Numbered from the stretch's first letter, positions 1-64,000 are shown. The stretch is 64,000 nucleotides of DNA from Rheinheimera sp. (GCA_037968955.1 JBBKWN010000146.1:1051-65050), one strand, 5' to 3'. The notes: a model not told the origin generated them from the letters alone. Made by a program: numbers and translations.

Positions 1-855
1 GGCATTAACCTCGAAGATATTAAGTCACCGGAATGTTTTGAAATTGAAAAAGAGCTGATTAAACGTTGCAATATTCCGGTGTTTCACGACGATCAACACG
101 GCACTGCCATTGTGACTGCTGCCGGCTTGTTAAATGCGCTGGAAATTCAAGGCAAAGAAATCGGCAAAGTGACCATAGTTTGTATGGGCGCAGGTGCAGC
201 GGCGATTGCTTGTATGGAACTACTGATTAAATGCGGTGCAAAACGCGAGTATATTTATATGCTTGATACCAAAGGTGTTATTCACACCCGCCGAGAAGAT
301 TTAAACAAATACAAAACCTTATTTGCCAACAACACTGACAAACGAACTTTAGAAGATGCACTGGAAGGTGCTGATGTATTTGTTGGTGTGTCAGGCCCTG
401 ATGTATTGCCACCTGAAGCGTTAAAGTTAATGGCCGAGAAGCCAGTGATCTTTGCCTGTTCGAATCCGGATCCGGAAATTAAACCGGCATTGGCGCACGC
501 GGTTCGGGCTGATTTAATCATGGCGACTGGTCGCTCGGATTATCCGAACCAAGTGAACAACGTGCTGTGTTTCCCATTTATTTTCCGCGGTGCTTTAGAT
601 GTTCGGGCAAGTGTGATCAATGATGAAATGAAAGTGGCTGCGGTGCATGCGATCCGTGGTATCGCCAAAGAGTCGGTGCCGGAATCGGTGTTGATTGCGT
701 CACAAGTGGCGAGTCTGGAATTTGGCAAAGAATACATCATTCCAAAACCGATGGACCCACGTTTGTTACCACGGGTTGCCAAAGCGGTGGCCGATGCGGC
801 AGTGGCTTCAGGTGTTGCTCGTATTGAGATGCCGGCCGGCTATATGCAGTCGTAA
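1..855 (+). CDS. NAD(P)-dependent malic enzyme, C-terminal 284 codons (5' end is outside the window). It ends without a phosphotransacetylase-like extension.
   Basis: Frame 1 is open from nt 1 (GINLEDIKSPECFEIEKELIKRCNIPVFHDDQHGTAIV...). It has the Rossmann motif CMGAGAAAIA and a CSNPDPEI motif. ORF-track entry 79..855 is the same frame after an internal Met. Confidence 0.85.
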   Translation, partial: GINLEDIKSPECFEIEKELIKRCNIPVFHDDQHGTAIVTAAGLLNALEIQGKEIGKVTIVCMGAGAAAIACMELLIKCGAKREYIYMLDTKGVIHTRREDLNKYKTLFANNTDKRTLEDALEGADVFVGVSGPDVLPPEALKLMAEKPVIFACSNPDPEIKPALAHAVRADLIMATGRSDYPNQVNNVLCFPFIFRGALDVRASVINDEMKVAAVHAIRGIAKESVPESVLIASQVASLEFGKEYIIPKPMDPRLLPRVAKAVADAAVASGVARIEMPAGYMQS

Positions 856-943
856 GTGTTGGTAAGGCGTCAATCGCCGGGTGTTGAGCGCTCATTGCAC
901 CAACACAACATCTGTGGCAGTTGTCGCCAGCACAGCCAAAAAG

Positions 944-967
944 AAACCCGCCGATTGGCGGGTTTTT
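944..967. terminator. Rho-independent terminator-like hairpin between the convergent malic enzyme and metJ genes
   Basis: aaacccgcc (944-952), loop gatt, ggcgggttt (957-965), then a T-run. A-rich on the left side, so it could work in both directions. Confidence 0.6.
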
Positions 968-1035
968 GCATACTGTTGATTTTGAATGATGGTCATTTTA
1001 AAACGAACACTTGAAATACAATTAAGTGTGTCAGT

Positions 1036-1371
1036 TTACTCCTCGTCGGAGTCTGCTTCCTGAATCACCGGAATGGCTTTACCCATGCTGGTCAGAATGT
1101 TACGTACTTCGACCGGGATTTGATGCGGGTTGTCTTTGCGCAAGTCTTCGTCGGCTGGCAGTGGCTGACCGGTAAATGCATGCAGGAAAGCTTCGCACAA
1201 TAGCTCGCTGTTGGTGGCGTGACGTAAGTTATTGACTTGACGACGGGTTCTTTCATCTGTCAGCACTTTTAATACGTTCAGCGGGATAGAAACGGTGATT
1301 TTTTTCACCTGTTCTGATTTTTTGCCATGTTCTGCATACGGATGAACGTATTCACCATTCCACTTAGCCAT
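1036..1371 (-). CDS. metJ: Methionine repressor MetJ
   Basis: 111 aa. The stretch [57 protein letters not shown] is almost identical to E. coli MetJ as I remember it. It is divergent from metBL, as in enterics. Confidence 0.97.
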
Positions 1372-1490
1372 AGTTGTACCTTGATTTGTTTTTAGTTGCG
1401 TCGCGCATTTTTATGCGTCGTGCTTTTTGGGCAGGAATTTTACTTCTTTATACGACGGGACACAAACAATGCGCAACAAATAATCACTAT

Positions 1491-1514
1491 AGACGTCTAA
1501 ATGTTTTGACTTCT
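1491..1514. promoter_or_regulatory. Three tandem 8-bp met boxes (MetJ operator)
   Basis: AGACGTCT (8/8 to consensus AGACGTCT), AAATGTTT (5/8) and TGACTTCT (6/8) lie in 8-bp phase. The array overlaps the predicted metB -35. Confidence 0.7.
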
Positions 1515-1533
1515 AAGTTTTGTTGCGTATACT
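1506..1533 (+). promoter_or_regulatory. Putative sigma70 promoter of metBL
   Basis: -35 TTGACT (1506-1511), 16-bp spacer, -10 TATACT (1528-1533), about 40 nt upstream of the metB ATG. Confidence 0.55.
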
Positions 1534-1536
1534 TTT

Positions 1537-1552
1537 GGACGTCTAAACGCCC
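1537..1552. promoter_or_regulatory. Second met-box pair (MetJ operator) just downstream of the metB -10
   Basis: GGACGTCT (7/8) followed in phase by AAACGCCC (5/8). Confidence 0.6.
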
Positions 1553-1572
1553 ATTTGATTTGGAGGTTAATC

Positions 1573-2931
1573 ATGTCGACCCGCCATTCTGCAACTATTA
1601 CTGCCCGTGCCGGTATTGCCCTAGATCCGGCCTATGGTTCGGTGGCACCGCCTTTGTATTTAACCTCTACTTATGAATTAAAAGCCTTCAAGCAGCCAGG
1701 TAAATATGATTACTCCCGCGCGAACAATCCAAGCCGTGATTTGCTCGGTGATGCGCTGGCGGAATTAGAAGGCGGAGCCAAAGGTCTCGTCACCAGCACT
1801 GGCATGTCTGCGTGTGTGCTGGCGCTGCAACTATTAACACCTGCTGACACCTTGGTGATCCCACATGATTGTTATGGCGGAAGTTATCGATTATTTGTCA
1901 ATTTAGCCAATCGCAAGCAGGCGTTTAAAGTGGTGATTGTCAATTTTCAGCAAGACAATTGGGCGGAATTGGTTCGTCATGCCAAGCCAAAAATGATTTG
2001 GTTGGAAACACCGAGCAATCCACTTTTACAAATTACTGATATCAAAGCGGTGTGTACGCTGGCAAAAAGCCTATCGGCGCTGGTGGTGGTCGACAACACT
2101 TTTTTATCGCCAGTCCTGCAGCAGCCATTGTTGTTAGGTGCGGATATCGTGGTGCATTCCACCACCAAATACCTGAATGGTCATAGTGATATTGTCGGTG
2201 GGGCGCTGATCACCAAAGATCAAGCCATCGGTGATGAGCTTAAATGGTGGGCGAATTGTTTAGGCCTGACGAGCGGCGCTTTTGATGCTCATTTGGTGCT
2301 GCGTGGTATTCGTACGTTGTTACCAAGAATGAAAGCGCATTTGGAAAATACCGCGCTGGTGGTTGATTTTCTGCAGCAACAAAAGTTGGTGGCCAAAACC
2401 TATTATCCGGGGTTAAAAAATCATCCAGGCCATGCCATTGCCAAAGCGCAGCAGAACGGTTTTGGTGCGATGGTCAGTTTTGATTTGGCCGCTGATGAAG
2501 CTTATTTGCCCCTATTTTTTGATGCGTTGCAGTGCTTCACCCTAGCGCAATCATTAGGCGGGATTGAAAGCTTAATCTGTCATCCCGGCACCATGACACA
2601 TGCTTCAATGGATGCTGCGGCACAAAAAGCTGCAGGAATGGGACCGACGTTAATTCGTTTGTCAGTGGGCATTGAAGATAGTCGTGATTTACTGGCCGAT
2701 TTGGCGCGGGCTTTTGCCGCAGTAGCACAGGCGATGAAAGACGATGGCGTCGAAGGGTTGCCTTTAACTAAGAAGGCTGCAACAGCTGCGCCTGCAGGGA
2801 TCGTCGGTACTGCAGGCATTTCAGCGCCAGCGACGCAGCCATCAACCGCGCAGTCGTGCAAAGTGCAGTCAGCAACAGCAACAGCGTCCGCAGAATTTCG
2901 TTTAAATCCGGCTCTGGCCGCTTTTTGGTGA
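1573..2931 (+). CDS. metB: Cystathionine gamma-synthase (O-succinylhomoserine (thiol)-lyase) with a C-terminal low-complexity tail
   Basis: ATG 1573 is preceded by GGAGG (1562-1566). It has the Cys/Met-metabolism PLP fold with the STTKYLNGHSD lysine motif. It sits in the metJ<>metB-metL arrangement. The ORF-track start at 1555 has no better SD. Confidence 0.93.
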   Translation: MSTRHSATITARAGIALDPAYGSVAPPLYLTSTYELKAFKQPGKYDYSRANNPSRDLLGDALAELEGGAKGLVTSTGMSACVLALQLLTPADTLVIPHDCYGGSYRLFVNLANRKQAFKVVIVNFQQDNWAELVRHAKPKMIWLETPSNPLLQITDIKAVCTLAKSLSALVVVDNTFLSPVLQQPLLLGADIVVHSTTKYLNGHSDIVGGALITKDQAIGDELKWWANCLGLTSGAFDAHLVLRGIRTLLPRMKAHLENTALVVDFLQQQKLVAKTYYPGLKNHPGHAIAKAQQNGFGAMVSFDLAADEAYLPLFFDALQCFTLAQSLGGIESLICHPGTMTHASMDAAAQKAAGMGPTLIRLSVGIEDSRDLLADLARAFAAVAQAMKDDGVEGLPLTKKAATAAPAGIVGTAGISAPATQPSTAQSCKVQSATATASAEFRLNPALAAFW

Positions 2932-2936
2932 GTGTC

Positions 2937-5411
2937 ATGGCCGTACCATTTTCAATTGAACCAGTATTAACCGCGCAGTCTCGCAACGACCACGCTTCAG
3001 CAGTTGTTACCGCCGCGACCGTTGCCTCCACAGTAGTGGTGCATAAATTTGGTGGCAGTAGTTTAGCGTCGGCTGAGCGCTTTCATGCCGTCGCCGATAT
3101 TTTATTGTCGCAGCCGCAAGCTTCGGCTTGGGTGGTTGTTTCAGCGCCAGGTGATACCACTGACGCCTTATTGGCATTACTGGAAACAGCTGCCGAGCCG
3201 CGGTTACTGCAGGAAAATTGGCAAGCACTTTCACAGCAATTACGGCTACTCGTCACTCGCACTTTATCGGCATCCACCGCCCCTTTGTTGTTGAATCAAC
3301 TCAATAGCTGGCTGGCTGATGTGCCGGTTGCTGCGGTGTCTGGGCGTCACAATGATGTACTGGCGATTGGCGAAAAACTATCAACAGCGCTGTTGAGTCA
3401 TTTATTGCAAGAACGTGGTCGGCAGGCATCAACGATTGATGCGCGTGACTTTCTGCGTTTAGAGGGGCAACAAGTGCAATGGCAGCAATCTGCCGAATTG
3501 CTGTTGTCGCTGATTACACCGGGCTATAACGTGGTAACCGGATTTATTGCCCGCACTACGGATGGCGACAGTATCACGCTGGGTCGCAATGGCAGCGATT
3601 ATTCAGCAACAATTTTGGGGCGATTGGTCCAAGCGCAAACCATTAATATCTGGACCGATGTGGATGCTATTTATAGTGCCGATCCGCGCAAAGTTCCGTC
3701 CGCCCACGCTTATCGACAAGTACCTTGGGCGCAAGCCCGCACTTTGGCGCAGCTTGGCAATCCAGTGCTCCATGCCAAAACTTTAAGTCCACTGACTGAC
3801 TATGCTGCCGAATTAGTGGTTCGCAGCAGTTATGAACCGGAACAACCGGGTTGTCGGGTCAGCCGCCAAGCTGCAATCGAAGTGCAATTTGTCACCGACT
3901 TGGCAGATGTAGTGCTACTGACACTGCCTAAAGCAACCAAAGTAGCGGCCCAGCAAGCGGCTGCGACATTGCAGTGCACTGTGTTTGCTGTGCCTAGCAA
4001 TGAACAAAGCTGGGTCGTCGAACAGAAAAACCTTGATCAGTTATTAAGCTTTTTAGGCCAGCAGCACATTTATCCACGGGTGAGTAGCGCTCAGTATCAG
4101 GCGATTGCTTGGGTGAAACCTGCGGCCAAGCAACAGCAGCAATTATCGCTGCAAGCTGCCCACTGGCTGGAGCGGCAACAACCGGCTTGTAGTTTCGACA
4201 ACGCTGAACTTGCCGTGTGGTTGTTTCAACCGGCGTTATCGGCGCGTGAATTGACCGAGTTTCATCAGTTATTATTACCGTCGAAAGTACGATTGAATGT
4301 GGTGGTGGCGGGCACGGGCAATGTCGGTGCGGAGTTTTTGGCGTTGTTGGCTCAGCAGCAGCAAGCTTTTTCCGGCCAAATTGAGCTCAAACTAGCCGGG
4401 GTGATAAATTCTAGGCAAGCATGTTTTAGCGATGAACTCACTGTCCACAACTGGCCACAACAATTGTTAGCGGCGCCCGCTTATCAAAAGCAGCAGTTAC
4501 TCGATTATCTAACGGCGTTGCCAAGCCCCAAAGTGCTGATTGATATCACCCCAAGTAAAGAATTTGCCGAAGGTTATGTCGATTTTGTGCAAACCGGTTG
4601 TCATTTGATTAGCGCGAACAAACAAGGCGTGACCTTGCCTTTGGCACAATATCAGCAAATCTGCGCCGTGGTTGCCGAGCAGCAAGTGAGCTGGCTGGCA
4701 AATACGACCGTCGGCGCAGGTTTACCGGTGCAGCGTATTTTGCAAGAACTACAAAGCTCCGGCGATCATATTCATCAGATCAGCGGTATTTTTTCCGGAA
4801 CTTTGTCGTGGTTATTGTGTAAATATGATGGTAGTGCGCCTTTTTCAGAATTTGTACAGCTGGCGCAGGCGCAAGGTCTGACTGAACCTGATCCACGAGA
4901 TGATTTATCGGGCAAAGATGTGCAGCGAAAGTTGTTGGTGTTGGCGCGTGAGCTGGGGTTGACCTTGGATATCAATGATATCGAGTTGACGCCGTTATTA
5001 CCCGTTGGCCTTGAACAGGGGAGTTGGCAGGAGTTTTGGGCGCAGCGCGACATACTGGACAATGCGCTTGCCACGACTTTTGCCACCGCCAAAGCAAACG
5101 GGCAAGTGCTGCGCTATGTTGCGACTTTAACTGTGACCCAGCAAGGGCCAACGGCGAATGTACAACTTTTAGCCGTGGCGCCCGATCATCCGCTTGCAGC
5201 CATTGTGGCTTGCGACAATGTGTTTGTGATTGAGTCTGACTGGTATCGGGCCAATCCGTTAGTGCTCAAAGGACCCGGCGCGGGCCGGTTAGTGACGGCT
5301 GGTGGCATTCATGCCGACTTAGCGATCTTGGCGCGTCAACAAATGGCGGAGGCTAAAGCGGCAAGGCATTCACAGGCGCAAGCTGCGGCTTGGGCGAATG
5401 AGCGGGCATAA
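2937..5411 (+). CDS. metL: Bifunctional aspartokinase II / homoserine dehydrogenase II
   Basis: ATG 2937 lies 5 nt after the metB stop. The aspartokinase N-terminus VVHKFGGSSL and the homoserine dehydrogenase half with VVAGTGNVGAEF are both present. 824 aa, against about 810 in E. coli. Confidence 0.93.
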   Translation: MAVPFSIEPVLTAQSRNDHASAVVTAATVASTVVVHKFGGSSLASAERFHAVADILLSQPQASAWVVVSAPGDTTDALLALLETAAEPRLLQENWQALSQQLRLLVTRTLSASTAPLLLNQLNSWLADVPVAAVSGRHNDVLAIGEKLSTALLSHLLQERGRQASTIDARDFLRLEGQQVQWQQSAELLLSLITPGYNVVTGFIARTTDGDSITLGRNGSDYSATILGRLVQAQTINIWTDVDAIYSADPRKVPSAHAYRQVPWAQARTLAQLGNPVLHAKTLSPLTDYAAELVVRSSYEPEQPGCRVSRQAAIEVQFVTDLADVVLLTLPKATKVAAQQAAATLQCTVFAVPSNEQSWVVEQKNLDQLLSFLGQQHIYPRVSSAQYQAIAWVKPAAKQQQQLSLQAAHWLERQQPACSFDNAELAVWLFQPALSARELTEFHQLLLPSKVRLNVVVAGTGNVGAEFLALLAQQQQAFSGQIELKLAGVINSRQACFSDELTVHNWPQQLLAAPAYQKQQLLDYLTALPSPKVLIDITPSKEFAEGYVDFVQTGCHLISANKQGVTLPLAQYQQICAVVAEQQVSWLANTTVGAGLPVQRILQELQSSGDHIHQISGIFSGTLSWLLCKYDGSAPFSEFVQLAQAQGLTEPDPRDDLSGKDVQRKLLVLARELGLTLDINDIELTPLLPVGLEQGSWQEFWAQRDILDNALATTFATAKANGQVLRYVATLTVTQQGPTANVQLLAVAPDHPLAAIVACDNVFVIESDWYRANPLVLKGPGAGRLVTAGGIHADLAILARQQMAEAKAARHSQAQAAAWANERA

Positions 5412-5629
5412 ATGACTGTGAACTCAATGATTGATGCAAAAGAAGGTTTTCATCACATCAATCATTTGCCTCAGAACTTTAAGCATTCATTGCAATGCTC
5501 AGGCTATAAAAGATGCGTTGGTAAACATACCGCGTAGAAAAATCAAGGCACCGTGAGTACCGCCAGCATTGATATAACAAGCCCCATCACACTGGAAAGC
5601 ACACATCCGAGGTTTTAAAACTTAAGATC

Positions 5630-5663
5630 TGAAGCTACAGATTTGAAGCTACAGATTTGAAGC
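5630..5663. repeat. 14-bp tandem repeat, about 2.4 copies (tgaagctacagatt)
   Basis: Direct reading: 5630-5643 and 5644-5657 are identical, followed by the partial copy tgaagc. Confidence 0.9.
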
Positions 5664-6312
5664 CAAGACTCGGACTGCGCAATCATCTCGATAAAACACC
5701 CGTACATCCCACCATTTCTAACAAAAAAACAAGTGAGCTCGGTTCAATCTTCGTTTTGCATCGATGCTCGTTACAATCTGATCGTTGTAAAGATAATGTC
5801 AGAAATTTGACGGTCACGCCGTTGCGAAGCAACGACTTGTTTGCGCTAACAGAACTCGACGTTTTCGTTTGTTGATTACTTGGCAGTGCTACAGGTCCTC
5901 CTAAAAATCAGCGCTTGCCGCTGTGACATCTTTTTTCCGCTGAATAGGCAGAAGCTTGCCATCATCATGATTCAAACAAATCTGACCAGATGTCGCCAAA
6001 CAACGATTGAAAGTCGGCTCCCTCTAAAACAACAAAGCTTATCCTATTATATGCATTTAAATACAATGACTTAGGTGTGGGCGCTTCTGTGGCGGCGTAA
6101 CTTTTGTCGGCGTTTTGCATTGTGTTTGGAGCAATCCAGCATATTTTTTCAGAAATATTTCAAAAAAAACGGGCCAAAAAATTGACTTTTCGTGTTGGCC
6201 TGATAGTTGCTTTATCAAGTTGTAAGGATTACTGAACCTGCCTCAGGAACGGGCGCAACGTGATGTTATTAAAAAAAGCATACAAACAAACTTACAACTT
6301 AGGGATTTACTC

Positions 6313-6486
6313 ATGAAGTTATTCAATGCACAATCGGCTACGAAGCAAAATAAAAACACTGAAACTGCTACAACAGAAAATAAAGCATTAGATAGCAAAG
6401 TATTGTTTTCTAAAGATTTATTGACTGCAATTGCTGGTGGTATCAATGACAACAATACGTTTTGGCCGCCAGTGAAACCAAAATAA
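6313..6486 (+). CDS. Hypothetical 57-aa peptide with a double-glycine-type leader (candidate exported peptide precursor)
   Basis: Not in the ORF track (below the 60-aa cutoff). ATG 6313 has AGGGA 7 nt upstream. Sequence: MKLFNAQSATKQNKNTETATTENKALDSKVLFSKDLLTAIAGG-INDNNTFWPPVKPK. It is co-directional with the next ORF and ends 10 nt before it. Confidence 0.35.
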   Translation: MKLFNAQSATKQNKNTETATTENKALDSKVLFSKDLLTAIAGGINDNNTFWPPVKPK

Positions 6487-6495
6487 TGAGTTAGA

Positions 6496-7101
6496 GTGAA
6501 TAGAGCTAAAAATACCGCTAAAGATCTTTTTTGTTTGACAATCTGCATAGTGTCTTTGGCGGCTATTTTTTATTTTGATAGTGTTATTTATAACTATATT
6601 GCAACGTGTATAGCCATCTTCTTCGTTGGAATTTTCAGTCGTACGCGTCTAGAAAATCTCCCAATTTTAATATTTGTCGTTGCGGTTCAAGCACTTGAAT
6701 TTATTGTAAGTAAGATACCGAATGAGGCGATGCTACTCAGATATACCTCCGTATCTTTGCTAGATTTATTGCTAGCTTTTTTTATCGTGCATTATCATAG
6801 AGATCCAGCGTTATATAAATTTTTTAAAGTAAAAGAACCTGCGATGCGCGTGCCGCAAGTTTATTTGCTGTCATTGGTGCTTACATTTTCCTCGCTCTTT
6901 TCTTTTTTGCTGGCCGCAGAAGTAATGTTTTATTACGTTGATGAGAATTTTTTTCAAGGAGCTATACCCTTCTTTCACAGCATTAGCGTCCCTGCGCAGC
7001 TTGCATCTATAATTTTGTTTGACTTAGCGATTTGGTCGATGTTGCTTAACCCAAATAAGTGGAAATTCTTGCGTAAAATTGATCAACGCTTCGATTTTTA
7101 A
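6496..7101 (+). CDS. Hypothetical polytopic membrane protein (about 6 TM), no family recognised
   Basis: 201-aa ORF with a GTG start. It has six long hydrophobic segments and is markedly AT-rich compared with its neighbours. Confidence 0.55.
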   Translation: MNRAKNTAKDLFCLTICIVSLAAIFYFDSVIYNYIATCIAIFFVGIFSRTRLENLPILIFVVAVQALEFIVSKIPNEAMLLRYTSVSLLDLLLAFFIVHYHRDPALYKFFKVKEPAMRVPQVYLLSLVLTFSSLFSFLLAAEVMFYYVDENFFQGAIPFFHSISVPAQLASIILFDLAIWSMLLNPNKWKFLRKIDQRFDF

Positions 7102-7209
7102 ATGTTTATTCGACTGTCTCGTCGACGAAAGTCTGTCGCGAAATCCTGCTTTAAGCCCCTATTCTAAGTTATGCTAACAATCTGAAATCCAACCTCTTGC
7201 GGGAGTTGC

Positions 7210-8940
7210 ATGTCTCATCGCGCTTATCTGTTTTCATTGCGCATCGCTCATGCGCTGCGCGAAACTGCCGTTGAAGGTTATCATCGCCAACAACTATATA
7301 AAGATGTGATGGCTGGCGTTAGCGTCGGGATTATTGCGATCCCGCTCGCGATGGCGTTGGCAATTGCCAGTGGCGTGCCGCCGCAATATGGCTTGTACAC
7401 GGCGATTATCGCGGGTTTTATTATTCCGCTTTGTGGTGGTTCTCGGTATAGCGTGTCTGGGCCGACCGCTGCATTTGTGGTGATCTTGTATCCGGTCGCC
7501 CAAAAATATGGCTTGGGTGGTTTATTACTGGCAACGCTGCTTTCTGGCGGGCTCTTGGTACTCATGGCCAGCCTGAGGCTCGGCCGATTTATTGAATATA
7601 TTCCCGAAGCCGTTACTTTAGGCTTTACCGCCGGGATCGCGGTGGTAATTGCAACATTACAAATCAAAGACTTATTTGGCTTGCAGTTGGCGAGCATGCC
7701 AGAGCATTACATCGAAAAACTCCAAGCATTGTTAATCGCGGCGGATACCGCCTATTGGCCGAGCGCCTTGGTGGCTGCCGTCACGGTGCTCACTATGTTG
7801 AAATGGTCAAAATTGAACACGGCAATTCCTGCGCATTTACCCGCCGTGTTGTTTGGCACCCTTGCCGCATTGGTCCTCGGTTGGCTGGACTTGCCGGTCG
7901 AAACCATTGGTAGTCGTTTTCAGTACACCGACGCCGCGGGGGCGGTAACGGGCGGAATTCCCGATATGTTACCGCGGTTTATTTGGCCTTGGCAGCAAGC
8001 AGGGGCGGATGGTGGGGCATTGATCTGGAGCTCGCAGATGGTTAAGGATCTGCTGGCGGCGGCTTTTGCCATGGCTATGTTAGGCGCCATTGAATCTTTG
8101 TTATGCGCTGTGGTGCTCGACGGTATGACGGGGCGGCGGCACAGTGCAAACAGTGAGTTATTGGGGCAGGGCATCGGTAATCTTATTGCACCATTTTTCG
8201 GTGGGATCACCGCTACCGCCGCTATTGCGCGCTCGGCCGCGAATGTAAAAGCTGGCGCACAGTCGCCTGTGGCGGCAATGATCCACGCGCTGGTCGTGTT
8301 GCTTGCATTATTGGTATTGTCCAAGTGGCTGGCCTTTTTGCCGATGGCCGCCATGGCGGCTTTGCTGTTGATGGTGGCGTGGAATATGAGTGATGCTGGT
8401 AAATCGCTGCATCTAATTAATACTGCGCCGCGCAGTGATATTTGGGTCTTTACGGTATGTTTTTCTTTTACCGTGTTATTTGACATGGTGGTGGCGATCA
8501 CCTGCGGCATCATTTTTGCCGCGTTATTGTTCGTCAGGGAAGTGGCGGAAATGACCAAAGTTTCAGACGTCACTGACAGTCCAAAACTGGTGCCGGAAAA
8601 GTTGGCCGACGGGATTAAAGTGTTTCGGATCAGCGGACCGCTGTTTTTTGCGGCCGCCGACCGTGTGTTTGCTGAATTATTGTTGCTGAGCCACCAGCAG
8701 CATACCGTGGTGCTGGTGATGGATGGCGTCTCGTTGTTGGATGGTGGAGGTTTAGTTGCGTTGGACAAGTTTATTAGTGCTTGTGATGAGGCCGAATGCC
8801 AAATCTTCATGGTCGATTTGCAATTTCAGCCCCTCAAAACGCTGGCGAGAGCGAAAATTCGCCCGGTCGATGGTTTATTGGCATTTGCGCCAACGCTGGT
8901 AGAAGCACTAAAACTACTGCCGAAAAAGGCGCTGTCATGA
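7210..8940 (+). CDS. SulP-family anion transporter with a C-terminal STAS domain (DauA/YchM-like)
   Basis: 576 aa with many TM segments (GVSVGIIAIPLAMALAIASGVPP...). The C-terminal region VFRISGPLFFAAADRVF is typical of a STAS domain. SD GGGAG lies before the ATG. Confidence 0.88.
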   Translation: MSHRAYLFSLRIAHALRETAVEGYHRQQLYKDVMAGVSVGIIAIPLAMALAIASGVPPQYGLYTAIIAGFIIPLCGGSRYSVSGPTAAFVVILYPVAQKYGLGGLLLATLLSGGLLVLMASLRLGRFIEYIPEAVTLGFTAGIAVVIATLQIKDLFGLQLASMPEHYIEKLQALLIAADTAYWPSALVAAVTVLTMLKWSKLNTAIPAHLPAVLFGTLAALVLGWLDLPVETIGSRFQYTDAAGAVTGGIPDMLPRFIWPWQQAGADGGALIWSSQMVKDLLAAAFAMAMLGAIESLLCAVVLDGMTGRRHSANSELLGQGIGNLIAPFFGGITATAAIARSAANVKAGAQSPVAAMIHALVVLLALLVLSKWLAFLPMAAMAALLLMVAWNMSDAGKSLHLINTAPRSDIWVFTVCFSFTVLFDMVVAITCGIIFAALLFVREVAEMTKVSDVTDSPKLVPEKLADGIKVFRISGPLFFAAADRVFAELLLLSHQQHTVVLVMDGVSLLDGGGLVALDKFISACDEAECQIFMVDLQFQPLKTLARAKIRPVDGLLAFAPTLVEALKLLPKKALS

Positions 8941-9138
8941 CAGGTGCGAGAGTAAAACCTCTGGCTACATTAAGCAGCGTAAACTTTACTCGGCGTGGTG
9001 TTGATGCAATTTTACAGTTCAGCGCATTGCAAATGGTCGTTTGGAAGGGGCAGTAGACTTGGTGTTACATCGAAAAAAGAGTCAATATCAGCTAGCCTTA
9101 GTTATACATGGTTGCGTTTTTCTGCGTTGTTGATGGGA

Positions 9139-9183
9139 TGAATATTCAAATATAAATTCACAAAAACAGCATAAAAATTCTTG
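9139..9183. promoter_or_regulatory. Putative ArgR operator (ARG-box-like AT-rich half-sites)
   Basis: TGAATATTCA palindrome at 9139-9148. Two 18-bp windows, 9145-9162 (TTCAAATATAAATTCACA) and 9166-9183 (ACAGCATAAAAATTCTTG), are separated by 3 bp. Each matches wnTGAATwwwwATTCAnw imperfectly. The site overlaps the -35. Confidence 0.45.
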
Positions 9184-9209
9184 AAACTGCATGAGTGACC
9201 CAGTACACT
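9181..9209 (+). promoter_or_regulatory. Putative sigma70 promoter of the arg operon
   Basis: -35 TTGAAA (9181-9186), 17-bp spacer, -10 TACACT (9204-9209). Confidence 0.5.
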
Positions 9210-9267
9210 GGCCGCAACTTTTCTGGCGTGGCCATTTCGTTTTTTTTGTTTTGGAGATAGACCCCTG

Positions 9268-10362
9268 ATGTCATCTGAGATGCCAACCCAAACCCCAAAT
9301 TCTTTGTCGGTGACGACTCATTCTGGTACTGCGATTAAAAGCGCAGTCTTAGGGGCTGCTGGTTATAGCGGTGCCGAACTTTGCGCGCTATTAACCAGAA
9401 ACCCATATTTTGAGCTCTGTTTTGCTTATGCCTCTGCCGGCCGCAAAGCAGAGTCTTTTTCTTCGCTCTATCCTAGGTTTCAGCAACAAGTTGATGTTTT
9501 GGTTGAACCTTGGACCGACCAAGAAGTTAGCCGTATTCAAGGCAAAGTGGACGTTGCGTTTTTAGCGTTGCCGCATGAAGTGAGTGAAGAAGTGACGCCA
9601 AAGCTGATGGCTGCCGGCATTGTGGTCGTCGATTTATCCGGCGCCTTTCGCTTGCAGCAACCCGATTTATATCCAAAATTTTATGGCTATGAACATCAAC
9701 ATCCAGAATTATTGAATGAAGCCGTTTATTCATTGATGGAATGGTTAGATAAACCATTACCACAGCTAATTTCAGTACCAGGTTGTTACCCAACTGCTTG
9801 CACATTGGCGTTATTGCCGTTGCTTAAAGCTGGTTTAGTTGCCGACGACTGCATTCCGGTCATTAGTGCCACCAGCGGTGTATCGGGGGCTGGTCGCAAA
9901 GCGGCGCTTAGTACTTCTTTTTGTGAAGTCGGGCTCAATGCCTACGGTTTTTTTAAACACCGTCATCGCCCGGAAATTGAACAGAATTTAGGTCGTAAAG
10001 TGGTGTTTACGCCGCATTTAGGTAATTTTAAACGTGGTATTTTGGCAACCAGCGTGGTGACACTTAAAGCTGGTGTAAGTGCTGAGCAGGTCAACGCTGC
10101 ATTTTATGATGTGTATGCCAATAAACCGTTAGTGCGGCTCACGGCAACCTCGCCAAATGTAGCGGACGTTGACGGTACCCCGTTTTGCGATATTTTCTGG
10201 CAACAGGATGGAGAGCAGTTAGTGGTGGTGTCGGCGATTGATAATTTACTTAAAGGCGCTGCCGCTCAAGCGATGCAAGCGGCCAACGTTAAGTTTGGCA
10301 AACCGGAAACCGCAGGTTTATTTGCCTTTGCAAAATCTGAACGACAGCAAGGAGCTGAGTAA
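9268..10362 (+). CDS. argC: N-acetyl-gamma-glutamyl-phosphate reductase
   Basis: GAAGYSGAEL NAD-binding motif and the PGCYPT active-site Cys motif. First gene of the argCBFGH cluster. Confidence 0.93.
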   Translation: MSSEMPTQTPNSLSVTTHSGTAIKSAVLGAAGYSGAELCALLTRNPYFELCFAYASAGRKAESFSSLYPRFQQQVDVLVEPWTDQEVSRIQGKVDVAFLALPHEVSEEVTPKLMAAGIVVVDLSGAFRLQQPDLYPKFYGYEHQHPELLNEAVYSLMEWLDKPLPQLISVPGCYPTACTLALLPLLKAGLVADDCIPVISATSGVSGAGRKAALSTSFCEVGLNAYGFFKHRHRPEIEQNLGRKVVFTPHLGNFKRGILATSVVTLKAGVSAEQVNAAFYDVYANKPLVRLTATSPNVADVDGTPFCDIFWQQDGEQLVVVSAIDNLLKGAAAQAMQAANVKFGKPETAGLFAFAKSERQQGAE

Positions 10363-11153
10363 TGGATCAGTCTGTGAAAGCCGCGACCAAAACGCCATTG
10401 GTGTTGAAAATGGGCGGCCGTTTGTTGCAAGACAATCAGGCGTTGGATGCGTTATTAAAAGTAGTGGCCGAGCTTTCAAGCCAAAACCCTATCGTGTTGG
10501 TACATGGAGGTGGTGATCAGGTTGATAGTTGGCTCGCCACTTTTGGTTTCACCACGCAGAAAATTGACGGTCAGCGCGTTTCGCCCAAAGAGCAAATGCC
10601 GGTGATTACGGGCGCTCTTGCGGGGGCGGTGAATAGCCTGATGGTATCGCGGGCGCAGTTACAAGGTTTAAAAGCAGTCGGTTTAACTTTGGCCGCCGGT
10701 CATAGTTTAAAGTTTGAAGTGAATGAAAAACTGGGAGCTGTTGGTATTGCCAAGGCGAACGACGGTACTTTAGTGAATACTTTATTGCAAAGCGGATTTG
10801 TACCGGTGTTTAGCTCTATTGGTCAAAGTGATGCCGGTGATTTGTTAAACGTTAACGCCGATTTAGCCGCCGCCGCTATTTGTCAGCTGGTGCAAGGTCA
10901 GCTGGTATTGTTGACTGATGTGCCGGGTATTTTGGACGCCGATGGTCAACTTATCAGTGCCTTGGATAGCAAGGGCGCACAAGCGCTGGTCGACAGCGGG
11001 GTGATTAAAGGCGGCATGAAAGTGAAATTAGATGCCGCTCTAGAAACGGCCGCCGCACTGCGACGATCGATTGTTGTTGCCGGCTGGCAGCAACCCAATG
11101 ATTTATTAAAGCTGATGCAACAGCAACCTGTTGGTACCTGCATCAGTGAATAG
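10362..11153 (+). CDS. argB: Acetylglutamate kinase
   Basis: The start overlaps the argC stop (TAATG). It has the amino-acid kinase fold with LKMGG and VLVHGGG motifs. Confidence 0.93.
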   Translation: MDQSVKAATKTPLVLKMGGRLLQDNQALDALLKVVAELSSQNPIVLVHGGGDQVDSWLATFGFTTQKIDGQRVSPKEQMPVITGALAGAVNSLMVSRAQLQGLKAVGLTLAAGHSLKFEVNEKLGAVGIAKANDGTLVNTLLQSGFVPVFSSIGQSDAGDLLNVNADLAAAAICQLVQGQLVLLTDVPGILDADGQLISALDSKGAQALVDSGVIKGGMKVKLDAALETAAALRRSIVVAGWQQPNDLLKLMQQQPVGTCISE

Positions 11154-11288
11154 GGCAGCTTATCGGTATGCTGGCAAGCCCTCAATCCCATTGAAATCCG
11201 CTATAACAAAGGTCTGATCAAACACTGTCAGACCGATGGGCAGATTTCCCTTTTAAGGAAGCCGCAACGCGGTCGAGCAGTGTGAGTT

Positions 11289-12203
11289 ATGAGTCAATTA
11301 AAACAGCTATTATGTTTAGCTGAACTGGATCAGAAGCAATTAGCAGGATTATTAGATTTAGCCCTGCAAATTAAACAACAACCGAATAAGTACTGCACCG
11401 CACTTAAAGGTAAAAGCATTGCTTTGTTGTTTGAGAAGCCGTCGTTACGTACCCGCGTAAGTTTTGATGTGGGCATCAGCAAGCTGGGCGGCCATAGTGT
11501 GTACCTCGATCAGCAAAATGGCGCCATGGGTGTGCGGGAATCAGTGGAGGATTTTGGCAGCAACTTAGCCTGCTGGACCGATGCGATTGTGGCTCGGGTC
11601 TATTCGCAGCAAAGTTTGATCCGGTTAGCGCAAAGTAGCAAAAAGCCGGTGATTAATGCGCTAAGTGACCTCTATCATCCGTGTCAGGCACTGGCCGATT
11701 TGTTGACGCTTAAAGAACAGTTTGGCGACTTATCGCAAGTGCATTTAGCTTACGTTGGCGATGGCAACAATGTTTGTCATTCACTGATGCTTGGCGCGGC
11801 TATTATGGGGATGACGCTGACTGTGGTGACGCCACCAGGTTTTGGTCCGGATGCACATGTGCTGCTTAAAGCACAAGCGCTGGCCCAAGCAAGTGGTGCG
11901 AAATTAACGCTTAGTCAGCATGTGTCATCCGCAGCAGGGGCCGATGCTATTTATACCGACACCTGGTTGTCGATGGGCAATAAAGCCGATCCAGTGACGG
12001 TTGAAAGAACCTTTGCTCCTTATCAGATTAATACCGCTGTGATGCAGCGACTGGCAGTGAAAAAATTTATGCACTGCTTGCCGGCGCATCGTGGCCATGA
12101 AGTAACCAGCGAAGTGCTGGACAGTGACTATTCCTTGGTGCTGCAGCAAGCGGAAAACCGCATGCATGCGCAAAATGCCGTATTAGTAAGTTTATTTGCC
12201 TGA
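11289..12203 (+). CDS. argF: Ornithine carbamoyltransferase
   Basis: SLRTR carbamoyl-phosphate motif, plus HPCQ, DTWLSMG and HCLPAHRG motifs. Confidence 0.9.
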
Positions 12204-12211
12204 GGCCGAAC

Positions 12212-13429
12212 ATGAGTAATGCAAAACAAAACGTGAAAAAAGTAGTGCTGGCGTATTCTGGTGGTTTGGATACTTCGGCCATTGTACCTTGGCTCAAAGA
12301 CAACTATGACTGCGAAGTCATCGCTTTTGTCGCTGATGTAGGGCAAGGCGCAGAAGATTTAGCCGGTGTTGAAGAAAAAGCGCTGAAATCTGGCGCCAGC
12401 AGCTGCTACATCGTTGATTTACGCGAACAGTTTGTCAAAGAAGTGATTTACCCAACGCTCAAAGCTGGCGCCGTGTACGAAGGCCAGTATTTACTGGGCA
12501 CCTCGATGGCGCGGCCAATCATTGCCCGGGCGCAGGTCGAACTGGCACTGAAATTAGGCGCTGATGCGCTGTGTCATGGTTGTACTGGTAAAGGTAACGA
12601 TCAAGTGCGGTTTGAAGGTGCTTTTGCGGCGTTAGCGCCGCAATTAAAAGTGATAGCGCCTTGGCGCGAGTGGGAATTTAATTCCCGCCAATCGCTGCTG
12701 AATTATCTGGCAGAAAAAAATGTTCCAACCACCGCTACGGCGACCAAAATTTACAGTCGTGACGCCAACTTATTCCATATTTCGCACGAAGGTGGCGAGC
12801 TGGAAAACCCGTGGAACGAGCCATCCGACCAAGTCTGGATGTGGACTAAATCGCCAGAGCAAGCGCCAGATAAAGCTGAATACTTGCAATTGAGCTTCGA
12901 AAAAGGCGAACTTGTTAGCATTAATGGCAACGCCGTTGCCGCGATTGAAGCGATTGAGCAGCTCAATACCATTGGCTCTGAGCATGGTGTGGGCCGCATC
13001 GATATCGTTGAAAACCGCTTAGTCGGCATGAAATCGCGTGGCTGTTATGAAACACCTGGCGGCACTATTATTGTGGCGGCCCTGCGCGCGCTGGAATCAC
13101 TAGTGTATGACCGTACTTCATTGAAATATCGTGAAGAAGTGGGTCTGGAAGTGGCGCAACTGGTGTATGACGGTCGTTGGTTTACTCCGCTCAAAGACGC
13201 TCTTTTTGCCGCATCCAATTCCCTGGCTGAACAATTGACCGGTGACATTGTGGTGAAACTGTATAAAGGTCAGGTGACAGTGGCAAAACGCCGCTCACCT
13301 AATAGCCTTTATTCAGAAGCTTTTGCAACTTTTGACGGTGATGAAGTGTATAACCAGCAAGATGCGGCCGGTTTTATCCGCCTGTATTCACTGGCCAGTC
13401 GTATTCGGGCGCTGCACAGCAAAGCGTAA
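12212..13429 (+). CDS. argG: Argininosuccinate synthase
   Basis: [12 protein letters not shown]-pyrophosphatase motif. 405 aa. Confidence 0.95.
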
Positions 13430-13476
13430 GCTACAGCTGACACCGGCGCGCCGGACTGCTCTAAGGACAGGATCAG

Positions 13477-13500
13477 ACAGCGGTTTCGGCCGCTGTTTTT
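13477..13500 (+). terminator. Hairpin plus T-run between argG and argH (partial terminator or attenuator)
   Basis: acagcgg (13477-13483), loop tttcgg, ccgctgt (13490-13496), followed by ttttt. Confidence 0.5.
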
Positions 13501-13525
13501 ATATTTAGAATTTAGGAGATGCATC

Positions 13526-14914
13526 ATGGCGATGTGGGGCGGACGTTTTCAGGAAGCCAGTCTGGATGAATTCCGGGCTTTTAATGACTCAGTAAGATTT
13601 GATTATTTATTGGCGCAACAAGATATTGCAGCATCTCGTAGCTGGGCGATTGGCTTGGCCGAAGCCGGGATCATCAACGCGGAAGAGGCGAGTTTATTGG
13701 ATGGTGCATTGGCGGAACTAGCGGCTGAAGTTGCGGCAAATCCTGAATTGCCACTGCAAACGCAGGAAGAAGACATTCATAGCTGGGTCGAAGCCAAGCT
13801 TGGTGAGAAAATTGGTCATGCAGCGAAAAAATTGCATACCGGTCGTTCGCGCAATGACTTAGTTGCCACCGATTTGCGACTTTGGAGCAAACTCAACGCT
13901 GGTTTGGTGCGTGATGCGCTCAAATCTGCGATTGGTGCACTCTTAACTTTCGCTCGCACCTATGATGGTTTGGTGATGCCCGGTTTCACTCATTTACAAC
14001 GGGCGCAGCCGGTGTTAGTGAGCCACTGGGCGCTAGCGTATGTTGAGATGTTCCGCCGTGATTTAAGCCGCATCGACGATGCATTAAAACGGATGGATGT
14101 ATGTCCATTAGGTTGTGGTGCGTTGGCAGGGACCGGCGTGTTGTTGGATCGGATGGCTGTGGCGCAGCGCTTAGGTTTTGCGGATGCGGCGCGAAATAGC
14201 TTAGATGCAGTGTCAGATCGTGATTATGTGGTGGAGCTTTCTGCCGCGGCCAGCTTGTGTTTAACGCACTTATCTCGGTTATCAGAAGATGTGATTTTTT
14301 TCTGCTCGGGTGAAGCTGGTTTTTTCAAACTCGGTGATGCCATTTCGTCGGGCTCTTCTCTAATGCCACAAAAGAAAAACCCGGATGTTTTTGAATTACT
14401 ACGCGGCAAAACCGGCCGGGTGCTTGGGCATTTAGTCGCTATTTTACATGTGCTTAAAGGTTTGCCGCTGGCATACAACAAAGACATGCAAGAAGATAAA
14501 CAAGGTTTCTTTGACCTGATGGCGACTTGGCAGCAATGTTTGTTGGTGCTGGCAACAGTGTTACCGCATTTGTCGGTGAATGCTGGGCAATGCCGCCGTG
14601 CCGCAGAGCTTGGCTACAGTAATGCGACAGATCTTGCCGATTATTTAGTTGGCAAAGGGGTGGCATTTCGGGATGCGCATGAGCTTTCTGGTGAGCTGGT
14701 GCTCAAAGCATCTGCGCAGCAAAAACCGCTCGAAGCATTAACGTTAACTGAGTTACAAGCGGTTTCAACATTAATTACGGACGATGTCTATGCCGCATTA
14801 ACCATTGAAGCAGGTTTGGCCAAACGAGCGGCTTTAGGTGGTACCTCACCTGAGCAAGTAAGTCGGGCTTTGGCGGCTGCAGAGCAGTGGTTTGCTACTC
14901 AACTTGGTGAATAA
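13526..14914 (+). CDS. argH: Argininosuccinate lyase
   Basis: Fumarate-lyase signature GSSLMPQKKNPD. 462 aa, with no fused ArgA domain. Confidence 0.95.
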   Translation: MAMWGGRFQEASLDEFRAFNDSVRFDYLLAQQDIAASRSWAIGLAEAGIINAEEASLLDGALAELAAEVAANPELPLQTQEEDIHSWVEAKLGEKIGHAAKKLHTGRSRNDLVATDLRLWSKLNAGLVRDALKSAIGALLTFARTYDGLVMPGFTHLQRAQPVLVSHWALAYVEMFRRDLSRIDDALKRMDVCPLGCGALAGTGVLLDRMAVAQRLGFADAARNSLDAVSDRDYVVELSAAASLCLTHLSRLSEDVIFFCSGEAGFFKLGDAISSGSSLMPQKKNPDVFELLRGKTGRVLGHLVAILHVLKGLPLAYNKDMQEDKQGFFDLMATWQQCLLVLATVLPHLSVNAGQCRRAAELGYSNATDLADYLVGKGVAFRDAHELSGELVLKASAQQKPLEALTLTELQAVSTLITDDVYAALTIEAGLAKRAALGGTSPEQVSRALAAAEQWFATQLGE

Positions 14915-15023
14915 TGACGGTATGCAGTGCGAAGCGGTCTGTATCTGCCAAGCCAGAGCTGTGTGCCACAGTGATATAAACGAATTGCTAGGCAGGTATT
15001 ATTGCAACTGGGCAAGTAACGAA

Positions 15024-15061
15024 CTACAGCGCAGTTTCCGATCTGCGCCGTAGTTTTTTTT
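15024..15061 (+). terminator. Rho-independent terminator of the arg operon
   Basis: ctacagcgcag pairs with ctgcgccgtag (11-bp stem, 1 mismatch), 8-nt loop, then a T8 run (15054-15061). Confidence 0.75.
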
Positions 15062-15179
15062 ATAGGAAAAATGGTAGGTAGCATTTTTGTGGGTTAAATG
15101 ACAATGGATTGATTTGTTTAACACGCTATGTTAGCTATTCGCTTGCTGAAACGGACAGCTATGACAGGGAGTGAGCGTG

Positions 15180-16235
15180 ATGGTGGCTGAAGGGATGTTT
15201 AAATGGCTCGCGAAACTGCTCGCGATGGTCGTGATTTTCAGCAGCTGTTGTTACTTGGTACTGCTGGCAATAAACTGGCAAGATCAACCTGCTTCGCCAG
15301 CCAGTGTTAAGATGCAGCACATCCTGCAACAACGTGCGCAGGTGGCGGAACAAGACAATGGTTTTGTCCACTACCAGCGACAACAGCACAGGTTGCCAGC
15401 ATTTTCGGCTGAATTCCTCAAGCTATATCAGCATTGCCAGCGGGCGACTTGTGCTACGGTGCTCAACGACGCGCAGGGCGAAATACCTGAACTGCTGCTG
15501 CAGCATCAGCCTCAGCTAGAATTTTACCAGCAACTGCTAAAATTTCCGGCTTGGCAAGCGCCCACAATAACAGACGCCACCACCATACCGGCCTATAGTG
15601 TTCTGACAAGAATGCAATGGCTGCAGATGCTGCACGTGTGGCATGCACTATCGCAGGGGCAGACCGATGTTGCCAGAACCTTGTTGCAACAAGACTTTAC
15701 GTTCTTGCGTCGCCTGCTAATTTCAAACAGTCAGTTAATTGATAAAATGTTGACTGTTGCCGTGATTAAACAACATTTATATTTTGCGAATTCGCTACAC
15801 CAGACTTTGATGGCGGAGCAGTATCAGCAGGTCATGCCAAACAGCTGGCAAGTCCCTTTTACCGCTGATGAGCTATCAATGCTACCGGTGTTTGCTGGCG
15901 AGTGGAGCTTTGGCAACAACTTGTTGTTGCAAAGTATCGAGCAGACAAAAAATGATGATATTCCCGTGGTAGAAAAGTGGCTCGTTGCTGTGTTGGCCAA
16001 ACCCTTTTTCCAATCGCAGGACACCAGTAATGCGCTGGCTCGTAATTATCTGCGTTGTACAGCGCAGATATCATCTCAGACCGTCGAAAAGCCAGCGCAT
16101 AACGGATTGCAATGGCTCTATAACCCTGTAGGTAAGTTAATCATTAGTGCCAATATGGACTATTGCCGGAACTATACCGAGCAGGTGCTCGAACTCGAAC
16201 AGCTACGTCGTCATCTCTTTTCCGGCGCGCTATGA
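15180..16235 (+). CDS. Hypothetical membrane-anchored Gln-rich protein, no family recognised
   Basis: ATG 15180 follows GGGAG (the ORF-track GTG at 15171 is also possible). It has an N-terminal hydrophobic helix LAKLLAMVVIFSSCCYLVLLAI, and the remainder is predicted soluble. Confidence 0.6.
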   Translation: MVAEGMFKWLAKLLAMVVIFSSCCYLVLLAINWQDQPASPASVKMQHILQQRAQVAEQDNGFVHYQRQQHRLPAFSAEFLKLYQHCQRATCATVLNDAQGEIPELLLQHQPQLEFYQQLLKFPAWQAPTITDATTIPAYSVLTRMQWLQMLHVWHALSQGQTDVARTLLQQDFTFLRRLLISNSQLIDKMLTVAVIKQHLYFANSLHQTLMAEQYQQVMPNSWQVPFTADELSMLPVFAGEWSFGNNLLLQSIEQTKNDDIPVVEKWLVAVLAKPFFQSQDTSNALARNYLRCTAQISSQTVEKPAHNGLQWLYNPVGKLIISANMDYCRNYTEQVLELEQLRRHLFSGAL

Positions 16236-16274
16236 CAGCACCGCTATTGCCCAAACAATAGCGGTGGAGTGTGT

Positions 16275-18839
16275 TTAAAAAATATCAATCTCTTCTGGTT
16301 TTTGCTGGTCTGCCGGCAGATCTAAGTTGTTCGGGCTGGCATATTGTGTTGGCTCAGTGCCTTGTTGGAAAAACTCAAAGCTGCTGCTGTTATCTGTGGC
16401 CTGGGTTAGTAAACCGGTTTTATTGTCAATTCGCACCGAAACAATACCCACCGGAGTTGGAGGGAATTTCTCCGGTAAATCAGCAAGTGCAACTTCTGCA
16501 TAAGCTTGCCATGGTGGCAGAGCTGTACGGGCACCAGACTCGCCGCCTGATACTTGCTCTACGCCGAGATTATTGTTCCACGCAGTTCGGCCTAACACAC
16601 TCTCAGCGTCATCAAAGCCAACCCAGCTGGTAATCACCAACTCTGGGGTGAATCCGGAAAACCACGTGTCTTTGACGTCATTGGTGGTGCCGGTTTTACC
16701 GGATAAATCTCGCCGTTTTAAAGCTTTTAGATTTTTTGCCGTTCCATCCCAGCCGTTGCCACCCCAAATGGCACTTTTCATGGCTTCGGCAATCAGAAAG
16801 GCGTTTTGGGCAGAAATAACTCTCGGCGCAAAGTTTTCTACGGGGCTGGTTGTGGTTCGAGTTTCAGTGGTTGGCACCGTTGTTTCAGTCGTCGCTGTCT
16901 CGACCGCTGGCGTCAATTCTTGGCTCAATTGGCCGTCAAACGCTGCTGACTGACAGTCTTTGCAGACTTTAAGCGATTGGTGCTCAAACACCAGATTGTT
17001 CTGATCGTCCAGAATTTTCGTGATGACATAAGGTTTTACCAAATATCCGCCATTCGCGAGCACGGCATAGCCGGTCGCCAATTCCAGTGGTGTTAATGAG
17101 GCAGAACCCAATGCCAAAGTCTGGTTGCGAGGTAGGTCATTTTTATGAAAACCAAATTTAGCTAAGTGATTGATGGTGTTATCAATACCAACACCGCTAA
17201 TCAATCTGACCGATACCACGTTTTTCGATTTTGCCAAGGCTTCGCGCAAACGGATAGGGCCATCATAAACATCAGGTGAGTTTTTTGGTCGCCAGGCGGT
17301 GCCAGAGCCTGCATCCCATTCATGAATCGGAGCGTCGTTGAGCACCGACGCGAGTGTGTACCCATGTTCCAACGCCGCAGAATAAATAAAAGGCTTAATA
17401 TTAGAACCGACCTGACGGTTAGCCTGAGTCACCCGATTAAATTGGGTGAGGCCAAAACTGTAACCCCCGACCAGCGCTCGCACGGCGCCGTCGTGCGGAT
17501 CTAACGCGACTAAAGCACTACTGGCTTGTGGTAACTGACTTAACCGCCACTCGCCTTGCTGTTCACGTACATAGACCAACATGCCTGGCGCCAAGATTTG
17601 GCTGGCTAATTTGGGTGGATGAGCTTGTCGTTCGTTACTGATGTAAGCACGTGCCCATTTTAATCCGTCCCAGTTCAGCTCGACTTTGCGGCCACCGGAG
17701 ATCATGACTTCGGCATGCCGGTTTTCCACCTGTGTAACGACTGCCGGTTGCAGCTTCTCTATAGCATCCTGCCCATCGAGATAGGCCAAAATCGCATCGT
17801 CGGACAGACGTTTATCTTCGACAAAACCAACGCTGCCGTCGGCATTTTCTTGTCGGGTAGCGGGCCAAACGACGGCAATCGGGCCACGGAAACCGTGACG
17901 TTCGTCATACTGGTGCAAATTCTGTTGTAATGCTTGGACCGCAGTGGCTTGTTGTGCAGAATGCACAGTTGTGAAGACTTGGAATCCTCTGGAGTAAGCC
18001 TCTTCTTCACCGTAAGTATCGACAATTTCTTTACGGACCATTTCCGCCAAGTAAGGGGCTGAGGCCGTGATTTGCGCACCGTGCAGTTTTGACACGATCG
18101 GTGCTTGAATGGCCTCGTCATATTGTTGCTGGGTGATATAGCCAACGGTCAACATTCGGCCTAACACGATGTTGCGTCTGGCTCTGGCCCGACTTGGCGA
18201 ACGCACAGGGTTTAATACCGATGGCGCTTGCGGTAGCCCCGCGATAATCGCAATTTCCGACAGAGTCAGATCTTGAATGTTTTTACCAAAATAAACTTGG
18301 GCGGCGGCACCAACACCAAACGCACGTTGTCCCAATTCAATCCGATTGAGGTACAGTTCGAGAATTTCATCTTTACTCAGTAGCTCTTCAATATGAAAGG
18401 CCAAAAAGACTTCTTTTACTTTTCGGATGATTTTCTTTTCGCGACTTAAGAAAAATAACCGGGCTAATTGCTGCGTGATCGTGCTGGCACCTTGGCTATA
18501 ATCGCCAGTGGTCGCGACCACAGTTGCTGCACGAAACACGCCGATAACATCAATGCCGGGATGCTCGTAAAAACGTGAATCTTCAGTGGCAAGCACCGCA
18601 TGGATCAATAATTGCGGTATTTCATTGATTTTTAAAGGGATGCGGCGCTTCTCGCCAAATTGTGAAATAAGTTCACCATCTTGGCTAAAAACCCGCATTG
18701 GCGTTTGTAATCTGACATCCTTCAGTGTTTCAACACTTGGCAGGTCATCTTTTAGATACAAATAGCTGCCAAATATCACAGTTAGACCTGCGAGAAAGCA
18801 ACTTAAGGTAATAATTACTAGTTTTTTAAGCCAAGACAC
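16275..18839 (-). CDS. mrcA: Penicillin-binding protein 1A (bifunctional transglycosylase/transpeptidase)
   Basis: Glycosyltransferase motif ATEDSRFYEHPG. Transpeptidase motifs SNIK (SxxK) and KTGTT. GTG start. Divergent from pilM, as mrcA is from hofM in E. coli. Confidence 0.95.
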   Translation of the reverse strand: MSWLKKLVIITLSCFLAGLTVIFGSYLYLKDDLPSVETLKDVRLQTPMRVFSQDGELISQFGEKRRIPLKINEIPQLLIHAVLATEDSRFYEHPGIDVIGVFRAATVVATTGDYSQGASTITQQLARLFFLSREKKIIRKVKEVFLAFHIEELLSKDEILELYLNRIELGQRAFGVGAAAQVYFGKNIQDLTLSEIAIIAGLPQAPSVLNPVRSPSRARARRNIVLGRMLTVGYITQQQYDEAIQAPIVSKLHGAQITASAPYLAEMVRKEIVDTYGEEEAYSRGFQVFTTVHSAQQATAVQALQQNLHQYDERHGFRGPIAVVWPATRQENADGSVGFVEDKRLSDDAILAYLDGQDAIEKLQPAVVTQVENRHAEVMISGGRKVELNWDGLKWARAYISNERQAHPPKLASQILAPGMLVYVREQQGEWRLSQLPQASSALVALDPHDGAVRALVGGYSFGLTQFNRVTQANRQVGSNIKPFIYSAALEHGYTLASVLNDAPIHEWDAGSGTAWRPKNSPDVYDGPIRLREALAKSKNVVSVRLISGVGIDNTINHLAKFGFHKNDLPRNQTLALGSASLTPLELATGYAVLANGGYLVKPYVITKILDDQNNLVFEHQSLKVCKDCQSAAFDGQLSQELTPAVETATTETTVPTTETRTTTSPVENFAPRVISAQNAFLIAEAMKSAIWGGNGWDGTAKNLKALKRRDLSGKTGTTNDVKDTWFSGFTPELVITSWVGFDDAESVLGRTAWNNNLGVEQVSGGESGARTALPPWQAYAEVALADLPEKFPPTPVGIVSVRIDNKTGLLTQATDNSSSFEFFQQGTEPTQYASPNNLDLPADQQKPEEIDIF

Positions 18840-18992
18840 TGAATCGCCCCAATTTTTGCTCCCATTTACTAAAATAGGCTGCTAGTATAAATTTATTAGC
18901 AGTCGTTCAAGCTCTTTAGTTACGTGTTAAAAACGACAAAGCTAAAAATCAAAACCATAATAATCATAAATTTGATACGGCCGCAGGAAGCT

Positions 18993-20072
18993 ATGATAAA
19001 TCGCCTGTTTCATACAAAAAACCCTTTAATTTTAGGGGTAGATATCGGTGCTCACACTGTAAAGGCTGTGTTGCTCAGTCAGCATGGCGGGCATTATAAA
19101 GTAGAAGCCTTTGCAATAGAACCCATGATTAAGGGCTCGATGAACGAGCGTGAGATCCAAGACATTGAAGCGGTTGGTAATGTCATCGGTAAAATACGCA
19201 AAAAAATTCCAAAAGCCGTTAAATTCGCGGCCGCTGCGGTGTCAGGCTCGACGGTGATTAGTAAAGTAATCTTTATGGATGCCGCATTATCGGATGCCGA
19301 ACTAGCCAGTCAGATTGAAGTCGAAGCCGATAGTTTAATTCCTTACCCTCTGAGTGAAGTCAGCCTCGACTTTGAAAAACAAGACCTCAACAGTAATGAC
19401 CCCTCCAAAGTAAACGTTTTACTGAGTGCCGCTCGCACTGAAAGTGTCCAGACTCGTGTCAGCGCGCTGGACCAAGGGGGATTCACGGCGCGAGTAATAG
19501 ACGTCGAAAGCTACGCTCTGAGCCGTGCTGCAGAACTATGTGCCAAACAGCTACCACCCGACGCCAAGTCAAAATTGGTCGCGGTGGTTGATATCGGCGC
19601 CACGATGACATTATTGAGTATTCTCGAAGGTGATAAAACACTCTACACCCGTGACCAAGTGTTTGGCGGTGAGCAATATACCCGCAGCATCGTCTCTTAT
19701 TATGCAAAGACTTATGACGAAGCTGAGCATGCGAAAGTCGCCAACGATTTGCCGCCAAATTATACCTTTGAAGTGTTAGCACCGTTCCAAACCATGTTAT
19801 TACAGCAAGTGCGCCGTGGCATTCAGATGTATCTGACGACCTCCGGTCGCGATAATATTGATTATTTATTAATTTCTGGTGGCACCAGTTTAATCGAAGG
19901 TGTTGATAAACTGCTGACTGACGAACTGGGTATTCATACGGTTGTAGCGAACCCATTTTTGCATATGGAAACAGCGGCTTCGGTTGATCGCGAACTCCTC
20001 AATCAAGTCGCGCCGCAATTAATGGTTGCAAGCGGCCTCGCGTTACGGAGTTTTTCAACATGGCATATATAA
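18993..20072 (+). CDS. pilM: Type IV pilus assembly protein PilM
   Basis: ATG 18993 follows AGGAAG. It has an actin-like ATPase fold (ILGVDIGAHTVKAV). The ORF-track start at 18924 adds an implausible Ile/Lys-rich extension. Confidence 0.92.
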   Translation: MINRLFHTKNPLILGVDIGAHTVKAVLLSQHGGHYKVEAFAIEPMIKGSMNEREIQDIEAVGNVIGKIRKKIPKAVKFAAAAVSGSTVISKVIFMDAALSDAELASQIEVEADSLIPYPLSEVSLDFEKQDLNSNDPSKVNVLLSAARTESVQTRVSALDQGGFTARVIDVESYALSRAAELCAKQLPPDAKSKLVAVVDIGATMTLLSILEGDKTLYTRDQVFGGEQYTRSIVSYYAKTYDEAEHAKVANDLPPNYTFEVLAPFQTMLLQQVRRGIQMYLTTSGRDNIDYLLISGGTSLIEGVDKLLTDELGIHTVVANPFLHMETAASVDRELLNQVAPQLMVASGLALRSFSTWHI

Positions 20073-20677
20073 ATTTATTGCCGTGGCGTGAAGCGCAACG
20101 GAAACAACAACAAACCCAGTTTATGACAATCCTTAGTGTGGCTGGGATTTTAAGTTTTGGCGCTATTTTTGGTTTGAGTGCCGTTTATACGGCTAAAATT
20201 GAAGGACAGAATAGTCGTAACGCTTACTTGCAAGGTGAAATAACGATTTTAGAGCAACGTATTGTCGAAATTCGTGAGCTCGATGAGAAAAAGAAAAACC
20301 TGCAAAAACGAATGGAGCTGATCAGTCAGTTACAAAGCAGTCGAAACCTCGGTACGCAGATTATGGATGAGATTGCTTCAGTCGTTCCGGCCGGTGTTTA
20401 TTTATCAAATTTACAAAAACAAGGCCCGTCATTGCTGTTAGTTGGTAAAAGTGAATCGAACAATCGGCTGTCCAATATGATTCGCTCAGTCGAAAGTTCG
20501 GAGCTGCTCAAAGAGCCGCTGCTTGAGTTCATCGAAGCGGGTAAAGATCAGACTCAGTTGTTGAGCGACTTCAAAATCCATTTGACGGTGCAGGGTTTTG
20601 AAGCGGTTCAAGGTGCAAAAAGCGGTACCACCGGTGCAGCACAGCCGGCGAAACCAGTCCCTGGAGCTGCGAAATGA
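20060..20677 (+). CDS. pilN: Type IV pilus assembly protein PilN
   Basis: N-terminal INLLPWRE motif followed by a single TM. It overlaps the end of pilM. Confidence 0.9.
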   Translation: MAYINLLPWREAQRKQQQTQFMTILSVAGILSFGAIFGLSAVYTAKIEGQNSRNAYLQGEITILEQRIVEIRELDEKKKNLQKRMELISQLQSSRNLGTQIMDEIASVVPAGVYLSNLQKQGPSLLLVGKSESNNRLSNMIRSVESSELLKEPLLEFIEAGKDQTQLLSDFKIHLTVQGFEAVQGAKSGTTGAAQPAKPVPGAAK

Positions 20678-21264
20678 GCATGAGCTTTAATTTAGACGAA
20701 CTTAACAATCTTGATATGTCCGATATGGGCGCATGGCCGGTTGCTGCAAAAGCAATGGTGGTGGCGATATTGGTATTAATGATTGGCGTATTAACCTTCT
20801 TTTTATTGGTCGACGACCAGATCACGCAGCTGGAAATTTCCGAAGCGCATGAACAGGAACTACGGCAAGTTTATCGGATAAAGTATGCAGCGGCGGTTAA
20901 TCTAGAGCTGTATAAAGCGCAAATGATCGAGATGGAACAAACGTTTTCTTACTTGCTTAAACAATTGCCAGCAACACATGAAACACCAGGCTTATTGGAT
21001 GACATCACTTACGCGGGTACCTCGACCGGTTTAACTTTTGTAAAAATTAACTGGTTACCGGAAATTGAAAAAGATTTTTATACAGAATTACCGATAAAAA
21101 TCGATGTACTTGGCGACTATCATCAATTTGGTAACTTCGTCAGTGAAGTGGCGAAATTACCTCGGATTGTGTCATTACACGATTTCTCGGTAACGACCGA
21201 TAAAGACGATCGACTCGTATTTAACGTAGTTGCAAAAACCTACCGGTACAAGGAGGCGCAATAA
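20674..21264 (+). CDS. pilO: Type IV pilus assembly protein PilO
   Basis: Position within pilMNOPQ, a single TM, and a 4-nt overlap with pilN. Confidence 0.88.
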   Translation: MSMSFNLDELNNLDMSDMGAWPVAAKAMVVAILVLMIGVLTFFLLVDDQITQLEISEAHEQELRQVYRIKYAAAVNLELYKAQMIEMEQTFSYLLKQLPATHETPGLLDDITYAGTSTGLTFVKINWLPEIEKDFYTELPIKIDVLGDYHQFGNFVSEVAKLPRIVSLHDFSVTTDKDDRLVFNVVAKTYRYKEAQ

Positions 21265-21803
21265 TGAAGCGTTCTTTGCCGGTGCTTTGTATCAGTTTTT
21301 TGATGCTGCAAGGGTGCTACGACGATTTGGGTGATATTCAACAGTTTATGGACACGGTGAAAAGCAGCACGCCGGCAAAAATACCGCCGTTGCCGCAAGT
21401 GAAAGAGTTTGTGCATGTCAGTTATAAATCGGCGCAGTCGCGCAGTCCGTTTAGTACACCAAGACCAGAAGCTGTGCAGGAAAAATATGCACAAATTCAG
21501 GATTGTTTAAGTCCTGATCCGGCGCGCCGCAAAGAACCACTGGAGAAGTACGCCCTGGATAACTTAAAAATGCGCGGTACTTTAGGTGATGAAAATGATA
21601 TTTGGGCGCTGGTCGAAGCGTCAGATAAGACCTTACACCGGATTAGTAAAAACAATTACCTTGGCTTGTTTCATGGCCGGGTAATTCATGTTGATCCGGC
21701 TCAAGTGGAATTACTGGAACTCATTCCTGATGGTGCAGGTTGTTGGAAAGAAAGAACCACAGTACTGCCAATGGCTGAACCAGCAGCTGTAGCCAGCAAA
21801 TAA
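21264..21803 (+). CDS. pilP: Type IV pilus assembly lipoprotein PilP
   Basis: Lipobox LMLQGC, and its position in the operon. Confidence 0.88.
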   Translation: MKRSLPVLCISFLMLQGCYDDLGDIQQFMDTVKSSTPAKIPPLPQVKEFVHVSYKSAQSRSPFSTPRPEAVQEKYAQIQDCLSPDPARRKEPLEKYALDNLKMRGTLGDENDIWALVEASDKTLHRISKNNYLGLFHGRVIHVDPAQVELLELIPDGAGCWKERTTVLPMAEPAAVASK

Positions 21804-21819
21804 GGTGTGCGAGAGAAGC

Positions 21820-23883
21820 ATGGAAAATACAATTAAAACAATCAAAAAATTACCGGTGAGTCGTCGTTTGCTGCTCGGGATCCTATTGCTATCTGCCGCG
21901 CCCGCGATGGCGGTACCGTTACTTTATGATGTGCGGTATAACCCGCTGAGTACTGGCGAAACTGAAATTGAATTTGTGTTTGATGAAGATTTGCAGGCCG
22001 AGCCAACAGTTCAGGTTCTCAATGAGCCATCTCGTATTGAATTGACATTCGCAGAAGCAGACTACGAAGAAAAATTAGCCAATATTGAGATTGATAAAGC
22101 AGGTGTACAGCGAGCGAAATCGGAATTTTTTAAGGAAGGTTTTAAAACCTCGGTTTATCTCGATCATTTAAAACTCTATCGTACCCGTGTCAAAGGCAAT
22201 GTATTTTATCTGCAGATATCTGACAATCCTACAGATTCCACGCCAGGTCAGACTGCTGACGTTGCACCTACATATATCAATAAAGTAAATGCCATTGATT
22301 TTCGTCGTGGTGAAAAAGGTGAAGCGCGGGTTTTAGTGTTCTTAAAAGAAAATACCGCCGCGGTGGATGTCTCGGAAAAGCTGGGCAAAATTATTGTTGA
22401 ATTTCACAATACCGATATTTTGGACGAGTTATTGTATCAGTTAGATGTAATGGATTTTGGCACTGTGGTGAAAGGCATTGAAACCTTTAAAGAAGGTGCA
22501 CTCACCAGGATGGTGATTGAACCCACTTCAGCTTTTAAATTTAACTATCAGCAAATTGACAATATTTTTAGTTTGTCGGTCGAGAAAGATGCCTCTGCCG
22601 TCGGTTTTATGGCGGGCGGTAAAGAGTATAAAGGCCGTGCTATCTCATTAAACTTCCAAGATATTCCGGTGCGGACGGTATTGCAGATTATCGCCGATTA
22701 CAATGGATTTAACTTGGTCACCAGTGATTCGGTAACCGGCAATATTACACTGCGACTCGATGGTACCCCTTGGGATCAGGCGCTGGATATCGTGTTAAAA
22801 GTGCGTGGTCTGGACAAGCGGATGGATGGCAATATCTTAATGATTGCGCCGACTGACGAGCTGGCCGAACGGGAAGCGAAAGAGTTACAAGCGCGTAATA
22901 AAGTGGAAGAGCTTGAAGCATTATATTCAGAATTTATTGCCATTAACTACGCTAAAGCGGCCGATATTGCCAAGTTATTGAGCAATAAAGACGCATCATT
23001 GTTGACGGCTCGTGGTGTTGCTTCAGTCGATGACCGTACCAATACCATCTTGTTAAAAGATACCGCCAAAGCCATCGAAAACGTGCGTCGATTAATCGAA
23101 CGTTTGGATGTGCCAGTGAAACAGGTGTTGATTGAATCGCGGATGGTGACGGTTAAAGACAGTGTGGCGGATGAACTTGGGATCCGTTGGGGCTTTAACG
23201 ACCAGCAAAACACCAAAGGTGTCGGTGGGTCGTTGGCAGCGGCGAATGCACTGGCAAATGGCCAAATCCCAAGCTTAGATAGCGGCGACCGTTACAATGT
23301 CAATTTACCCTTGAACAGTGCATCTGCTGGCCGGATTGGCTTTCATATCGCTAAATTAGGCGACGGCACCTTGATTGACTTAGAGCTGTCAGCGTTGGAA
23401 GAAGAAAACAAAGCCGAGATTGTGGCTTCACCAAGAATTTCTACGGCCAATCAAAAGTTAGCGCGAATTGAGCAAGGTGTGGAAATTCCCTATGTGCAGT
23501 CTTCATCGAGCGGTGCAACGACGGTAGAATTCAAAAAGGCGGTGTTGAGTTTAGAAGTGACTCCGCAGGTCACTCCAGATAATAAAATTATTCTTGATTT
23601 AATTGTCACGCAAGATACCGAAGGTAAAATTGTACCCACGGCGACCGGTAATGCAGTTGCGATTGATACCCAACGGATTCAGACGCAAGTATTGGTGGAA
23701 AATGGCGAAACCATCGTCCTTGGTGGTATTTATCAGCAACAAACTATTAATACCGTGCAAAAAGTACCGTTCTTTGGTGATATTCCATACGTCGGTGCAC
23801 TATTTCGTCGTTCTTTGGATAAAACCGAGAAGAAAGAATTATTGATATTTGTCACACCGAAAATTCTAACTGAAGGTCAATAG
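21820..23883 (+). CDS. pilQ: Type IV pilus secretin PilQ
   Basis: ATG 21820 follows GAGAGAAG (the ORF-track GTG at 21805 is less likely). It has a signal peptide, AMIN-like N-terminal region, and a secretin C-domain ending ELLIFVTPKIL. Confidence 0.93.
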   Translation: MENTIKTIKKLPVSRRLLLGILLLSAAPAMAVPLLYDVRYNPLSTGETEIEFVFDEDLQAEPTVQVLNEPSRIELTFAEADYEEKLANIEIDKAGVQRAKSEFFKEGFKTSVYLDHLKLYRTRVKGNVFYLQISDNPTDSTPGQTADVAPTYINKVNAIDFRRGEKGEARVLVFLKENTAAVDVSEKLGKIIVEFHNTDILDELLYQLDVMDFGTVVKGIETFKEGALTRMVIEPTSAFKFNYQQIDNIFSLSVEKDASAVGFMAGGKEYKGRAISLNFQDIPVRTVLQIIADYNGFNLVTSDSVTGNITLRLDGTPWDQALDIVLKVRGLDKRMDGNILMIAPTDELAEREAKELQARNKVEELEALYSEFIAINYAKAADIAKLLSNKDASLLTARGVASVDDRTNTILLKDTAKAIENVRRLIERLDVPVKQVLIESRMVTVKDSVADELGIRWGFNDQQNTKGVGGSLAAANALANGQIPSLDSGDRYNVNLPLNSASAGRIGFHIAKLGDGTLIDLELSALEEENKAEIVASPRISTANQKLARIEQGVEIPYVQSSSSGATTVEFKKAVLSLEVTPQVTPDNKIILDLIVTQDTEGKIVPTATGNAVAIDTQRIQTQVLVENGETIVLGGIYQQQTINTVQKVPFFGDIPYVGALFRRSLDKTEKKELLIFVTPKILTEGQ

Positions 23884-24042
23884 CTATTCTGCGCTAAGTG
23901 ATTGGGGTTCAACAGGGCCCCAATAAATTTAGCTTGCTAAGCTTGCGGCAAAACTGACATAATTCAGCGCTTCAAATTTTCGTGGGAGCTTTTAGGTCCT
24001 GACATTAACCCTCATTTAGTTAGCTGATTAGCATTACGACAT

Positions 24043-24561
24043 ATGGCAGAGAAACGAAATATCTTCCTTGTTGGCCCTATGGGCGCAGGAAAAAGTACCA
24101 TTGGCCGTCATTTAGCAGAAATGCTGCATCTCGACTTCTACGACTCAGATCAAGAAATTGAGCGCCGAACTGGTGCTGATATCGCTTGGGTCTTTGATCT
24201 GGAAGGAGAGGAAGGCTTTCGGGTACGTGAAGAAAACGTCATTGAAGATTTAACTGAACTCCAGGGTATTGTACTTGCCACAGGTGGTGGTTCAGTAATG
24301 AGCAAAGAAACCCGCAATCGTTTGTCAGCACGCGGCATCGTGGTCTACCTTGAAACTCCAATTGAGAAACAGGTAGCGCGGACCCAGCGCGACAAAAGAC
24401 GTCCTTTATTACAAACCGAAGAAGCTCCGCAGCATGTTTTGGAACGGCTGGCGGCAGAACGTAATCCGCTGTATGAGGAAATCGCTGATTTCACCATCAG
24501 GACTGACGAACAAAGTGCCCGTTCGGTAGCAAATCAAATTGTTGAACAACTGGGTTTTTAA
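24043..24561 (+). CDS. aroK: Shikimate kinase I
   Basis: [13 protein letters not shown]-loop. 172 aa. Sits in the pilQ-aroK-aroB order. Confidence 0.96.
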
Positions 24562-24586
24562 TTTTTCCAGCTAAAGGGGGCTGTCG

Positions 24587-25666
24587 ATGGAAAAAGTTGC
24601 CGTTCAACTTGGCCAGCGTAGTTACCCAATTGTCATTGCGCCTGGTTTATTGTCAGGCGCAGGGCAAGTGCCGGAGCTCCAGACACTTTGGCAGTTCAAA
24701 AAAGTAGTGATCCTTTCTAATCCCGTTGTTGCTGCGCTGTATTTGCCGCAGCTGCGATTGTTGTTCGGGCAGCAGCAACAGTTTGAGTTGTTGTTACCGG
24801 ACGGCGAAGCCTACAAAAACCTCCAATCCTTTGACCAAGCCAATACATTCTTATTGGAGCACGGGGTAGCGCGTGACGCGTTATTAGTGGCACTTGGTGG
24901 CGGCGTCATTGGTGATTTAACCGGTTTTGTCGCGGCGTGTTATCAACGTGGTGTAGCTTTTGTGCAAGTTCCAACCACCTTGTTATCACAGGTTGACTCG
25001 TCGGTTGGCGGTAAAACAGCCATTAATCATCCTCTGGGTAAAAATATGATTGGCGCTTTTAATCAGCCACTTGCGGTGTTGATTGATACGTCAGTACTGC
25101 AGTCGTTGCCCCCGCGTGAATATGCCGCCGGCATGGCTGAAGTGATCAAATATGGTTTACTCGGCGATGCCGATTTTTTTCAATGGTTAGAGCAACAGCA
25201 AAATGCGCTGGCAAAGTTGCAAGAACCACAGCTCAGCCAGATGATTAAGCATTGCTGTCAGATGAAAGCAGACATTGTCAGCCGCGACGAAACTGAGCAG
25301 GGTGAACGGGCCTTGCTCAACCTTGGGCATACGTTTGGGCATGCCATTGAAGCATGGCTAGGTTATGGCGTGTGGTTGCATGGGGAGGCTGTGGCTGTCG
25401 GTATGATCATGGCGTTTGAGCTGGCTTTGGCGCGTGGCTGGATTGATACCGCTACGGTTAACCGAGTGCGTCAATTGCTCATCGCTTTTCAGTTGCCTGT
25501 GCAGCCGCCGGTTGGGATGCATATCAAAGATTTTATGCCTTATATGAAAACCGACAAAAAAGTCAAAGATGGCCGTATGCGGTTTATCTTGCCTCAAACG
25601 CTTGGTGCCGCCATTATCGCTGATGACGTTACTGAATCAGAATTACAGCGGGTTTTTGCCGGATAA
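24587..25666 (+). CDS. aroB: 3-dehydroquinate synthase
   Basis: 359 aa with GGGVIGDLTGF and DSSVGGKT motifs. Confidence 0.95.
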   Translation: MEKVAVQLGQRSYPIVIAPGLLSGAGQVPELQTLWQFKKVVILSNPVVAALYLPQLRLLFGQQQQFELLLPDGEAYKNLQSFDQANTFLLEHGVARDALLVALGGGVIGDLTGFVAACYQRGVAFVQVPTTLLSQVDSSVGGKTAINHPLGKNMIGAFNQPLAVLIDTSVLQSLPPREYAAGMAEVIKYGLLGDADFFQWLEQQQNALAKLQEPQLSQMIKHCCQMKADIVSRDETEQGERALLNLGHTFGHAIEAWLGYGVWLHGEAVAVGMIMAFELALARGWIDTATVNRVRQLLIAFQLPVQPPVGMHIKDFMPYMKTDKKVKDGRMRFILPQTLGAAIIADDVTESELQRVFAG

Positions 25667-25668
25667 TC

Positions 25669-27282
25669 ATGTCGAACTTACAACAAAAATTACTAAAAAT
25701 TCAGGGTTTATTACCTTCTCAGCGCAGTTGGCTGGAGCGTTTGGTTTTTCAACTGGAGTTTAATCCTTATCAGCTGATCCATATGGTGGGTGCTGCAGGG
25801 GCTGGGAAAACGACTCTGTCATTGGCTGTTGCTGATTTATTGTCGAACGAATTTAATCTGGCATTGATTAAAGCTGAACCCCAGTTATCTGCCGCCAATG
25901 TGCGTCAACACGTCATAGAGCATTGGTTTGGCACCTGTAAAGATCCCCACCGCACGTTATTACAATTGGTCGGTGACCGCCAAGTCACCGAGCCATTGGC
26001 ACTGATCATTGATCAAGCAGAACAATTGCCGGTCGAATTATGGGCCGAACTGGCTGAGATTCCGTGTCTGGTGATCGCCGCGACCGAACATGCGGATGCG
26101 CATGCTGAGCTGAATTTACCATTGCCTGCATTGACCTTAGTCGATGCTGAAATTTTACTAAAAGACAATGAGCTGAGCACATTGAGTGTCGCTGACCGAT
26201 TGGATAACGCCGCGGGCAATATCCATGTCTTATTAGACCCAAGTGTAAAACGTCAACTGCAACCGGCAACATTGGACTTGAAACCTGCATCACTGGCTTA
26301 TCCGCTGACCGTGTTTGCCACTGGTATGTTGGTGATTGGAGCCGTGGTTATTTTTTGGCTTTGGACTGAGCAGCAACAACGCCCGGATGACTTAGGTGCG
26401 CTTACCTATTTGCCTGAAGAGCAGGAAGTGCCGACGGCATTGCCGACCACGCTCGCACCTCCTCCTACGAAAGCGGTGGTCGAACAGTTGGTTGGTCAGC
26501 TTGAACGAGTGGCCAATAAAACGACCTCTTCAGCGGCCAGTGGTTTGGCAAAGCCGGTCGATTTTTTCGGGCAAGAGCGCGCGCAAACTGCTGATGTTGT
26601 CGACAGTACTGATGTTCAGGACAGTACTGGTGTTCAGAACAGTACCGATGCAGGAGCAAATACTGAGGTTGCAGAGTCTAGTGCAGTTCCACAGTCGCGA
26701 ACCGACCAGCCAAAACCCGCAGCAGCGCAAGAAAGTCAAACCACAGCATCAACCACAGCACAGGCTATTGATGTGACTGCAGCTGCAGAAGAGCTTCGTA
26801 AAGTACCTGATTTATCACAATCTGCAGAAGCAACTGGCGATACAACCGCCATGGTTGAAAGCGAAGTTTCAGTTGCAGAACAGATGGCGGCAGAACAGAA
26901 AAATGTAGCCACTGTGGTGCAAGCGCCTGAACAAGATTTGGCTGCTGAAGCGCAAGCGGAGCTTTCGACTACCGGCAACAGCCGAGGTGGCTACCCCTAT
27001 GCTGAATCTGATTTGTTGTCGATGTCTGGTAAGGCGGTGGCTTTACAACTGGTTGTGCTGTCAAATGACCGTGCCTTAAAAGATTTTGCTATCCGTTTTC
27101 CAGCGCTGGAAACCTACACTTATCAACGTCAAAAAAATGGTCAGCGCCAACTGGTAGTCGTATTAGCACCGTTTGCCGACAGCACCGAAGCTAAGGCGCA
27201 AATTAGTCAGTTACCGCCGGCATTACAGCAGGCTTTTGTAAAACCGTTAGCCGATATTCACAGCGAAATCAGCATTCAATAG
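25669..27282 (+). CDS. damX: DamX-like cell-division protein: N-terminal P-loop domain, one TM, a low-complexity periplasmic linker, and a C-terminal SPOR domain
   Basis: It lies between aroB and dam. Walker A GAAGAGKTT and Walker-B-like IIDQAEQL are present. The TM is LTVFATGMLVIGAVVIFWLW. The SPOR-like C-terminus reads VALQLVVLSNDRALKDF...RQLVVVLAPFADSTEAKAQISQLP. Confidence 0.8.
   Translation: MSNLQQKLLKIQGLLPSQRSWLERLVFQLEFNPYQLIHMVGAAGAGKTTLSLAVADLLSNEFNLALIKAEPQLSAANVRQHVIEHWFGTCKDPHRTLLQLVGDRQVTEPLALIIDQAEQLPVELWAELAEIPCLVIAATEHADAHAELNLPLPALTLVDAEILLKDNELSTLSVADRLDNAAGNIHVLLDPSVKRQLQPATLDLKPASLAYPLTVFATGMLVIGAVVIFWLWTEQQQRPDDLGALTYLPEEQEVPTALPTTLAPPPTKAVVEQLVGQLERVANKTTSSAASGLAKPVDFFGQERAQTADVVDSTDVQDSTGVQNSTDAGANTEVAESSAVPQSRTDQPKPAAAQESQTTASTTAQAIDVTAAAEELRKVPDLSQSAEATGDTTAMVESEVSVAEQMAAEQKNVATVVQAPEQDLAAEAQAELSTTGNSRGGYPYAESDLLSMSGKAVALQLVVLSNDRALKDFAIRFPALETYTYQRQKNGQRQLVVVLAPFADSTEAKAQISQLPPALQQAFVKPLADIHSEISIQ
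26602..26655 (+). repeat. 18-bp in-frame tandem repeat x3 inside damX (DSTDVQ / DSTGVQ / NSTDAG)
   Basis: gacagtactgatgttcag, gacagtactggtgttcag, aacagtaccgatgcagga. Confidence 0.85.
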
Positions 27283-27297
27283 TCAGGTGGCGTTAGG

Positions 27298-28137
27298 TTG
27301 AGCAAAATAGTTACCGCAAAAAAGCAACGGGCATTTTTGAAATGGGCTGGTGGAAAATTTAATCTGGTCGAGGCTATTTCCGGACATTTACCGGCGGCTG
27401 ATGTGCTGGTCGAGCCGTTTGTGGGCGCTGGTTCCGTATTTTTAAATACCCACTACTCACGATATCTATTAAATGACATTAATGCTGATTTGATTCATTT
27501 GTATCAGTTTTTACAAAGCAAACCTGCACAGTTCATTGCTGATGCCAGAATGTTTTTTACTGAAAGCCACAACGACAAAGCCAGCTACTTGGAAATTAGG
27601 CAGCAGTTTAATCAAACCAGCGATCCCTATTTGCGGTCATTGCAGTTTTTGTATCTCAACCGGCATTGTTATAACGGGCTTTGTCGGTACAACCAATCGG
27701 GCTTGTTTAATGTGCCTTTTGGTTCATACAAAAAACCGTATTTTCCAGAGGCAGAGTTACTGGCGTTTGCCGAAAAAGCAACACGGGCCACTTTTGTCTG
27801 TTTGGACTATCAACAACTTTTCGCCCAATTGCCAAAAGGGGCGGCGGTTTATTGTGATCCACCTTATGTGCCACTATCGAAAACTGCTAGCTTCACCTCT
27901 TATGCTAAAAACAGTTTTAACCTTGATGATCAGGCCGATTTAGCAAATTTATCTGAGCAAGCCATGGCGCGTGGTCATGATGTATTAATTAGCAATCATG
28001 ATACCAGCTGGACCCGCAAGATTTATCAGGGTGCTGAACTCCATTCGATCCAAGTGAGTCGTTCAATTAGTCAAAAAGGCAGTACCAGAGGCAAAGTAGC
28101 CGAGTTATTTGCACTTTACCGCGCTCCTCGAAAATGA
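27298..28137 (+). CDS. dam: DNA adenine methyltransferase (GATC)
   Basis: FLKWAGGK and DPPY motifs. The TTG at 27298 is the only in-frame start after the stop at 27280-27282. SD AGGTGG lies 7 nt upstream. Confidence 0.93.
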   Translation: MSKIVTAKKQRAFLKWAGGKFNLVEAISGHLPAADVLVEPFVGAGSVFLNTHYSRYLLNDINADLIHLYQFLQSKPAQFIADARMFFTESHNDKASYLEIRQQFNQTSDPYLRSLQFLYLNRHCYNGLCRYNQSGLFNVPFGSYKKPYFPEAELLAFAEKATRATFVCLDYQQLFAQLPKGAAVYCDPPYVPLSKTASFTSYAKNSFNLDDQADLANLSEQAMARGHDVLISNHDTSWTRKIYQGAELHSIQVSRSISQKGSTRGKVAELFALYRAPRK

Positions 28138-28212
28138 GGTGATTGATGGTTCTTTGACGGCGTCGGTGGTGATGTGACTTGATGTTCTGAGATGGTTTGT
28201 GTTCGAGATTTT

Positions 28213-28404
28213 TTAGGATAAAACCACTGACACGACAAACACGAGCGCTGCCACGAATAGAATGGTCATCACGATCCCGACAATGATATAGGGCAGAGGA
28301 CTTTGCGAATTGAAGTCTTGCTGGCGTTGTTGTTCTGACTGAACACCGATAAAAGCGCCGGCAACAGCTTTGAATATTTGTTTGAGGTTGGGTTTGTTAC
28401 TCAT
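28213..28404 (-). CDS. Small membrane protein, DUF2970-like
   Basis: 63 aa: a basic N-terminus, IGVQSE motif, and one C-terminal TM. It overlaps the stop of the upstream ORF by 4 nt. Confidence 0.65.
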   Translation of the reverse strand: MSNKPNLKQIFKAVAGAFIGVQSEQQRQQDFNSQSPLPYIIVGIVMTILFVAALVFVVSVVLS

Positions 28405-28676
28405 GCCGCTGGTTTAGCGTGAAGCCTGCTGAGTAATTCAAGCAAATCAATAAAATGAAACTGCACCGAACTGCTTTGCCCTCGAAACCATGACAACCAG
28501 CTGGTTTGTGGCGCTAGCGCACAATGCACCGAAAAACTTTCAACACCATTTGCAGCGACGACCACGGTATTGACACAGCTGGCCGCAGTTTGCGTCTGAT
28601 CTTGCTGTGACAGATAAAAACCTACTGACAAGCAGAGCATTAGGGCCGCGGATTTTACGAGTATGGTGGTTTTCAT
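28401..28676 (-). CDS. Hypothetical small secreted protein
   Basis: 91 aa with an N-terminal signal-like segment MKTTILVKSAALMLCLSVGF. Translationally coupled to the DUF2970-like ORF. Confidence 0.5.
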   Translation of the reverse strand: MKTTILVKSAALMLCLSVGFYLSQQDQTQTAASCVNTVVVAANGVESFSVHCALAPQTSWLSWFRGQSSSVQFHFIDLLELLSRLHAKPAA

Positions 28677-28811
28677 TACAGTCTCAGATCCATCAAATGA
28701 CTGTTCGATAATACCGCAGCGCTGTCTTTAGAACAAGCGCTGCATCGGTATTGTCCGCGCCGTGGTAAGTGCCTTGTCGTAGATGTGGCACCCACCGCGG
28801 CAAGTCGGAGA

Positions 28812-29564
28812 TTAAAATGCTTTGGTTAGGCTAAATATGACTCGGCCGTCACACAAATTGCATTGCGCTGAGCTATCGATATCGGTATCTGCATATTTCA
28901 GTGACAGAGTCGTCCCCATCCAGTCGGTGCTGGCTTGGACACTCCAATCAATATAGCCCTTGCCAGAAACTGGCCCTGCGGCTAAAAAAGTAGCGTATTG
29001 CGTATTGCTATCAAACTGGTTGTAGCCAAGGTGTAATTGTAAGCTCAGATTTTCTACCAATGAGTAATTGTAATCTGCTGAATAATAGTAATATTTATCA
29101 ACATCAGTGCCAAAATAATCACTTGAATAGGCTAAGCCTAAAGTGAGGTCTTGATAGATAAATTTACTGTACAGTTCGACAAAATTAAACTGGTCGGTAT
29201 TGTTGTCACCATTTGGGTAACGGTATTGCATGATCCCAAGGTCTGTCGACCATTCTTCTGAAAGTTTACCGCTCCAGCCTGCCAGAATATCGAGTTCCAT
29301 CGACCCTTGGCCAAAAGTAATATTAGAGCCCCAGGCTGACAGATAAAAACCTGAGTCATCGGCTAAGGTTAAGCCACCCTGTAATGCCATGCCTTCATCC
29401 GTTTGCGAAATACCGCGGAATAAGTAGTCCGAAGTGAGCGTTAGACTACCGGTTAAAGCAGTTTCGGCTTGTACCGTCGAAGCGGCGAAGCCGAGGCTCA
29501 GCACTAAAGCGGCGCAAATTTGTGGCGAGTAGTTTTTTAATATACATCCTGCGGTTGTTTTCAT
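28812..29564 (-). CDS. Outer-membrane beta-barrel protein, TorF/TIGR02001-like putative porin
   Basis: Signal peptide ending STVQA-ET. The motif LTSDYLFRGISQTD...GGL is typical of this family. Alternating beta-strand pattern with a terminal aromatic (...LTKAF). Confidence 0.75.
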   Translation of the reverse strand: MKTTAGCILKNYSPQICAALVLSLGFAASTVQAETALTGSLTLTSDYLFRGISQTDEGMALQGGLTLADDSGFYLSAWGSNITFGQGSMELDILAGWSGKLSEEWSTDLGIMQYRYPNGDNNTDQFNFVELYSKFIYQDLTLGLAYSSDYFGTDVDKYYYYSADYNYSLVENLSLQLHLGYNQFDSNTQYATFLAAGPVSGKGYIDWSVQASTDWMGTTLSLKYADTDIDSSAQCNLCDGRVIFSLTKAF

Positions 29565-29797
29565 GTTATTTGCCCTTCTCTGAAAGTATCGTTAAACACT
29601 ATTCCATTTCTGTGCCAGTGCAAAATATAGTTTTATTTCAATTAGATAGTGTATTTTTGCTTTTTTTTAATTCGGAAATGCGCGAATTTGGTGCATTTTT
29701 GCTTGTTTAATGGGCAGAAAGCCGTGGCCTAAAGGCTGCGAAATTGAGTGAAATCAGTTACATTGTGCGCTTTGTGCTTGTGATGGAGATTTGGTTG

Positions 29798-30475
29798 ATG
29801 CAACCTTTTTGGATAGCACCCTCAATATTGTCGGCCGATTTGGCAAGGCTAGGTGACGATGTCGCCCATGTGTTAAAAGCCGGTGCCGATGTCGTGCATT
29901 TTGATGTGATGGACAATCACTATGTTCCCAATCTGACATTTGGGCCTATGCTGTGCAGCGCACTGCGAAATTATGGCATTACGGCCCCCATCGATGTGCA
30001 TTTAATGGTTGAACCGGTTGACGCATTAATTCCGCAGTTTGCCAAAGCGGGTGCCAGTATTATCACTTTTCACCCAGAAGCAAGCCGTCATGTCGACCGC
30101 AGTTTGCAGCTCATCCATGAGCATGGCTGTCAGGCGGGTCTGGTGTTCAATCCGGCGACCCCTTTGAGCTATCTAGATTACGTCTTGGATAAAGTCGATG
30201 TGGTGTTGTTGATGTCGGTCAACCCAGGTTTCGGCGGCCAGAGTTTTATTCCGGCAACATTGGATAAATTGGCGCAAGCGCGAAAAATCATCGACCGCAG
30301 TGGTCAGGCTATCCGACTGGAAGTCGATGGTGGGGTGAAGGTGGAGAATATCGCCGAAATCGCCAGCGCAGGCGCTGATATGTTTGTCGCAGGTTCGGCT
30401 ATTTTTAGTCAGCCAGATTATGCCACAGTGATTGCGGCAATGCGGGCGGAACTGGCAAAAGTGAAGTGTGGATAA
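29798..30475 (+). CDS. rpe: Ribulose-phosphate 3-epimerase
   Basis: ATG 29798 follows GGAG. The N-terminus [14 protein letters not shown] is typical. The ORF-track start at 29744 is an unsupported extension. Confidence 0.95.
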
Positions 30476-30498
30476 CGTTTGCCAACCATCAAAGGTTG

Positions 30499-30527
30499 CT
30501 GCCAATTGTATTGCTGCACGGTATAAT
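30499..30527 (+). promoter_or_regulatory. Putative sigma70 promoter of trpS
   Basis: -35 CTGCCA (30499-30504), 17-bp spacer, perfect -10 TATAAT (30522-30527). Confidence 0.45.
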
Positions 30528-30614
30528 CGCCGACCATTTTACCGATAGTAGGCTCGAGTTTTGCTCAATGCCACCAGCTATTGGTCATAGTTTTGAACAC
30601 AATCAGGATTTTTC

Positions 30615-31634
30615 ATGACAACAACTAATCAGGCCGCAAAGCCAATCGTCTTAAGTGGTGCGCAGCCTTCCGGTCAGTTGACCATTGGTAATTACCTTGG
30701 CGCATTGCGGCAATGGGATCGGATGCAGGATGCTTATGATTGTTTGTATTGCATTGTCGATTTGCATGCCATCACGGTGCGACAAGAGCCCGCGGCACTG
30801 CGTAATGCCTCACTAGATTCGCTCGCCTTGTATTTGGCCTGTGGTATTGATCCCGCCCGCTCGGCGATTTTTTTACAGTCACATGTGCCGGAGCACAGCC
30901 AACTGGCGTGGGTACTGAACTGTTACACCCAATTTGGCGAATTAAGCCGGATGACGCAATTTAAAGATAAATCTGAGCGCCATAACAACAACATTAATGC
31001 CGGTTTGTTTACGTATCCAGTGTTGATGGCGGCTGATATTTTGTTATATCAGGCCAATCAGGTACCGGTCGGGCATGACCAAAAACAACATCTGGAATTA
31101 GCCCGAGATATCGCTACGCGCTTTAATGCTGCCCACGGCGAGATCTTCACCGTGCCAGAGCCGTTTATTGCACCAGTGGCGGCACGAGTGATGAGTCTGC
31201 AAGAACCCACCAAGAAGATGTCTAAATCTGATGAAAACCCATGGAATTTTGTTGGTTTGCTCGAAGATCCAAAAATGATTAGTAAGAAATTCAAAAAGGC
31301 GATGACCGACTCACAAGATCCACCACGGGTGTATTTTGATTTGGCGGAAAAACCAGGCGTTGCCAACTTACTGAGTATTTTGTCAGGTGTTACCGGTAAA
31401 ACGATTGAGTCGCTCGTGGCAGAATACGAAGGTAAAATGTACGGCCATTTAAAAACAGATGTTGCTGATGCCGTCGTTGCCTTACTGGAACCGGTGCAGC
31501 AGAAATTTATTGAATTACGCCAAGATCAAACGACTTTAGATCAGGTGATGCGCGCCGGTGCTGCCGAAGCGCGACGCCGTGCTGCCGTGACCTTGGCAAA
31601 AGTAAATGAAGCGGTTGGTTTTGTACTGCCCTAA
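30615..31634 (+). CDS. trpS: Tryptophan--tRNA ligase
   Basis: Class I motifs TIGNYLG (HIGH-type) and KMSKS. 339 aa. Confidence 0.96.
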
Positions 31635-31715
31635 TAAGCCATTGTTCGAGTTTTTTAGCCGCAGCGCTCAACGTTTGGGTGACTGCTGCGGTGATTGTTA
31701 ACAAACCGCTGGTCG

Positions 31716-32321
31716 CTACTCAGGTTTTTTCGTTTTATCCCACACCTTGGACTCGTTGCCGTGCCAAAGCCGCAGAATATTTTGCCGATGTCGAAAGATG
31801 ATTAAAATGCTTAACATTGATACTGGAATTGTATACAACGGCTTGATAAACCAAGTGAAAATGGGGGCTAGGCTGACAGTTACCACGGCCGCAAATGACG
31901 AATAGCCGGTGGCGCCTACCAGAATAATCCAGGTCGCAATTAACAAACCGGCTAGGTCAAGGCCAATCGGCAGCATGGTGCCTAAGGCGGTAGCGACGGC
32001 TTTGCCACCTTGGAAACCAAAAAATAATGGGTAGATATGACCAAGGCAGGCGCAAATGGCAATCATGCCCAGATAAAAGGCCTCAATGCCGAGAAAGTAG
32101 GAACCCCAAACCGGGATAGTGCCTTTGAGTACATCAAACACCAATACGAGTGCGGCGGGGGTGGAACCACCAAGGCGCAGAACGTTGGTTGCACCAGGAT
32201 TCCCTGATCCATGCAGCCTGGGATCCGGCAAGCGAAACAATTTACTGACAATCACGGCCGACGAGACCGAGCCGCAAAAATAAGCGGCCATCATCATCAT
32301 ACCGATCACGGAAGTCATCAA
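31716..32321 (-). CDS. plsY: Glycerol-3-phosphate acyltransferase PlsY
   Basis: [12 protein letters not shown] motif in a polytopic 201-aa protein. Divergent from folB, as in E. coli. Confidence 0.93.
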
Positions 32322-32531
32322 TGGATTTCCTCAATACCAGGTTTTGCGTTAATATCGCCTCGGACTCAGGGCTGTTGGTCGTTAGCAGAGCGCGCTGATT
32401 GGATTGTTCAGCAGAATCTTTGACCGGTATTACAGCATCTGGCGCGAGCGGTCAGATTATAGACTTTTTAGTTATTTGCCTATCCGACCAGCCGATCCAA
32501 ATCAAAATATAACGCAACGCGGAACCAAAAA

Positions 32532-32885
32532 ATGGATATTGTTTTTATCAAGCAGCTGCAAATCGACACAGTTATCGGCGTTTATGAATGGGAAAAAACC
32601 ATCACTCAACGCCTAGAAATAGATTTGGAACTGGCCACTGATATCCGTCATGCCGCAGCGAAAGACGACATTCGTCTCACGCTGGACTATGCCGTGATTG
32701 CAACCAAAGTGCAACAATTGATTTGTGCAGAACCGATTGAACTCATTGAAACTGTTGCGGAAAAAATTGCCACTATGTTGTTGCAGCAGTTTGCCACCAC
32801 CGCAGTGCGGGTGCAGGTCTGTAAACCTGCTGCCGTGGCAAATGCACACACTGTTGGTGTGCAGATTAGCCGAGGCAGTTGGTGA
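32532..32885 (+). CDS. folB: Dihydroneopterin aldolase
   Basis: 117 aa. The N-terminus MDIVFIKQLQIDTVIGVYEWEK is typical of FolB. Confidence 0.9.
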   Translation: MDIVFIKQLQIDTVIGVYEWEKTITQRLEIDLELATDIRHAAAKDDIRLTLDYAVIATKVQQLICAEPIELIETVAEKIATMLLQQFATTAVRVQVCKPAAVANAHTVGVQISRGSW

Positions 32886-33373
32886 TGACACAGATTTACA
32901 TTAGTGTTGGTAGCAACACGCATCGCGAATACTATATGCGGATGGCGGTGCAAGAGTTAGCATCGGCCTTTGGTGCTTTGACGTTGTCTTCGGTCTATGA
33001 AAGTGAAGCGGTCGGTTTTCGAGGGGATGCCTTTTACAATATGGTGATCGGGGCGAACACCGATCGCAGTGTGGCGCAGTGTGTCACCGTGTTTAAAGCA
33101 ATAGAGGACCGATACGGTCGGGTGCGTGGCGGAGAAAAGTTTTGTGGCCGGACCCTCGATTTGGATTTATTAACCTATGACGACTTAGTCTGTGACACGC
33201 CCGTCGAGTTACCGCGGGCGGAAATTGTGGAGAACGCTTTTGTGTTATGGCCGCTTGCGGAAATTGCACCAACGTTAAAGCATCCATTATTGCAACAAAC
33301 GTATCAGCAGTTGTGGCAGCACTATCAGAAAGCACAAAAAATCTGGCCGGTACCGTTTCAGTTTGAAATATAA
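32885..33373 (+). CDS. folK: 2-amino-4-hydroxy-6-hydroxymethyldihydropteridine diphosphokinase
   Basis: ATG 32885 overlaps the folB stop (TGATG). It has YISVGSN, SSVYESEAVG and RTLDLDLL motifs. Confidence 0.9.
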   Translation: MTQIYISVGSNTHREYYMRMAVQELASAFGALTLSSVYESEAVGFRGDAFYNMVIGANTDRSVAQCVTVFKAIEDRYGRVRGGEKFCGRTLDLDLLTYDDLVCDTPVELPRAEIVENAFVLWPLAEIAPTLKHPLLQQTYQQLWQHYQKAQKIWPVPFQFEI

Positions 33374-33393
33374 CATCGTTTGCTATATCGACA

Positions 33394-33411
33394 GCGCAAA
33401 GGCCTTTGCGC
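33394..33411 (+). terminator. GC-rich palindrome after folK (possible terminator)
   Basis: gcgcaaaggcctttgcgc is a perfect 18-nt palindrome. Only a weak T-rich tail follows. Confidence 0.4.
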
Positions 33412-33552
33412 ATAGTATTTGGTTGGGCGCTCAGGCTTGTCTTGTCGCAGTAACCAAGGTTAACCGCTGCTGTGCTTGGTACACACATCCCAGACCATGG
33501 CAGGAACCTGATGTTAAGTTGTCTCACAAATAGTTACAATCGGCACGGTAAA

Positions 33553-33582
33553 AGTGACAACTTTAGTCTCGAACTTGTCACT
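33553..33582. promoter_or_regulatory. Inverted repeat upstream of the RND operon (candidate operator)
   Basis: agtgacaa (33553-33560) and ttgtcact (33575-33582) are perfect 8-bp arms separated by 14 bp, about 75 nt upstream of the MFP ATG. Confidence 0.4.
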
Positions 33583-33655
33583 CAGTCATGGTATTTTATA
33601 CAGTGTTTGAGCATCCATATTATTCTTTCAACGATAAACCTTAGTGGCGACCCTC

Positions 33656-34780
33656 ATGAAACCATTTAAATCTGTGTTGATTTCCCTTGGCTTGCTGGCG
33701 GTTTTGCTGGTAGTCATCGTCGGTATCAAAGCTGAACAGCTCGGTATGATGGCGCAAAGTGGCGCTAATTTTGTGCCGCCACCCGAGTCGGTCAGTTTGT
33801 ACACGGCGACAACCCAAAGCTGGCCACAAACCTACACCGCAATTGGCACCGTCGAAGCTGATGAAGGTATTACCATTTCGGCGCAGGTTGCCGGCAAGGT
33901 CAAACGAATTGCCTTTCAAAGTGGCGCCCGCGTTCGCGCCGGTGAAGTGTTAATTGAACAGGAATCTGTTAACGAGCGAGCGCAGCTCAATGCGGCAGTC
34001 GCCCGACTGAAATTGGCGCAGTCTAACTATCAACGCCTTGATGAACTGCGTAACCGTAAAATTGCCAGCCAAAGTGAGTTGGATGGCGCAGTGCAGCAGG
34101 TGGAATCAGCCAAAGGTGACGTCGACGATTTACGGGCAACCTTAGAGAAAAAACAAATTCGGGCGCCTTTTGATGGCCGCGTTGGTATTCGTCAGGTTGA
34201 TTTAGGTACTGATTTACAAGTTGGCGCGGCTATTGTGTCACTGCAAGCCACCAACAGAGTGCGGGTCAATTTCCCGATCGCCCAAGATTGGTTGGTTCGG
34301 ATCACCCCAGGTTTGGCGGTCAGTGTTGCAATTGGCGATGCGCAGAATTCGGTGGTGGCCGGTGAAATTACTGCGATAGGTGCTGAAATTAATCCATTAA
34401 CACGAAATGCGGTGGTGCAGTCGTCACTCGAGAATCCGGACAACCGGTTAATCCCTGGCATGGCAGTGTCGTCGACCGTGACTTTGCGCGAGCCGTTAAC
34501 CGTGTTAGCAGTACCATCGACCGCCATTATTTATGCACCTTTTGGCGATACCGTATTTGTGGCAGACAAAGATGCAAAAACTGGCGCTTTCGTGGCGCGG
34601 CAACAGTTTGTGCGGCTGGGTAAAACGCGCGGCGATTATGTTGAAATTGTCGACGGCGTCAAAGCGGGTGAGCAAGTTGTCAGTGCTGGGGCTTTTAAAT
34701 TGTTTAATAAACAATCGCTGGTGGAATCAACGCTGCCAACACCAGAATTTAAAACTGAGCCAACACCGCCTAATAGCTAA
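33656..34780 (+). CDS. RND efflux periplasmic adaptor (membrane fusion protein)
   Basis: N-terminal anchor helix followed by HlyD/AcrA-type lipoyl, hairpin and beta-barrel pattern (GTVEADEGITISAQVAGKV ... IRAPFDGRVG). It immediately precedes the RND pump. Confidence 0.88.
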   Translation: MKPFKSVLISLGLLAVLLVVIVGIKAEQLGMMAQSGANFVPPPESVSLYTATTQSWPQTYTAIGTVEADEGITISAQVAGKVKRIAFQSGARVRAGEVLIEQESVNERAQLNAAVARLKLAQSNYQRLDELRNRKIASQSELDGAVQQVESAKGDVDDLRATLEKKQIRAPFDGRVGIRQVDLGTDLQVGAAIVSLQATNRVRVNFPIAQDWLVRITPGLAVSVAIGDAQNSVVAGEITAIGAEINPLTRNAVVQSSLENPDNRLIPGMAVSSTVTLREPLTVLAVPSTAIIYAPFGDTVFVADKDAKTGAFVARQQFVRLGKTRGDYVEIVDGVKAGEQVVSAGAFKLFNKQSLVESTLPTPEFKTEPTPPNS

Positions 34781-34824
34781 CGTTTTTTCCTGTGACGACC
34801 CGAACCTTTTTACCTAGGTGAAGC

Positions 34825-37800
34825 ATGAATATTACTGATATTTTTATCAAAAAACCGGTGTTAGCTATTGTTGTTAGCTTATTGATTTTGCTCGCTGGTT
34901 TTCAATCGTTGAGTACCTTATCTGTCCGGCAATACCCGCGTAGTGATATTGCGGTGATTAAAATTACCACGGTGTACGTGGGGGCCAACTCTGAGTTAGT
35001 CCGCGGTTTTATTACCAGTCCGATTGAGCGTGCTATCGCATCGGCCGGTGGCATCGATTACGTTGAATCGCAAAGTACGATGGGCGTTTCAACCATCAGT
35101 GCGCATTTACATTTAAACTACGATCCCCTCAAAGCAATGACTGAGATCACCGCCAAAGTGAATCAGGTGCGCGGCGAGCTGCCGCCTGAAGCGGAAGTGC
35201 CTTCTATCGCGATTGAAGCGGCCGATAGCCAGTTTGCTTCAGCCTACTTAAGTTTTAGTTCGGACATTCTGGCGCAAAATCAAATTACTGAGTTTTTATC
35301 GCGCTCAGTACAGCCGCGATTGATCGCCATTTCCGGTGTCCAAAAAGCCGAAATATTGGGTGGTCGAACTTTTGCCATGCGGATTTGGTTAAAACCAGAG
35401 AAAATGGCCGCTTATAGTGTGACTCCAAGCGATGTCAGAACCGCATTGGCCAATAATAATGTGCAAGCAGCGATTGGCCAGACCAAAGGTACTTACACCG
35501 CCGTCAATCTTAGCGCCAACGCCGACATGACCAATGTAGAGGATTTCAAACGCCTAGTCGTGCGGCAAAATTCCGATGGTGTGGTGCGGTTGCAGGATAT
35601 TGCCGATGTGGTGCTCGGCGCTGATGATTACAGCGTTGAAGTTAATTACTCCGGTCAGACGGCGGTATTTATGGGCGTGTTTGTGGCGCCAAACGCCAAC
35701 AGCCTCGATGTGATTAAAAAGGTCACTGAGGAAATGAAAGCTATTCAGGCCGACTTGCCGGCCGGTTTAAGTGGCGAAGTCTCCTATGACGCGACCAAAT
35801 ACATTCAGGCGGCAATTGATGATGTGATCAAAACGCTGGCAGAAACGTTGACCATTATTATCATCGTTATTTTCCTATTTTTAGGCTTTAGCCGCTCGGT
35901 ATTAATTCCGGTGATTGCCATTCCATTGTCGTTGATCGGTGCGCTGTTTATTATGAAGTTGTGTGGTTTTTCACTCAATTTGCTCACATTATTGTCAATA
36001 GTGCTGGCGGTCGGTCTTGTTGTCGATGACGCCATTGTGATGGTTGAAAACATTGAGCGGCATATTCAGGAAGGGTTAAAACCATTTCAGGCGTCGCTGG
36101 TTGCCGCGCGCGAACTGGCTGGGCCGGTTATTGCAATGACGGTCACCTTGATGTCGGTGTACGTGCCTATTGGCTTGCAGGGCGGTTTAACCGGCACTTT
36201 ATTTCGTGAGTTTGCCATCACACTCGCCGGCGCGGTGGCTATTTCAGCCATTGTTGCTATTACCTTGTCGCCGATGATGGCATCGAGAATGCTCAAACCG
36301 CACACCGAATTAAAAGCACCCTTATCGAAAATATTTGACCGTTTTACCGTCTTTTACAGTCGAAAACTAAACCAGACCCTGCAAAACCGGCTTGGGATTT
36401 ATATCTTCTGGCTGGGTATCACTGCGATGACGGTGCCACTTTATATGTTTTCGGCAAAAGAGTTAGCGCCCAATGAAGATCAAGGCGTTATTTTCGGCAT
36501 TGTTGACGCGTCAGCCAACGCCACCATTGACCAATCGGCTTTTTATGGCAAACAAGCTAATCAGGTATTTATGAATGTGCCTGAAACCGACTTTACCTTC
36601 CAGATCACCTTTCCCAGTGGTGGTTTTGGCGGTATGGTGGTGAAACCATGGGACGAGCGGGAACGCACCACGGCCGAAATTTTGCCGGAAGTACAACAGA
36701 AATTAAGTGAGATTGCCGGCATCCGTATTTTCCCAATTGTGCCCGCAGCGTTACCTGGTGGGGGGCAGTTCCCGGTGGAGTTTGTTATTGCCTCGACGGC
36801 GGACTCGCGGGAAATTTATGACTACGCCTTAAAACTGCAAGAAACATTAACTGCCAGTGGCATGTTTGCTTTCCCGCCGATGCTCGATATGAAAGTCGAC
36901 CAACCAGAATACCGGTTGCATATTGACCGCGAAAAAGTAGCGGATTTGGGGCTGGATATGCGTACCGTCACCCAGGATTTGGGTACTTTGCTGGGCGGCG
37001 GTTACGTTAATCGCTTTAATATGTCTGGGCTCAGTTATAAAGTGATCCCACAAGTACAGCGTTCAGGGCGATTAAACCCTGAAGATCTCGAAAATCTCTA
37101 TATCACCGGCCCTGAGAATAGCCTGATTCGGCTAGACCAAATTGCCAGTATGACGCATGACACCGTGCCACGTAGCATCAATCGGATGCAGCAATTGAAT
37201 GCGGTGAAAATTAGTGGGGTGACCATCCAGCCGTTAGACGCCACGTTGACCTACATGGAAAAAGAGGCGAAAAAGCTGTTGCCAGCCAGTTATTCAATTG
37301 ATTACACAGGGGAATCACGTCAGTTAAAGCGGGAAGGGAACACCTTCTTGCCGGCATTTTTAACAGCGTTGACGATGATATTCCTGGTTCTTGCAGCGCA
37401 GTACAACAGTTTCCGTGATCCGATTGTGATCCTTGCCGGCTCAGTGCCGCTGGCGATGTTTGGTGCTTTGTTGTTTACCTTCTTAAAAATGTGGGCACCG
37501 ATGCCGCATTACACCGATGCGATTACCAGTACGCTGAATATCTACTCACAAGTGGGTCTGGTGACCTTAGTGGGCTTGATTGCGCGCAATGGTATTCTGG
37601 TGGTGGAATTTGCCAACAGATTACAAGAAGAAGGTTTAAGTAAAATTGAAGCGGTGCGTCAGGCGTCGGTATTGCGGTTGCGGCCGGTATTGATGACCAG
37701 TATCGCCACTGTTGCCGGCCATACGCCGCTGATTTTTGCCGAAGGTGCCGGCGCTGCAGCGCGCAATTCTATTGGTATTGTGCTGGTATTGGGGATGACC

Positions 37801-37905
37801 GTCGGTACTATTTTCACCTTGTTTGTCTTGCCGTCTATTTATGTGTTGTTGGCGAAGGATCATCAAGCAGACCAAGCGAAAGTTCAGGCGTTAGAGTCAG
37901 CATAA
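34825..37905 (+). CDS. RND (AcrB/HAE1-type) efflux transporter permease
   Basis: 1026 aa. The N-terminus IFIKKPVLAIVVSLLILLAG is typical. It has 12 TM segments with two large periplasmic loops and the conserved VVDDAIVMVENIERH motif. Confidence 0.93.
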   Translation: MNITDIFIKKPVLAIVVSLLILLAGFQSLSTLSVRQYPRSDIAVIKITTVYVGANSELVRGFITSPIERAIASAGGIDYVESQSTMGVSTISAHLHLNYDPLKAMTEITAKVNQVRGELPPEAEVPSIAIEAADSQFASAYLSFSSDILAQNQITEFLSRSVQPRLIAISGVQKAEILGGRTFAMRIWLKPEKMAAYSVTPSDVRTALANNNVQAAIGQTKGTYTAVNLSANADMTNVEDFKRLVVRQNSDGVVRLQDIADVVLGADDYSVEVNYSGQTAVFMGVFVAPNANSLDVIKKVTEEMKAIQADLPAGLSGEVSYDATKYIQAAIDDVIKTLAETLTIIIIVIFLFLGFSRSVLIPVIAIPLSLIGALFIMKLCGFSLNLLTLLSIVLAVGLVVDDAIVMVENIERHIQEGLKPFQASLVAARELAGPVIAMTVTLMSVYVPIGLQGGLTGTLFREFAITLAGAVAISAIVAITLSPMMASRMLKPHTELKAPLSKIFDRFTVFYSRKLNQTLQNRLGIYIFWLGITAMTVPLYMFSAKELAPNEDQGVIFGIVDASANATIDQSAFYGKQANQVFMNVPETDFTFQITFPSGGFGGMVVKPWDERERTTAEILPEVQQKLSEIAGIRIFPIVPAALPGGGQFPVEFVIASTADSREIYDYALKLQETLTASGMFAFPPMLDMKVDQPEYRLHIDREKVADLGLDMRTVTQDLGTLLGGGYVNRFNMSGLSYKVIPQVQRSGRLNPEDLENLYITGPENSLIRLDQIASMTHDTVPRSINRMQQLNAVKISGVTIQPLDATLTYMEKEAKKLLPASYSIDYTGESRQLKREGNTFLPAFLTALTMIFLVLAAQYNSFRDPIVILAGSVPLAMFGALLFTFLKMWAPMPHYTDAITSTLNIYSQVGLVTLVGLIARNGILVVEFANRLQEEGLSKIEAVRQASVLRLRPVLMTSIATVAGHTPLIFAEGAGAAARNSIGIVLVLGMTVGTIFTLFVLPSIYVLLAKDHQADQAKVQALESA

Positions 37906-37926
37906 TGCTACGATGTTGTCATAGAT

Positions 37927-37952
37927 AAAAAAGGAGCTTCGGCTCTTTTTTT
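37927..37952. terminator. Terminator-like hairpin after the RND operon
   Basis: aaaaaaggagc, loop ttcg, gctctttttttt: an A-tract, hairpin and T-tract. Confidence 0.55.
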
Positions 37953-38217
37953 GTTTCTGCCAGAAAGGCTTGTTCGCATTGCATTCACTGTTTTCCAGCC
38001 ACTTTAGATATTTGAAATTGGGTGCTCAGTCTTTAGTGCAAAGGCTGTTGTCAACAGAGTTTCTGACGAGAGTATCTGCTCAGTTACTGATTGTTTGTTT
38101 GATTTTTGTACGGATGACCAGTTTGCGTGAGGCTTACACTTAAATTCTTTGGCACAACTGCATTTAAAGGTGTTATTCCGGATTGAAAGCTACATTTAAT
38201 TGCTATGCTGAAGCGAC

Positions 38218-38267
38218 ATTGTTCCTAAAATAAAATTGTTCCTAAAATAAATTCGTCCCCAAAATAA
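38218..38267. repeat. 16-17-bp tandem repeat x3 upstream of the giant ORF
   Basis: attgttcctaaaataa (38218-38233), attgttcctaaaataa (38235-38250), attcgtccccaaaataa (38251-38267). Confidence 0.9.
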
Positions 38268-38407
38268 CACTGTCGTGTTAATAGCAAAGCTGATATATAC
38301 TTTAGTTTCAGCTTATAAATGTTTAAAAACAATAATTTAAAAGGAATTGTTATGTCATGGCAGCAAAATAAGCTCCAATATCATCAGTCAGTCGAGGGTT
38401 TAAATTT

Positions 38408-41400
38408 ATGCAAAATTTAACACGTTATTGGGCTGCTTTTTGTATTGCCATGACCATAGTCAGTAGCGCGGCTTATGCGGCGTCCATTCCAAGTAATCTT
38501 ACGATAGATTTTAATAGCGCTGGCTTTGGGAATAATGTCAGTCATGGTTCTAATACGTTTACCCAGGGCGATATTACTATCACTTACAATGAAGGGAATT
38601 GGTATCAGGTGACAACTAATGGTCAGGCTGGTACCGCCGCCTTGTTTGCGCCATATTCTAGTGGTTTTACCGAAACAGTCACAATACAAACCACTTCAGG
38701 TGACGAATTTGATTTTGTAAGTTTTTATTATAACAAGGGTTTTGACAACGTTGGCGTAGTAAAAGGTTATCGTAACGGCGGCTTGGTTGCTTCTGAAACG
38801 CCAGCAACAGGCAGCGGTACCAAGTCTTTCAGCGCAAGTTTTGATGCGGTAGACCGGGTGGTCATTAGTTCGGGTAGCAATGGTTTTTATGATTATTTTG
38901 ATACCTTTGTGTTAAACACCGCGACATATCCAGCCGCCACTATCACCAGCGCCACCTACGATGCCAATACGGGTGTGCTTGCTGTCACCGCCGTTGATAT
39001 GACCGTCAGCGATACCATTGATGTCTCTAAACTTACCTTAACCGGGCGCAATGGCGGTAGTTATACCCTGACCAGCGCCAATGTTGCTGCCACCAATGCC
39101 ACGGCTTTTGCGGTGACGTTAAATGCCAACGACAAACGTGTTGTGAATGGTTTACTGAATAAAAACGGTACTGCGTCGGTGGATACGACTACTTATAATC
39201 TAGCTGCCGCGACCAACTGGGATCAGACCGCTTCTGCGGCCGCTGATTTAACCGGCAACGGTATTACCGTCAGTAATGTTGCAACGCCTACACTAACTTC
39301 TGCCACATATGACAGCAGCACCCATGTACTTAGTGTCACCGGCACTAATCTGGTTAGTATTTTGGGTGCAACTAATGACATTGTGGTCAGTTATTTAACC
39401 TTCACCGGCGAAGGTGGGGCGACTTATACCTTAACCAGCAGTGATGTTGACATCACTAGTGCAACTGCATTTACAGTGACATTAAACGGCACTGATCAGG
39501 CGGGCGTGGAACCTATGCTAAATAAAAATGGCACCAGCTCAACCTCCGGGACAACTTATAACCTGGCCGCCGCTGATGATTGGAATAGTGAGGTCACCGG
39601 AGGCAATATTGCCGACCTGGCCGGCAACGGTGTGACCGTTTCTAATGTGCCTGTTCCTACAATTACTGCCGTATCCTATGACGCCAGCACTGGTGCTTTG
39701 GTGGCTGCGGGTACGAACTTTGTTTCAAAAGCTGGCGCTGCCAATGACATCGTGGCCAACAAAATGACCTTTCGAGGTGAGGCTGGCGCGACTTACACCC
39801 TGACCGATACCAGCGATGTTGAGATTAGCTCCCAAAGCAGTTTTACCTTGACTCTAAGCGCCACTGATAAGGCCGGCGTTAATCTGATCGTGAATAAAAA
39901 TGGCGGCTCTTCCACTGATAGTTCTACCTATTTATTCGATGCCGCTGAGGATTGGAATGCCGGGGCCGAGGCTGTATTGAACATTGCTGATGCATCGAAC
40001 AATATGACTGCCAGCAATGTCGCGGTGCCGACGATTACCAGCGCACTATACAGTGCATCTACCGGCGTATTAACGGTCAGTGGTACAGGCTTTTCCCGCA
40101 AAGGGGGCGCCACCAACGATATCGTTGCCAATAAGTTTACGCTTACCGGTGAGTCAGGTGGCACATACACTTTAACGGACACCGCGAATGTGGAGGTTAC
40201 CTCGGGTAGCAGCTGTACTCTGACCTTAAGCGCTACTGATAAAACGGGCGCGAATGCAATTTTAAATAAAAACGGCACCAGCTCAACGGACAATACCACC
40301 TACAATTTAGCCGCGGCAGAAGATTGGGCGGCAGGCGCCGATGCAGCTGTGACCGTCGCTGATTTAGCGGGCAATGGTATTTTGGTCAGCAACGTTTTTG
40401 CAGTACCGGGTGCACCCACTATCGGCACTGCCACTGCAGGGGATACTCAAGTCAGCGTGTCCTTTAGCGCGCCAGCTTCCGATGGCGGTACAGCAATTAC
40501 CGGCTATACCGTAACGTCAAACCCTGGCGGTGCCAGTGTATCTGGCGCTAGTGGCCCCTTGGTTGTTACCGGCTTAACCAATGGTGTTGCTTATACCTTT
40601 ACCGTGACGGCGACCAATAACGTCGGTACCGGTTCAGCCTCGGCGGCTTCAAACAGCGTGACGCCAAAGGCCGCTCAAATCATTACCTTTAATAATCCAG
40701 GGGCACAAAATTTTGACAGCACACCCACCTTGTCTGCCACGGCAAGCTCGAGCTTAGCACCAAGCTTTAGTTCAGCGACTACAGGGGTGTGTACCATCAC
40801 TAGTGGTGGGGCTTTAACCTTTGTGACAGCAGGCACTTGTACTATTAATGCCGATGAGGAGGGTAATGGCAGTTACTTAGCGGCAGCCACCGTAGCGCGA
40901 TCATTTAGTGTTAATGCAGTGGTCCCAGGCGCCCCTACCGCAGCGTCGGCTACCGCAAGCGATACGCAAGCTAGCGTAGCTTTCTCTGCGCCCGCATTTA
41001 CCGGTGGCGCTGCAATTACAGGTTATACCGTGACTTCAAGCCCCGGTGGGTTGACTGGTGCAGGGGTTGTTTCACCTCTGACGGTTACAGGCCTCACTAA
41101 CGGCGTTGCTTATACCTTTACCGTCACGGCGACTAACTCGGCGGGCACTGGTACAGCATCTGCGGCCACTAGCAGTGCTACGCCGAAAGCAACACAAAGC
41201 ATTAGCTTTGCCAATCCCGGTGCACAAAACTTTGGCACTGCCCCCACTTTGAGTGCAACCGCAGATTCTGGTTTGACGCCGATATTTACCTCGGCTACAA
41301 CTGGGGTTTGTACAATTACTAGCGGCGGGCAGCTAACAACTGTCACTGCAGGAACTTGTACAATTAATGCCAATGAGGCAGGAGACGGTACTTATTTAGC

Positions 41401-44400
41401 TGCTGCACAAGTGAGTCGTTCATTTAGTATCAATGCAATAGTTCCGACGGCCCCGACTGCCGCGAATGCGCTTGCAGGCGATGCTCAGGCAACTGTCAGT
41501 TTTACTGCGCCTGCTTTCACCGGCGGTGCCGCTATTACTGGCTATACCGTAACCTCCAATCCTGGCGCTATTACCGCCTCTGGTTCAGGTTCGCCAATCA
41601 CGGTCAGTGGCTTAACGAATGGCACGGCTTATACTTTTACCGTCACCGCGACCAACAGTGTTGGCAGCAGCGGGGCGTCTGCAGCTTCCAACAGTGTGAC
41701 GCCGCAGGTTCCAAATTCCGCGCCAACAATTAGCGGCAGTCCTGCCACTTCGGTGGCGCAGGATACGGCTTATAGTTTCACGCCGCTTGCCAATGATGCT
41801 GATACCGGTACTACCCTCACGTTTAGTATTAGCAATCAACCCGCGTGGGCTACTTTTGACACCACCTCCGGCACTTTAGCGGGGACGCCAGCCAAAAGTG
41901 CTGTCGGCAACTATCCAGCGATTGTGATTAGCGTCTCTGATGGCAGCCTGAGCGCGGCGCTGCCGGCATTTAGTATCGAAGTGACTAATGTCAACGACGC
42001 TCCCACGATTAGCGGTGCACCCGCCACCACCGTGGCGCAGAACGCGACCTATAGCTTTATACCAACTGCCAGTGATTTGGATGCCGGCACTACTCTGACA
42101 TTCAGTATCAGCAATAAACCTGCATGGGCTGCCTTTAGCACCACGACCGGCGCTTTAACCGGGACGCCATCACAAAGTGATGTAGGTAGTTATGCCGGTA
42201 TTGTGATTTCAGTGTCTGACGGCATCTTAAGTGCGTCACTGCCTGCTTTTAATATCGACGTTACTAATGTCAACGATGCGCCAACGATTAGCGGTTTGCC
42301 GATGACGTCGGTGGCACAGGGTGTAGCTTATAGCTTTGTGCCAACAGCCAGCGATCCAGACACCGGCAGCACGTTATCTTTTACCATCAGTAATAAACCT
42401 GCCTGGGCGACATTTGATTCTGCCACTGGTGCGTTAACCGGCACCCCAAAACGAGCTGATGTCGGAACGACGCAGGGCATTGTTATTTCAGTTTCTGACG
42501 GTGAGCTCAGTGCCAGTCTTGCCGCTTTTAATTTGGAGGTGTTTTCCACGAACTCGGCGCCAACGGCCATTGATGATAACTTGACGCTGCCTTTTAGCTT
42601 GAATAACCGCTATCAACTGAATGTCACGGCCAATGACACCGATCCAGAGCAAGACGCGTTGTTGGTGACCGCGGCGAATAGCAGCGCAGGCCAAGTCAGC
42701 ATTGTAGATAATCAACTGTTACTGCAGGCTCCGGCCAACTTTCATGGCACCGTCAATTTAACTTACAGCGTGTCTGATGGTGAGTTTAGTGCTCAGGCAA
42801 AAGTAAGTTTATTGATTTCCGGCAGTAATCCGGATGCACCAAAAATAACGGTTCCTAATGATATTCGCATCAATGCGACCGGCCTTTTAACCAAGGTTGA
42901 TGTCGGTGTTGCCACGGCTATTGATGCTTTGGGAAATCGTATTGCGGTTAATTTAGATAATGGACGGCCGGTATTTAGCCCAGGTAAGCATCAACTGTAT
43001 TGGCGCGCGACGGATGCAAAAGGCGTGACCAGTGTGGCAAGCCAGCTGTTAGAAATTAAGCCGTTGTTGTCGTTGAGTAAACCTAAAGTCACCGCCAACA
43101 ATACTCAGGTGAGTGTGGACGTATTACTCAATGGCCCTTCGCCAGTGTATCCCGTAGACGTCGCCTATAGTGTCAGCGGCAGCGCCACGCCATTGGCCGA
43201 CCATGACTTAACCAGCGGTGTGCTGCAAATTACTTCCGGCACCAGCGCCACCATCAACATCAAGGTGTTTGCCGATTTAGTCACCATAGCGGAAAAAGAC
43301 TTGGTGGTTACCTTAACTGGTGATGCCAATCTGGGCGCCGACCGCAGTACCCGCATTTTAATTACCGACCGCAATTTGCCGCCAACTGTGGCGTTAACCG
43401 CGACACAACAATCGACCACCGGTGGGCTCTTTAGTATCACCGCAGGCGCTATAGTTGTCGATGCTCAGGTTGTTGATGCCAACACGGCAGACACCGTTAC
43501 CCGGCAATGGTTGACCGATCCTGCGTTAATCAACATTGCCACTGATCCGGCCAAGTTTGAATTTGACCCCGCATCGCTTGCGCCCGGAGTGTATAAGGTC
43601 GCATTGCAGGCAACCGACAATGCCAACGAGCCGCTTAGCGTTACCAAAGAACTATTGTTGCGGATTGTTAAAGATTTGCCTGTGCTTGGCAGTGGCGACA
43701 GTAATAACAATCTGATCCCTGATAATATTGAAGGCGCGGGAGATAGCAATGGCAATGGTATCCCGAACTATCTGGATAACATGCCGAGCACTAATATCTT
43801 GCCACAAGTCATTACAGTGACTAACTCTTACCTGCTGGAGTGTGATCCGGGCGTGCGCTGTGGTTTAGGTTTGTTTGCCTTAGGCGGTCAATCGGGTGGT
43901 GTGCAAATTCTGAATAGCGAATTAGGTGGTTCGAATCAAGTACCACTGGATGAGAGTTTCACCCCAGTCGGCGGTATCTTTGATTTTGTCATCGATGAAC
44001 TACCGACGCCTGGTCAACAAGTCAGCATCGTAATTCCACAAATCGAACCAATCCCTCGCGCAGGTACATATCGCAAGTTCCAAAAAGGACGCTGGGTGAG
44101 CTTCATTGAAAATGCGAATAACCGTCTGGCCTCCGCTCAGGGCAGTGCCGGTTATTGCCCACCACCAGGCGCAGCTGAATGGCAACCAGGGTTAATTGAA
44201 GGCTATCACTGTGTGCAGTTAACTATTGAGGATGGCGGGCCGAATGATGACGACGGCCTTGTTAATAGTGCAGTTTCTGATCCAGGTAGTGTGATGGTGC
44301 CGCGCAGTAATAATCAGCTGCCTAAAGCCATGGCAGATACTTATTCACTGCAGTGGAATCAAGCGCATCAACTTCGTGTGCTGGACAATGATAGCGATGC

Positions 44401-45562
44401 CGATGGTGATGCTCTGAGTATCTATCAAGCATCGGCAGCCTTTGGCCAGGTGACTGTGAGCACGGATGGCCAAAGTCTGTGGTATACACCCAACAACGAT
44501 TTTATTGGTACAGACGTGGTGAACTACAGTGTGCGTGATGGCAAAGGCGGCAGTGCAACAGCGACCGCCACCATCACGGTGTATTACAATCGCGCGCCAG
44601 TGGTGAAAGATAGTACGGCCAGCACCAATGATCGCACGGTGATTGACATTGCCGCCCTAACTGGTGCTAGTGATGCCGATGGCGACACGCTGAGTATCGT
44701 CAGTGCCACGGCGCAAAAAGGCGCAGTAAGCATTATCAATAGCCAAACATTGCGGTATACCCCAGTGACTGGCTTTCATGGCACTGACACTATTAGTTTT
44801 AATGTCAGTGACGCACGTGGTGGGCTGGTGAGCGCCAAAGTCACTGTCGCTGTGACCGCCTTTGAGGTGATTACGGTCGAGAATAAATCGTCAGGAGGAA
44901 CAGTTTCTGGTTGGCCATTGGCACTGTTAACGTTGTTGGCAGCTTGCCGGCAACGCCGGACGCTGAGCACGGTGCTATTAGCGCTGACTGCAAGCTTGAG
45001 TTTCAATGCTCAGGCGACATGGTCGGTAGACGGTTTTTATGGTCAAAGCAAAGTGAAACCATCACGCAGCGGCATTGGCGGCAGTTTGCCAGCCAATACC
45101 GCCATTGTGGACTATGACGATTCGGGCCGCAGCTGGTCATTGGGGGGGAATTATCACTTTAACCCAGCATTGGCTGTGCAGATACAATATGTTGATTTAG
45201 GTGATGCCAGTGTGACATTGCGGGCGGATACACTGACTCCGGATCAATTTTATCAGGCCGTGTCGACCGTTGGGCCGATGCAGGCCGATGGGATCCGCAG
45301 CGGTTTGTCTTATCAATTTTGGCAATACAGCGACTGGTCATTTGGGGTACAAGGGGGGGTATTTGTTTGGCAAAGCAGCAGCACTAGCGCCAGGCTGAAT
45401 GAGGTGATCCATTACAGCGCAAATGCGACGGACTTTTATTGGGGGTTAAGTGGTAGTTACCTGCTCGATCCACAGCTGAGTCTGCAAACCAGCTTTACCC
45501 GCTATCAACTTGCTACCAATAAGGTTGACGCGTTGATGGTTGGGATCAATTATCGATTTTAA
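38408..45562 (+). CDS. Giant (2384-aa) mosaic cell-surface / adhesin-like protein
   Basis: SD GAGGG lies 9 nt upstream. The Sec signal peptide is MQNLTRYWAAFCIAMTIVSSAAYA-AS. The domains run in this order: an unassigned N-terminal domain; 4 x ~120-aa repeats; 3 FN3 domains alternating with 2 Ig-like modules; 3 cadherin-like (dystroglycan/He_PIG-type) domains; a cadherin-like/VCBS-type domain; a HYR-like domain; a Calx-beta-like domain; an Ig-like domain; a TSP3-like Asp/Asn loop (DSNNNLIPDN...DSNGNGIPNYLDN); a domain ending EDGGPNDDDGLVNSAVSDPG (choice-of-anchor-like); 2 more cadherin-like domains; a GlyGly-CTERM-like segment; and a signal-peptide-like segment with a beta-barrel. Confidence 0.85.
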   Translation: MQNLTRYWAAFCIAMTIVSSAAYAASIPSNLTIDFNSAGFGNNVSHGSNTFTQGDITITYNEGNWYQVTTNGQAGTAALFAPYSSGFTETVTIQTTSGDEFDFVSFYYNKGFDNVGVVKGYRNGGLVASETPATGSGTKSFSASFDAVDRVVISSGSNGFYDYFDTFVLNTATYPAATITSATYDANTGVLAVTAVDMTVSDTIDVSKLTLTGRNGGSYTLTSANVAATNATAFAVTLNANDKRVVNGLLNKNGTASVDTTTYNLAAATNWDQTASAAADLTGNGITVSNVATPTLTSATYDSSTHVLSVTGTNLVSILGATNDIVVSYLTFTGEGGATYTLTSSDVDITSATAFTVTLNGTDQAGVEPMLNKNGTSSTSGTTYNLAAADDWNSEVTGGNIADLAGNGVTVSNVPVPTITAVSYDASTGALVAAGTNFVSKAGAANDIVANKMTFRGEAGATYTLTDTSDVEISSQSSFTLTLSATDKAGVNLIVNKNGGSSTDSSTYLFDAAEDWNAGAEAVLNIADASNNMTASNVAVPTITSALYSASTGVLTVSGTGFSRKGGATNDIVANKFTLTGESGGTYTLTDTANVEVTSGSSCTLTLSATDKTGANAILNKNGTSSTDNTTYNLAAAEDWAAGADAAVTVADLAGNGILVSNVFAVPGAPTIGTATAGDTQVSVSFSAPASDGGTAITGYTVTSNPGGASVSGASGPLVVTGLTNGVAYTFTVTATNNVGTGSASAASNSVTPKAAQIITFNNPGAQNFDSTPTLSATASSSLAPSFSSATTGVCTITSGGALTFVTAGTCTINADEEGNGSYLAAATVARSFSVNAVVPGAPTAASATASDTQASVAFSAPAFTGGAAITGYTVTSSPGGLTGAGVVSPLTVTGLTNGVAYTFTVTATNSAGTGTASAATSSATPKATQSISFANPGAQNFGTAPTLSATADSGLTPIFTSATTGVCTITSGGQLTTVTAGTCTINANEAGDGTYLAAAQVSRSFSINAIVPTAPTAANALAGDAQATVSFTAPAFTGGAAITGYTVTSNPGAITASGSGSPITVSGLTNGTAYTFTVTATNSVGSSGASAASNSVTPQVPNSAPTISGSPATSVAQDTAYSFTPLANDADTGTTLTFSISNQPAWATFDTTSGTLAGTPAKSAVGNYPAIVISVSDGSLSAALPAFSIEVTNVNDAPTISGAPATTVAQNATYSFIPTASDLDAGTTLTFSISNKPAWAAFSTTTGALTGTPSQSDVGSYAGIVISVSDGILSASLPAFNIDVTNVNDAPTISGLPMTSVAQGVAYSFVPTASDPDTGSTLSFTISNKPAWATFDSATGALTGTPKRADVGTTQGIVISVSDGELSASLAAFNLEVFSTNSAPTAIDDNLTLPFSLNNRYQLNVTANDTDPEQDALLVTAANSSAGQVSIVDNQLLLQAPANFHGTVNLTYSVSDGEFSAQAKVSLLISGSNPDAPKITVPNDIRINATGLLTKVDVGVATAIDALGNRIAVNLDNGRPVFSPGKHQLYWRATDAKGVTSVASQLLEIKPLLSLSKPKVTANNTQVSVDVLLNGPSPVYPVDVAYSVSGSATPLADHDLTSGVLQITSGTSATINIKVFADLVTIAEKDLVVTLTGDANLGADRSTRILITDRNLPPTVALTATQQSTTGGLFSITAGAIVVDAQVVDANTADTVTRQWLTDPALINIATDPAKFEFDPASLAPGVYKVALQATDNANEPLSVTKELLLRIVKDLPVLGSGDSNNNLIPDNIEGAGDSNGNGIPNYLDNMPSTNILPQVITVTNSYLLECDPGVRCGLGLFALGGQSGGVQILNSELGGSNQVPLDESFTPVGGIFDFVIDELPTPGQQVSIVIPQIEPIPRAGTYRKFQKGRWVSFIENANNRLASAQGSAGYCPPPGAAEWQPGLIEGYHCVQLTIEDGGPNDDDGLVNSAVSDPGSVMVPRSNNQLPKAMADTYSLQWNQAHQLRVLDNDSDADGDALSIYQASAAFGQVTVSTDGQSLWYTPNNDFIGTDVVNYSVRDGKGGSATATATITVYYNRAPVVKDSTASTNDRTVIDIAALTGASDADGDTLSIVSATAQKGAVSIINSQTLRYTPVTGFHGTDTISFNVSDARGGLVSAKVTVAVTAFEVITVENKSSGGTVSGWPLALLTLLAACRQRRTLSTVLLALTASLSFNAQATWSVDGFYGQSKVKPSRSGIGGSLPANTAIVDYDDSGRSWSLGGNYHFNPALAVQIQYVDLGDASVTLRADTLTPDQFYQAVSTVGPMQADGIRSGLSYQFWQYSDWSFGVQGGVFVWQSSSTSARLNEVIHYSANATDFYWGLSGSYLLDPQLSLQTSFTRYQLATNKVDALMVGINYRF
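38929..40399 (+). repeat. Four tandem ~117-125-aa protein repeats of an unassigned type (approximate bounds)
   Basis: Repeat starts lie near 38929, 39281, 39650 and 40022. The shared pattern is PT(I/L)TSA.YD..TG.L.V.GT.......ND.......(F/L)TG..G..YTLT....V...S...FT.TL...D......LNKNGT.S....TYNLAAA.DW. Confidence 0.8.
40403..41712 (+). repeat. FN3 / Ig-like module array (FN3-Ig-FN3-Ig-FN3), approximate bounds
   Basis: VPGAPT...D.Q..V.FSAPA..GG.AITGYTVTS.PGG...GLTNG.AYTFTVTATN recurs 3 times. It is separated by Q.I.F.NPGAQNF...PTLSATA.S.L.P.F.SATTGVCTITSGG.LT.VTAGTCTINA.E.G.G.YLAAA, which recurs 2 times. Confidence 0.8.
41713..42546 (+). repeat. Three tandem ~95-aa cadherin-like (dystroglycan-type) domains, approximate bounds
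   Basis: The pattern APTISG.PATSVAQ...YSF.P.A.D.D.GTTLTFSISN.PAWA.F....G.L.GTP....VG.Y..IVISVSDG.LSA.LPAF.I.VTNVNDAP recurs 3 times. Confidence 0.8.
44891..44959 (+). other. GlyGly-CTERM-like sorting-signal segment, internal to the ORF
   Basis: SGGTVSGWPLALLTLLAACRQRR: Gly-Gly, a hydrophobic helix and an Arg cluster. No stop codon follows. Confidence 0.6.
44960..45559 (+). other. Signal-peptide-like segment plus a 181-aa OmpA/OmpX-class beta-barrel-like domain, in frame with the adhesin
   Basis: TLSTVLLALTASLSFNAQA-TWSVDGFYGQSK... has an alternating hydrophobic strand pattern and ends VGINYRF, the terminal aromatic typical of OMPs. Confidence 0.6.
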
Positions 45563-45592
45563 CTGAACGCTTTTACTGCAAGATTTAAGTAT

Positions 45593-45617
45593 AAAAAGGC
45601 GCCTTGGGCGCCTTTTT
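45593..45617. terminator. Bidirectional rho-independent terminator between the adhesin and cca
   Basis: aaaaaggcgcc, loop ttg, ggcgccttttt: a perfect 11-bp stem with an A-tract and a T-tract. Confidence 0.8.
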
Positions 45618-45759
45618 AAATCAAGGTGCAACCGTTTGCTACCTCGGTAACCGCAGCTAGCTATTGTTGCATTCCGCTCTGTTCTAATAAGATAAACGTA
45701 CCGTTATGGGTGCCAATACCTGATGCCGATTGAGCGAGATTTTGGCGAAGCCCATCGCT

Positions 45760-47001
45760 TCAGCTTGGAGTCGCTTGCAACCCGGCGTTGGTCTGACGGA
45801 TGGCTTCAAGTCTGGCTTTTTTAACCGCTTCTTTCATCGCCTCACCTTGATGGCCAAACGCTACCAGTGCTTTCATATTGATGCCGCGGGCGGCTTTGGC
45901 AAGTGCGCGCAAATAATCGGCTTGTGGGTAATCCGCGTTTTCAAAACCAGTACGACCGCGTAAATCGGCCATACAGCAGGTGAGGAGCAGTTCCAGCCGT
46001 TCCGGTCGGCGCCACAGGTCAATACCATCAAATAGCTTTTGGACGGTGACGGATCGCAGTTCAAAGGCTTTATGCACTTGCTGGTGAAATTGACTGGCTA
46101 ATAACGCAAGCTCTTTACAATCATTCGGGACCCGCACGCGCTGACAAAGCGTTTCAATCAGCGGCAAGCCTAACATTTCATGGCCGTGGTGGGCTGGCCA
46201 CTGCTCGGGCGGCGTGGCGCCTTTGCCTACATCATGGCATAACGCGGCAAACCGAACATCTAGCCTTGGTGATAACAATGCAGCTTGTGCCAACACCAGC
46301 ATAGAATGGATACCGGTATCAATTTCCGGATGCCATTTGGGTGGATTCGGAATACCCCAGAGTTTATCCAGTTCCGGCATCAGCACAGCGAGAGCACCCA
46401 CTTCATGCAACAACTCAAAATAAGGCGTTGGGGTATTTTCCTGTAGTGCGCGGGCGGTTTCCTGCCACACTCGCTCGGCGGTTAAGTGTTGCATTTCGCC
46501 TTGCTGCACCAGCTGTTGCATCAGGGCTTTGGTTTCGTCGGCGACGCGAAAGCCAAGCGGAAAAAATCGGGCGTAAAACCTCGCCACCCGCAGTACCCGC
46601 AACGGATCTTCAACAAAAGCCGGTGATACATGGCGCAGCAGCCGTTGCTCTAAATCATGTTGGCCACCATAAGGGTCAAATATTTCACCGGTTTCTTCGT
46701 CTTGCGCCATGGCGTTGATGGTGAGATCGCGGCGCATTAAGTCCTGTTCCAGCGTCACATCAGGCGCAAAATAACAGGCAAAACCGGTGTAACCTTGGCC
46801 TTGTTTACGCTCGGTACGAGCCAGTGCATATTCTTGTTTAGTTTTTGGATGCAAAAATACCGGAAAGTCTTTGCCAACACTCTGGTACCCTTGAGCGAGC
46901 AGTTGTTCCGGCGTCGCGCCAACTACTAGGTAATCGCGGTCTTTTTGTGGCAGAGCGAGTAAGGCGTCGCGTACGGCGCCGCCAACAAGATAGTTCTTCA
47001 T
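45760..47001 (-). CDS. cca: CCA-adding tRNA nucleotidyltransferase with HD domain
   Basis: The Met at 47001 gives [12 protein letters not shown]... and 413 aa (E. coli Cca is 412 aa). HD motif CHDVGKG. The ORF-track start at 47139 is an unsupported extension. Confidence 0.93.
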
Positions 47002-47193
47002 ATGCTTTCCTGACTGCGGATTTTTTGCCATTATATACCCGCCGAACTTGAAGCTGCAGCTTTGTTGCTGTCGCTTTGCGGGCTCGGTTGCCACAACAAG
47101 GATGCTGATGGCTCTCGAACACTTGTCACCGCGCTGCAACTTCCATTATTGTGGGTGGTCAGCAAAAGTCGCCTAACCGATGATCAGGATGTT

Positions 47194-48114
47194 ATGTACA
47201 CCGGATTTTTTGGCCTGAACAGCCAGCCATTTTCAATTGCACCCAACCCCGACTTTATGTATCTCGGAGCCCGTCACACTGAAGCGCTAGCGCACTTGCG
47301 CTACGGCCTTGGTGATGCCGGTGGTTTTGTGCTGCTAACCGGCGAGGTGGGCACCGGCAAGACAACCGTCTCGCGTTGTTTGCTAGCAGAGTTACCGGAA
47401 CATACCCAAGTCGCTTTTATATTAAATCCAACCTTATCAGAACTAGAATTGTTGGCGGCGATTTGTGACGAGTTAAAAATCCGTTATAAAAAAGCCGATG
47501 CCAGTTTAAAAATGCTAACGGATAAAATTACCGCCAAATTGCTGAAGAACCATCAGGCGGGCTTAAATACCATTCTGATTATTGATGAAGCCCAGCATTT
47601 GCAGCCGGCGGTGTTAGAGCAATTGCGGTTGTTAACCAATCTCGAAACCAATACTAAAAAGCTGCTGCAGGTGATTTTAATCGGCCAACCGGAACTGCAG
47701 CAGCTGTTGCAACGTCAGGATTTACGCCAATTAGCACAGCGAATTACTGCTCGTTATCATTTAATGCCGCTGACATTTGCTGAAGTGCGGTTTTATGTGC
47801 AACATCGGTTGCAGGTCGCGGGTTGTAGTCGGCCGGTGTTTACCGACAGTGCTTTTAAAAAGCTATTTCAGTTGTCAGGGGGGATTCCAAGGTTAGTGAA
47901 TCTGATTTGTGACCGCGCCTTGTTAGGGGGTTATAGTCAGCAAAAACCATTAATCGATGGCAAGCTGGTACAGCAGGCTGCTGGGGAAATTTTGGCCATT
48001 CGCCAACCTGATCCCGCGGCGCACTGGCCACTGTGGCTGTGGCCGTTATTATTTATGTTTTGTGTCGCTTTGGGTGTGGCTCTGGCGCGTGGGTTGAATT
48101 TAGCAGGAGTCTGA
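47194..48114 (+). CDS. gspA: ExeA/GspA-like AAA ATPase (short form with a C-terminal TM and no periplasmic domain)
   Basis: ATG 47194 gives MYTGFFGLNSQPFSIAPNPDFMY, a typical ExeA/MshM N-terminus. Walker A GEVGTGKTT and Walker B IIDEAQHL. The C-terminus WPLWLWPLLFMFCVALGVALA is a TM segment. Confidence 0.85.
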   Translation: MYTGFFGLNSQPFSIAPNPDFMYLGARHTEALAHLRYGLGDAGGFVLLTGEVGTGKTTVSRCLLAELPEHTQVAFILNPTLSELELLAAICDELKIRYKKADASLKMLTDKITAKLLKNHQAGLNTILIIDEAQHLQPAVLEQLRLLTNLETNTKKLLQVILIGQPELQQLLQRQDLRQLAQRITARYHLMPLTFAEVRFYVQHRLQVAGCSRPVFTDSAFKKLFQLSGGIPRLVNLICDRALLGGYSQQKPLIDGKLVQQAAGEILAIRQPDPAAHWPLWLWPLLFMFCVALGVALARGLNLAGV

Positions 48115-48118
48115 AAAC

Positions 48119-49003
48119 ATGTCGTTATTGATGGAAGCACTAAAACAGCAGCAAAGCGGCGCGGCTGAATCAACCGCCGGGCCTGTGGGTCATGCACAAA
48201 GCCGAGCGCCAGAATTTGGCCAAGGTGCCGGGCAAAACAGTGGGCAAGGTTGGAAATTGCTGGCATTAGGGTTGTTGGTGGTGGTCGGCTTGTTAGCCGG
48301 ATTTTTACTGGCATCACTGCTGCAACGGCCGCCAGCAGTCGCGACCGCAGCGCCGCCACCGGCCAGCGCTGGACAAATTCTCACCGAATTATTAACCAAG
48401 CCCGCTGCCAGCGATACAAAAGACTCACTCGATGCCGAACCGCAGCTACTGGTGTCGGCTGACAAACCGGTCACGAGCAATAGCAAAACCGGGCAAACGT
48501 TAGAGCAACAGGTGCAAATGGTGACGTCTGCCAATGATGACATGGCGATGGACGACGCGTCGTTTGCCGCGCAGCCAGCTATGGCTGAAGCCGATGTCGA
48601 TGAACCGGTGGTTGAAGTTCGGGCGAAAGCCTCAGAGCTGACGGCGGCTGAGGTTTCGGATGAACTGCGTAGTAAATTTGCGCTGGCGTTGCAGCAGTCA
48701 GATCCGCTGCCGCGCCATCAGTCGGTGACTGAACATGCGGCGCCGGCGCGCGACATTCAAACGCTGGACGACCTATTGCAACGTCAAATTCCGCCACTGC
48801 GCTTTGAAGCGCATATTTATGCTTCCGATCCAAAACAGCGTTGGGTCAAGGTCAACGGCAAAGATTTACAGGAAGGACAGTGGGTGACCGCCGACATTCA
48901 ACTCAAAGAAATCACTTCACAATATGTGTTGCTGCAAACCGGCCGCCAAATGTTTAGCATGGAAGCCCTTAGCGAATGGTCGTATCGGCTGCCCAAACCA
49001 TAA
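48119..49003 (+). CDS. gspB: GspB/ExeB-like type II secretion accessory protein
   Basis: It lies immediately after gspA. N-terminus MSLLMEALKQ, a single TM, a low-complexity linker, and a C-terminal PLRFEAHIYASDPKQRWVKVNGKDLQEGQWV pattern typical of GspB. Confidence 0.7.
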   Translation: MSLLMEALKQQQSGAAESTAGPVGHAQSRAPEFGQGAGQNSGQGWKLLALGLLVVVGLLAGFLLASLLQRPPAVATAAPPPASAGQILTELLTKPAASDTKDSLDAEPQLLVSADKPVTSNSKTGQTLEQQVQMVTSANDDMAMDDASFAAQPAMAEADVDEPVVEVRAKASELTAAEVSDELRSKFALALQQSDPLPRHQSVTEHAAPARDIQTLDDLLQRQIPPLRFEAHIYASDPKQRWVKVNGKDLQEGQWVTADIQLKEITSQYVLLQTGRQMFSMEALSEWSYRLPKP

Positions 49004-49091
49004 TCGGCGCAAAATAACAGCGGTTCTTTCGTTGTTACCGTCGTTATTGTGTTGGCGCTTCGCGCTAGAGTGTGTGCGCAGCTTTGCCAGA

Positions 49092-49145
49092 CGCTCTGCT
49101 GTTACAAGTCGCTCCGTTATTATAAGCCGCTCTGCTGTTACAAGT
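49092..49145. repeat. 18-bp direct repeat at 36-bp spacing in the gspB / HD-GYP convergent intergenic region
   Basis: cgctctgctgttacaagt occurs at 49092-49109 and again at 49128-49145. Confidence 0.85.
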
Positions 49146-49201
49146 TGCTCTGCTCTGACAGGGCGCCCAGCTACGACAAGACACTTCGTCATTACCAGCC
49201 A

Positions 49202-50311
49202 TCATAAATAGTGCTGTAATTTCAGTTGATATTGATTTAAATCGGCGCAGCCTTCCAGTGGATCATCGGTTTGTTTACTTAAATCCACCAACTTTGCCGC
49301 CAAATGATGGCGATGGGCGCTATGGTAAATCAGTTTGACGCGCGGTTTGTCCGCATGCAGCGGATGGTTCTCAAGTACCAATCCAATTTTGCCGGATTTG
49401 AGCCGCACTGCGCTGCCAGGGTAATACAAACCGACACATTTTAAAAAGCTACCAACCAAGGCTAAATCTAGTTGTTTACCGGCTTGTTGTGTTAGTTTTG
49501 CTGCCGCTTGGGCAGAGCTCAGTTTTTGCGCTGCGGCAGTTAACTTGCTGTAGCTGTTGACAATAGCCAGCATCTTGCCGCCTTGGCTTTGTTGTTGTGC
49601 CAGACTTAAACAATGCTCTTCAATCACTTGCAACAACAATGGCGGACATTCTGGCTGATGTTGTAGCAGTGGCACGCTGTAGGCTGCGGCGTCTTGATCT
49701 TGTACCTGCTGCTTGGGAAATAGCTGTTTTAGTTGCAAAGAGCCAACATCATGCAGCAATGCGGCCAGCGTAAGCTGCGACGCTTGCGGCTCTGGCAGTT
49801 TTAGCTCGGCGCAAAATGCCGCCATCAGACAAGCGCAGCTCAAGCTGTGTTGTAATAATTCATCATCCTGCGCGCCCACTTGTTGCAAAAACAGTAATGC
49901 CTGATGGTTACGCCGAGTGCTGTCGAGTAATTTGGCGCTGACTGAGTTCAGTTCAACAAAATCGACTGCATGGTGCTGTATGAGCGCCGGCAAGGCGTTG
50001 GTCACACTTTGCACATTGGCCTGCAAGGCTAAACCCGCTTTATTTACTTCTTGCTCAAACAGAATTCTGGCTGGCTTTTTTGGCGCAGGTGGTGCAGCCA
50101 CCGCTGGCTCTGGCGATGGTTTGGCGGGTGGCAGCTGTCGATCGGTATCAATCTGAACTTCCAGCACACCCCGTTGGCGCAATAAATCAATCGCTTCGTC
50201 CGAGCGCACCCAGCCAGCATCTTTGACAATCACATCACCTTGCTGTTTTGTCACAGCAATCACGTAACTGCCCAGTTGTAAATCGTCGATAGAGACCTGC
50301 TGTAACGGCAT
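49202..50311 (-). CDS. HD-GYP-family protein with a DUF3391-like N-terminus, apparently degenerate (no GYP motif seen)
   Basis: The N-terminus VSIDDLQLGSYV...DEAIDLLRQRGV is typical of DUF3391. The HD motif LLHDVGS is present. The C-terminal YYPGSAVRLKSGKIGLV matches the family tail. The region where HHE..DG.GYP is expected reads EEHCLSLAQQQSQGG. Confidence 0.65.
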   Translation of the reverse strand: MPLQQVSIDDLQLGSYVIAVTKQQGDVIVKDAGWVRSDEAIDLLRQRGVLEVQIDTDRQLPPAKPSPEPAVAAPPAPKKPARILFEQEVNKAGLALQANVQSVTNALPALIQHHAVDFVELNSVSAKLLDSTRRNHQALLFLQQVGAQDDELLQHSLSCACLMAAFCAELKLPEPQASQLTLAALLHDVGSLQLKQLFPKQQVQDQDAAAYSVPLLQHQPECPPLLLQVIEEHCLSLAQQQSQGGKMLAIVNSYSKLTAAAQKLSSAQAAAKLTQQAGKQLDLALVGSFLKCVGLYYPGSAVRLKSGKIGLVLENHPLHADKPRVKLIYHSAHRHHLAAKLVDLSKQTDDPLEGCADLNQYQLKLQHYL

Positions 50312-50410
50312 AAGTGGCGTTTGAATCCTGTTAAAACAATATCAGCTCAACATAGGCTGAGCCGGCGTAAAACGCAACACTCCGCTTTTTTCAGAGTATT
50401 TATCTTGCTG

Positions 50411-50426
50411 CATTTAAATTTAAATG
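50411..50426. promoter_or_regulatory. Perfect 16-bp AT-rich palindrome in a divergent promoter region
   Basis: catttaaatttaaatg, with a third atttaaatt copy at 50432-50440. Confidence 0.5.
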
Positions 50427-50544
50427 AAAATATTTAAATTTTTCGTGATAAATAATTGCGGTCGGGGGTAAAAGTTGTAGAGATCAGTGACTGATCTTAC
50501 CCAGAGTTCACTTTTCTAACGGTCAATAGATAACAGGAAGGCCC

Positions 50545-51333
50545 ATGTCAAAATTAACTGCATTCACTATCGGATTACTGGCGTTGAGTTTAACGGCCTG
50601 TAACCCGGCCCAGAAATCAGCGCTGGCTGGCGCAGAACCTTTGCCGGTCACTGCCAGCAGCTCGTTGGTTCTTCGCACTTATCAAGTTCCCGCGGGCGAT
50701 GCACAAGCGGTTCGCAGTACGCTGAATTCGTTATTTCGGGTCAACAGTGAGCAGGTGATCCCGGCGCGGGTTGATGTATTGCCCGATCAACAACTGGCGG
50801 TTTACGCCACTGAAATCACCCATCAGTCAGTGGCTACAGTACTGGCACAGTTAAAACCGGCGGTAAAAACTAAAGCCATGCAGGCCAAAATCAGTTATTG
50901 GCTGGTGCTGGCCCAACCGGACGCAAACCCTCAGCTGCCGGGGGCTGGATTAACTGAGATTAAAGCTGCTTTGCACCAAATCAGTCAACAGCATGGCTCG
51001 CTGCAGTTTGAACTACTGGAGCGACTCGAACTGACCAGTGTCCAGCGGACCAAAAATAACGCTGGATCTGTAGATCGAGCGATAGTTCGTGGCAGTATGT
51101 TTGTGATTAGTCAGGAAATAACTCAGTCCGGTGATGGTTCGCAGCTGCAATTGGCGATTGAAAAAAATCGTAAAATATCCGCTGAGCTCAGCACTAAGTT
51201 GCCCAATGACTTTCAATTAAATACCAATTTAACCGCCGATCAGCCGGATCAATTACTGGTAGTTGGATCCAATGCCAGTGATATTGCTAAAGGGCAGTAT
51301 CTGTACACTATCGTTCGTATTCAACAACAATAA
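50545..51333 (+). CDS. Hypothetical lipoprotein
   Basis: SD AGGAAGG. The lipobox LSLTAC comes after MSKLTAFTIGLLA. It is co-directional with the ECF sigma gene, which starts 13 nt downstream. Confidence 0.75.
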   Translation: MSKLTAFTIGLLALSLTACNPAQKSALAGAEPLPVTASSSLVLRTYQVPAGDAQAVRSTLNSLFRVNSEQVIPARVDVLPDQQLAVYATEITHQSVATVLAQLKPAVKTKAMQAKISYWLVLAQPDANPQLPGAGLTEIKAALHQISQQHGSLQFELLERLELTSVQRTKNNAGSVDRAIVRGSMFVISQEITQSGDGSQLQLAIEKNRKISAELSTKLPNDFQLNTNLTADQPDQLLVVGSNASDIAKGQYLYTIVRIQQQ

Positions 51334-51345
51334 CGGTGTCGGTTA

Positions 51346-51900
51346 ATGATACAAGAGCAGGAGTTGCTCGACTGTTATCAGGCGCTGGAGCGCCCGTTGT
51401 ATAACGTATTGTACCGGATGTTATGGCAGGCACAGGACTGTCAGGACCTGTTGCAGGAAGCTTTTTTAAAAGTGTGGCAGCATCGCGAGCAAGTCGATGC
51501 GGCAACTTTGCCGGCCTATGTTTACACCACAGCATTAAATCTGGCTCGCAATAAAATCCGCTGGCGGCTTAATTGGGTGTTTGACAGCATTGAGCCGTGG
51601 TTCGGCGCCAGGCTGGATGGAGAACAGTTGATGGCAGGTTCGGTGGCTAAAGATTCACCAGAGCATCTTTTACAACAGCAGCAACAACAGCAGTTGTTAC
51701 GAAAGGCGCTCGCTGGGCTGCCATCTGTGGAGCGTGAAGTGCTGTTAATGACTGAATATAGCGAGCTGACGTTGGCGCAAACGGCGCAAGTGCTAGCGAT
51801 AGCCCCAGGCACCGTGGCGTCGAGGCGCTTAAGGGCGTTAAAACAGTTAAAATCGAAGCTCGAACAACTGACCGGGAGAACTTGGACCGATGAAGATTAA
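51346..51900 (+). CDS. ECF-type RNA polymerase sigma factor
   Basis: Sigma-2 region DLLQEAFLKVWQ and sigma-4 HTH LTLAQTAQVLAIAPGTVASRRLRALKQLK. The linker is unusually long and Gln-rich (LLQQQQQQQLL). Confidence 0.85.
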   Translation: MIQEQELLDCYQALERPLYNVLYRMLWQAQDCQDLLQEAFLKVWQHREQVDAATLPAYVYTTALNLARNKIRWRLNWVFDSIEPWFGARLDGEQLMAGSVAKDSPEHLLQQQQQQQLLRKALAGLPSVEREVLLMTEYSELTLAQTAQVLAIAPGTVASRRLRALKQLKSKLEQLTGRTWTDED

Positions 51901-52264
51901 ACTGCTGCTACAGCCCATTGCGCCGCCACCACAAGGGCTGGAAAAACTGCAACAAGCGCTGCTGTTGCAACACAAGGTGTTGGCGCAGTCAGCCTCAGAG
52001 CCGTTGGTGTTTGCAGCAGTGGTGCCATCTGGCCATTCGCCTCGCCTTTGGCAAGCTGCTGCACCCTTGCTGGTTGGTGCGCTGTTCGTTGGAGTACTAT
52101 TGGTTGGAGTATTGTTGAGCGTCGGTAGTTGGCCAGATGATAGCCAGCCGCTTGTTGCGCTAACGCTGCCATCCGCTGAAGTTGTGGTAAAGCAAAGTTC
52201 GCTGGTGGCGCTGCCAAGTTCAGATCCAAAGGTGAAAATGTATTGGGCGATGTCGGAGGGGTAG
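51890..52264 (+). CDS. Putative single-pass anti-sigma factor
   Basis: It overlaps the sigma gene by 11 nt. 124 aa with one TM (PLLVGALFVGVLLVGVLLSVG). No zinc-binding HxxxCxxC motif. Confidence 0.55.
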   Translation: MKIKLLLQPIAPPPQGLEKLQQALLLQHKVLAQSASEPLVFAAVVPSGHSPRLWQAAAPLLVGALFVGVLLVGVLLSVGSWPDDSQPLVALTLPSAEVVVKQSSLVALPSSDPKVKMYWAMSEG

Positions 52265-52288
52265 TCATTGCTAGGGTATTGAAATAAA

Positions 52289-52338
52289 AAAGGGCATCAC
52301 CACAACGTTCAGAGACTGAACATGTGCTGATGCCCTTT
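52289..52338 (-). terminator. Long hairpin terminator of putA (also downstream of the anti-sigma gene)
   Basis: aaagggcatca (52289-52299) pairs with tgatgcccttt (52328-52338), with inner pairing gttcag/ctgaac. A T-run follows on the minus strand (the complement of aaataaaaaa). Confidence 0.65.
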
Positions 52339-52359
52339 ACCGTTGGTTAACGTTGGTCG

Positions 52360-55300
52360 TTAACCAACCTCATCATTCATCGTCATCAATGACGCATTGC
52401 CACCGGCGGCCGTGGTATTGATAGTGACGGTTTTTTCGGTGACCAGACGATGGACTAATCGCTCATCGGCTGGGGTGGTGATCAGCGGCGAAATAGCGCC
52501 TTCACGGGCCGAGATTAATTCACCGGTCAGTGCTTTTACTGCGCTCCCAGCCTCGACCACAGCGGCAGCAATGATCGGGTTATTGATCAGTGCTTTTAAC
52601 TGTTGTAGTTTGACTATCTGGAACAACGATGGTGGCAAACCACTGCTGAGTAAGACTTTACGACAGGCATCGGTTTCCGCGATAAAGTGTTCTTCCATTG
52701 CAGCGACCACCGCATTGCCAGCGGCAAGCGCCGTCACGACACTGACCAGCCAATATTTGAAGCAGGCGCTGTCATCGCGCACTGTCGCCACCACACCACG
52801 AGCTTCCAGATGTAATTGGTTTGATTCACCGGTTGGCCCTGGCAACATGATCGGTGCAGACAGTTGGGTTTCGATGTCATTGAGCACATCGCGCGCCGAC
52901 TCGATAATTTGCAGTAAATCCTGCTCTTGCTTGAGCACAATGCTGTTTGAAGCCAGCTGCGCCAAGAACTGGCGGAACACCGAGCAGCGCTTGGTGGCGT
53001 CTTGTTTTGACCAAGCCGGTTGTGCCACTGCCGCTTGTTGCAGCAAACTGTTTACCACCGTATCGTGACAAGGCGCGGCCATTAATTGTTGCCGTTTGCT
53101 GTCGCTCAGTTCAGCTTCAGTCACATCCAGATTATCTTTCACCAAGCGCGTGAGATAAAACGGGCCACCGGCTTTGGGGCCTGTGCCGGACAAACCACGG
53201 CCACCAAAAGGTTGCACGCCAACCACAGCCCCAATCAGATTCCGATTGACGTAGATATTACCGGCTTTGGCATCCCGAGCGACTTGTTGGGTGACTTCAG
53301 CAATACGACTGTGCACACCAATGGTTAGGCCGTAGCCTGTGGCATTGATTTGGGCAATCACTTGCGCCAGTTCTTCCCCCTTAAAGCGGATGATATGCAC
53401 CACCGGCCCAAAGACTTCACGCTCTAATACGTTCAGGCTTTTAATTTCATACAGTCGTGGCGCAAAGAATAAATGGCCATCACCACTTGGCGCATGACAC
53501 ACATGATGCAAGGTGGCTTTGCCTTCTAAATATTTAACGTGATTATTCAGGCCGTTAATAGCTTTTTGGTCAATCACTGGCCCCACGTCAGTGGATAAAT
53601 ACGCCGGATCGCCAACATTGAGCTCTAGCATGGCACCTTTAATCATGGTGATGATTTTATCAGCGACATCTTCTTGCAAGAACAGAACCCGCAGCGCCGA
53701 ACAGCGCTGGCCAGCACTTTGAAAGCCGGAAGAAATCACATCGTCGACCACTTGCTCTGGCAGGGCGGTCGAATCGACAATCATACAGTTCTGGCCACCG
53801 GTTTCGGCAATTAGTGGCACCGGCTCGCCACCGCGTTCAGCCAGCTTGTTGGCTATCCAGGCGCCGGTTTCGGTAGAGCCGGTAAACATCACCGCCTGAA
53901 TGCGTAAATCGGGCACAATATTTTCGCCCACAGCGCGACCCGGTGCTATCACTTGCACGACTACATCTTGTGGCAAACCAACGTCATGCCATAATTCTAA
54001 GGCGCGAATGGCCACTAAGCTGGTTTGTTCGGCCGATTTTGCCACCACCGTGTTGCCAGCAACGACTGCAGCACACACCTGACCGATAAAAATGGCCAGT
54101 GGAAAGTTCCAAGGACTGATACAAAGCACCACGCCACGGCTGTGTTGTTCTGTGGCAAACAGCTCTTCAGCGCGAGCTGCATAATAACGACAGAAATCAA
54201 CCGCTTCCCGTACTTCGGCCACACTGTCGCTGACTGTTTTGCCAGCTTCTTTAATACAAATGGTAATCAGCTCATCACGATTGGCTTCCAGCGCATCGGC
54301 TAATTTACGTAAGCTATCGGCACGCTCGGTCACCGGTGTTGCCGTCCAGGCTGGGAATGCAGCTTGCGCCCGATCAACAATGGCGGTCATTTCTTCTGGG
54401 GTGGCGTGTAAATGATACCCCAGCACTTCATTTAAATTGGCTGGGTTGAGCACGGCGTTAGCACCGGCGGGTGGTTGCTGCGCGGTGGCGCGGCTGACCC
54501 AGCTGTGCAAGTTTGTACGCAGGGTGGTTAACACATCAATTTCAGTTAAATCAATGCCTTTTGAGTTTTTCCGCTCACTGCCGTATAAGTCAGCCGACAA
54601 TGGAATTTGCGTATTACGCCGTTGTTTCCAGCTGCGAACCAGTTCCACCGGATCTTTGAGCAACAATTCGATCGGAATATTCTCATCAATGATGTTATTC
54701 ACAAATGAGCTATTGGCGCCGTTTTCCAGCAACCGCCGCACCAAATACGCTAGTAAATCGGAGTGTTCACCGACCGGCGCATAAATCCGGCATGGCACTT
54801 TATCAGCGCTGACCACTTGATCATACAAGGCGTCACCCATGCCATGCAGGCGCTGGAATTCATAACCTTGCCGGTCTGGTGCCATTTCCAAAATGGTGGC
54901 AACGCTGTAGGCATTGTGGGTCGCAAACATTGGGTAAATGGTGTCGCGGTATTCCAGCAGCTTGCGAGCACAAGCGTGGTAAGACACGTCGGTGGATGGT
55001 TTACGGCTAAACACCGGAAAATCGCTATGGCCTTCGGTTTGACTGATTTTAACTTCAGTATCCCAATAAGCGCCTTTAACCAATCGCACCATCAGTTTGC
55101 GACCGACTTTGACGGTCAGTTCGCGTAGCCATTCCACCAAATGAAAACAACGTTTGGAATAGGCCTGAATCGCCAGACCAAAACCTTCCCAGCCAGCCAG
55201 ATCTGGATCAGAGAACACCGCTTCAATAATATCCATCGATAAATCAAGACGATCCGCTTCTTCGGCATCTACCGTAAAACTGATGTTGTAGCTTTTTGCC

Positions 55301-56139
55301 GCCAATGCCAGCTGTTTTAGTTTTGGCACCAATTCGTCCATCACGCGGTCGCGATGCGAGAATTCATAACGTGGGTGAATTGCGGAAAGTTTGACCGAAA
55401 TACCCGGGCTTTTAAAAGGCCCGCGGTTTTGTGCGGCTTTGCCGATGACATTGATAGCCATTAAATAACTTTGGAAATAACGTTCGGCATCGGCCATGGT
55501 GCGGGCGCCTTCGCCCAGCATGTCATAAGAGTATGTAAAACCTTTGTTTTCCAGTTCAACCGCACGTTCAACCGCTTTGTCGATGGTGGTGCCCATCACA
55601 AACTGGGTGCCCATAATTTGCATGGCATAACGCACCGCTTGGCGGATCACCGGCTCGCCCAAACGACCACAGGTGCGTTTGAGGAGGCCAAACTGATGTT
55701 TTTTCTGCTCATCGCTGTAATTGACCAATTTGCCAGTGAGCAATAAACCCCAAGCTGAAGCGTTGACAAATAACGACTCACTATTGCCCAAGTGCGCGCT
55801 CCAGTCACCTTCGGCTAATTTATCACGGATCAGTTTATCGGCGGTGTGGCTGTCCGGTACCCGCAATAGTGCTTCGGCTAAACACATCAGGACCAGACCT
55901 TCGTCGGTAGACAATGAAAATTCATTCAGCAGCGCATCAACGCCCCCTTTCCCCACCTGTGCTTGGCGGATATTTAACACCAATTGCCGCGCTTTTTCCC
56001 AGGCACGTGAACGGGCCTGTACCCCGATATCAGCCAGCGGCAATAATAAATCGAGAACTTTGTCTTCATCGGCGCGATAGAAATCACGCAGCGTTTGGCG
56101 TAGTGGGGTGGTCGCGGTCAGATTGCCGTTAAATAGCAT
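52360..56139 (-). CDS. putA: Bifunctional proline dehydrogenase / L-glutamate-gamma-semialdehyde dehydrogenase
   Basis: 1259 aa, with a PRODH barrel region and an aldehyde dehydrogenase region (ISPWNFPLAIF, ETGGQN). The N-terminus starts in the arm/alpha region with no ribbon-helix-helix segment. Confidence 0.95.
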   Translation of the reverse strand: MLFNGNLTATTPLRQTLRDFYRADEDKVLDLLLPLADIGVQARSRAWEKARQLVLNIRQAQVGKGGVDALLNEFSLSTDEGLVLMCLAEALLRVPDSHTADKLIRDKLAEGDWSAHLGNSESLFVNASAWGLLLTGKLVNYSDEQKKHQFGLLKRTCGRLGEPVIRQAVRYAMQIMGTQFVMGTTIDKAVERAVELENKGFTYSYDMLGEGARTMADAERYFQSYLMAINVIGKAAQNRGPFKSPGISVKLSAIHPRYEFSHRDRVMDELVPKLKQLALAAKSYNISFTVDAEEADRLDLSMDIIEAVFSDPDLAGWEGFGLAIQAYSKRCFHLVEWLRELTVKVGRKLMVRLVKGAYWDTEVKISQTEGHSDFPVFSRKPSTDVSYHACARKLLEYRDTIYPMFATHNAYSVATILEMAPDRQGYEFQRLHGMGDALYDQVVSADKVPCRIYAPVGEHSDLLAYLVRRLLENGANSSFVNNIIDENIPIELLLKDPVELVRSWKQRRNTQIPLSADLYGSERKNSKGIDLTEIDVLTTLRTNLHSWVSRATAQQPPAGANAVLNPANLNEVLGYHLHATPEEMTAIVDRAQAAFPAWTATPVTERADSLRKLADALEANRDELITICIKEAGKTVSDSVAEVREAVDFCRYYAARAEELFATEQHSRGVVLCISPWNFPLAIFIGQVCAAVVAGNTVVAKSAEQTSLVAIRALELWHDVGLPQDVVVQVIAPGRAVGENIVPDLRIQAVMFTGSTETGAWIANKLAERGGEPVPLIAETGGQNCMIVDSTALPEQVVDDVISSGFQSAGQRCSALRVLFLQEDVADKIITMIKGAMLELNVGDPAYLSTDVGPVIDQKAINGLNNHVKYLEGKATLHHVCHAPSGDGHLFFAPRLYEIKSLNVLEREVFGPVVHIIRFKGEELAQVIAQINATGYGLTIGVHSRIAEVTQQVARDAKAGNIYVNRNLIGAVVGVQPFGGRGLSGTGPKAGGPFYLTRLVKDNLDVTEAELSDSKRQQLMAAPCHDTVVNSLLQQAAVAQPAWSKQDATKRCSVFRQFLAQLASNSIVLKQEQDLLQIIESARDVLNDIETQLSAPIMLPGPTGESNQLHLEARGVVATVRDDSACFKYWLVSVVTALAAGNAVVAAMEEHFIAETDACRKVLLSSGLPPSLFQIVKLQQLKALINNPIIAAAVVEAGSAVKALTGELISAREGAISPLITTPADERLVHRLVTEKTVTINTTAAGGNASLMTMNDEVG

Positions 56140-56271
56140 TATAATTGTCCCGGTTGATACAGAAATAAATGCTGAATTTTAGTGAAATGACAGCCGCATT
56201 TGGTGGTTTATTTCCTGCTATAACCCTATATAATCTGGTTTAATTACAAACAAACCAGAAAAAATACGGTT

Positions 56272-56751
56272 ATGACCCAAAGTGAAAAAAACCGCCCACT
56301 CGACCGCATCGACCGCACCATTTTAGACACGCTGCAAAAGGATGGCCGGATCTCCAATGTTGAACTGGCCAAGAGAGTGAATTTGAGCCCAAGCCCATGT
56401 ATCGATCGCGTTCGCAAGCTGGAGCAAGAAGGTTATATCGAAGGTTATGGCGCTAAACTGAGTGCCTCCAAGTTGGGTTTGGGTACCGCTGCTTTTATAC
56501 AGGTGACGCTCGATCGCACCACCGGTGCGGTGTTTGACCAGTTTCGCGAAGCGGTGGTTAAAATTCCGGAAGTGGCGGAGTGTCATATGGTTGCTGGCGG
56601 TTTTGATTATCTACTCAAGCTGCGGCTGTCGAGCATGGAGGCGTATCGCGCAGTGCTTGGACGTATTGTTGATTTACCTGGCGTGCTGCAAACCCATACT
56701 TATGTGGTGATTGAGAAAGTAAAACAAGATTCTGGCTTGCCGTTATCCTAA
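56272..56751 (+). CDS. Lrp/AsnC-family transcriptional regulator (PutR-like by position)
   Basis: HTH LDRIDRTILDTLQKDGRISNVELAKRVNLSPSPCIDRVRKLE with a C-terminal RAM/AsnC domain. Divergent from putA. Confidence 0.88.
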   Translation: MTQSEKNRPLDRIDRTILDTLQKDGRISNVELAKRVNLSPSPCIDRVRKLEQEGYIEGYGAKLSASKLGLGTAAFIQVTLDRTTGAVFDQFREAVVKIPEVAECHMVAGGFDYLLKLRLSSMEAYRAVLGRIVDLPGVLQTHTYVVIEKVKQDSGLPLS

Positions 56752-56804
56752 AGTCGCCGAATAACCAATTATGTTGAGATATCGTGAGTCCCGGTAAATT
56801 GGGG

Positions 56805-57332
56805 TCAGTCAACAGGTGTCACTTTAGCGCGAGAGTGGGTTTCGTACTTGAATAAATATTGCCAATAACCAATATCGATCCACTGGTCAAATTTATGGCC
56901 AACCTCTTTTAAATGCGCCACTTTTTCCATGCCAAATTTTTCGTGTAAGGCTACACTCGCCGCATTAGGCAAGGCAATCCCGCATAACACCGCATGCATT
57001 CCTCGTGCGGCAAGCGTTGCAAAGAGTGCTTGATACAGTCGAGTGCCCCAGCCTTTACCCATTGCCTCTTTCGCCACATAAACCGTTGCTTCGACAGAAA
57101 AACGGTAGGCGCTGCGTCCTTTCCATTGACTTGCATAACAATAACCAATCACTTGACCTGCCTCTTCGGCAACCAGCCAAGGTAATTGGCTGGTATCACA
57201 CTCTGCTATCCGCTTTGCCATATCCGTCGCTGTGACAGGAGTCATCTCAAACGTGACAGTGGTGTTTTGGACATAGTGGTTGTAGATGTCCACGATGGCC
57301 GATGCATCGCAAAGTTGCGCAGGACGAATCAT
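56805..57332 (-). CDS. GNAT N-acetyltransferase (phosphinothricin/MSO acetyltransferase-like)
   Basis: The Met at 57332 gives MIRPAQLCDASAIVDIYNHYV... and 175 aa. The ORF-track start at 57509 adds 59 unsupported codons. Confidence 0.8.
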   Translation of the reverse strand: MIRPAQLCDASAIVDIYNHYVQNTTVTFEMTPVTATDMAKRIAECDTSQLPWLVAEEAGQVIGYCYASQWKGRSAYRFSVEATVYVAKEAMGKGWGTRLYQALFATLAARGMHAVLCGIALPNAASVALHEKFGMEKVAHLKEVGHKFDQWIDIGYWQYLFKYETHSRAKVTPVD

Positions 57333-57603
57333 CTCAGTCTCTATTTGTCGGTGTGGCAGTGGCGTTATTTTAGCGAAGACAAGGTCCACTGTCGGTAAAT
57401 TTTTAAGTTGTATCGACGAATGAATCGATACACACACTCGCAAAATATCAGCCGCAAGACACCACCTCAGCCAGAAGCTGCGACCAAATAGAGTATTTGT
57501 GATGCGCACAAAATCCTAAAAAATAGGATTAATAGTCAAATAATATCCAATTTTATAAGTTATATCTGCGGCGTATAGTTACACCATCGACAGCGCGATG
57601 ACG

Positions 57604-57645
57604 GTCGAACGATTTATTCGTCGAACAATTTATTCGTCGAACAAC
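57604..57645. repeat. 16-bp tandem repeat, about 2.6 copies, upstream of the DoxX gene
   Basis: gtcgaacgatttattc, gtcgaacaatttattc, gtcgaacaac. Confidence 0.9.
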
Positions 57646-57683
57646 GAGGCAGTCATGCTTAACTTAATAAATTGAAGGTGAAT

Positions 57684-58130
57684 ATGATGAGTAAATTACT
57701 AATTAAAAAAGTTTTAACCTCAGAAGCGGGTTTTGGCGCTTTGGCTTTACGGCTGCCGGTGGGGATTATCTTTGCCGCACACGGTGCACAAAAGTTGTTT
57801 GGCTGGTTTGGTGGTTATGGCTTGGAAGGCACCGGCGGCTGGATGGAGAGTATCGGTCTGGCCCCCGGAGTGCTGATGGCTTTGTTAGCCGGCGCTGCAG
57901 AGTTCTTTGGTGGTTTGGCGTTGGTGCTTGGTCTGCTGACCCGTCCGGCAGCTTTTGCCCTGTCCATTGCGATGGTGGTGGCGATTTTTAGTGTGCACTT
58001 TGCCAACGGCCTGTTTATGAGCAACAACGGTTATGAATTTGCTCTGGCATTGCTGGCCGCGAGTGTGTCGCTGTTATTTAGTGGCGCTGGTAAAGCATCG
58101 GTCGACGCACTACTGGCGAAAAAACTGTAA
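57684..58130 (+). CDS. DoxX-family membrane protein
   Basis: The motif LRLPVGIIFAAHGAQKLFGWFGGYG is typical of DoxX. 4 TM. ATG 57684 follows GAAGGTG. Confidence 0.85.
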   Translation: MMSKLLIKKVLTSEAGFGALALRLPVGIIFAAHGAQKLFGWFGGYGLEGTGGWMESIGLAPGVLMALLAGAAEFFGGLALVLGLLTRPAAFALSIAMVVAIFSVHFANGLFMSNNGYEFALALLAASVSLLFSGAGKASVDALLAKKL

Positions 58131-58238
58131 CCACGCAAGCCAACAAGCCTGTGTTGGGGGCAACCCAAACCAAGCGCAGACAATAATTGAGCAACGAATA
58201 ACAGCATGCCCGGCACTGGCTGGGCCAAGGAAATTACA

Positions 58239-58937
58239 ATGATTGAAGTCATTAGAACAAATGAACGGGGTGGTGCCGATTTTGGTTGGTTAAAAAGCAA
58301 ACACAGCTTTTCCTTTGGTGATTATTACAATCCAAAACAAATGGGTTTCTCGACCCTGCGAGTCATCAATGATGATCAGGTGGCCGCAGGTGCTGGTTTT
58401 CATACGCATAGCCATAAAAATATGGAAATTATCAGTTATGTGTTGTCCGGAAAAATTGCCCACAAAGATTCAGCCGGCAATGAAGAAGTGCTGCCTGCGG
58501 GTGAGTTTCAGTTGATGAGTGCCGGCAAAGGCATTTCTCATAGTGAATTTAACGCCAGTAAGAGTGACGAGCTGAAGTTTTTACAAATTTGGATCCAGCC
58601 GAATCAGTTTGATGGTGAACCCGGCTATCAGCAAAAAGATTTTGGCGAAGCAGTCGGTCTGACCGAAGTGATTACTGCAGATGGTCGAAACGGAACTTTG
58701 ACTATCAAACAGGATGCAGCTCTGTCACAACTTATTTTGTTGCCAGAACAGCTGATCCAGCTGCCTGTGCAAGCCGGACGTGCGTATTATCTGCACCTGA
58801 TCCACGGCGAGCTGGCATTGCATGGCCAGACCTTAAAACCTGGTGACGGTATGAAACTGGCGCAAGTTGCGCAGTTGAGCGCTAAAGCCGGAACCGCGCA
58901 TGTCAAAGCGCTATGGTTTGATTTACCGGGGGTTTGA
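58239..58937 (+). CDS. Pirin-family cupin (YhhW/quercetinase-like)
   Basis: ATG 58239 follows AAGGAA. Metal motif GFHTHSHKNMEIISYVLSG. Confidence 0.88.
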   Translation: MIEVIRTNERGGADFGWLKSKHSFSFGDYYNPKQMGFSTLRVINDDQVAAGAGFHTHSHKNMEIISYVLSGKIAHKDSAGNEEVLPAGEFQLMSAGKGISHSEFNASKSDELKFLQIWIQPNQFDGEPGYQQKDFGEAVGLTEVITADGRNGTLTIKQDAALSQLILLPEQLIQLPVQAGRAYYLHLIHGELALHGQTLKPGDGMKLAQVAQLSAKAGTAHVKALWFDLPGV

Positions 58938-58983
58938 TTTGTCGGGGGTTTGATTTGCCAGGGGGTTGATTTACCCGGGGGTT
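58920..58983. repeat. 16-bp tandem repeat x4 spanning the pirin stop codon
   Basis: gatttaccgggggttt, gatttgtcgggggttt, gatttgccagggggtt, gatttacccgggggtt. The first three unit junctions (58935, 58951, 58967) each create a TGA. Confidence 0.9.
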
Positions 58984-59035
58984 AAATTTTTAGTGGTGAA
59001 TAGGATCAGCGGCAGATAGGTTGCAGGAAGGAAAA

Positions 59036-59770
59036 ATGAGCATAGAAATGTGGTTGATGTTAGGCCTGGTGGTGATGCTTAGTGGCATTTCCAAAGCCGC
59101 CTTTGCCGGTGGTTTAGGCTTGTTAGCGATGCCACTGCTGTTGGTGGTATTTGACCCCCATACCGCGCTTGGCATCATGTTACCTATTCTACTGATGCTG
59201 GATGGTTTTACCCTTCGAAAATATTGGCAGCGCTGGTCGCTGCCGATTTTATGGCAATTATTGCCCGCGGCGGTAGTGGGTATTGTGGTGGCGGCGTTGT
59301 TGTTAGGGGCGCTTTCAACCGCTCAGCTGCAGTGGCTGATTGGTTTAGGTTCGATGTTATTTGCCGTGCGTTATTTTTTCTTTCGCTCCCAATCTGCGAC
59401 TTGGCTGGCAAGTCGTCCTGCCGGCGTAGTGATGGGGTTTATCAGCGGGATGAGTTCAACCTTGTTGCATGCTGGCGGGCCGCCGCTCGCCATACATTTG
59501 TTAGCGCGAAAGCTGCCGGCAACTGACTATATCGCGACCTCAGCGGTATTTTTTGCGGTGTTAAACCTAGTGAAATTACCGGCATTTATTTGGCAACAAC
59601 AATTAACTTTGGATTTATTGTGGCTGGCGCTGCCGTTTTTCCCTTTGTGTTATCTATCGATTAAATTGGGTTATTGGTTAAAGCAAAAAGTCAGTGATAA
59701 ACATTTTTTACCGGTGGTGCACCTTTTATTACTGCTGGCGGGTGGGAAGTTAATCTGGCAAGCCATTTGA
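59036..59770 (+). CDS. TauE/SafE (TSUP) family anion exporter
   Basis: ATG 59036 follows AGGAAGGA. It is polytopic, with GISKAAFAGGLGLLAMPLL and GGPPLAIHLL motifs. Confidence 0.8.
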   Translation: MSIEMWLMLGLVVMLSGISKAAFAGGLGLLAMPLLLVVFDPHTALGIMLPILLMLDGFTLRKYWQRWSLPILWQLLPAAVVGIVVAALLLGALSTAQLQWLIGLGSMLFAVRYFFFRSQSATWLASRPAGVVMGFISGMSSTLLHAGGPPLAIHLLARKLPATDYIATSAVFFAVLNLVKLPAFIWQQQLTLDLLWLALPFFPLCYLSIKLGYWLKQKVSDKHFLPVVHLLLLLAGGKLIWQAI

Positions 59771-59813
59771 CAGCATCTTTGCCCCGATTTGGGCACTTTA
59801 CAGGAGTATCGGT

Positions 59814-60689
59814 ATGGCACGTTCGACAATTGAACAGTGGCGGATGTTTAAAGCGGTGGCTGAGCAAGGCGGTTTTCAGCAAGCGGCGGATGTGATTTAT
59901 AAAAGCCAATCCAGCATTCACCATGCGGTGCATAAAATGGAAGAATTGCTCGGTGTGACGCTGTTTCAAGTCGAAGGGCGCAAAACCCAACTGACCAGTG
60001 CCGGTGAGCAATTGCTGCGGCGGGTGAATTATTTACTAGCTGAAGCCGAACGGATGGAAAACGTCGCGCTGAATTTAAAATTTGGCGTTGAGTCGAGCCT
60101 AAATATTGCAGTGGACGAAGCTTTTCCTCGGGACCCGTTGTTTCAAGTGCTGGCTGCGGTTTCGGCCGAGTATCCGTTGATCCGCATTGAGCTGCTAGAA
60201 ACCATTCTCACCGGTGCCAATGAACTGCTACGCCAAGGTAAAGCGGATATCGCGTTATCCCCTTTTACGCTGCCAGATAATTTAAGTGAAGATATTTGTC
60301 AGGTTGAGTTTATTGCGGTGGCCGGGGCTGAACATCCGCTCAATCAGCCGAGGCGTGAGCTGACCCTCGAAGAGCTGAAAACGTGTCGGCAGATTGTGAT
60401 CCGGGATTCGGCGCAGGCAGAAAAAAAAGATGTTGGCTGGCTGGGCTCCGAGCAGCGCTGGACAGTGAGCCATGTCAGCACCTCGATTGAATTATTGCGA
60501 AAAAACCTTGGGTTTGCGTGGCTGCCGCTAAACGCCGTGCAGCCATTTTTAGATGATGGGTCGTTATTGCCATTGCAGCTTCCAAGAGGCGCCCGTCGCA
60601 CTACCACCTTTTATTTAAATTTTAATGATGCCGATACTTTAGGACCGGTGGCGCGCAGTTTTATTGGCCATTTGCGGTTTTTAACCTAA
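59814..60689 (+). CDS. LysR-family transcriptional regulator
   Basis: N-terminal HTH WRMFKAVAEQGGFQQAADVIYKSQSSIHHAVHKMEE with a C-terminal substrate-binding fold. 291 aa. Confidence 0.9.
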   Translation: MARSTIEQWRMFKAVAEQGGFQQAADVIYKSQSSIHHAVHKMEELLGVTLFQVEGRKTQLTSAGEQLLRRVNYLLAEAERMENVALNLKFGVESSLNIAVDEAFPRDPLFQVLAAVSAEYPLIRIELLETILTGANELLRQGKADIALSPFTLPDNLSEDICQVEFIAVAGAEHPLNQPRRELTLEELKTCRQIVIRDSAQAEKKDVGWLGSEQRWTVSHVSTSIELLRKNLGFAWLPLNAVQPFLDDGSLLPLQLPRGARRTTTFYLNFNDADTLGPVARSFIGHLRFLT

Positions 60690-60849
60690 AGCAGCGGCGT
60701 GCGCGCGATGAAGCCCCTTCGCAACAAACCACATTATGTGGCAGGCCGCCGATTGTACTTCAGCAGTAATTTAATTTATAACAATAGCTTGTGACACAAA
60801 TGGGGCGCCTAGGTCAATGCGCCCGGGCACTGCATTTTGGAGCAACATC

Positions 60850-61419
60850 ATGGCTGATTTAAAACAGGCACTGGCAACACAGCTGGCGAATATTGAGCAA
60901 CGTAGCGGCAAAACATGGCTTGAACTTGCCAGCTTGATCAACAGCAGTAATCTCACCAAACATAACGAGTTAGTGGCGATGTTAAAGGCAACCTTAGGCA
61001 TGGGGCATGGTGATGCCAATACGTTGGTGCATACCGTCCGGCAAACCGACACCCAGTCAGCAGTTGCCGATCTAACTGAACAGCAAGTGCTCGATAGTTT
61101 GTATGTTGGCGCCAAAGCAGCGCTGCGGCCCATTCACGACATGCTGTTAGCCAACATCCAGCAATGGGGGCCATTTGAAGCCGCGGCGAAAAAAACTTAT
61201 GTCAGTTATCGGCGCAATAAACAATTTGCGATGATAGGACCTGCCACCAATAGTCAGCTTGAAGTGGGGCTAAATATTAAACAACTACCGGAAGATGCCC
61301 GGTTAAAAGCCTTGCCGGCTGGGCAAATGTGTAATTACAAAGTCAGGCTCAAGGATATTAATGAAGTGGATAGCCAACTACTGGCATGGCTGGCGGCAGC
61401 TTTTGCAGCAGCCGAGTAA
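60850..61419 (+). CDS. DUF4287/DUF5655-like protein
   Basis: ATG 60850 follows TGGAG. The N-terminus IEQRSGKTWLELASLINSSNLTKHNELVAMLK..GMGHGDANTLV is characteristic of DUF4287 as I remember it. Confidence 0.6.
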   Translation: MADLKQALATQLANIEQRSGKTWLELASLINSSNLTKHNELVAMLKATLGMGHGDANTLVHTVRQTDTQSAVADLTEQQVLDSLYVGAKAALRPIHDMLLANIQQWGPFEAAAKKTYVSYRRNKQFAMIGPATNSQLEVGLNIKQLPEDARLKALPAGQMCNYKVRLKDINEVDSQLLAWLAAAFAAAE

Positions 61420-61444
61420 AAAGTAAGGGGTTTGTCGTGCAGCG

Positions 61445-61473
61445 ATAGAACCAGCATGGTGCTCTGGTTCTAT
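61445..61473. terminator. Perfect 10-bp hairpin between convergent genes
   Basis: atagaaccag, loop catggtgct, ctggttctat. No clear T-run. Confidence 0.45.
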
Positions 61474-61504
61474 GCCGTTGGCTTAACAGTGATGTGGGTA
61501 AAGC

Positions 61505-62155
61505 TTACATCCAGCGATCTTTGCGGCGACGATTTGGCATAATGACGGGCAAAATTAAACCAAGTAATAAACCCGCAGCAAGAATGCCGCCACCAATCAC
61601 CAGTTTATTCTGCGCCAGCGGCGGGTTTTGCTCAGCCAGTTGTTTGGTCAGCGCCGATGTGGTGAGTTTGGCCAATTCTGCTTCTTGAATCGCTTGATCA
61701 CGTGCCGCTTCGGCAGTCGTTACCATCGCTTGCATCGTTGTTCTTTCTTGTTCGAATTGCGCCGAAATCATTTCCTGCTGGCGTAATTGCTGCTTTAAGC
61801 TTTCCAGACTGGATTTTGGGCTCGCCAGATCGGTGATGTATTCACCGCTAAGCCAACCTTCATTTCCAGCATCATCACGAATTTTGATAAAACCATTGGC
61901 TGGGTTTTGCCCGATATAAGTGACACTTTCACCCGCCTTTACCGTTGAAATACTGCGATATTCGTTACCAGGGCCGGTTCGCACTGCGGTACTGAGTGTA
62001 TCGATAATAAACACCGGTTTTTCATTGCTGGCTGGTTTTTCTTCGACGGTTGGCGTCGTTTCAACCGGAGTCTCCTGCGCCGTTAGCGATAAGCTGGCCG
62101 ACAATACCGCGCAGTAAAAAGAGTAATAACAAACAGAGCGAAACAAATCAGACAT
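61505..62155 (-). CDS. ygiM: SH3-domain protein with a C-terminal membrane anchor (YgiM family)
   Basis: Signal-like N-terminus, SH3b segment (VRTGPGNEYRSISTVKAGESV...GWLSGEYI), coiled coil, and TM plus RRRKDRW tail. Adjacent to and divergent from ygiF, as in E. coli. Confidence 0.8.
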   Translation of the reverse strand: MSDLFRSVCYYSFYCAVLSASLSLTAQETPVETTPTVEEKPASNEKPVFIIDTLSTAVRTGPGNEYRSISTVKAGESVTYIGQNPANGFIKIRDDAGNEGWLSGEYITDLASPKSSLESLKQQLRQQEMISAQFEQERTTMQAMVTTAEAARDQAIQEAELAKLTTSALTKQLAEQNPPLAQNKLVIGGGILAAGLLLGLILPVIMPNRRRKDRWM

Positions 62156-62307
62156 AACAGGTTCTCATCCAACCGGAACAGGCGAGTAATGCTTTGGATC
62201 ATAGGGAGTTGTTAACCGCTTGACAAGCAAAAACACTTGCTGCGTGCCATTGGATGCCCTATGTTGCGCTTTGCACAGCCAACAAGCAGCACAGGGGCGC
62301 TATTCGT

Positions 62308-63273
62308 ATGAGTCTGGAAGTGGAATTAAAATTATCGGTGATGGCTCCGATGTCAGCAGCATTGCTGCAAAACATTGACGAATGCTGGCCAAACCTTGCA
62401 AACCATGTGCAGTCACATGCCCCAGTGACGTTACTCAATGCCTATTTTGATACGGCCGAACAATGGTTTCGTCGCCACGATGCTGGCCTTCGGAGCCGCT
62501 GTAAAAATGGCCAATATCAACAAACGATTAAGTTAGCTGGCCAGCAACTTGGCGCGGCGCACGTGCGCCCAGAATACAATCAACCTTGTGCTGATGTAAC
62601 ACCGAAACTTGCTGATTTCCCGAACGAAGTATGGCCAGCAGGTACTGACGTTACCGCTTTACAGCAACAATTACAGGAGCTGTTTCGCACTGATTTTGTT
62701 CGGCATTGCTGGTTATTAACATTGCCAGACGGTACCGAGGTTGAGGCGGTATTGGATCACGGCGCGGTGTTGGCTGCGGGTCAGCAACAACCCCTGCTGG
62801 AAATTGAACTCGAGTTGGTCAGCGGTGATGCGCAGCAGCTGTTTTGGCTCGCCCGCCAATTGTTAGCGCGTTTCCCCTTGTGTTTGGGCTTCCAATCCAA
62901 AGCCGAACGCGGTTATCGCTTGGCGCAACATCAACCGTTGCAGTTGGCCGAGGTGTCGACTGACCCAGCCTTAAATTTCAGTCAATTGTTACGCCAGCTG
63001 CAGCAAAACTTATGGCTGCAACAGCAGGCTTTGCCATCGACAGCGCCGAATTTTTCGCCGCCAGCCTTAGAAGCGGCTATCCGCCAACAATGGCAACAAT
63101 TACAGCAGTTGCTGCAAAGAACAATGGCGTCGTCGGCCGCTGAGCCATCGGTTGTGTTGCAAGACTTACAACAACGCGCCGGCACTTTGGACTTATCGCA
63201 GTCTCCAGCGATGTCGTTATGGTTATTAGATTTTTCCGGCTGGCTGCTAGCCCAACCCACAGGAAGTAACTGA
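62308..63273 (+). CDS. ygiF: CYTH-domain inorganic triphosphatase (YgiF-like)
   Basis: ATG 62308 gives MSLEVELKL with the ExExK CYTH signature. It lies upstream of glnE. Confidence 0.8.
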   Translation: MSLEVELKLSVMAPMSAALLQNIDECWPNLANHVQSHAPVTLLNAYFDTAEQWFRRHDAGLRSRCKNGQYQQTIKLAGQQLGAAHVRPEYNQPCADVTPKLADFPNEVWPAGTDVTALQQQLQELFRTDFVRHCWLLTLPDGTEVEAVLDHGAVLAAGQQQPLLEIELELVSGDAQQLFWLARQLLARFPLCLGFQSKAERGYRLAQHQPLQLAEVSTDPALNFSQLLRQLQQNLWLQQQALPSTAPNFSPPALEAAIRQQWQQLQQLLQRTMASSAAEPSVVLQDLQQRAGTLDLSQSPAMSLWLLDFSGWLLAQPTGSN

Positions 63274-63274
63274 G

Positions 63275-64000
63275 ATGAGTAGCAATAATGTCCCAGAGTT
63301 AGCCGTCAATGCCGCGCCGCCATTAAGCGAAGCGCTGCAACAAACGGTGCAAAGCCAGCTAGCACCCCACGTTTTGAGTACACTTTCAACTGCGCAATAT
63401 CAGCGAATTCAACATCTGGTGGCTTGCAGTAGTTTTGCCGGGCGCATCTTGTTGCAGCAGCCGGAACTAATCCAATCGCTGTTAGCATCGCAGCTACCCG
63501 CGCCACTGCAGCTAACTGCTGCCGCCAGTGAAATCGAGGTCATGCGCCAACTACGCCGCTATCGGAATGCTTGTTTGGTGCATAGTTTGGCGGCCGATGT
63601 CTGGGCCGAACAAACGGTGGCGCATTCGTTAGAGCGGGTGTCTAAACTGGCTGATGAGCTGATCAACGCCGCCTATCAGTGGGCCTATGCCGAACTGGTT
63701 AAACAGTGGGGGCAACCCCTGGATGAGCATGGCCAAGCCATGCCGCTGTTGATCTTAGGGATGGGGAAGCTGGGTGGCGGGGAGCTGAATTTTTCTTCTG
63801 ACATCGATTTAATTTTTGCCTATCCACACAATGGCGATACCAGCGGTGGTCGGCGTAGCTGCGAAAATCAGCAGTTTTATACCAAGCTTGGCCAGAAGCT
63901 GATTGCACTGTTACATCAGGTTACGGCTGATGGTTTTGTTTATCGGGTCGATATGCGATTGCGGCCTTTTGGTGACAGCGGTCCTTTGGTGCTGAGTTTT
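63275..64000 (+). CDS. glnE: Glutamine synthetase adenylyltransferase, N-terminal 242 codons (3' end is outside the window)
   Basis: Open frame from ATG 63275 to the window end; absent from the ORF track because no stop is reached. Nucleotidyltransferase motif GMGKLGGGELNFSSDIDLIF, followed by YRVDMRLRPFG. Confidence 0.9.
   Translation, partial: MSSNNVPELAVNAAPPLSEALQQTVQSQLAPHVLSTLSTAQYQRIQHLVACSSFAGRILLQQPELIQSLLASQLPAPLQLTAAASEIEVMRQLRRYRNACLVHSLAADVWAEQTVAHSLERVSKLADELINAAYQWAYAELVKQWGQPLDEHGQAMPLLILGMGKLGGGELNFSSDIDLIFAYPHNGDTSGGRRSCENQQFYTKLGQKLIALLHQVTADGFVYRVDMRLRPFGDSGPLVLSF

Follow-up and report, generated by a model that had tools for sequence, protein, structure and literature searches.

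GlyGly-CTERM domains are defined as strictly C-terminal elements of proteins without any other membrane segment, and Shewanella and Pseudoalteromonas are listed among the carriers of such domains and of rhombosortase (PMC3237569). In VesB, rhombosortase cuts after ...SSGG; the protein depends on the type II system and acquires a moiety that contains glycerophosphoethanolamine (PMC6219818). Only for VesB is it established that the cut falls behind the second Gly and that an ethanolamine phospholipid is attached. A comparable tripartite tag is found at the C-terminus of the surface adhesin TraA, whose gene lies directly upstream of, and overlaps by 4 bases with, that of the OmpA-like partner TraB, which is needed for function (PMC3325183). 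A fused layout has been noted in Myxococcus xanthus, where MXAN_5598 has a MYXO-CTERM inside the protein, with an outer-membrane barrel and an OmpA domain behind it; the authors compare it with TraA/TraB and propose that its N-terminal part is processed and surface-anchored (PMC11980579). The original prediction for the locus described here, which knew of no described example, was incorrect on this point.

The window (the whole 64-kb stretch of Rheinheimera sp. DNA that was analysed) holds a single ORF that reads through an adhesin, a sorting signal, a signal peptide and a barrel, as seen in the ORF listing, the translation and the raw DNA. Its features are as follows.

38408..45562, + strand: whole ORF, 2384 aa plus stop, ATG start; adhesin-sorting signal-signal peptide-barrel precursor
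38408..38479, + strand: N-terminal Sec-type signal peptide, aa 1-24 (MQNLTRYWAAFCIAMTIVSSAAYA/AS), hydrophobic core plus AYA, read from the translation
38480..44860, + strand: passenger, repetitive adhesin (Pfam and NCBIfam scans)
44861..44890, + strand: conserved strand FEVITVENKS abutting Gly-Gly (alignment; predicted strand, pLDDT about 93)
44891..44959, + strand: internal GlyGly-CTERM-type sorting domain, aa 2162-2184 (SGGTVSGWPLALLTLLAACRQRR; TIGR03501 match)
44909..44947, + strand: hydrophobic helix of the sorting domain, 13-16 residues, after the SGG motif (translation)
44948..44959, + strand: RQRR basic cluster of the sorting domain (translation)
44960..45016, + strand: predicted h- and c-regions of an internal signal peptide, aa 2185-2203 (TLSTVLLALTASLSFNAQA; alignment with homologues' N-termini)
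45017..45559, + strand: predicted 8-stranded OmpA/OmpX-like outer-membrane beta-barrel, aa 2204-2384, ending Y-R-F (PF13505, AlphaFold, Foldseek)
45592..45618, no strand assigned: hairpin followed by a T-run, terminator-like (-17.7 kcal/mol, z = -3.77)

At the junction, SSGG-TVSGWPLALLTLLAAC-RQRR is followed by TLSTVLLALTASLSFNAQA and then by a domain of 181 residues, which begins TWSVDGFYGQSK, finishes VGINYRF and is closed by TAA. The raw DNA and the translation contain neither a stop nor a change of frame between these elements, and the description of the junction in the original prediction was exact to the residue. The terminator-like hairpin, which a consensus scan missed, is shared with the convergent pcnB gene. 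Since the hairpin is strong, is followed by a T-run and sits 30 nt past the ORF stop, the transcript probably ends after the barrel.

An identical protein is present in the public collection (P0004, NCBI), and the junction is in frame in four independent relatives with 41-92% identity. Genomes with the conserved junction include the isolate Rheinheimera baltica DSM 14885 (52% identity) and complete Agarivorans and Shewanella chromosomes. Against the 92% relative there are 0 indels, and the codon changes comprise 16 synonymous and 17 non-synonymous ones, with conservative substitutions in the junction. A profile search of 1.84 billion representative proteins gave 387 matches with E<=1e-10. Among the best 150 there are 88 long proteins (our fused class, at least 300 aa) with the profile match at or near the extreme C-terminus. 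Recurrence in four relatives and in a large family puts the feature far beyond chance.

A two-gene form, in which the adhesin stops behind its GlyGly-CTERM, was seen at two loci. In L006 the adhesin ends ...NKSTGG-helix-RRRTLISIRNH*, and an 18-nt spacer with a ribosome-binding site leads to a barrel gene that encodes a separate signal peptide. In L007-L009 the adhesin and barrel genes overlap by ATGA. Fused and split forms are interleaved by barrel similarity. The nearest relative of several stand-alone or split barrels is a fused protein, and since this partner varies from case to case, fusion or fission has occurred repeatedly. The layout is conserved in many marine gammaproteobacteria, and it exists as a pair of neighbouring genes as well.

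The original prediction had offered a recent fusion or an assembly error as one explanation. A lost stop, an indel, a wrong join in the assembly or a functionless fusion of neighbouring genes that happened very recently could be imagined, as two-gene versions exist from which a single stop loss could make the fusion, and as the relative P0002 (in L001) is a copy truncated to 375 aa. However, the junction is kept in frame in relatives of 41-52% identity, among them an isolate genome and complete chromosomes, without indels against the 92% relative and with 88 long sequences among the best 150 matches. The internal segment moreover keeps its charge, hydrophobic core and A-x-A pattern, although its Met is gone in most members. 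We therefore reject an error or accident of this kind, to which we attach a negligible probability. Because the layout is conserved and a two-gene form exists, the gene is most likely a natural two-in-one precursor.

The precursor begins with a hydrophobic segment (hydrophobicity 2.51), similar to that in 32 of 60 full-length family members. The passenger contains three fn3, three He_PIG and Big_9/Cadherin-like domains, next to repeats of ~110 aa without family assignment; a match to choice-of-anchor U at aa 1855-1963 is borderline. AlphaFold predicts the last Big_9 domain (aa 2060-2150) with pLDDT above 90. The strand that abuts Gly-Gly is kept family-wide, split forms included, with the consensus [AF]Y-E/Q-x-[VI]-x-V-x-N-K-S, and E, V, I, V, N, K, S, S, G and G are invariant across the strand and the Gly-Gly motif (alignment A2). 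Type I-secreted adhesins such as LapA, BapA and SiiE have no Sec signal peptide, carry a C-terminal type I signal and are encoded next to genes for an ABC transporter, a membrane-fusion protein and TolC. We considered and rejected a giant adhesin of this type: the N-terminus is Sec-type, and genes for an RND pump pair rather than an ABC exporter lie nearby. ABC exporter, membrane-fusion or TolC genes were not found beside fused members in complete genomes either.

The first hydrophobic segment near the junction is, by sequence, a GlyGly-CTERM domain, as originally claimed. In the window, SSGGTVSGWPLALLTLLAACRQRR matches TIGR03501 with 16.8 bits over the whole profile (1-22/22), a small margin over the cut-off of 15.5; of 90 segments from the family, 69 match it at E<=0.02 (best 9.5e-8). 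Twenty of 27 family tails, that of the window protein among them (19.8 bits, E = 1e-4), align with the very end of NF038111, a family of M36 peptidases that depend on rhombosortase. The MYXO-CTERM model TIGR03901 gives 16 bits, below its cut-off of 20. The position of the domain departs from the definition, for 200 residues follow RQRR in frame and a second hydrophobic segment comes after the basic cluster. A rhombosortase gene (TIGR03902) was found neither within the 64-kb window nor in any fetched locus; together with the strict C-terminal definition of GlyGly-CTERM (PMC3237569), this was counted against a polyprotein.

The segment may also anchor without sorting. The two helices could form a permanent inner-membrane hairpin, or signal peptidase could make the only cut; alternatively, the GlyGly-like segment could act as a plain stop-transfer, or be cut by GlpG or another protease, so that the adhesin would be periplasmic or shed rather than lipid-anchored at the surface. 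The lack of a rhombosortase gene in the window and fetched loci and the narrow TIGR03501 score of the window segment would agree with this, and GlpG of V. cholerae is reported to be able to cleave VesB elsewhere (PMC11389362). Set against these points are the matches of most family members to TIGR03501 and to the end of NF038111, and SSGG is identical to the mapped cleavage site of VesB. In addition, fused members occur in Shewanella and Pseudoalteromonas, which are listed rhombosortase-carrying genera, and no obvious task in the periplasm suggests itself for an Ig-repeat adhesin of 2150 residues. Taken jointly, these variants appear unlikely.

The second hydrophobic segment appears to behave as a signal peptide. 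Its arrangement of RQRR, TLSTVLLALTASLSF and NAQA/T agrees, by a crude rule, with a positive n-region, a hydrophobic core of 10-15 residues and small residues at -3 and -1. The upstream RQRR is predicted to serve as its n-region, with the signal starting at residue 2181, and the signal peptidase I site AQA/TW is predicted from the -3/-1 rule and the alignment. The segment is internal in the window, while its equivalent is N-terminal in the split and stand-alone homologues, with whose signal peptides it aligns. The last ~200 codons thus resemble a barrel precursor that lacks only its Met, which bears out the original prediction. By the same crude rule, all 91 parsed sequences have two hydrophobic segments and a site with small residues at -3/-1 (Ala at -1 in 79); the loop between the segments, with a median length of 6 residues, carries a net charge of +2 or more in 90 of the 91.

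Ribosomes might instead start just before the second segment and so produce the barrel on its own, which is what the two-gene form does. Some fused members do keep a Met before the internal signal peptide (P0018, ...SKMSKQKVAAKSVAVLALAG, and P0019), and the window ORF has an in-frame GTG at Val2189. However, Met is absent there in most members, including the window protein, that of R. baltica, P0002 and P0003. A product starting at the window GTG would have an uncharged n-region, no Shine-Dalgarno-like sequence lies ahead of it, and no promoter-like site is found near 44900-45000. We give internal initiation very little credence.

The last domain is predicted to be a small barrel, in agreement with the original prediction, which had also considered it too small for an autotransporter. 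AlphaFold models aa 2204-2384 as 8 strands with pLDDT above 90, and the top Foldseek matches are the OmpA transmembrane domain, Ail, OmpX and NspA (E 1e-9 to 1e-6, TM up to 0.79). PF13505 scores 32.1 bits on the last 223 aa against a gathering threshold of 28.7, and 28.4 bits, just under it, on the last 180 aa alone. PF01389 matches occur among relatives, and two of them (P0117, P0142) add an OmpA peptidoglycan-binding domain, which is absent from the window protein. AcfA_fam_omp (NF033908) does not match the window barrel but matches 19 of 27 family tails (best 7.8e-10). TIGR04565 (OMP_myx_plus) is a weak match, with 16.4 bits against 60 for the window protein and hits in 7 of 27 relatives.

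In classical type Va autotransporters, a helix spans the pore of a 12-stranded barrel, to which the passenger is obligatorily linked by a covalent bond. The barrel described here could, by a type V-like or new secretion device, act as translocator or anchor for a covalently attached passenger, with the helices as linkers. The order of signal peptide, passenger and C-terminal barrel resembles that of autotransporters, and Foldseek returns weak matches to the EstA, EspP and NalP barrels (ranks 27-37, TM 0.2-0.34). Against this, the barrel has 8 strands and its best matches, OmpA, OmpX and Ail, are poreless. The Pfam scan found no autotransporter domain in the window protein, and the linker consists of two hydrophobic helices with a basic loop between them, which is the hallmark of a hairpin in the membrane. 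The split forms, whose unattached barrel comes with a separate signal peptide, are incompatible with a type Va mechanism. We rejected a classical autotransporter on the fold, the missing Pfam domain, the hairpin with its basic loop and the two-gene versions, and regard any type V-like device as highly improbable.

We favour a natural polyprotein, with a probability of roughly two in three, in which a giant, Sec-exported GlyGly-CTERM adhesin would be made together with a dedicated small OmpA-like barrel partner. The occurrence of fused and split forms in related loci favours this polyprotein-like design, which the original prediction had put forward. A sorting-tagged adhesin with a barrel cohort is encoded as a fusion in the window and in 88 long sequences of the best 150 matches, and as two genes in L006 and L007-L009.

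From this conserved architecture we infer the following steps. The N-terminal signal peptide would direct the ~2150-residue passenger through SecYEG until the GlyGly-CTERM helix (aa 2168-2180) halts transfer, leaving RQRR in the cytoplasm. The hydrophobic segment at aa 2185-2199 would then insert in the opposite direction, which would create a helical hairpin in the inner membrane and restart export for the last 181 residues. Signal peptidase I would cut after AQA (aa 2203) and free the barrel, which BAM would insert into the outer membrane via the C-terminal YRF. By analogy with VesB, rhombosortase would cut after SSGG (aa 2164) to give an adhesin anchored by an ethanolamine phospholipid, and the type II system would probably transfer this adhesin to the surface of the cell. 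The barrel may be the outer-membrane cohort of the adhesin, as TraB is for TraA, a role suggested by the fusion, the gene order and the TraAB analogy. Fusion would guarantee a 1:1 stoichiometry and the release of both parts at one translocon.

A more tentative and, on present evidence, doubtful idea is that the barrel goes beyond a passive cohort and serves giant rhombosortase-processed adhesins as a dedicated docking or translocation partner. If so, a sorting-tag protease and a private 8-stranded barrel would form a widespread two-part pathway for surface display, with its genes either overlapping as a pair or joined into one for a polyprotein that has a natural internal signal peptide. Such a pathway would be a counterpart of Myxococcus TraAB and perhaps of Vibrio AcfA/AcfD, and could run partly or wholly without the type II system.

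Like type Va autotransporters, the precursor combines signal peptide, passenger and C-terminal barrel in one polypeptide. The Bradyrhizobium cytochrome b/c1 precursor FbcH, described by Thony-Meyer and colleagues around 1989-1991, is reportedly a natural bacterial polyprotein; its internal signal sequence, which follows membrane helices, is said to be cut by signal peptidase to yield two mature envelope proteins. Unlike the products of the present precursor, those of FbcH are inner-membrane respiratory subunits, with no sorting tag and no outer-membrane protein. The barrel shares its fold, PF13505 and an aromatic last residue with the OmpA N-terminal domain, OmpX, Ail and NspA, but these, as well as AcfA, are translated alone with an N-terminal signal peptide. 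In V. cholerae, acfA adjoins acfD, a very large surface-protein gene.

With VesB and other GlyGly-CTERM substrates of the rhombosortase RssP/RrtA (PMC3237569, PMC6219818) the protein shares SSGG, a short hydrophobic helix, a basic cluster and an N-terminal Sec signal peptide. Classical GlyGly-CTERM proteins, however, end at the basic cluster, where the window protein has about 200 more residues and a second hydrophobic segment.

The likeness to MXAN_5598 and TraB lies in layout and gene order. MXAN_5598 also has a large N-terminal adhesin, a tripartite sorting tag in mid-protein and then an outer-membrane beta-barrel. Its extra OmpA peptidoglycan-binding domain recurs in the relatives P0117 and P0142, but the window protein has no OmpA C-terminal domain. 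The window tag is a GlyGly-CTERM (SSGG) without the motif Cys, and one would therefore expect a rhombosortase of the rhomboid type as the enzyme instead of a myxosortase of the CPBP type. While MXAN_5598 is one protein that a discussion section brings up, the layout described here is documented for a large family in gammaproteobacteria, with an explicit internal signal peptide. The split forms share with TraA/TraB the 4-base overlap (ATGA), although TraB is larger than the window barrel, with about 400 residues before its OmpA domain. TraA itself carries a MYXO-CTERM, and its roles are kin recognition and membrane exchange.

Translation and DNA reading place the adhesin in one frame with the following surroundings:

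33644-37905, adhesin's strand (plus): RND efflux pair (membrane-fusion protein, then AcrB-like pump), directly upstream of the adhesin
38408..45562, plus strand: adhesin ORF, 2384 aa
45760-47139, minus strand: pcnB, convergent to the adhesin gene

The N-terminus of the adhesin (MQNLTRYWAAFCIAMTIVSSAAYA↓AS; arrows mark cleavage sites) looks like a Sec signal peptide, and the body contains fn3, He_PIG, Big_9/Cadherin-like and, as a borderline match, choice-of-anchor U domains. Five repeats of ~110 residues (…SATYD..TGVL.VTGT…NKNGTSS…YNLAAA.DW…), covered by no Pfam model, occupy aa ~170-660 (window 38900-40400). Residues 2152-2184 read ...FEVITVENKS-SGG-TVSGWPLALLTLLAAC-RQRR and are followed by TLSTVLLALTASLSFNAQA (aa 2185-2203). 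The last 181 residues start with TWSVDGFYGQSK and end with VGINYRF and a TAA stop codon. The frame thus runs through the junction exactly as the original prediction had described it. A consensus scan missed the terminator 3' of the adhesin stop, which folding reveals as a stable hairpin with a T-run 30 nt 3' of the ORF.

A recent gene fusion or an assembly error had been offered as one explanation for this arrangement. However, when the last 260 residues served as query in a word-indexed search, two homologous proteins emerged, P0002 (45% identity) and P0003 (41%), in which the junction is likewise uninterrupted. A genome scan added three further sources, namely a 92%-identical MAG, the isolate Rheinheimera baltica DSM 14885 and an uncultured Rheinheimera. 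In R. baltica, a 3276-aa ORF carries the junction NKSSGGTFNGWPLLLLSMLLVLRRKPGVAVIATLLSALSFNAQA↓NWS. These sources point to a Rheinheimera-like gammaproteobacterium as the origin of the window. Between the window and the 92% relative, junction and barrel differ by no indels, and the codon differences comprise 16 synonymous and 17 non-synonymous changes. With the junction uninterrupted in several sources, including isolate and complete genomes, we reject an artefact or recent event and regard the adhesin-barrel fusion as almost certainly real and conserved.

Alignment A3, which spans the C-terminal module of 232 residues, was made into a profile and searched against 1.84 billion representative proteins. 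Of the 1283 matches at E≤1e-3, 387 reach E≤1e-10 and 56 reach E≤1e-30. Among the best 150 matches, 88 are long (300-5009 aa) and were classed as fused; they carry the module at or near the extreme C-terminus, and most of their alignments begin at one of the first ten positions of the profile. A further ~45 of these 150 are proteins of 185-230 aa, which align only from profile position ~35-50 on; these are barrels with a predicted N-terminal signal peptide of their own. Fused members occur in complete or isolate genomes of Agarivorans (3414 aa), Shewanella youngdeokensis (4875 aa) and Pseudoalteromonas luteoviolacea (5009 aa). Their database names are only 'Ig-like', 'VCBS' or 'tandem-95 repeat', and the adhesin-tag-barrel architecture is therefore invisible in databases.

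Around the fused genes from complete genomes, neither type I secretion genes nor a conserved partner are present. A type I adhesin is excluded by the Sec signal peptide and the absence of ABC exporter genes. The RND pump adjoins in the window and in loci L005 (Shewanella sp. AS16) and L006, where RND pairs flank the barrel loci, but not beside the fused genes of Agarivorans or S. youngdeokensis, and was set aside as local synteny.

Some members show individual peculiarities. The giant proteins P0117 and P0068 begin with a ubiquitin-like domain (MQIFVK…; PF00240 at 62 bits in P0117). Such a beginning is unusual in a bacterial adhesin exported by Sec; the start may be misassigned, or a eukaryote-like domain may have been acquired. 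In P0138 (576 aa), which has an OmpA domain near its N-terminus, Big_9 is directly joined to the barrel (…VRHIEKPLLWYVWGDYGY…), and GG motif, helix and signal peptide are all missing. P0002, from an uncultured Rheinheimera MAG (L001/L004, 9131-10258), is a shortened 375-aa copy with two Big_9 domains, junction and barrel. It has no N-terminal signal peptide, starts 100 nt after an EamA gene and probably represents a remnant or a break in the assembly.

When excised, the first hydrophobic segment of the window protein matches the GlyGly-CTERM sorting domain model TIGR03501 over its full length (16.8 bits; cut-off 15.5); 69 of 90 excised family segments also match this model at E≤0.02 (best 9.5e-8). 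Across 91 parsed sequences, the junction motif is typically N-K-S-S-G-G and the segment has a median length of 16 residues. Moreover, 20 of 27 family tails align with the extreme C-terminus of NF038111 (profile 1184-1314 of 1315; window tail 19.8 bits, E = 1e-4), a rhombosortase-dependent metallopeptidase whose members truly terminate at the aligned point. In VesB, the rhombosortase cut was mapped at …SASSGG↓, the same SSGG motif as in the family; the newly formed C-terminal Gly acquires a moiety that contains glycerophosphoethanolamine, ahead of type II export (PMC6219818).

No rhombosortase was detected among window ORFs with at least three hydrophobic segments (NCBIfam and Pfam scan), nor in any fetched locus when small polytopic ORFs were screened for a GxSG motif. 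The 201-aa ORF at window 6496-7101 (plus strand), in which six segments are hydrophobic, is not a rhomboid; it has neither a GxSG motif nor a Pfam or NCBIfam match. No paper in the literature searched linked Rheinheimera with rhombosortase. The sole match to other classical GlyGly-CTERM tails in the window and loci was an SH3-and-anchor protein (TIGR04211; window 61505-62155, minus strand). Its tail GGGILAAGLLLGLILPVIMPNRRRKDRWM mimics a GlyGly-CTERM but belongs to a different family, and is a trap for pattern searches.

Downstream of the adhesin by 1.5 kb, past pcnB, window 47062-49003 encodes a GspA/ExeA-like AAA ATPase, whose score stays under the cut-off set for the related model of PEP-CTERM ATPases, together with a GspB-like protein. 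GspA/ExeA and GspB are assembly factors of the type II secretin. Elsewhere in the window (57672-58130, plus strand), a Cu-binding RiPP maturation protein of HvfX-like type is encoded (72.9 bits versus a cut-off of 80).

The loop between the two hydrophobic segments has a median length of 6 residues (range 2-32) and a median net charge of +4, which is at least +2 in 90 of the 91 parsed sequences. All 91 have small residues at -3 and -1 ahead of the barrel; the -1 residue is Ala in 79, and SQA↓NW is the commonest form. Together, these features mark a predicted membrane hairpin whose basic loop faces the cytoplasm, with a signal peptidase I site after it. Whether related loci hold one ORF or two genes had been posed as alternatives, and both are found: the fused form in the long proteins among the best 150 matches, and separate genes in L006 and L007-L009. 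In L006, the upstream giant gene ends in ...HVVITNKSTGGSVTLWWIVSGLGIFALRRRTLISIRNH and a stop codon; an 18-nt spacer containing AAAGGAA, an ATG and MKMSVINRVAGTTTKNLLACALTYSLSSGAVQA↓QW... follow, forming barrel P0031. In L007-L009, the adhesin end (...TNTSRGGGAMAWWFIGIVSLLAYRRKMTRV...GS, stop) shares an ATGA overlap with the barrel gene P0041 (MKRRHIKNKH...SHA↓NNW). It follows from these split loci that the internal segment in fused proteins corresponds to a true signal peptide at an N-terminus.

For several stand-alone or split barrels the nearest relative is a fused protein, with a different partner each time (36-58% identity). This pattern argues for repeated fusion or fission. Six stand-alone barrels were checked for an upstream adhesin: P0031 and P0041 lie directly downstream of one, P0049, P0053 and P0062 are remote from any, and the contig of P0059 is too short to place it.

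The C-terminal domain matches PF13505 with 32.1 bits (threshold 28.7), and its terminal Y-R-F is a typical BAM signal. An AlphaFold model built with 27 sequences reached a mean pLDDT of 88.5, with values above 90 for the last Big_9 domain and the barrel. The strand EVITVENKSS, of low confidence in a first 3-sequence run, rose to ~93. The helices at aa 2169-2182 and 2186-2197 reached only 50-65, as expected because these segments would sit in the membrane and be removed. Foldseek against the PDB retrieved the OmpA transmembrane domain, Ail, OmpX and NspA (E from 1e-9 to 1e-6), with autotransporter barrels only far down the list. The last 181 residues are thus modelled as the small barrel originally predicted. 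Its 8 strands and OmpA-like fold agree with the earlier judgement that it is too small for an autotransporter, a reading that the split forms also exclude. In P0117 and P0142, the SSGG-helix-basic-signal peptide-barrel series is joined by an OmpA peptidoglycan-binding domain. In an NCBIfam scan, 19 of 27 family tails matched the outer-membrane barrel family AcfA. The neighbouring V. cholerae genes acfA (648 nt) and acfD (4562 nt), at VC0844/VC0845, are co-regulated. This hints at a possibly general pairing of very large surface proteins with small barrels.

What is established is the architecture and how it is conserved, together with the homology of every part and the alternation between fused and split forms. 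The polyprotein-like design first proposed for this ORF is the best-supported reading, given the conserved fusion, the homologous parts and the split counterpart of the signal peptide; we put the probability of the full pathway at roughly 0.65. Here, the two hydrophobic segments would form a helical hairpin in the membrane. Signal peptidase I would cut at AQA↓T and BAM would insert the barrel, while rhombosortase would cut after SSGG, with attachment of a lipid and delivery of the adhesin to the surface. The barrel may act as a TraB-like cohort of the adhesin, a function suggested by the fusion and order of the genes and by analogy. In the fused form, both parts would necessarily be made at a 1:1 ratio and be released at a single translocon.

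The fused, split and interleaved pattern is a classic gene-fusion argument that giant adhesins of the rhombosortase type have an OmpA-like barrel partner of their own. This barrel is the first testable candidate for holding or placing lipid-tagged adhesins in the outer membrane. As a naturally occurring test case, the fused protein also lends itself to studying how a hairpin inserts, in which order signal peptidase and rhomboid cut, and how a polyprotein product is delivered to BAM. An internal signal peptide after a sorting tag is, to our knowledge, a very rare arrangement in bacteria.

C-terminal sorting tags are conventionally regarded as strictly terminal, and annotation pipelines rely on this. 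By the definition of Haft and Varghese, a GlyGly-CTERM lies strictly at the C-terminus, in a protein that has 'no other transmembrane segment' (PMC3237569). The fused family breaks both rules, being non-terminal and followed by a second segment, and its GlyGly-CTERM domain would operate mid-protein. The rhombosortase literature searched mentions neither an internal tag nor a barrel, and describes no GlyGly-CTERM-barrel fusion. The original prediction knew of no described example; a comparable layout is, however, already in print for Myxococcus xanthus MXAN_5598, where an internal MYXO-CTERM separates a large adhesin from an outer-membrane barrel with an OmpA domain, likened to TraA plus TraB (PMC11980579). 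The TraA and TraB genes themselves overlap by four bases (PMC3325183). With the adhesin-barrel pair, TraA/TraB, itself poorly understood, gains a parallel among gammaproteobacteria. The fused family is the gammaproteobacterial GlyGly-CTERM counterpart of the MXAN_5598 layout, from which it differs in its far larger membership, its explicit internal signal peptide and its natural split forms.
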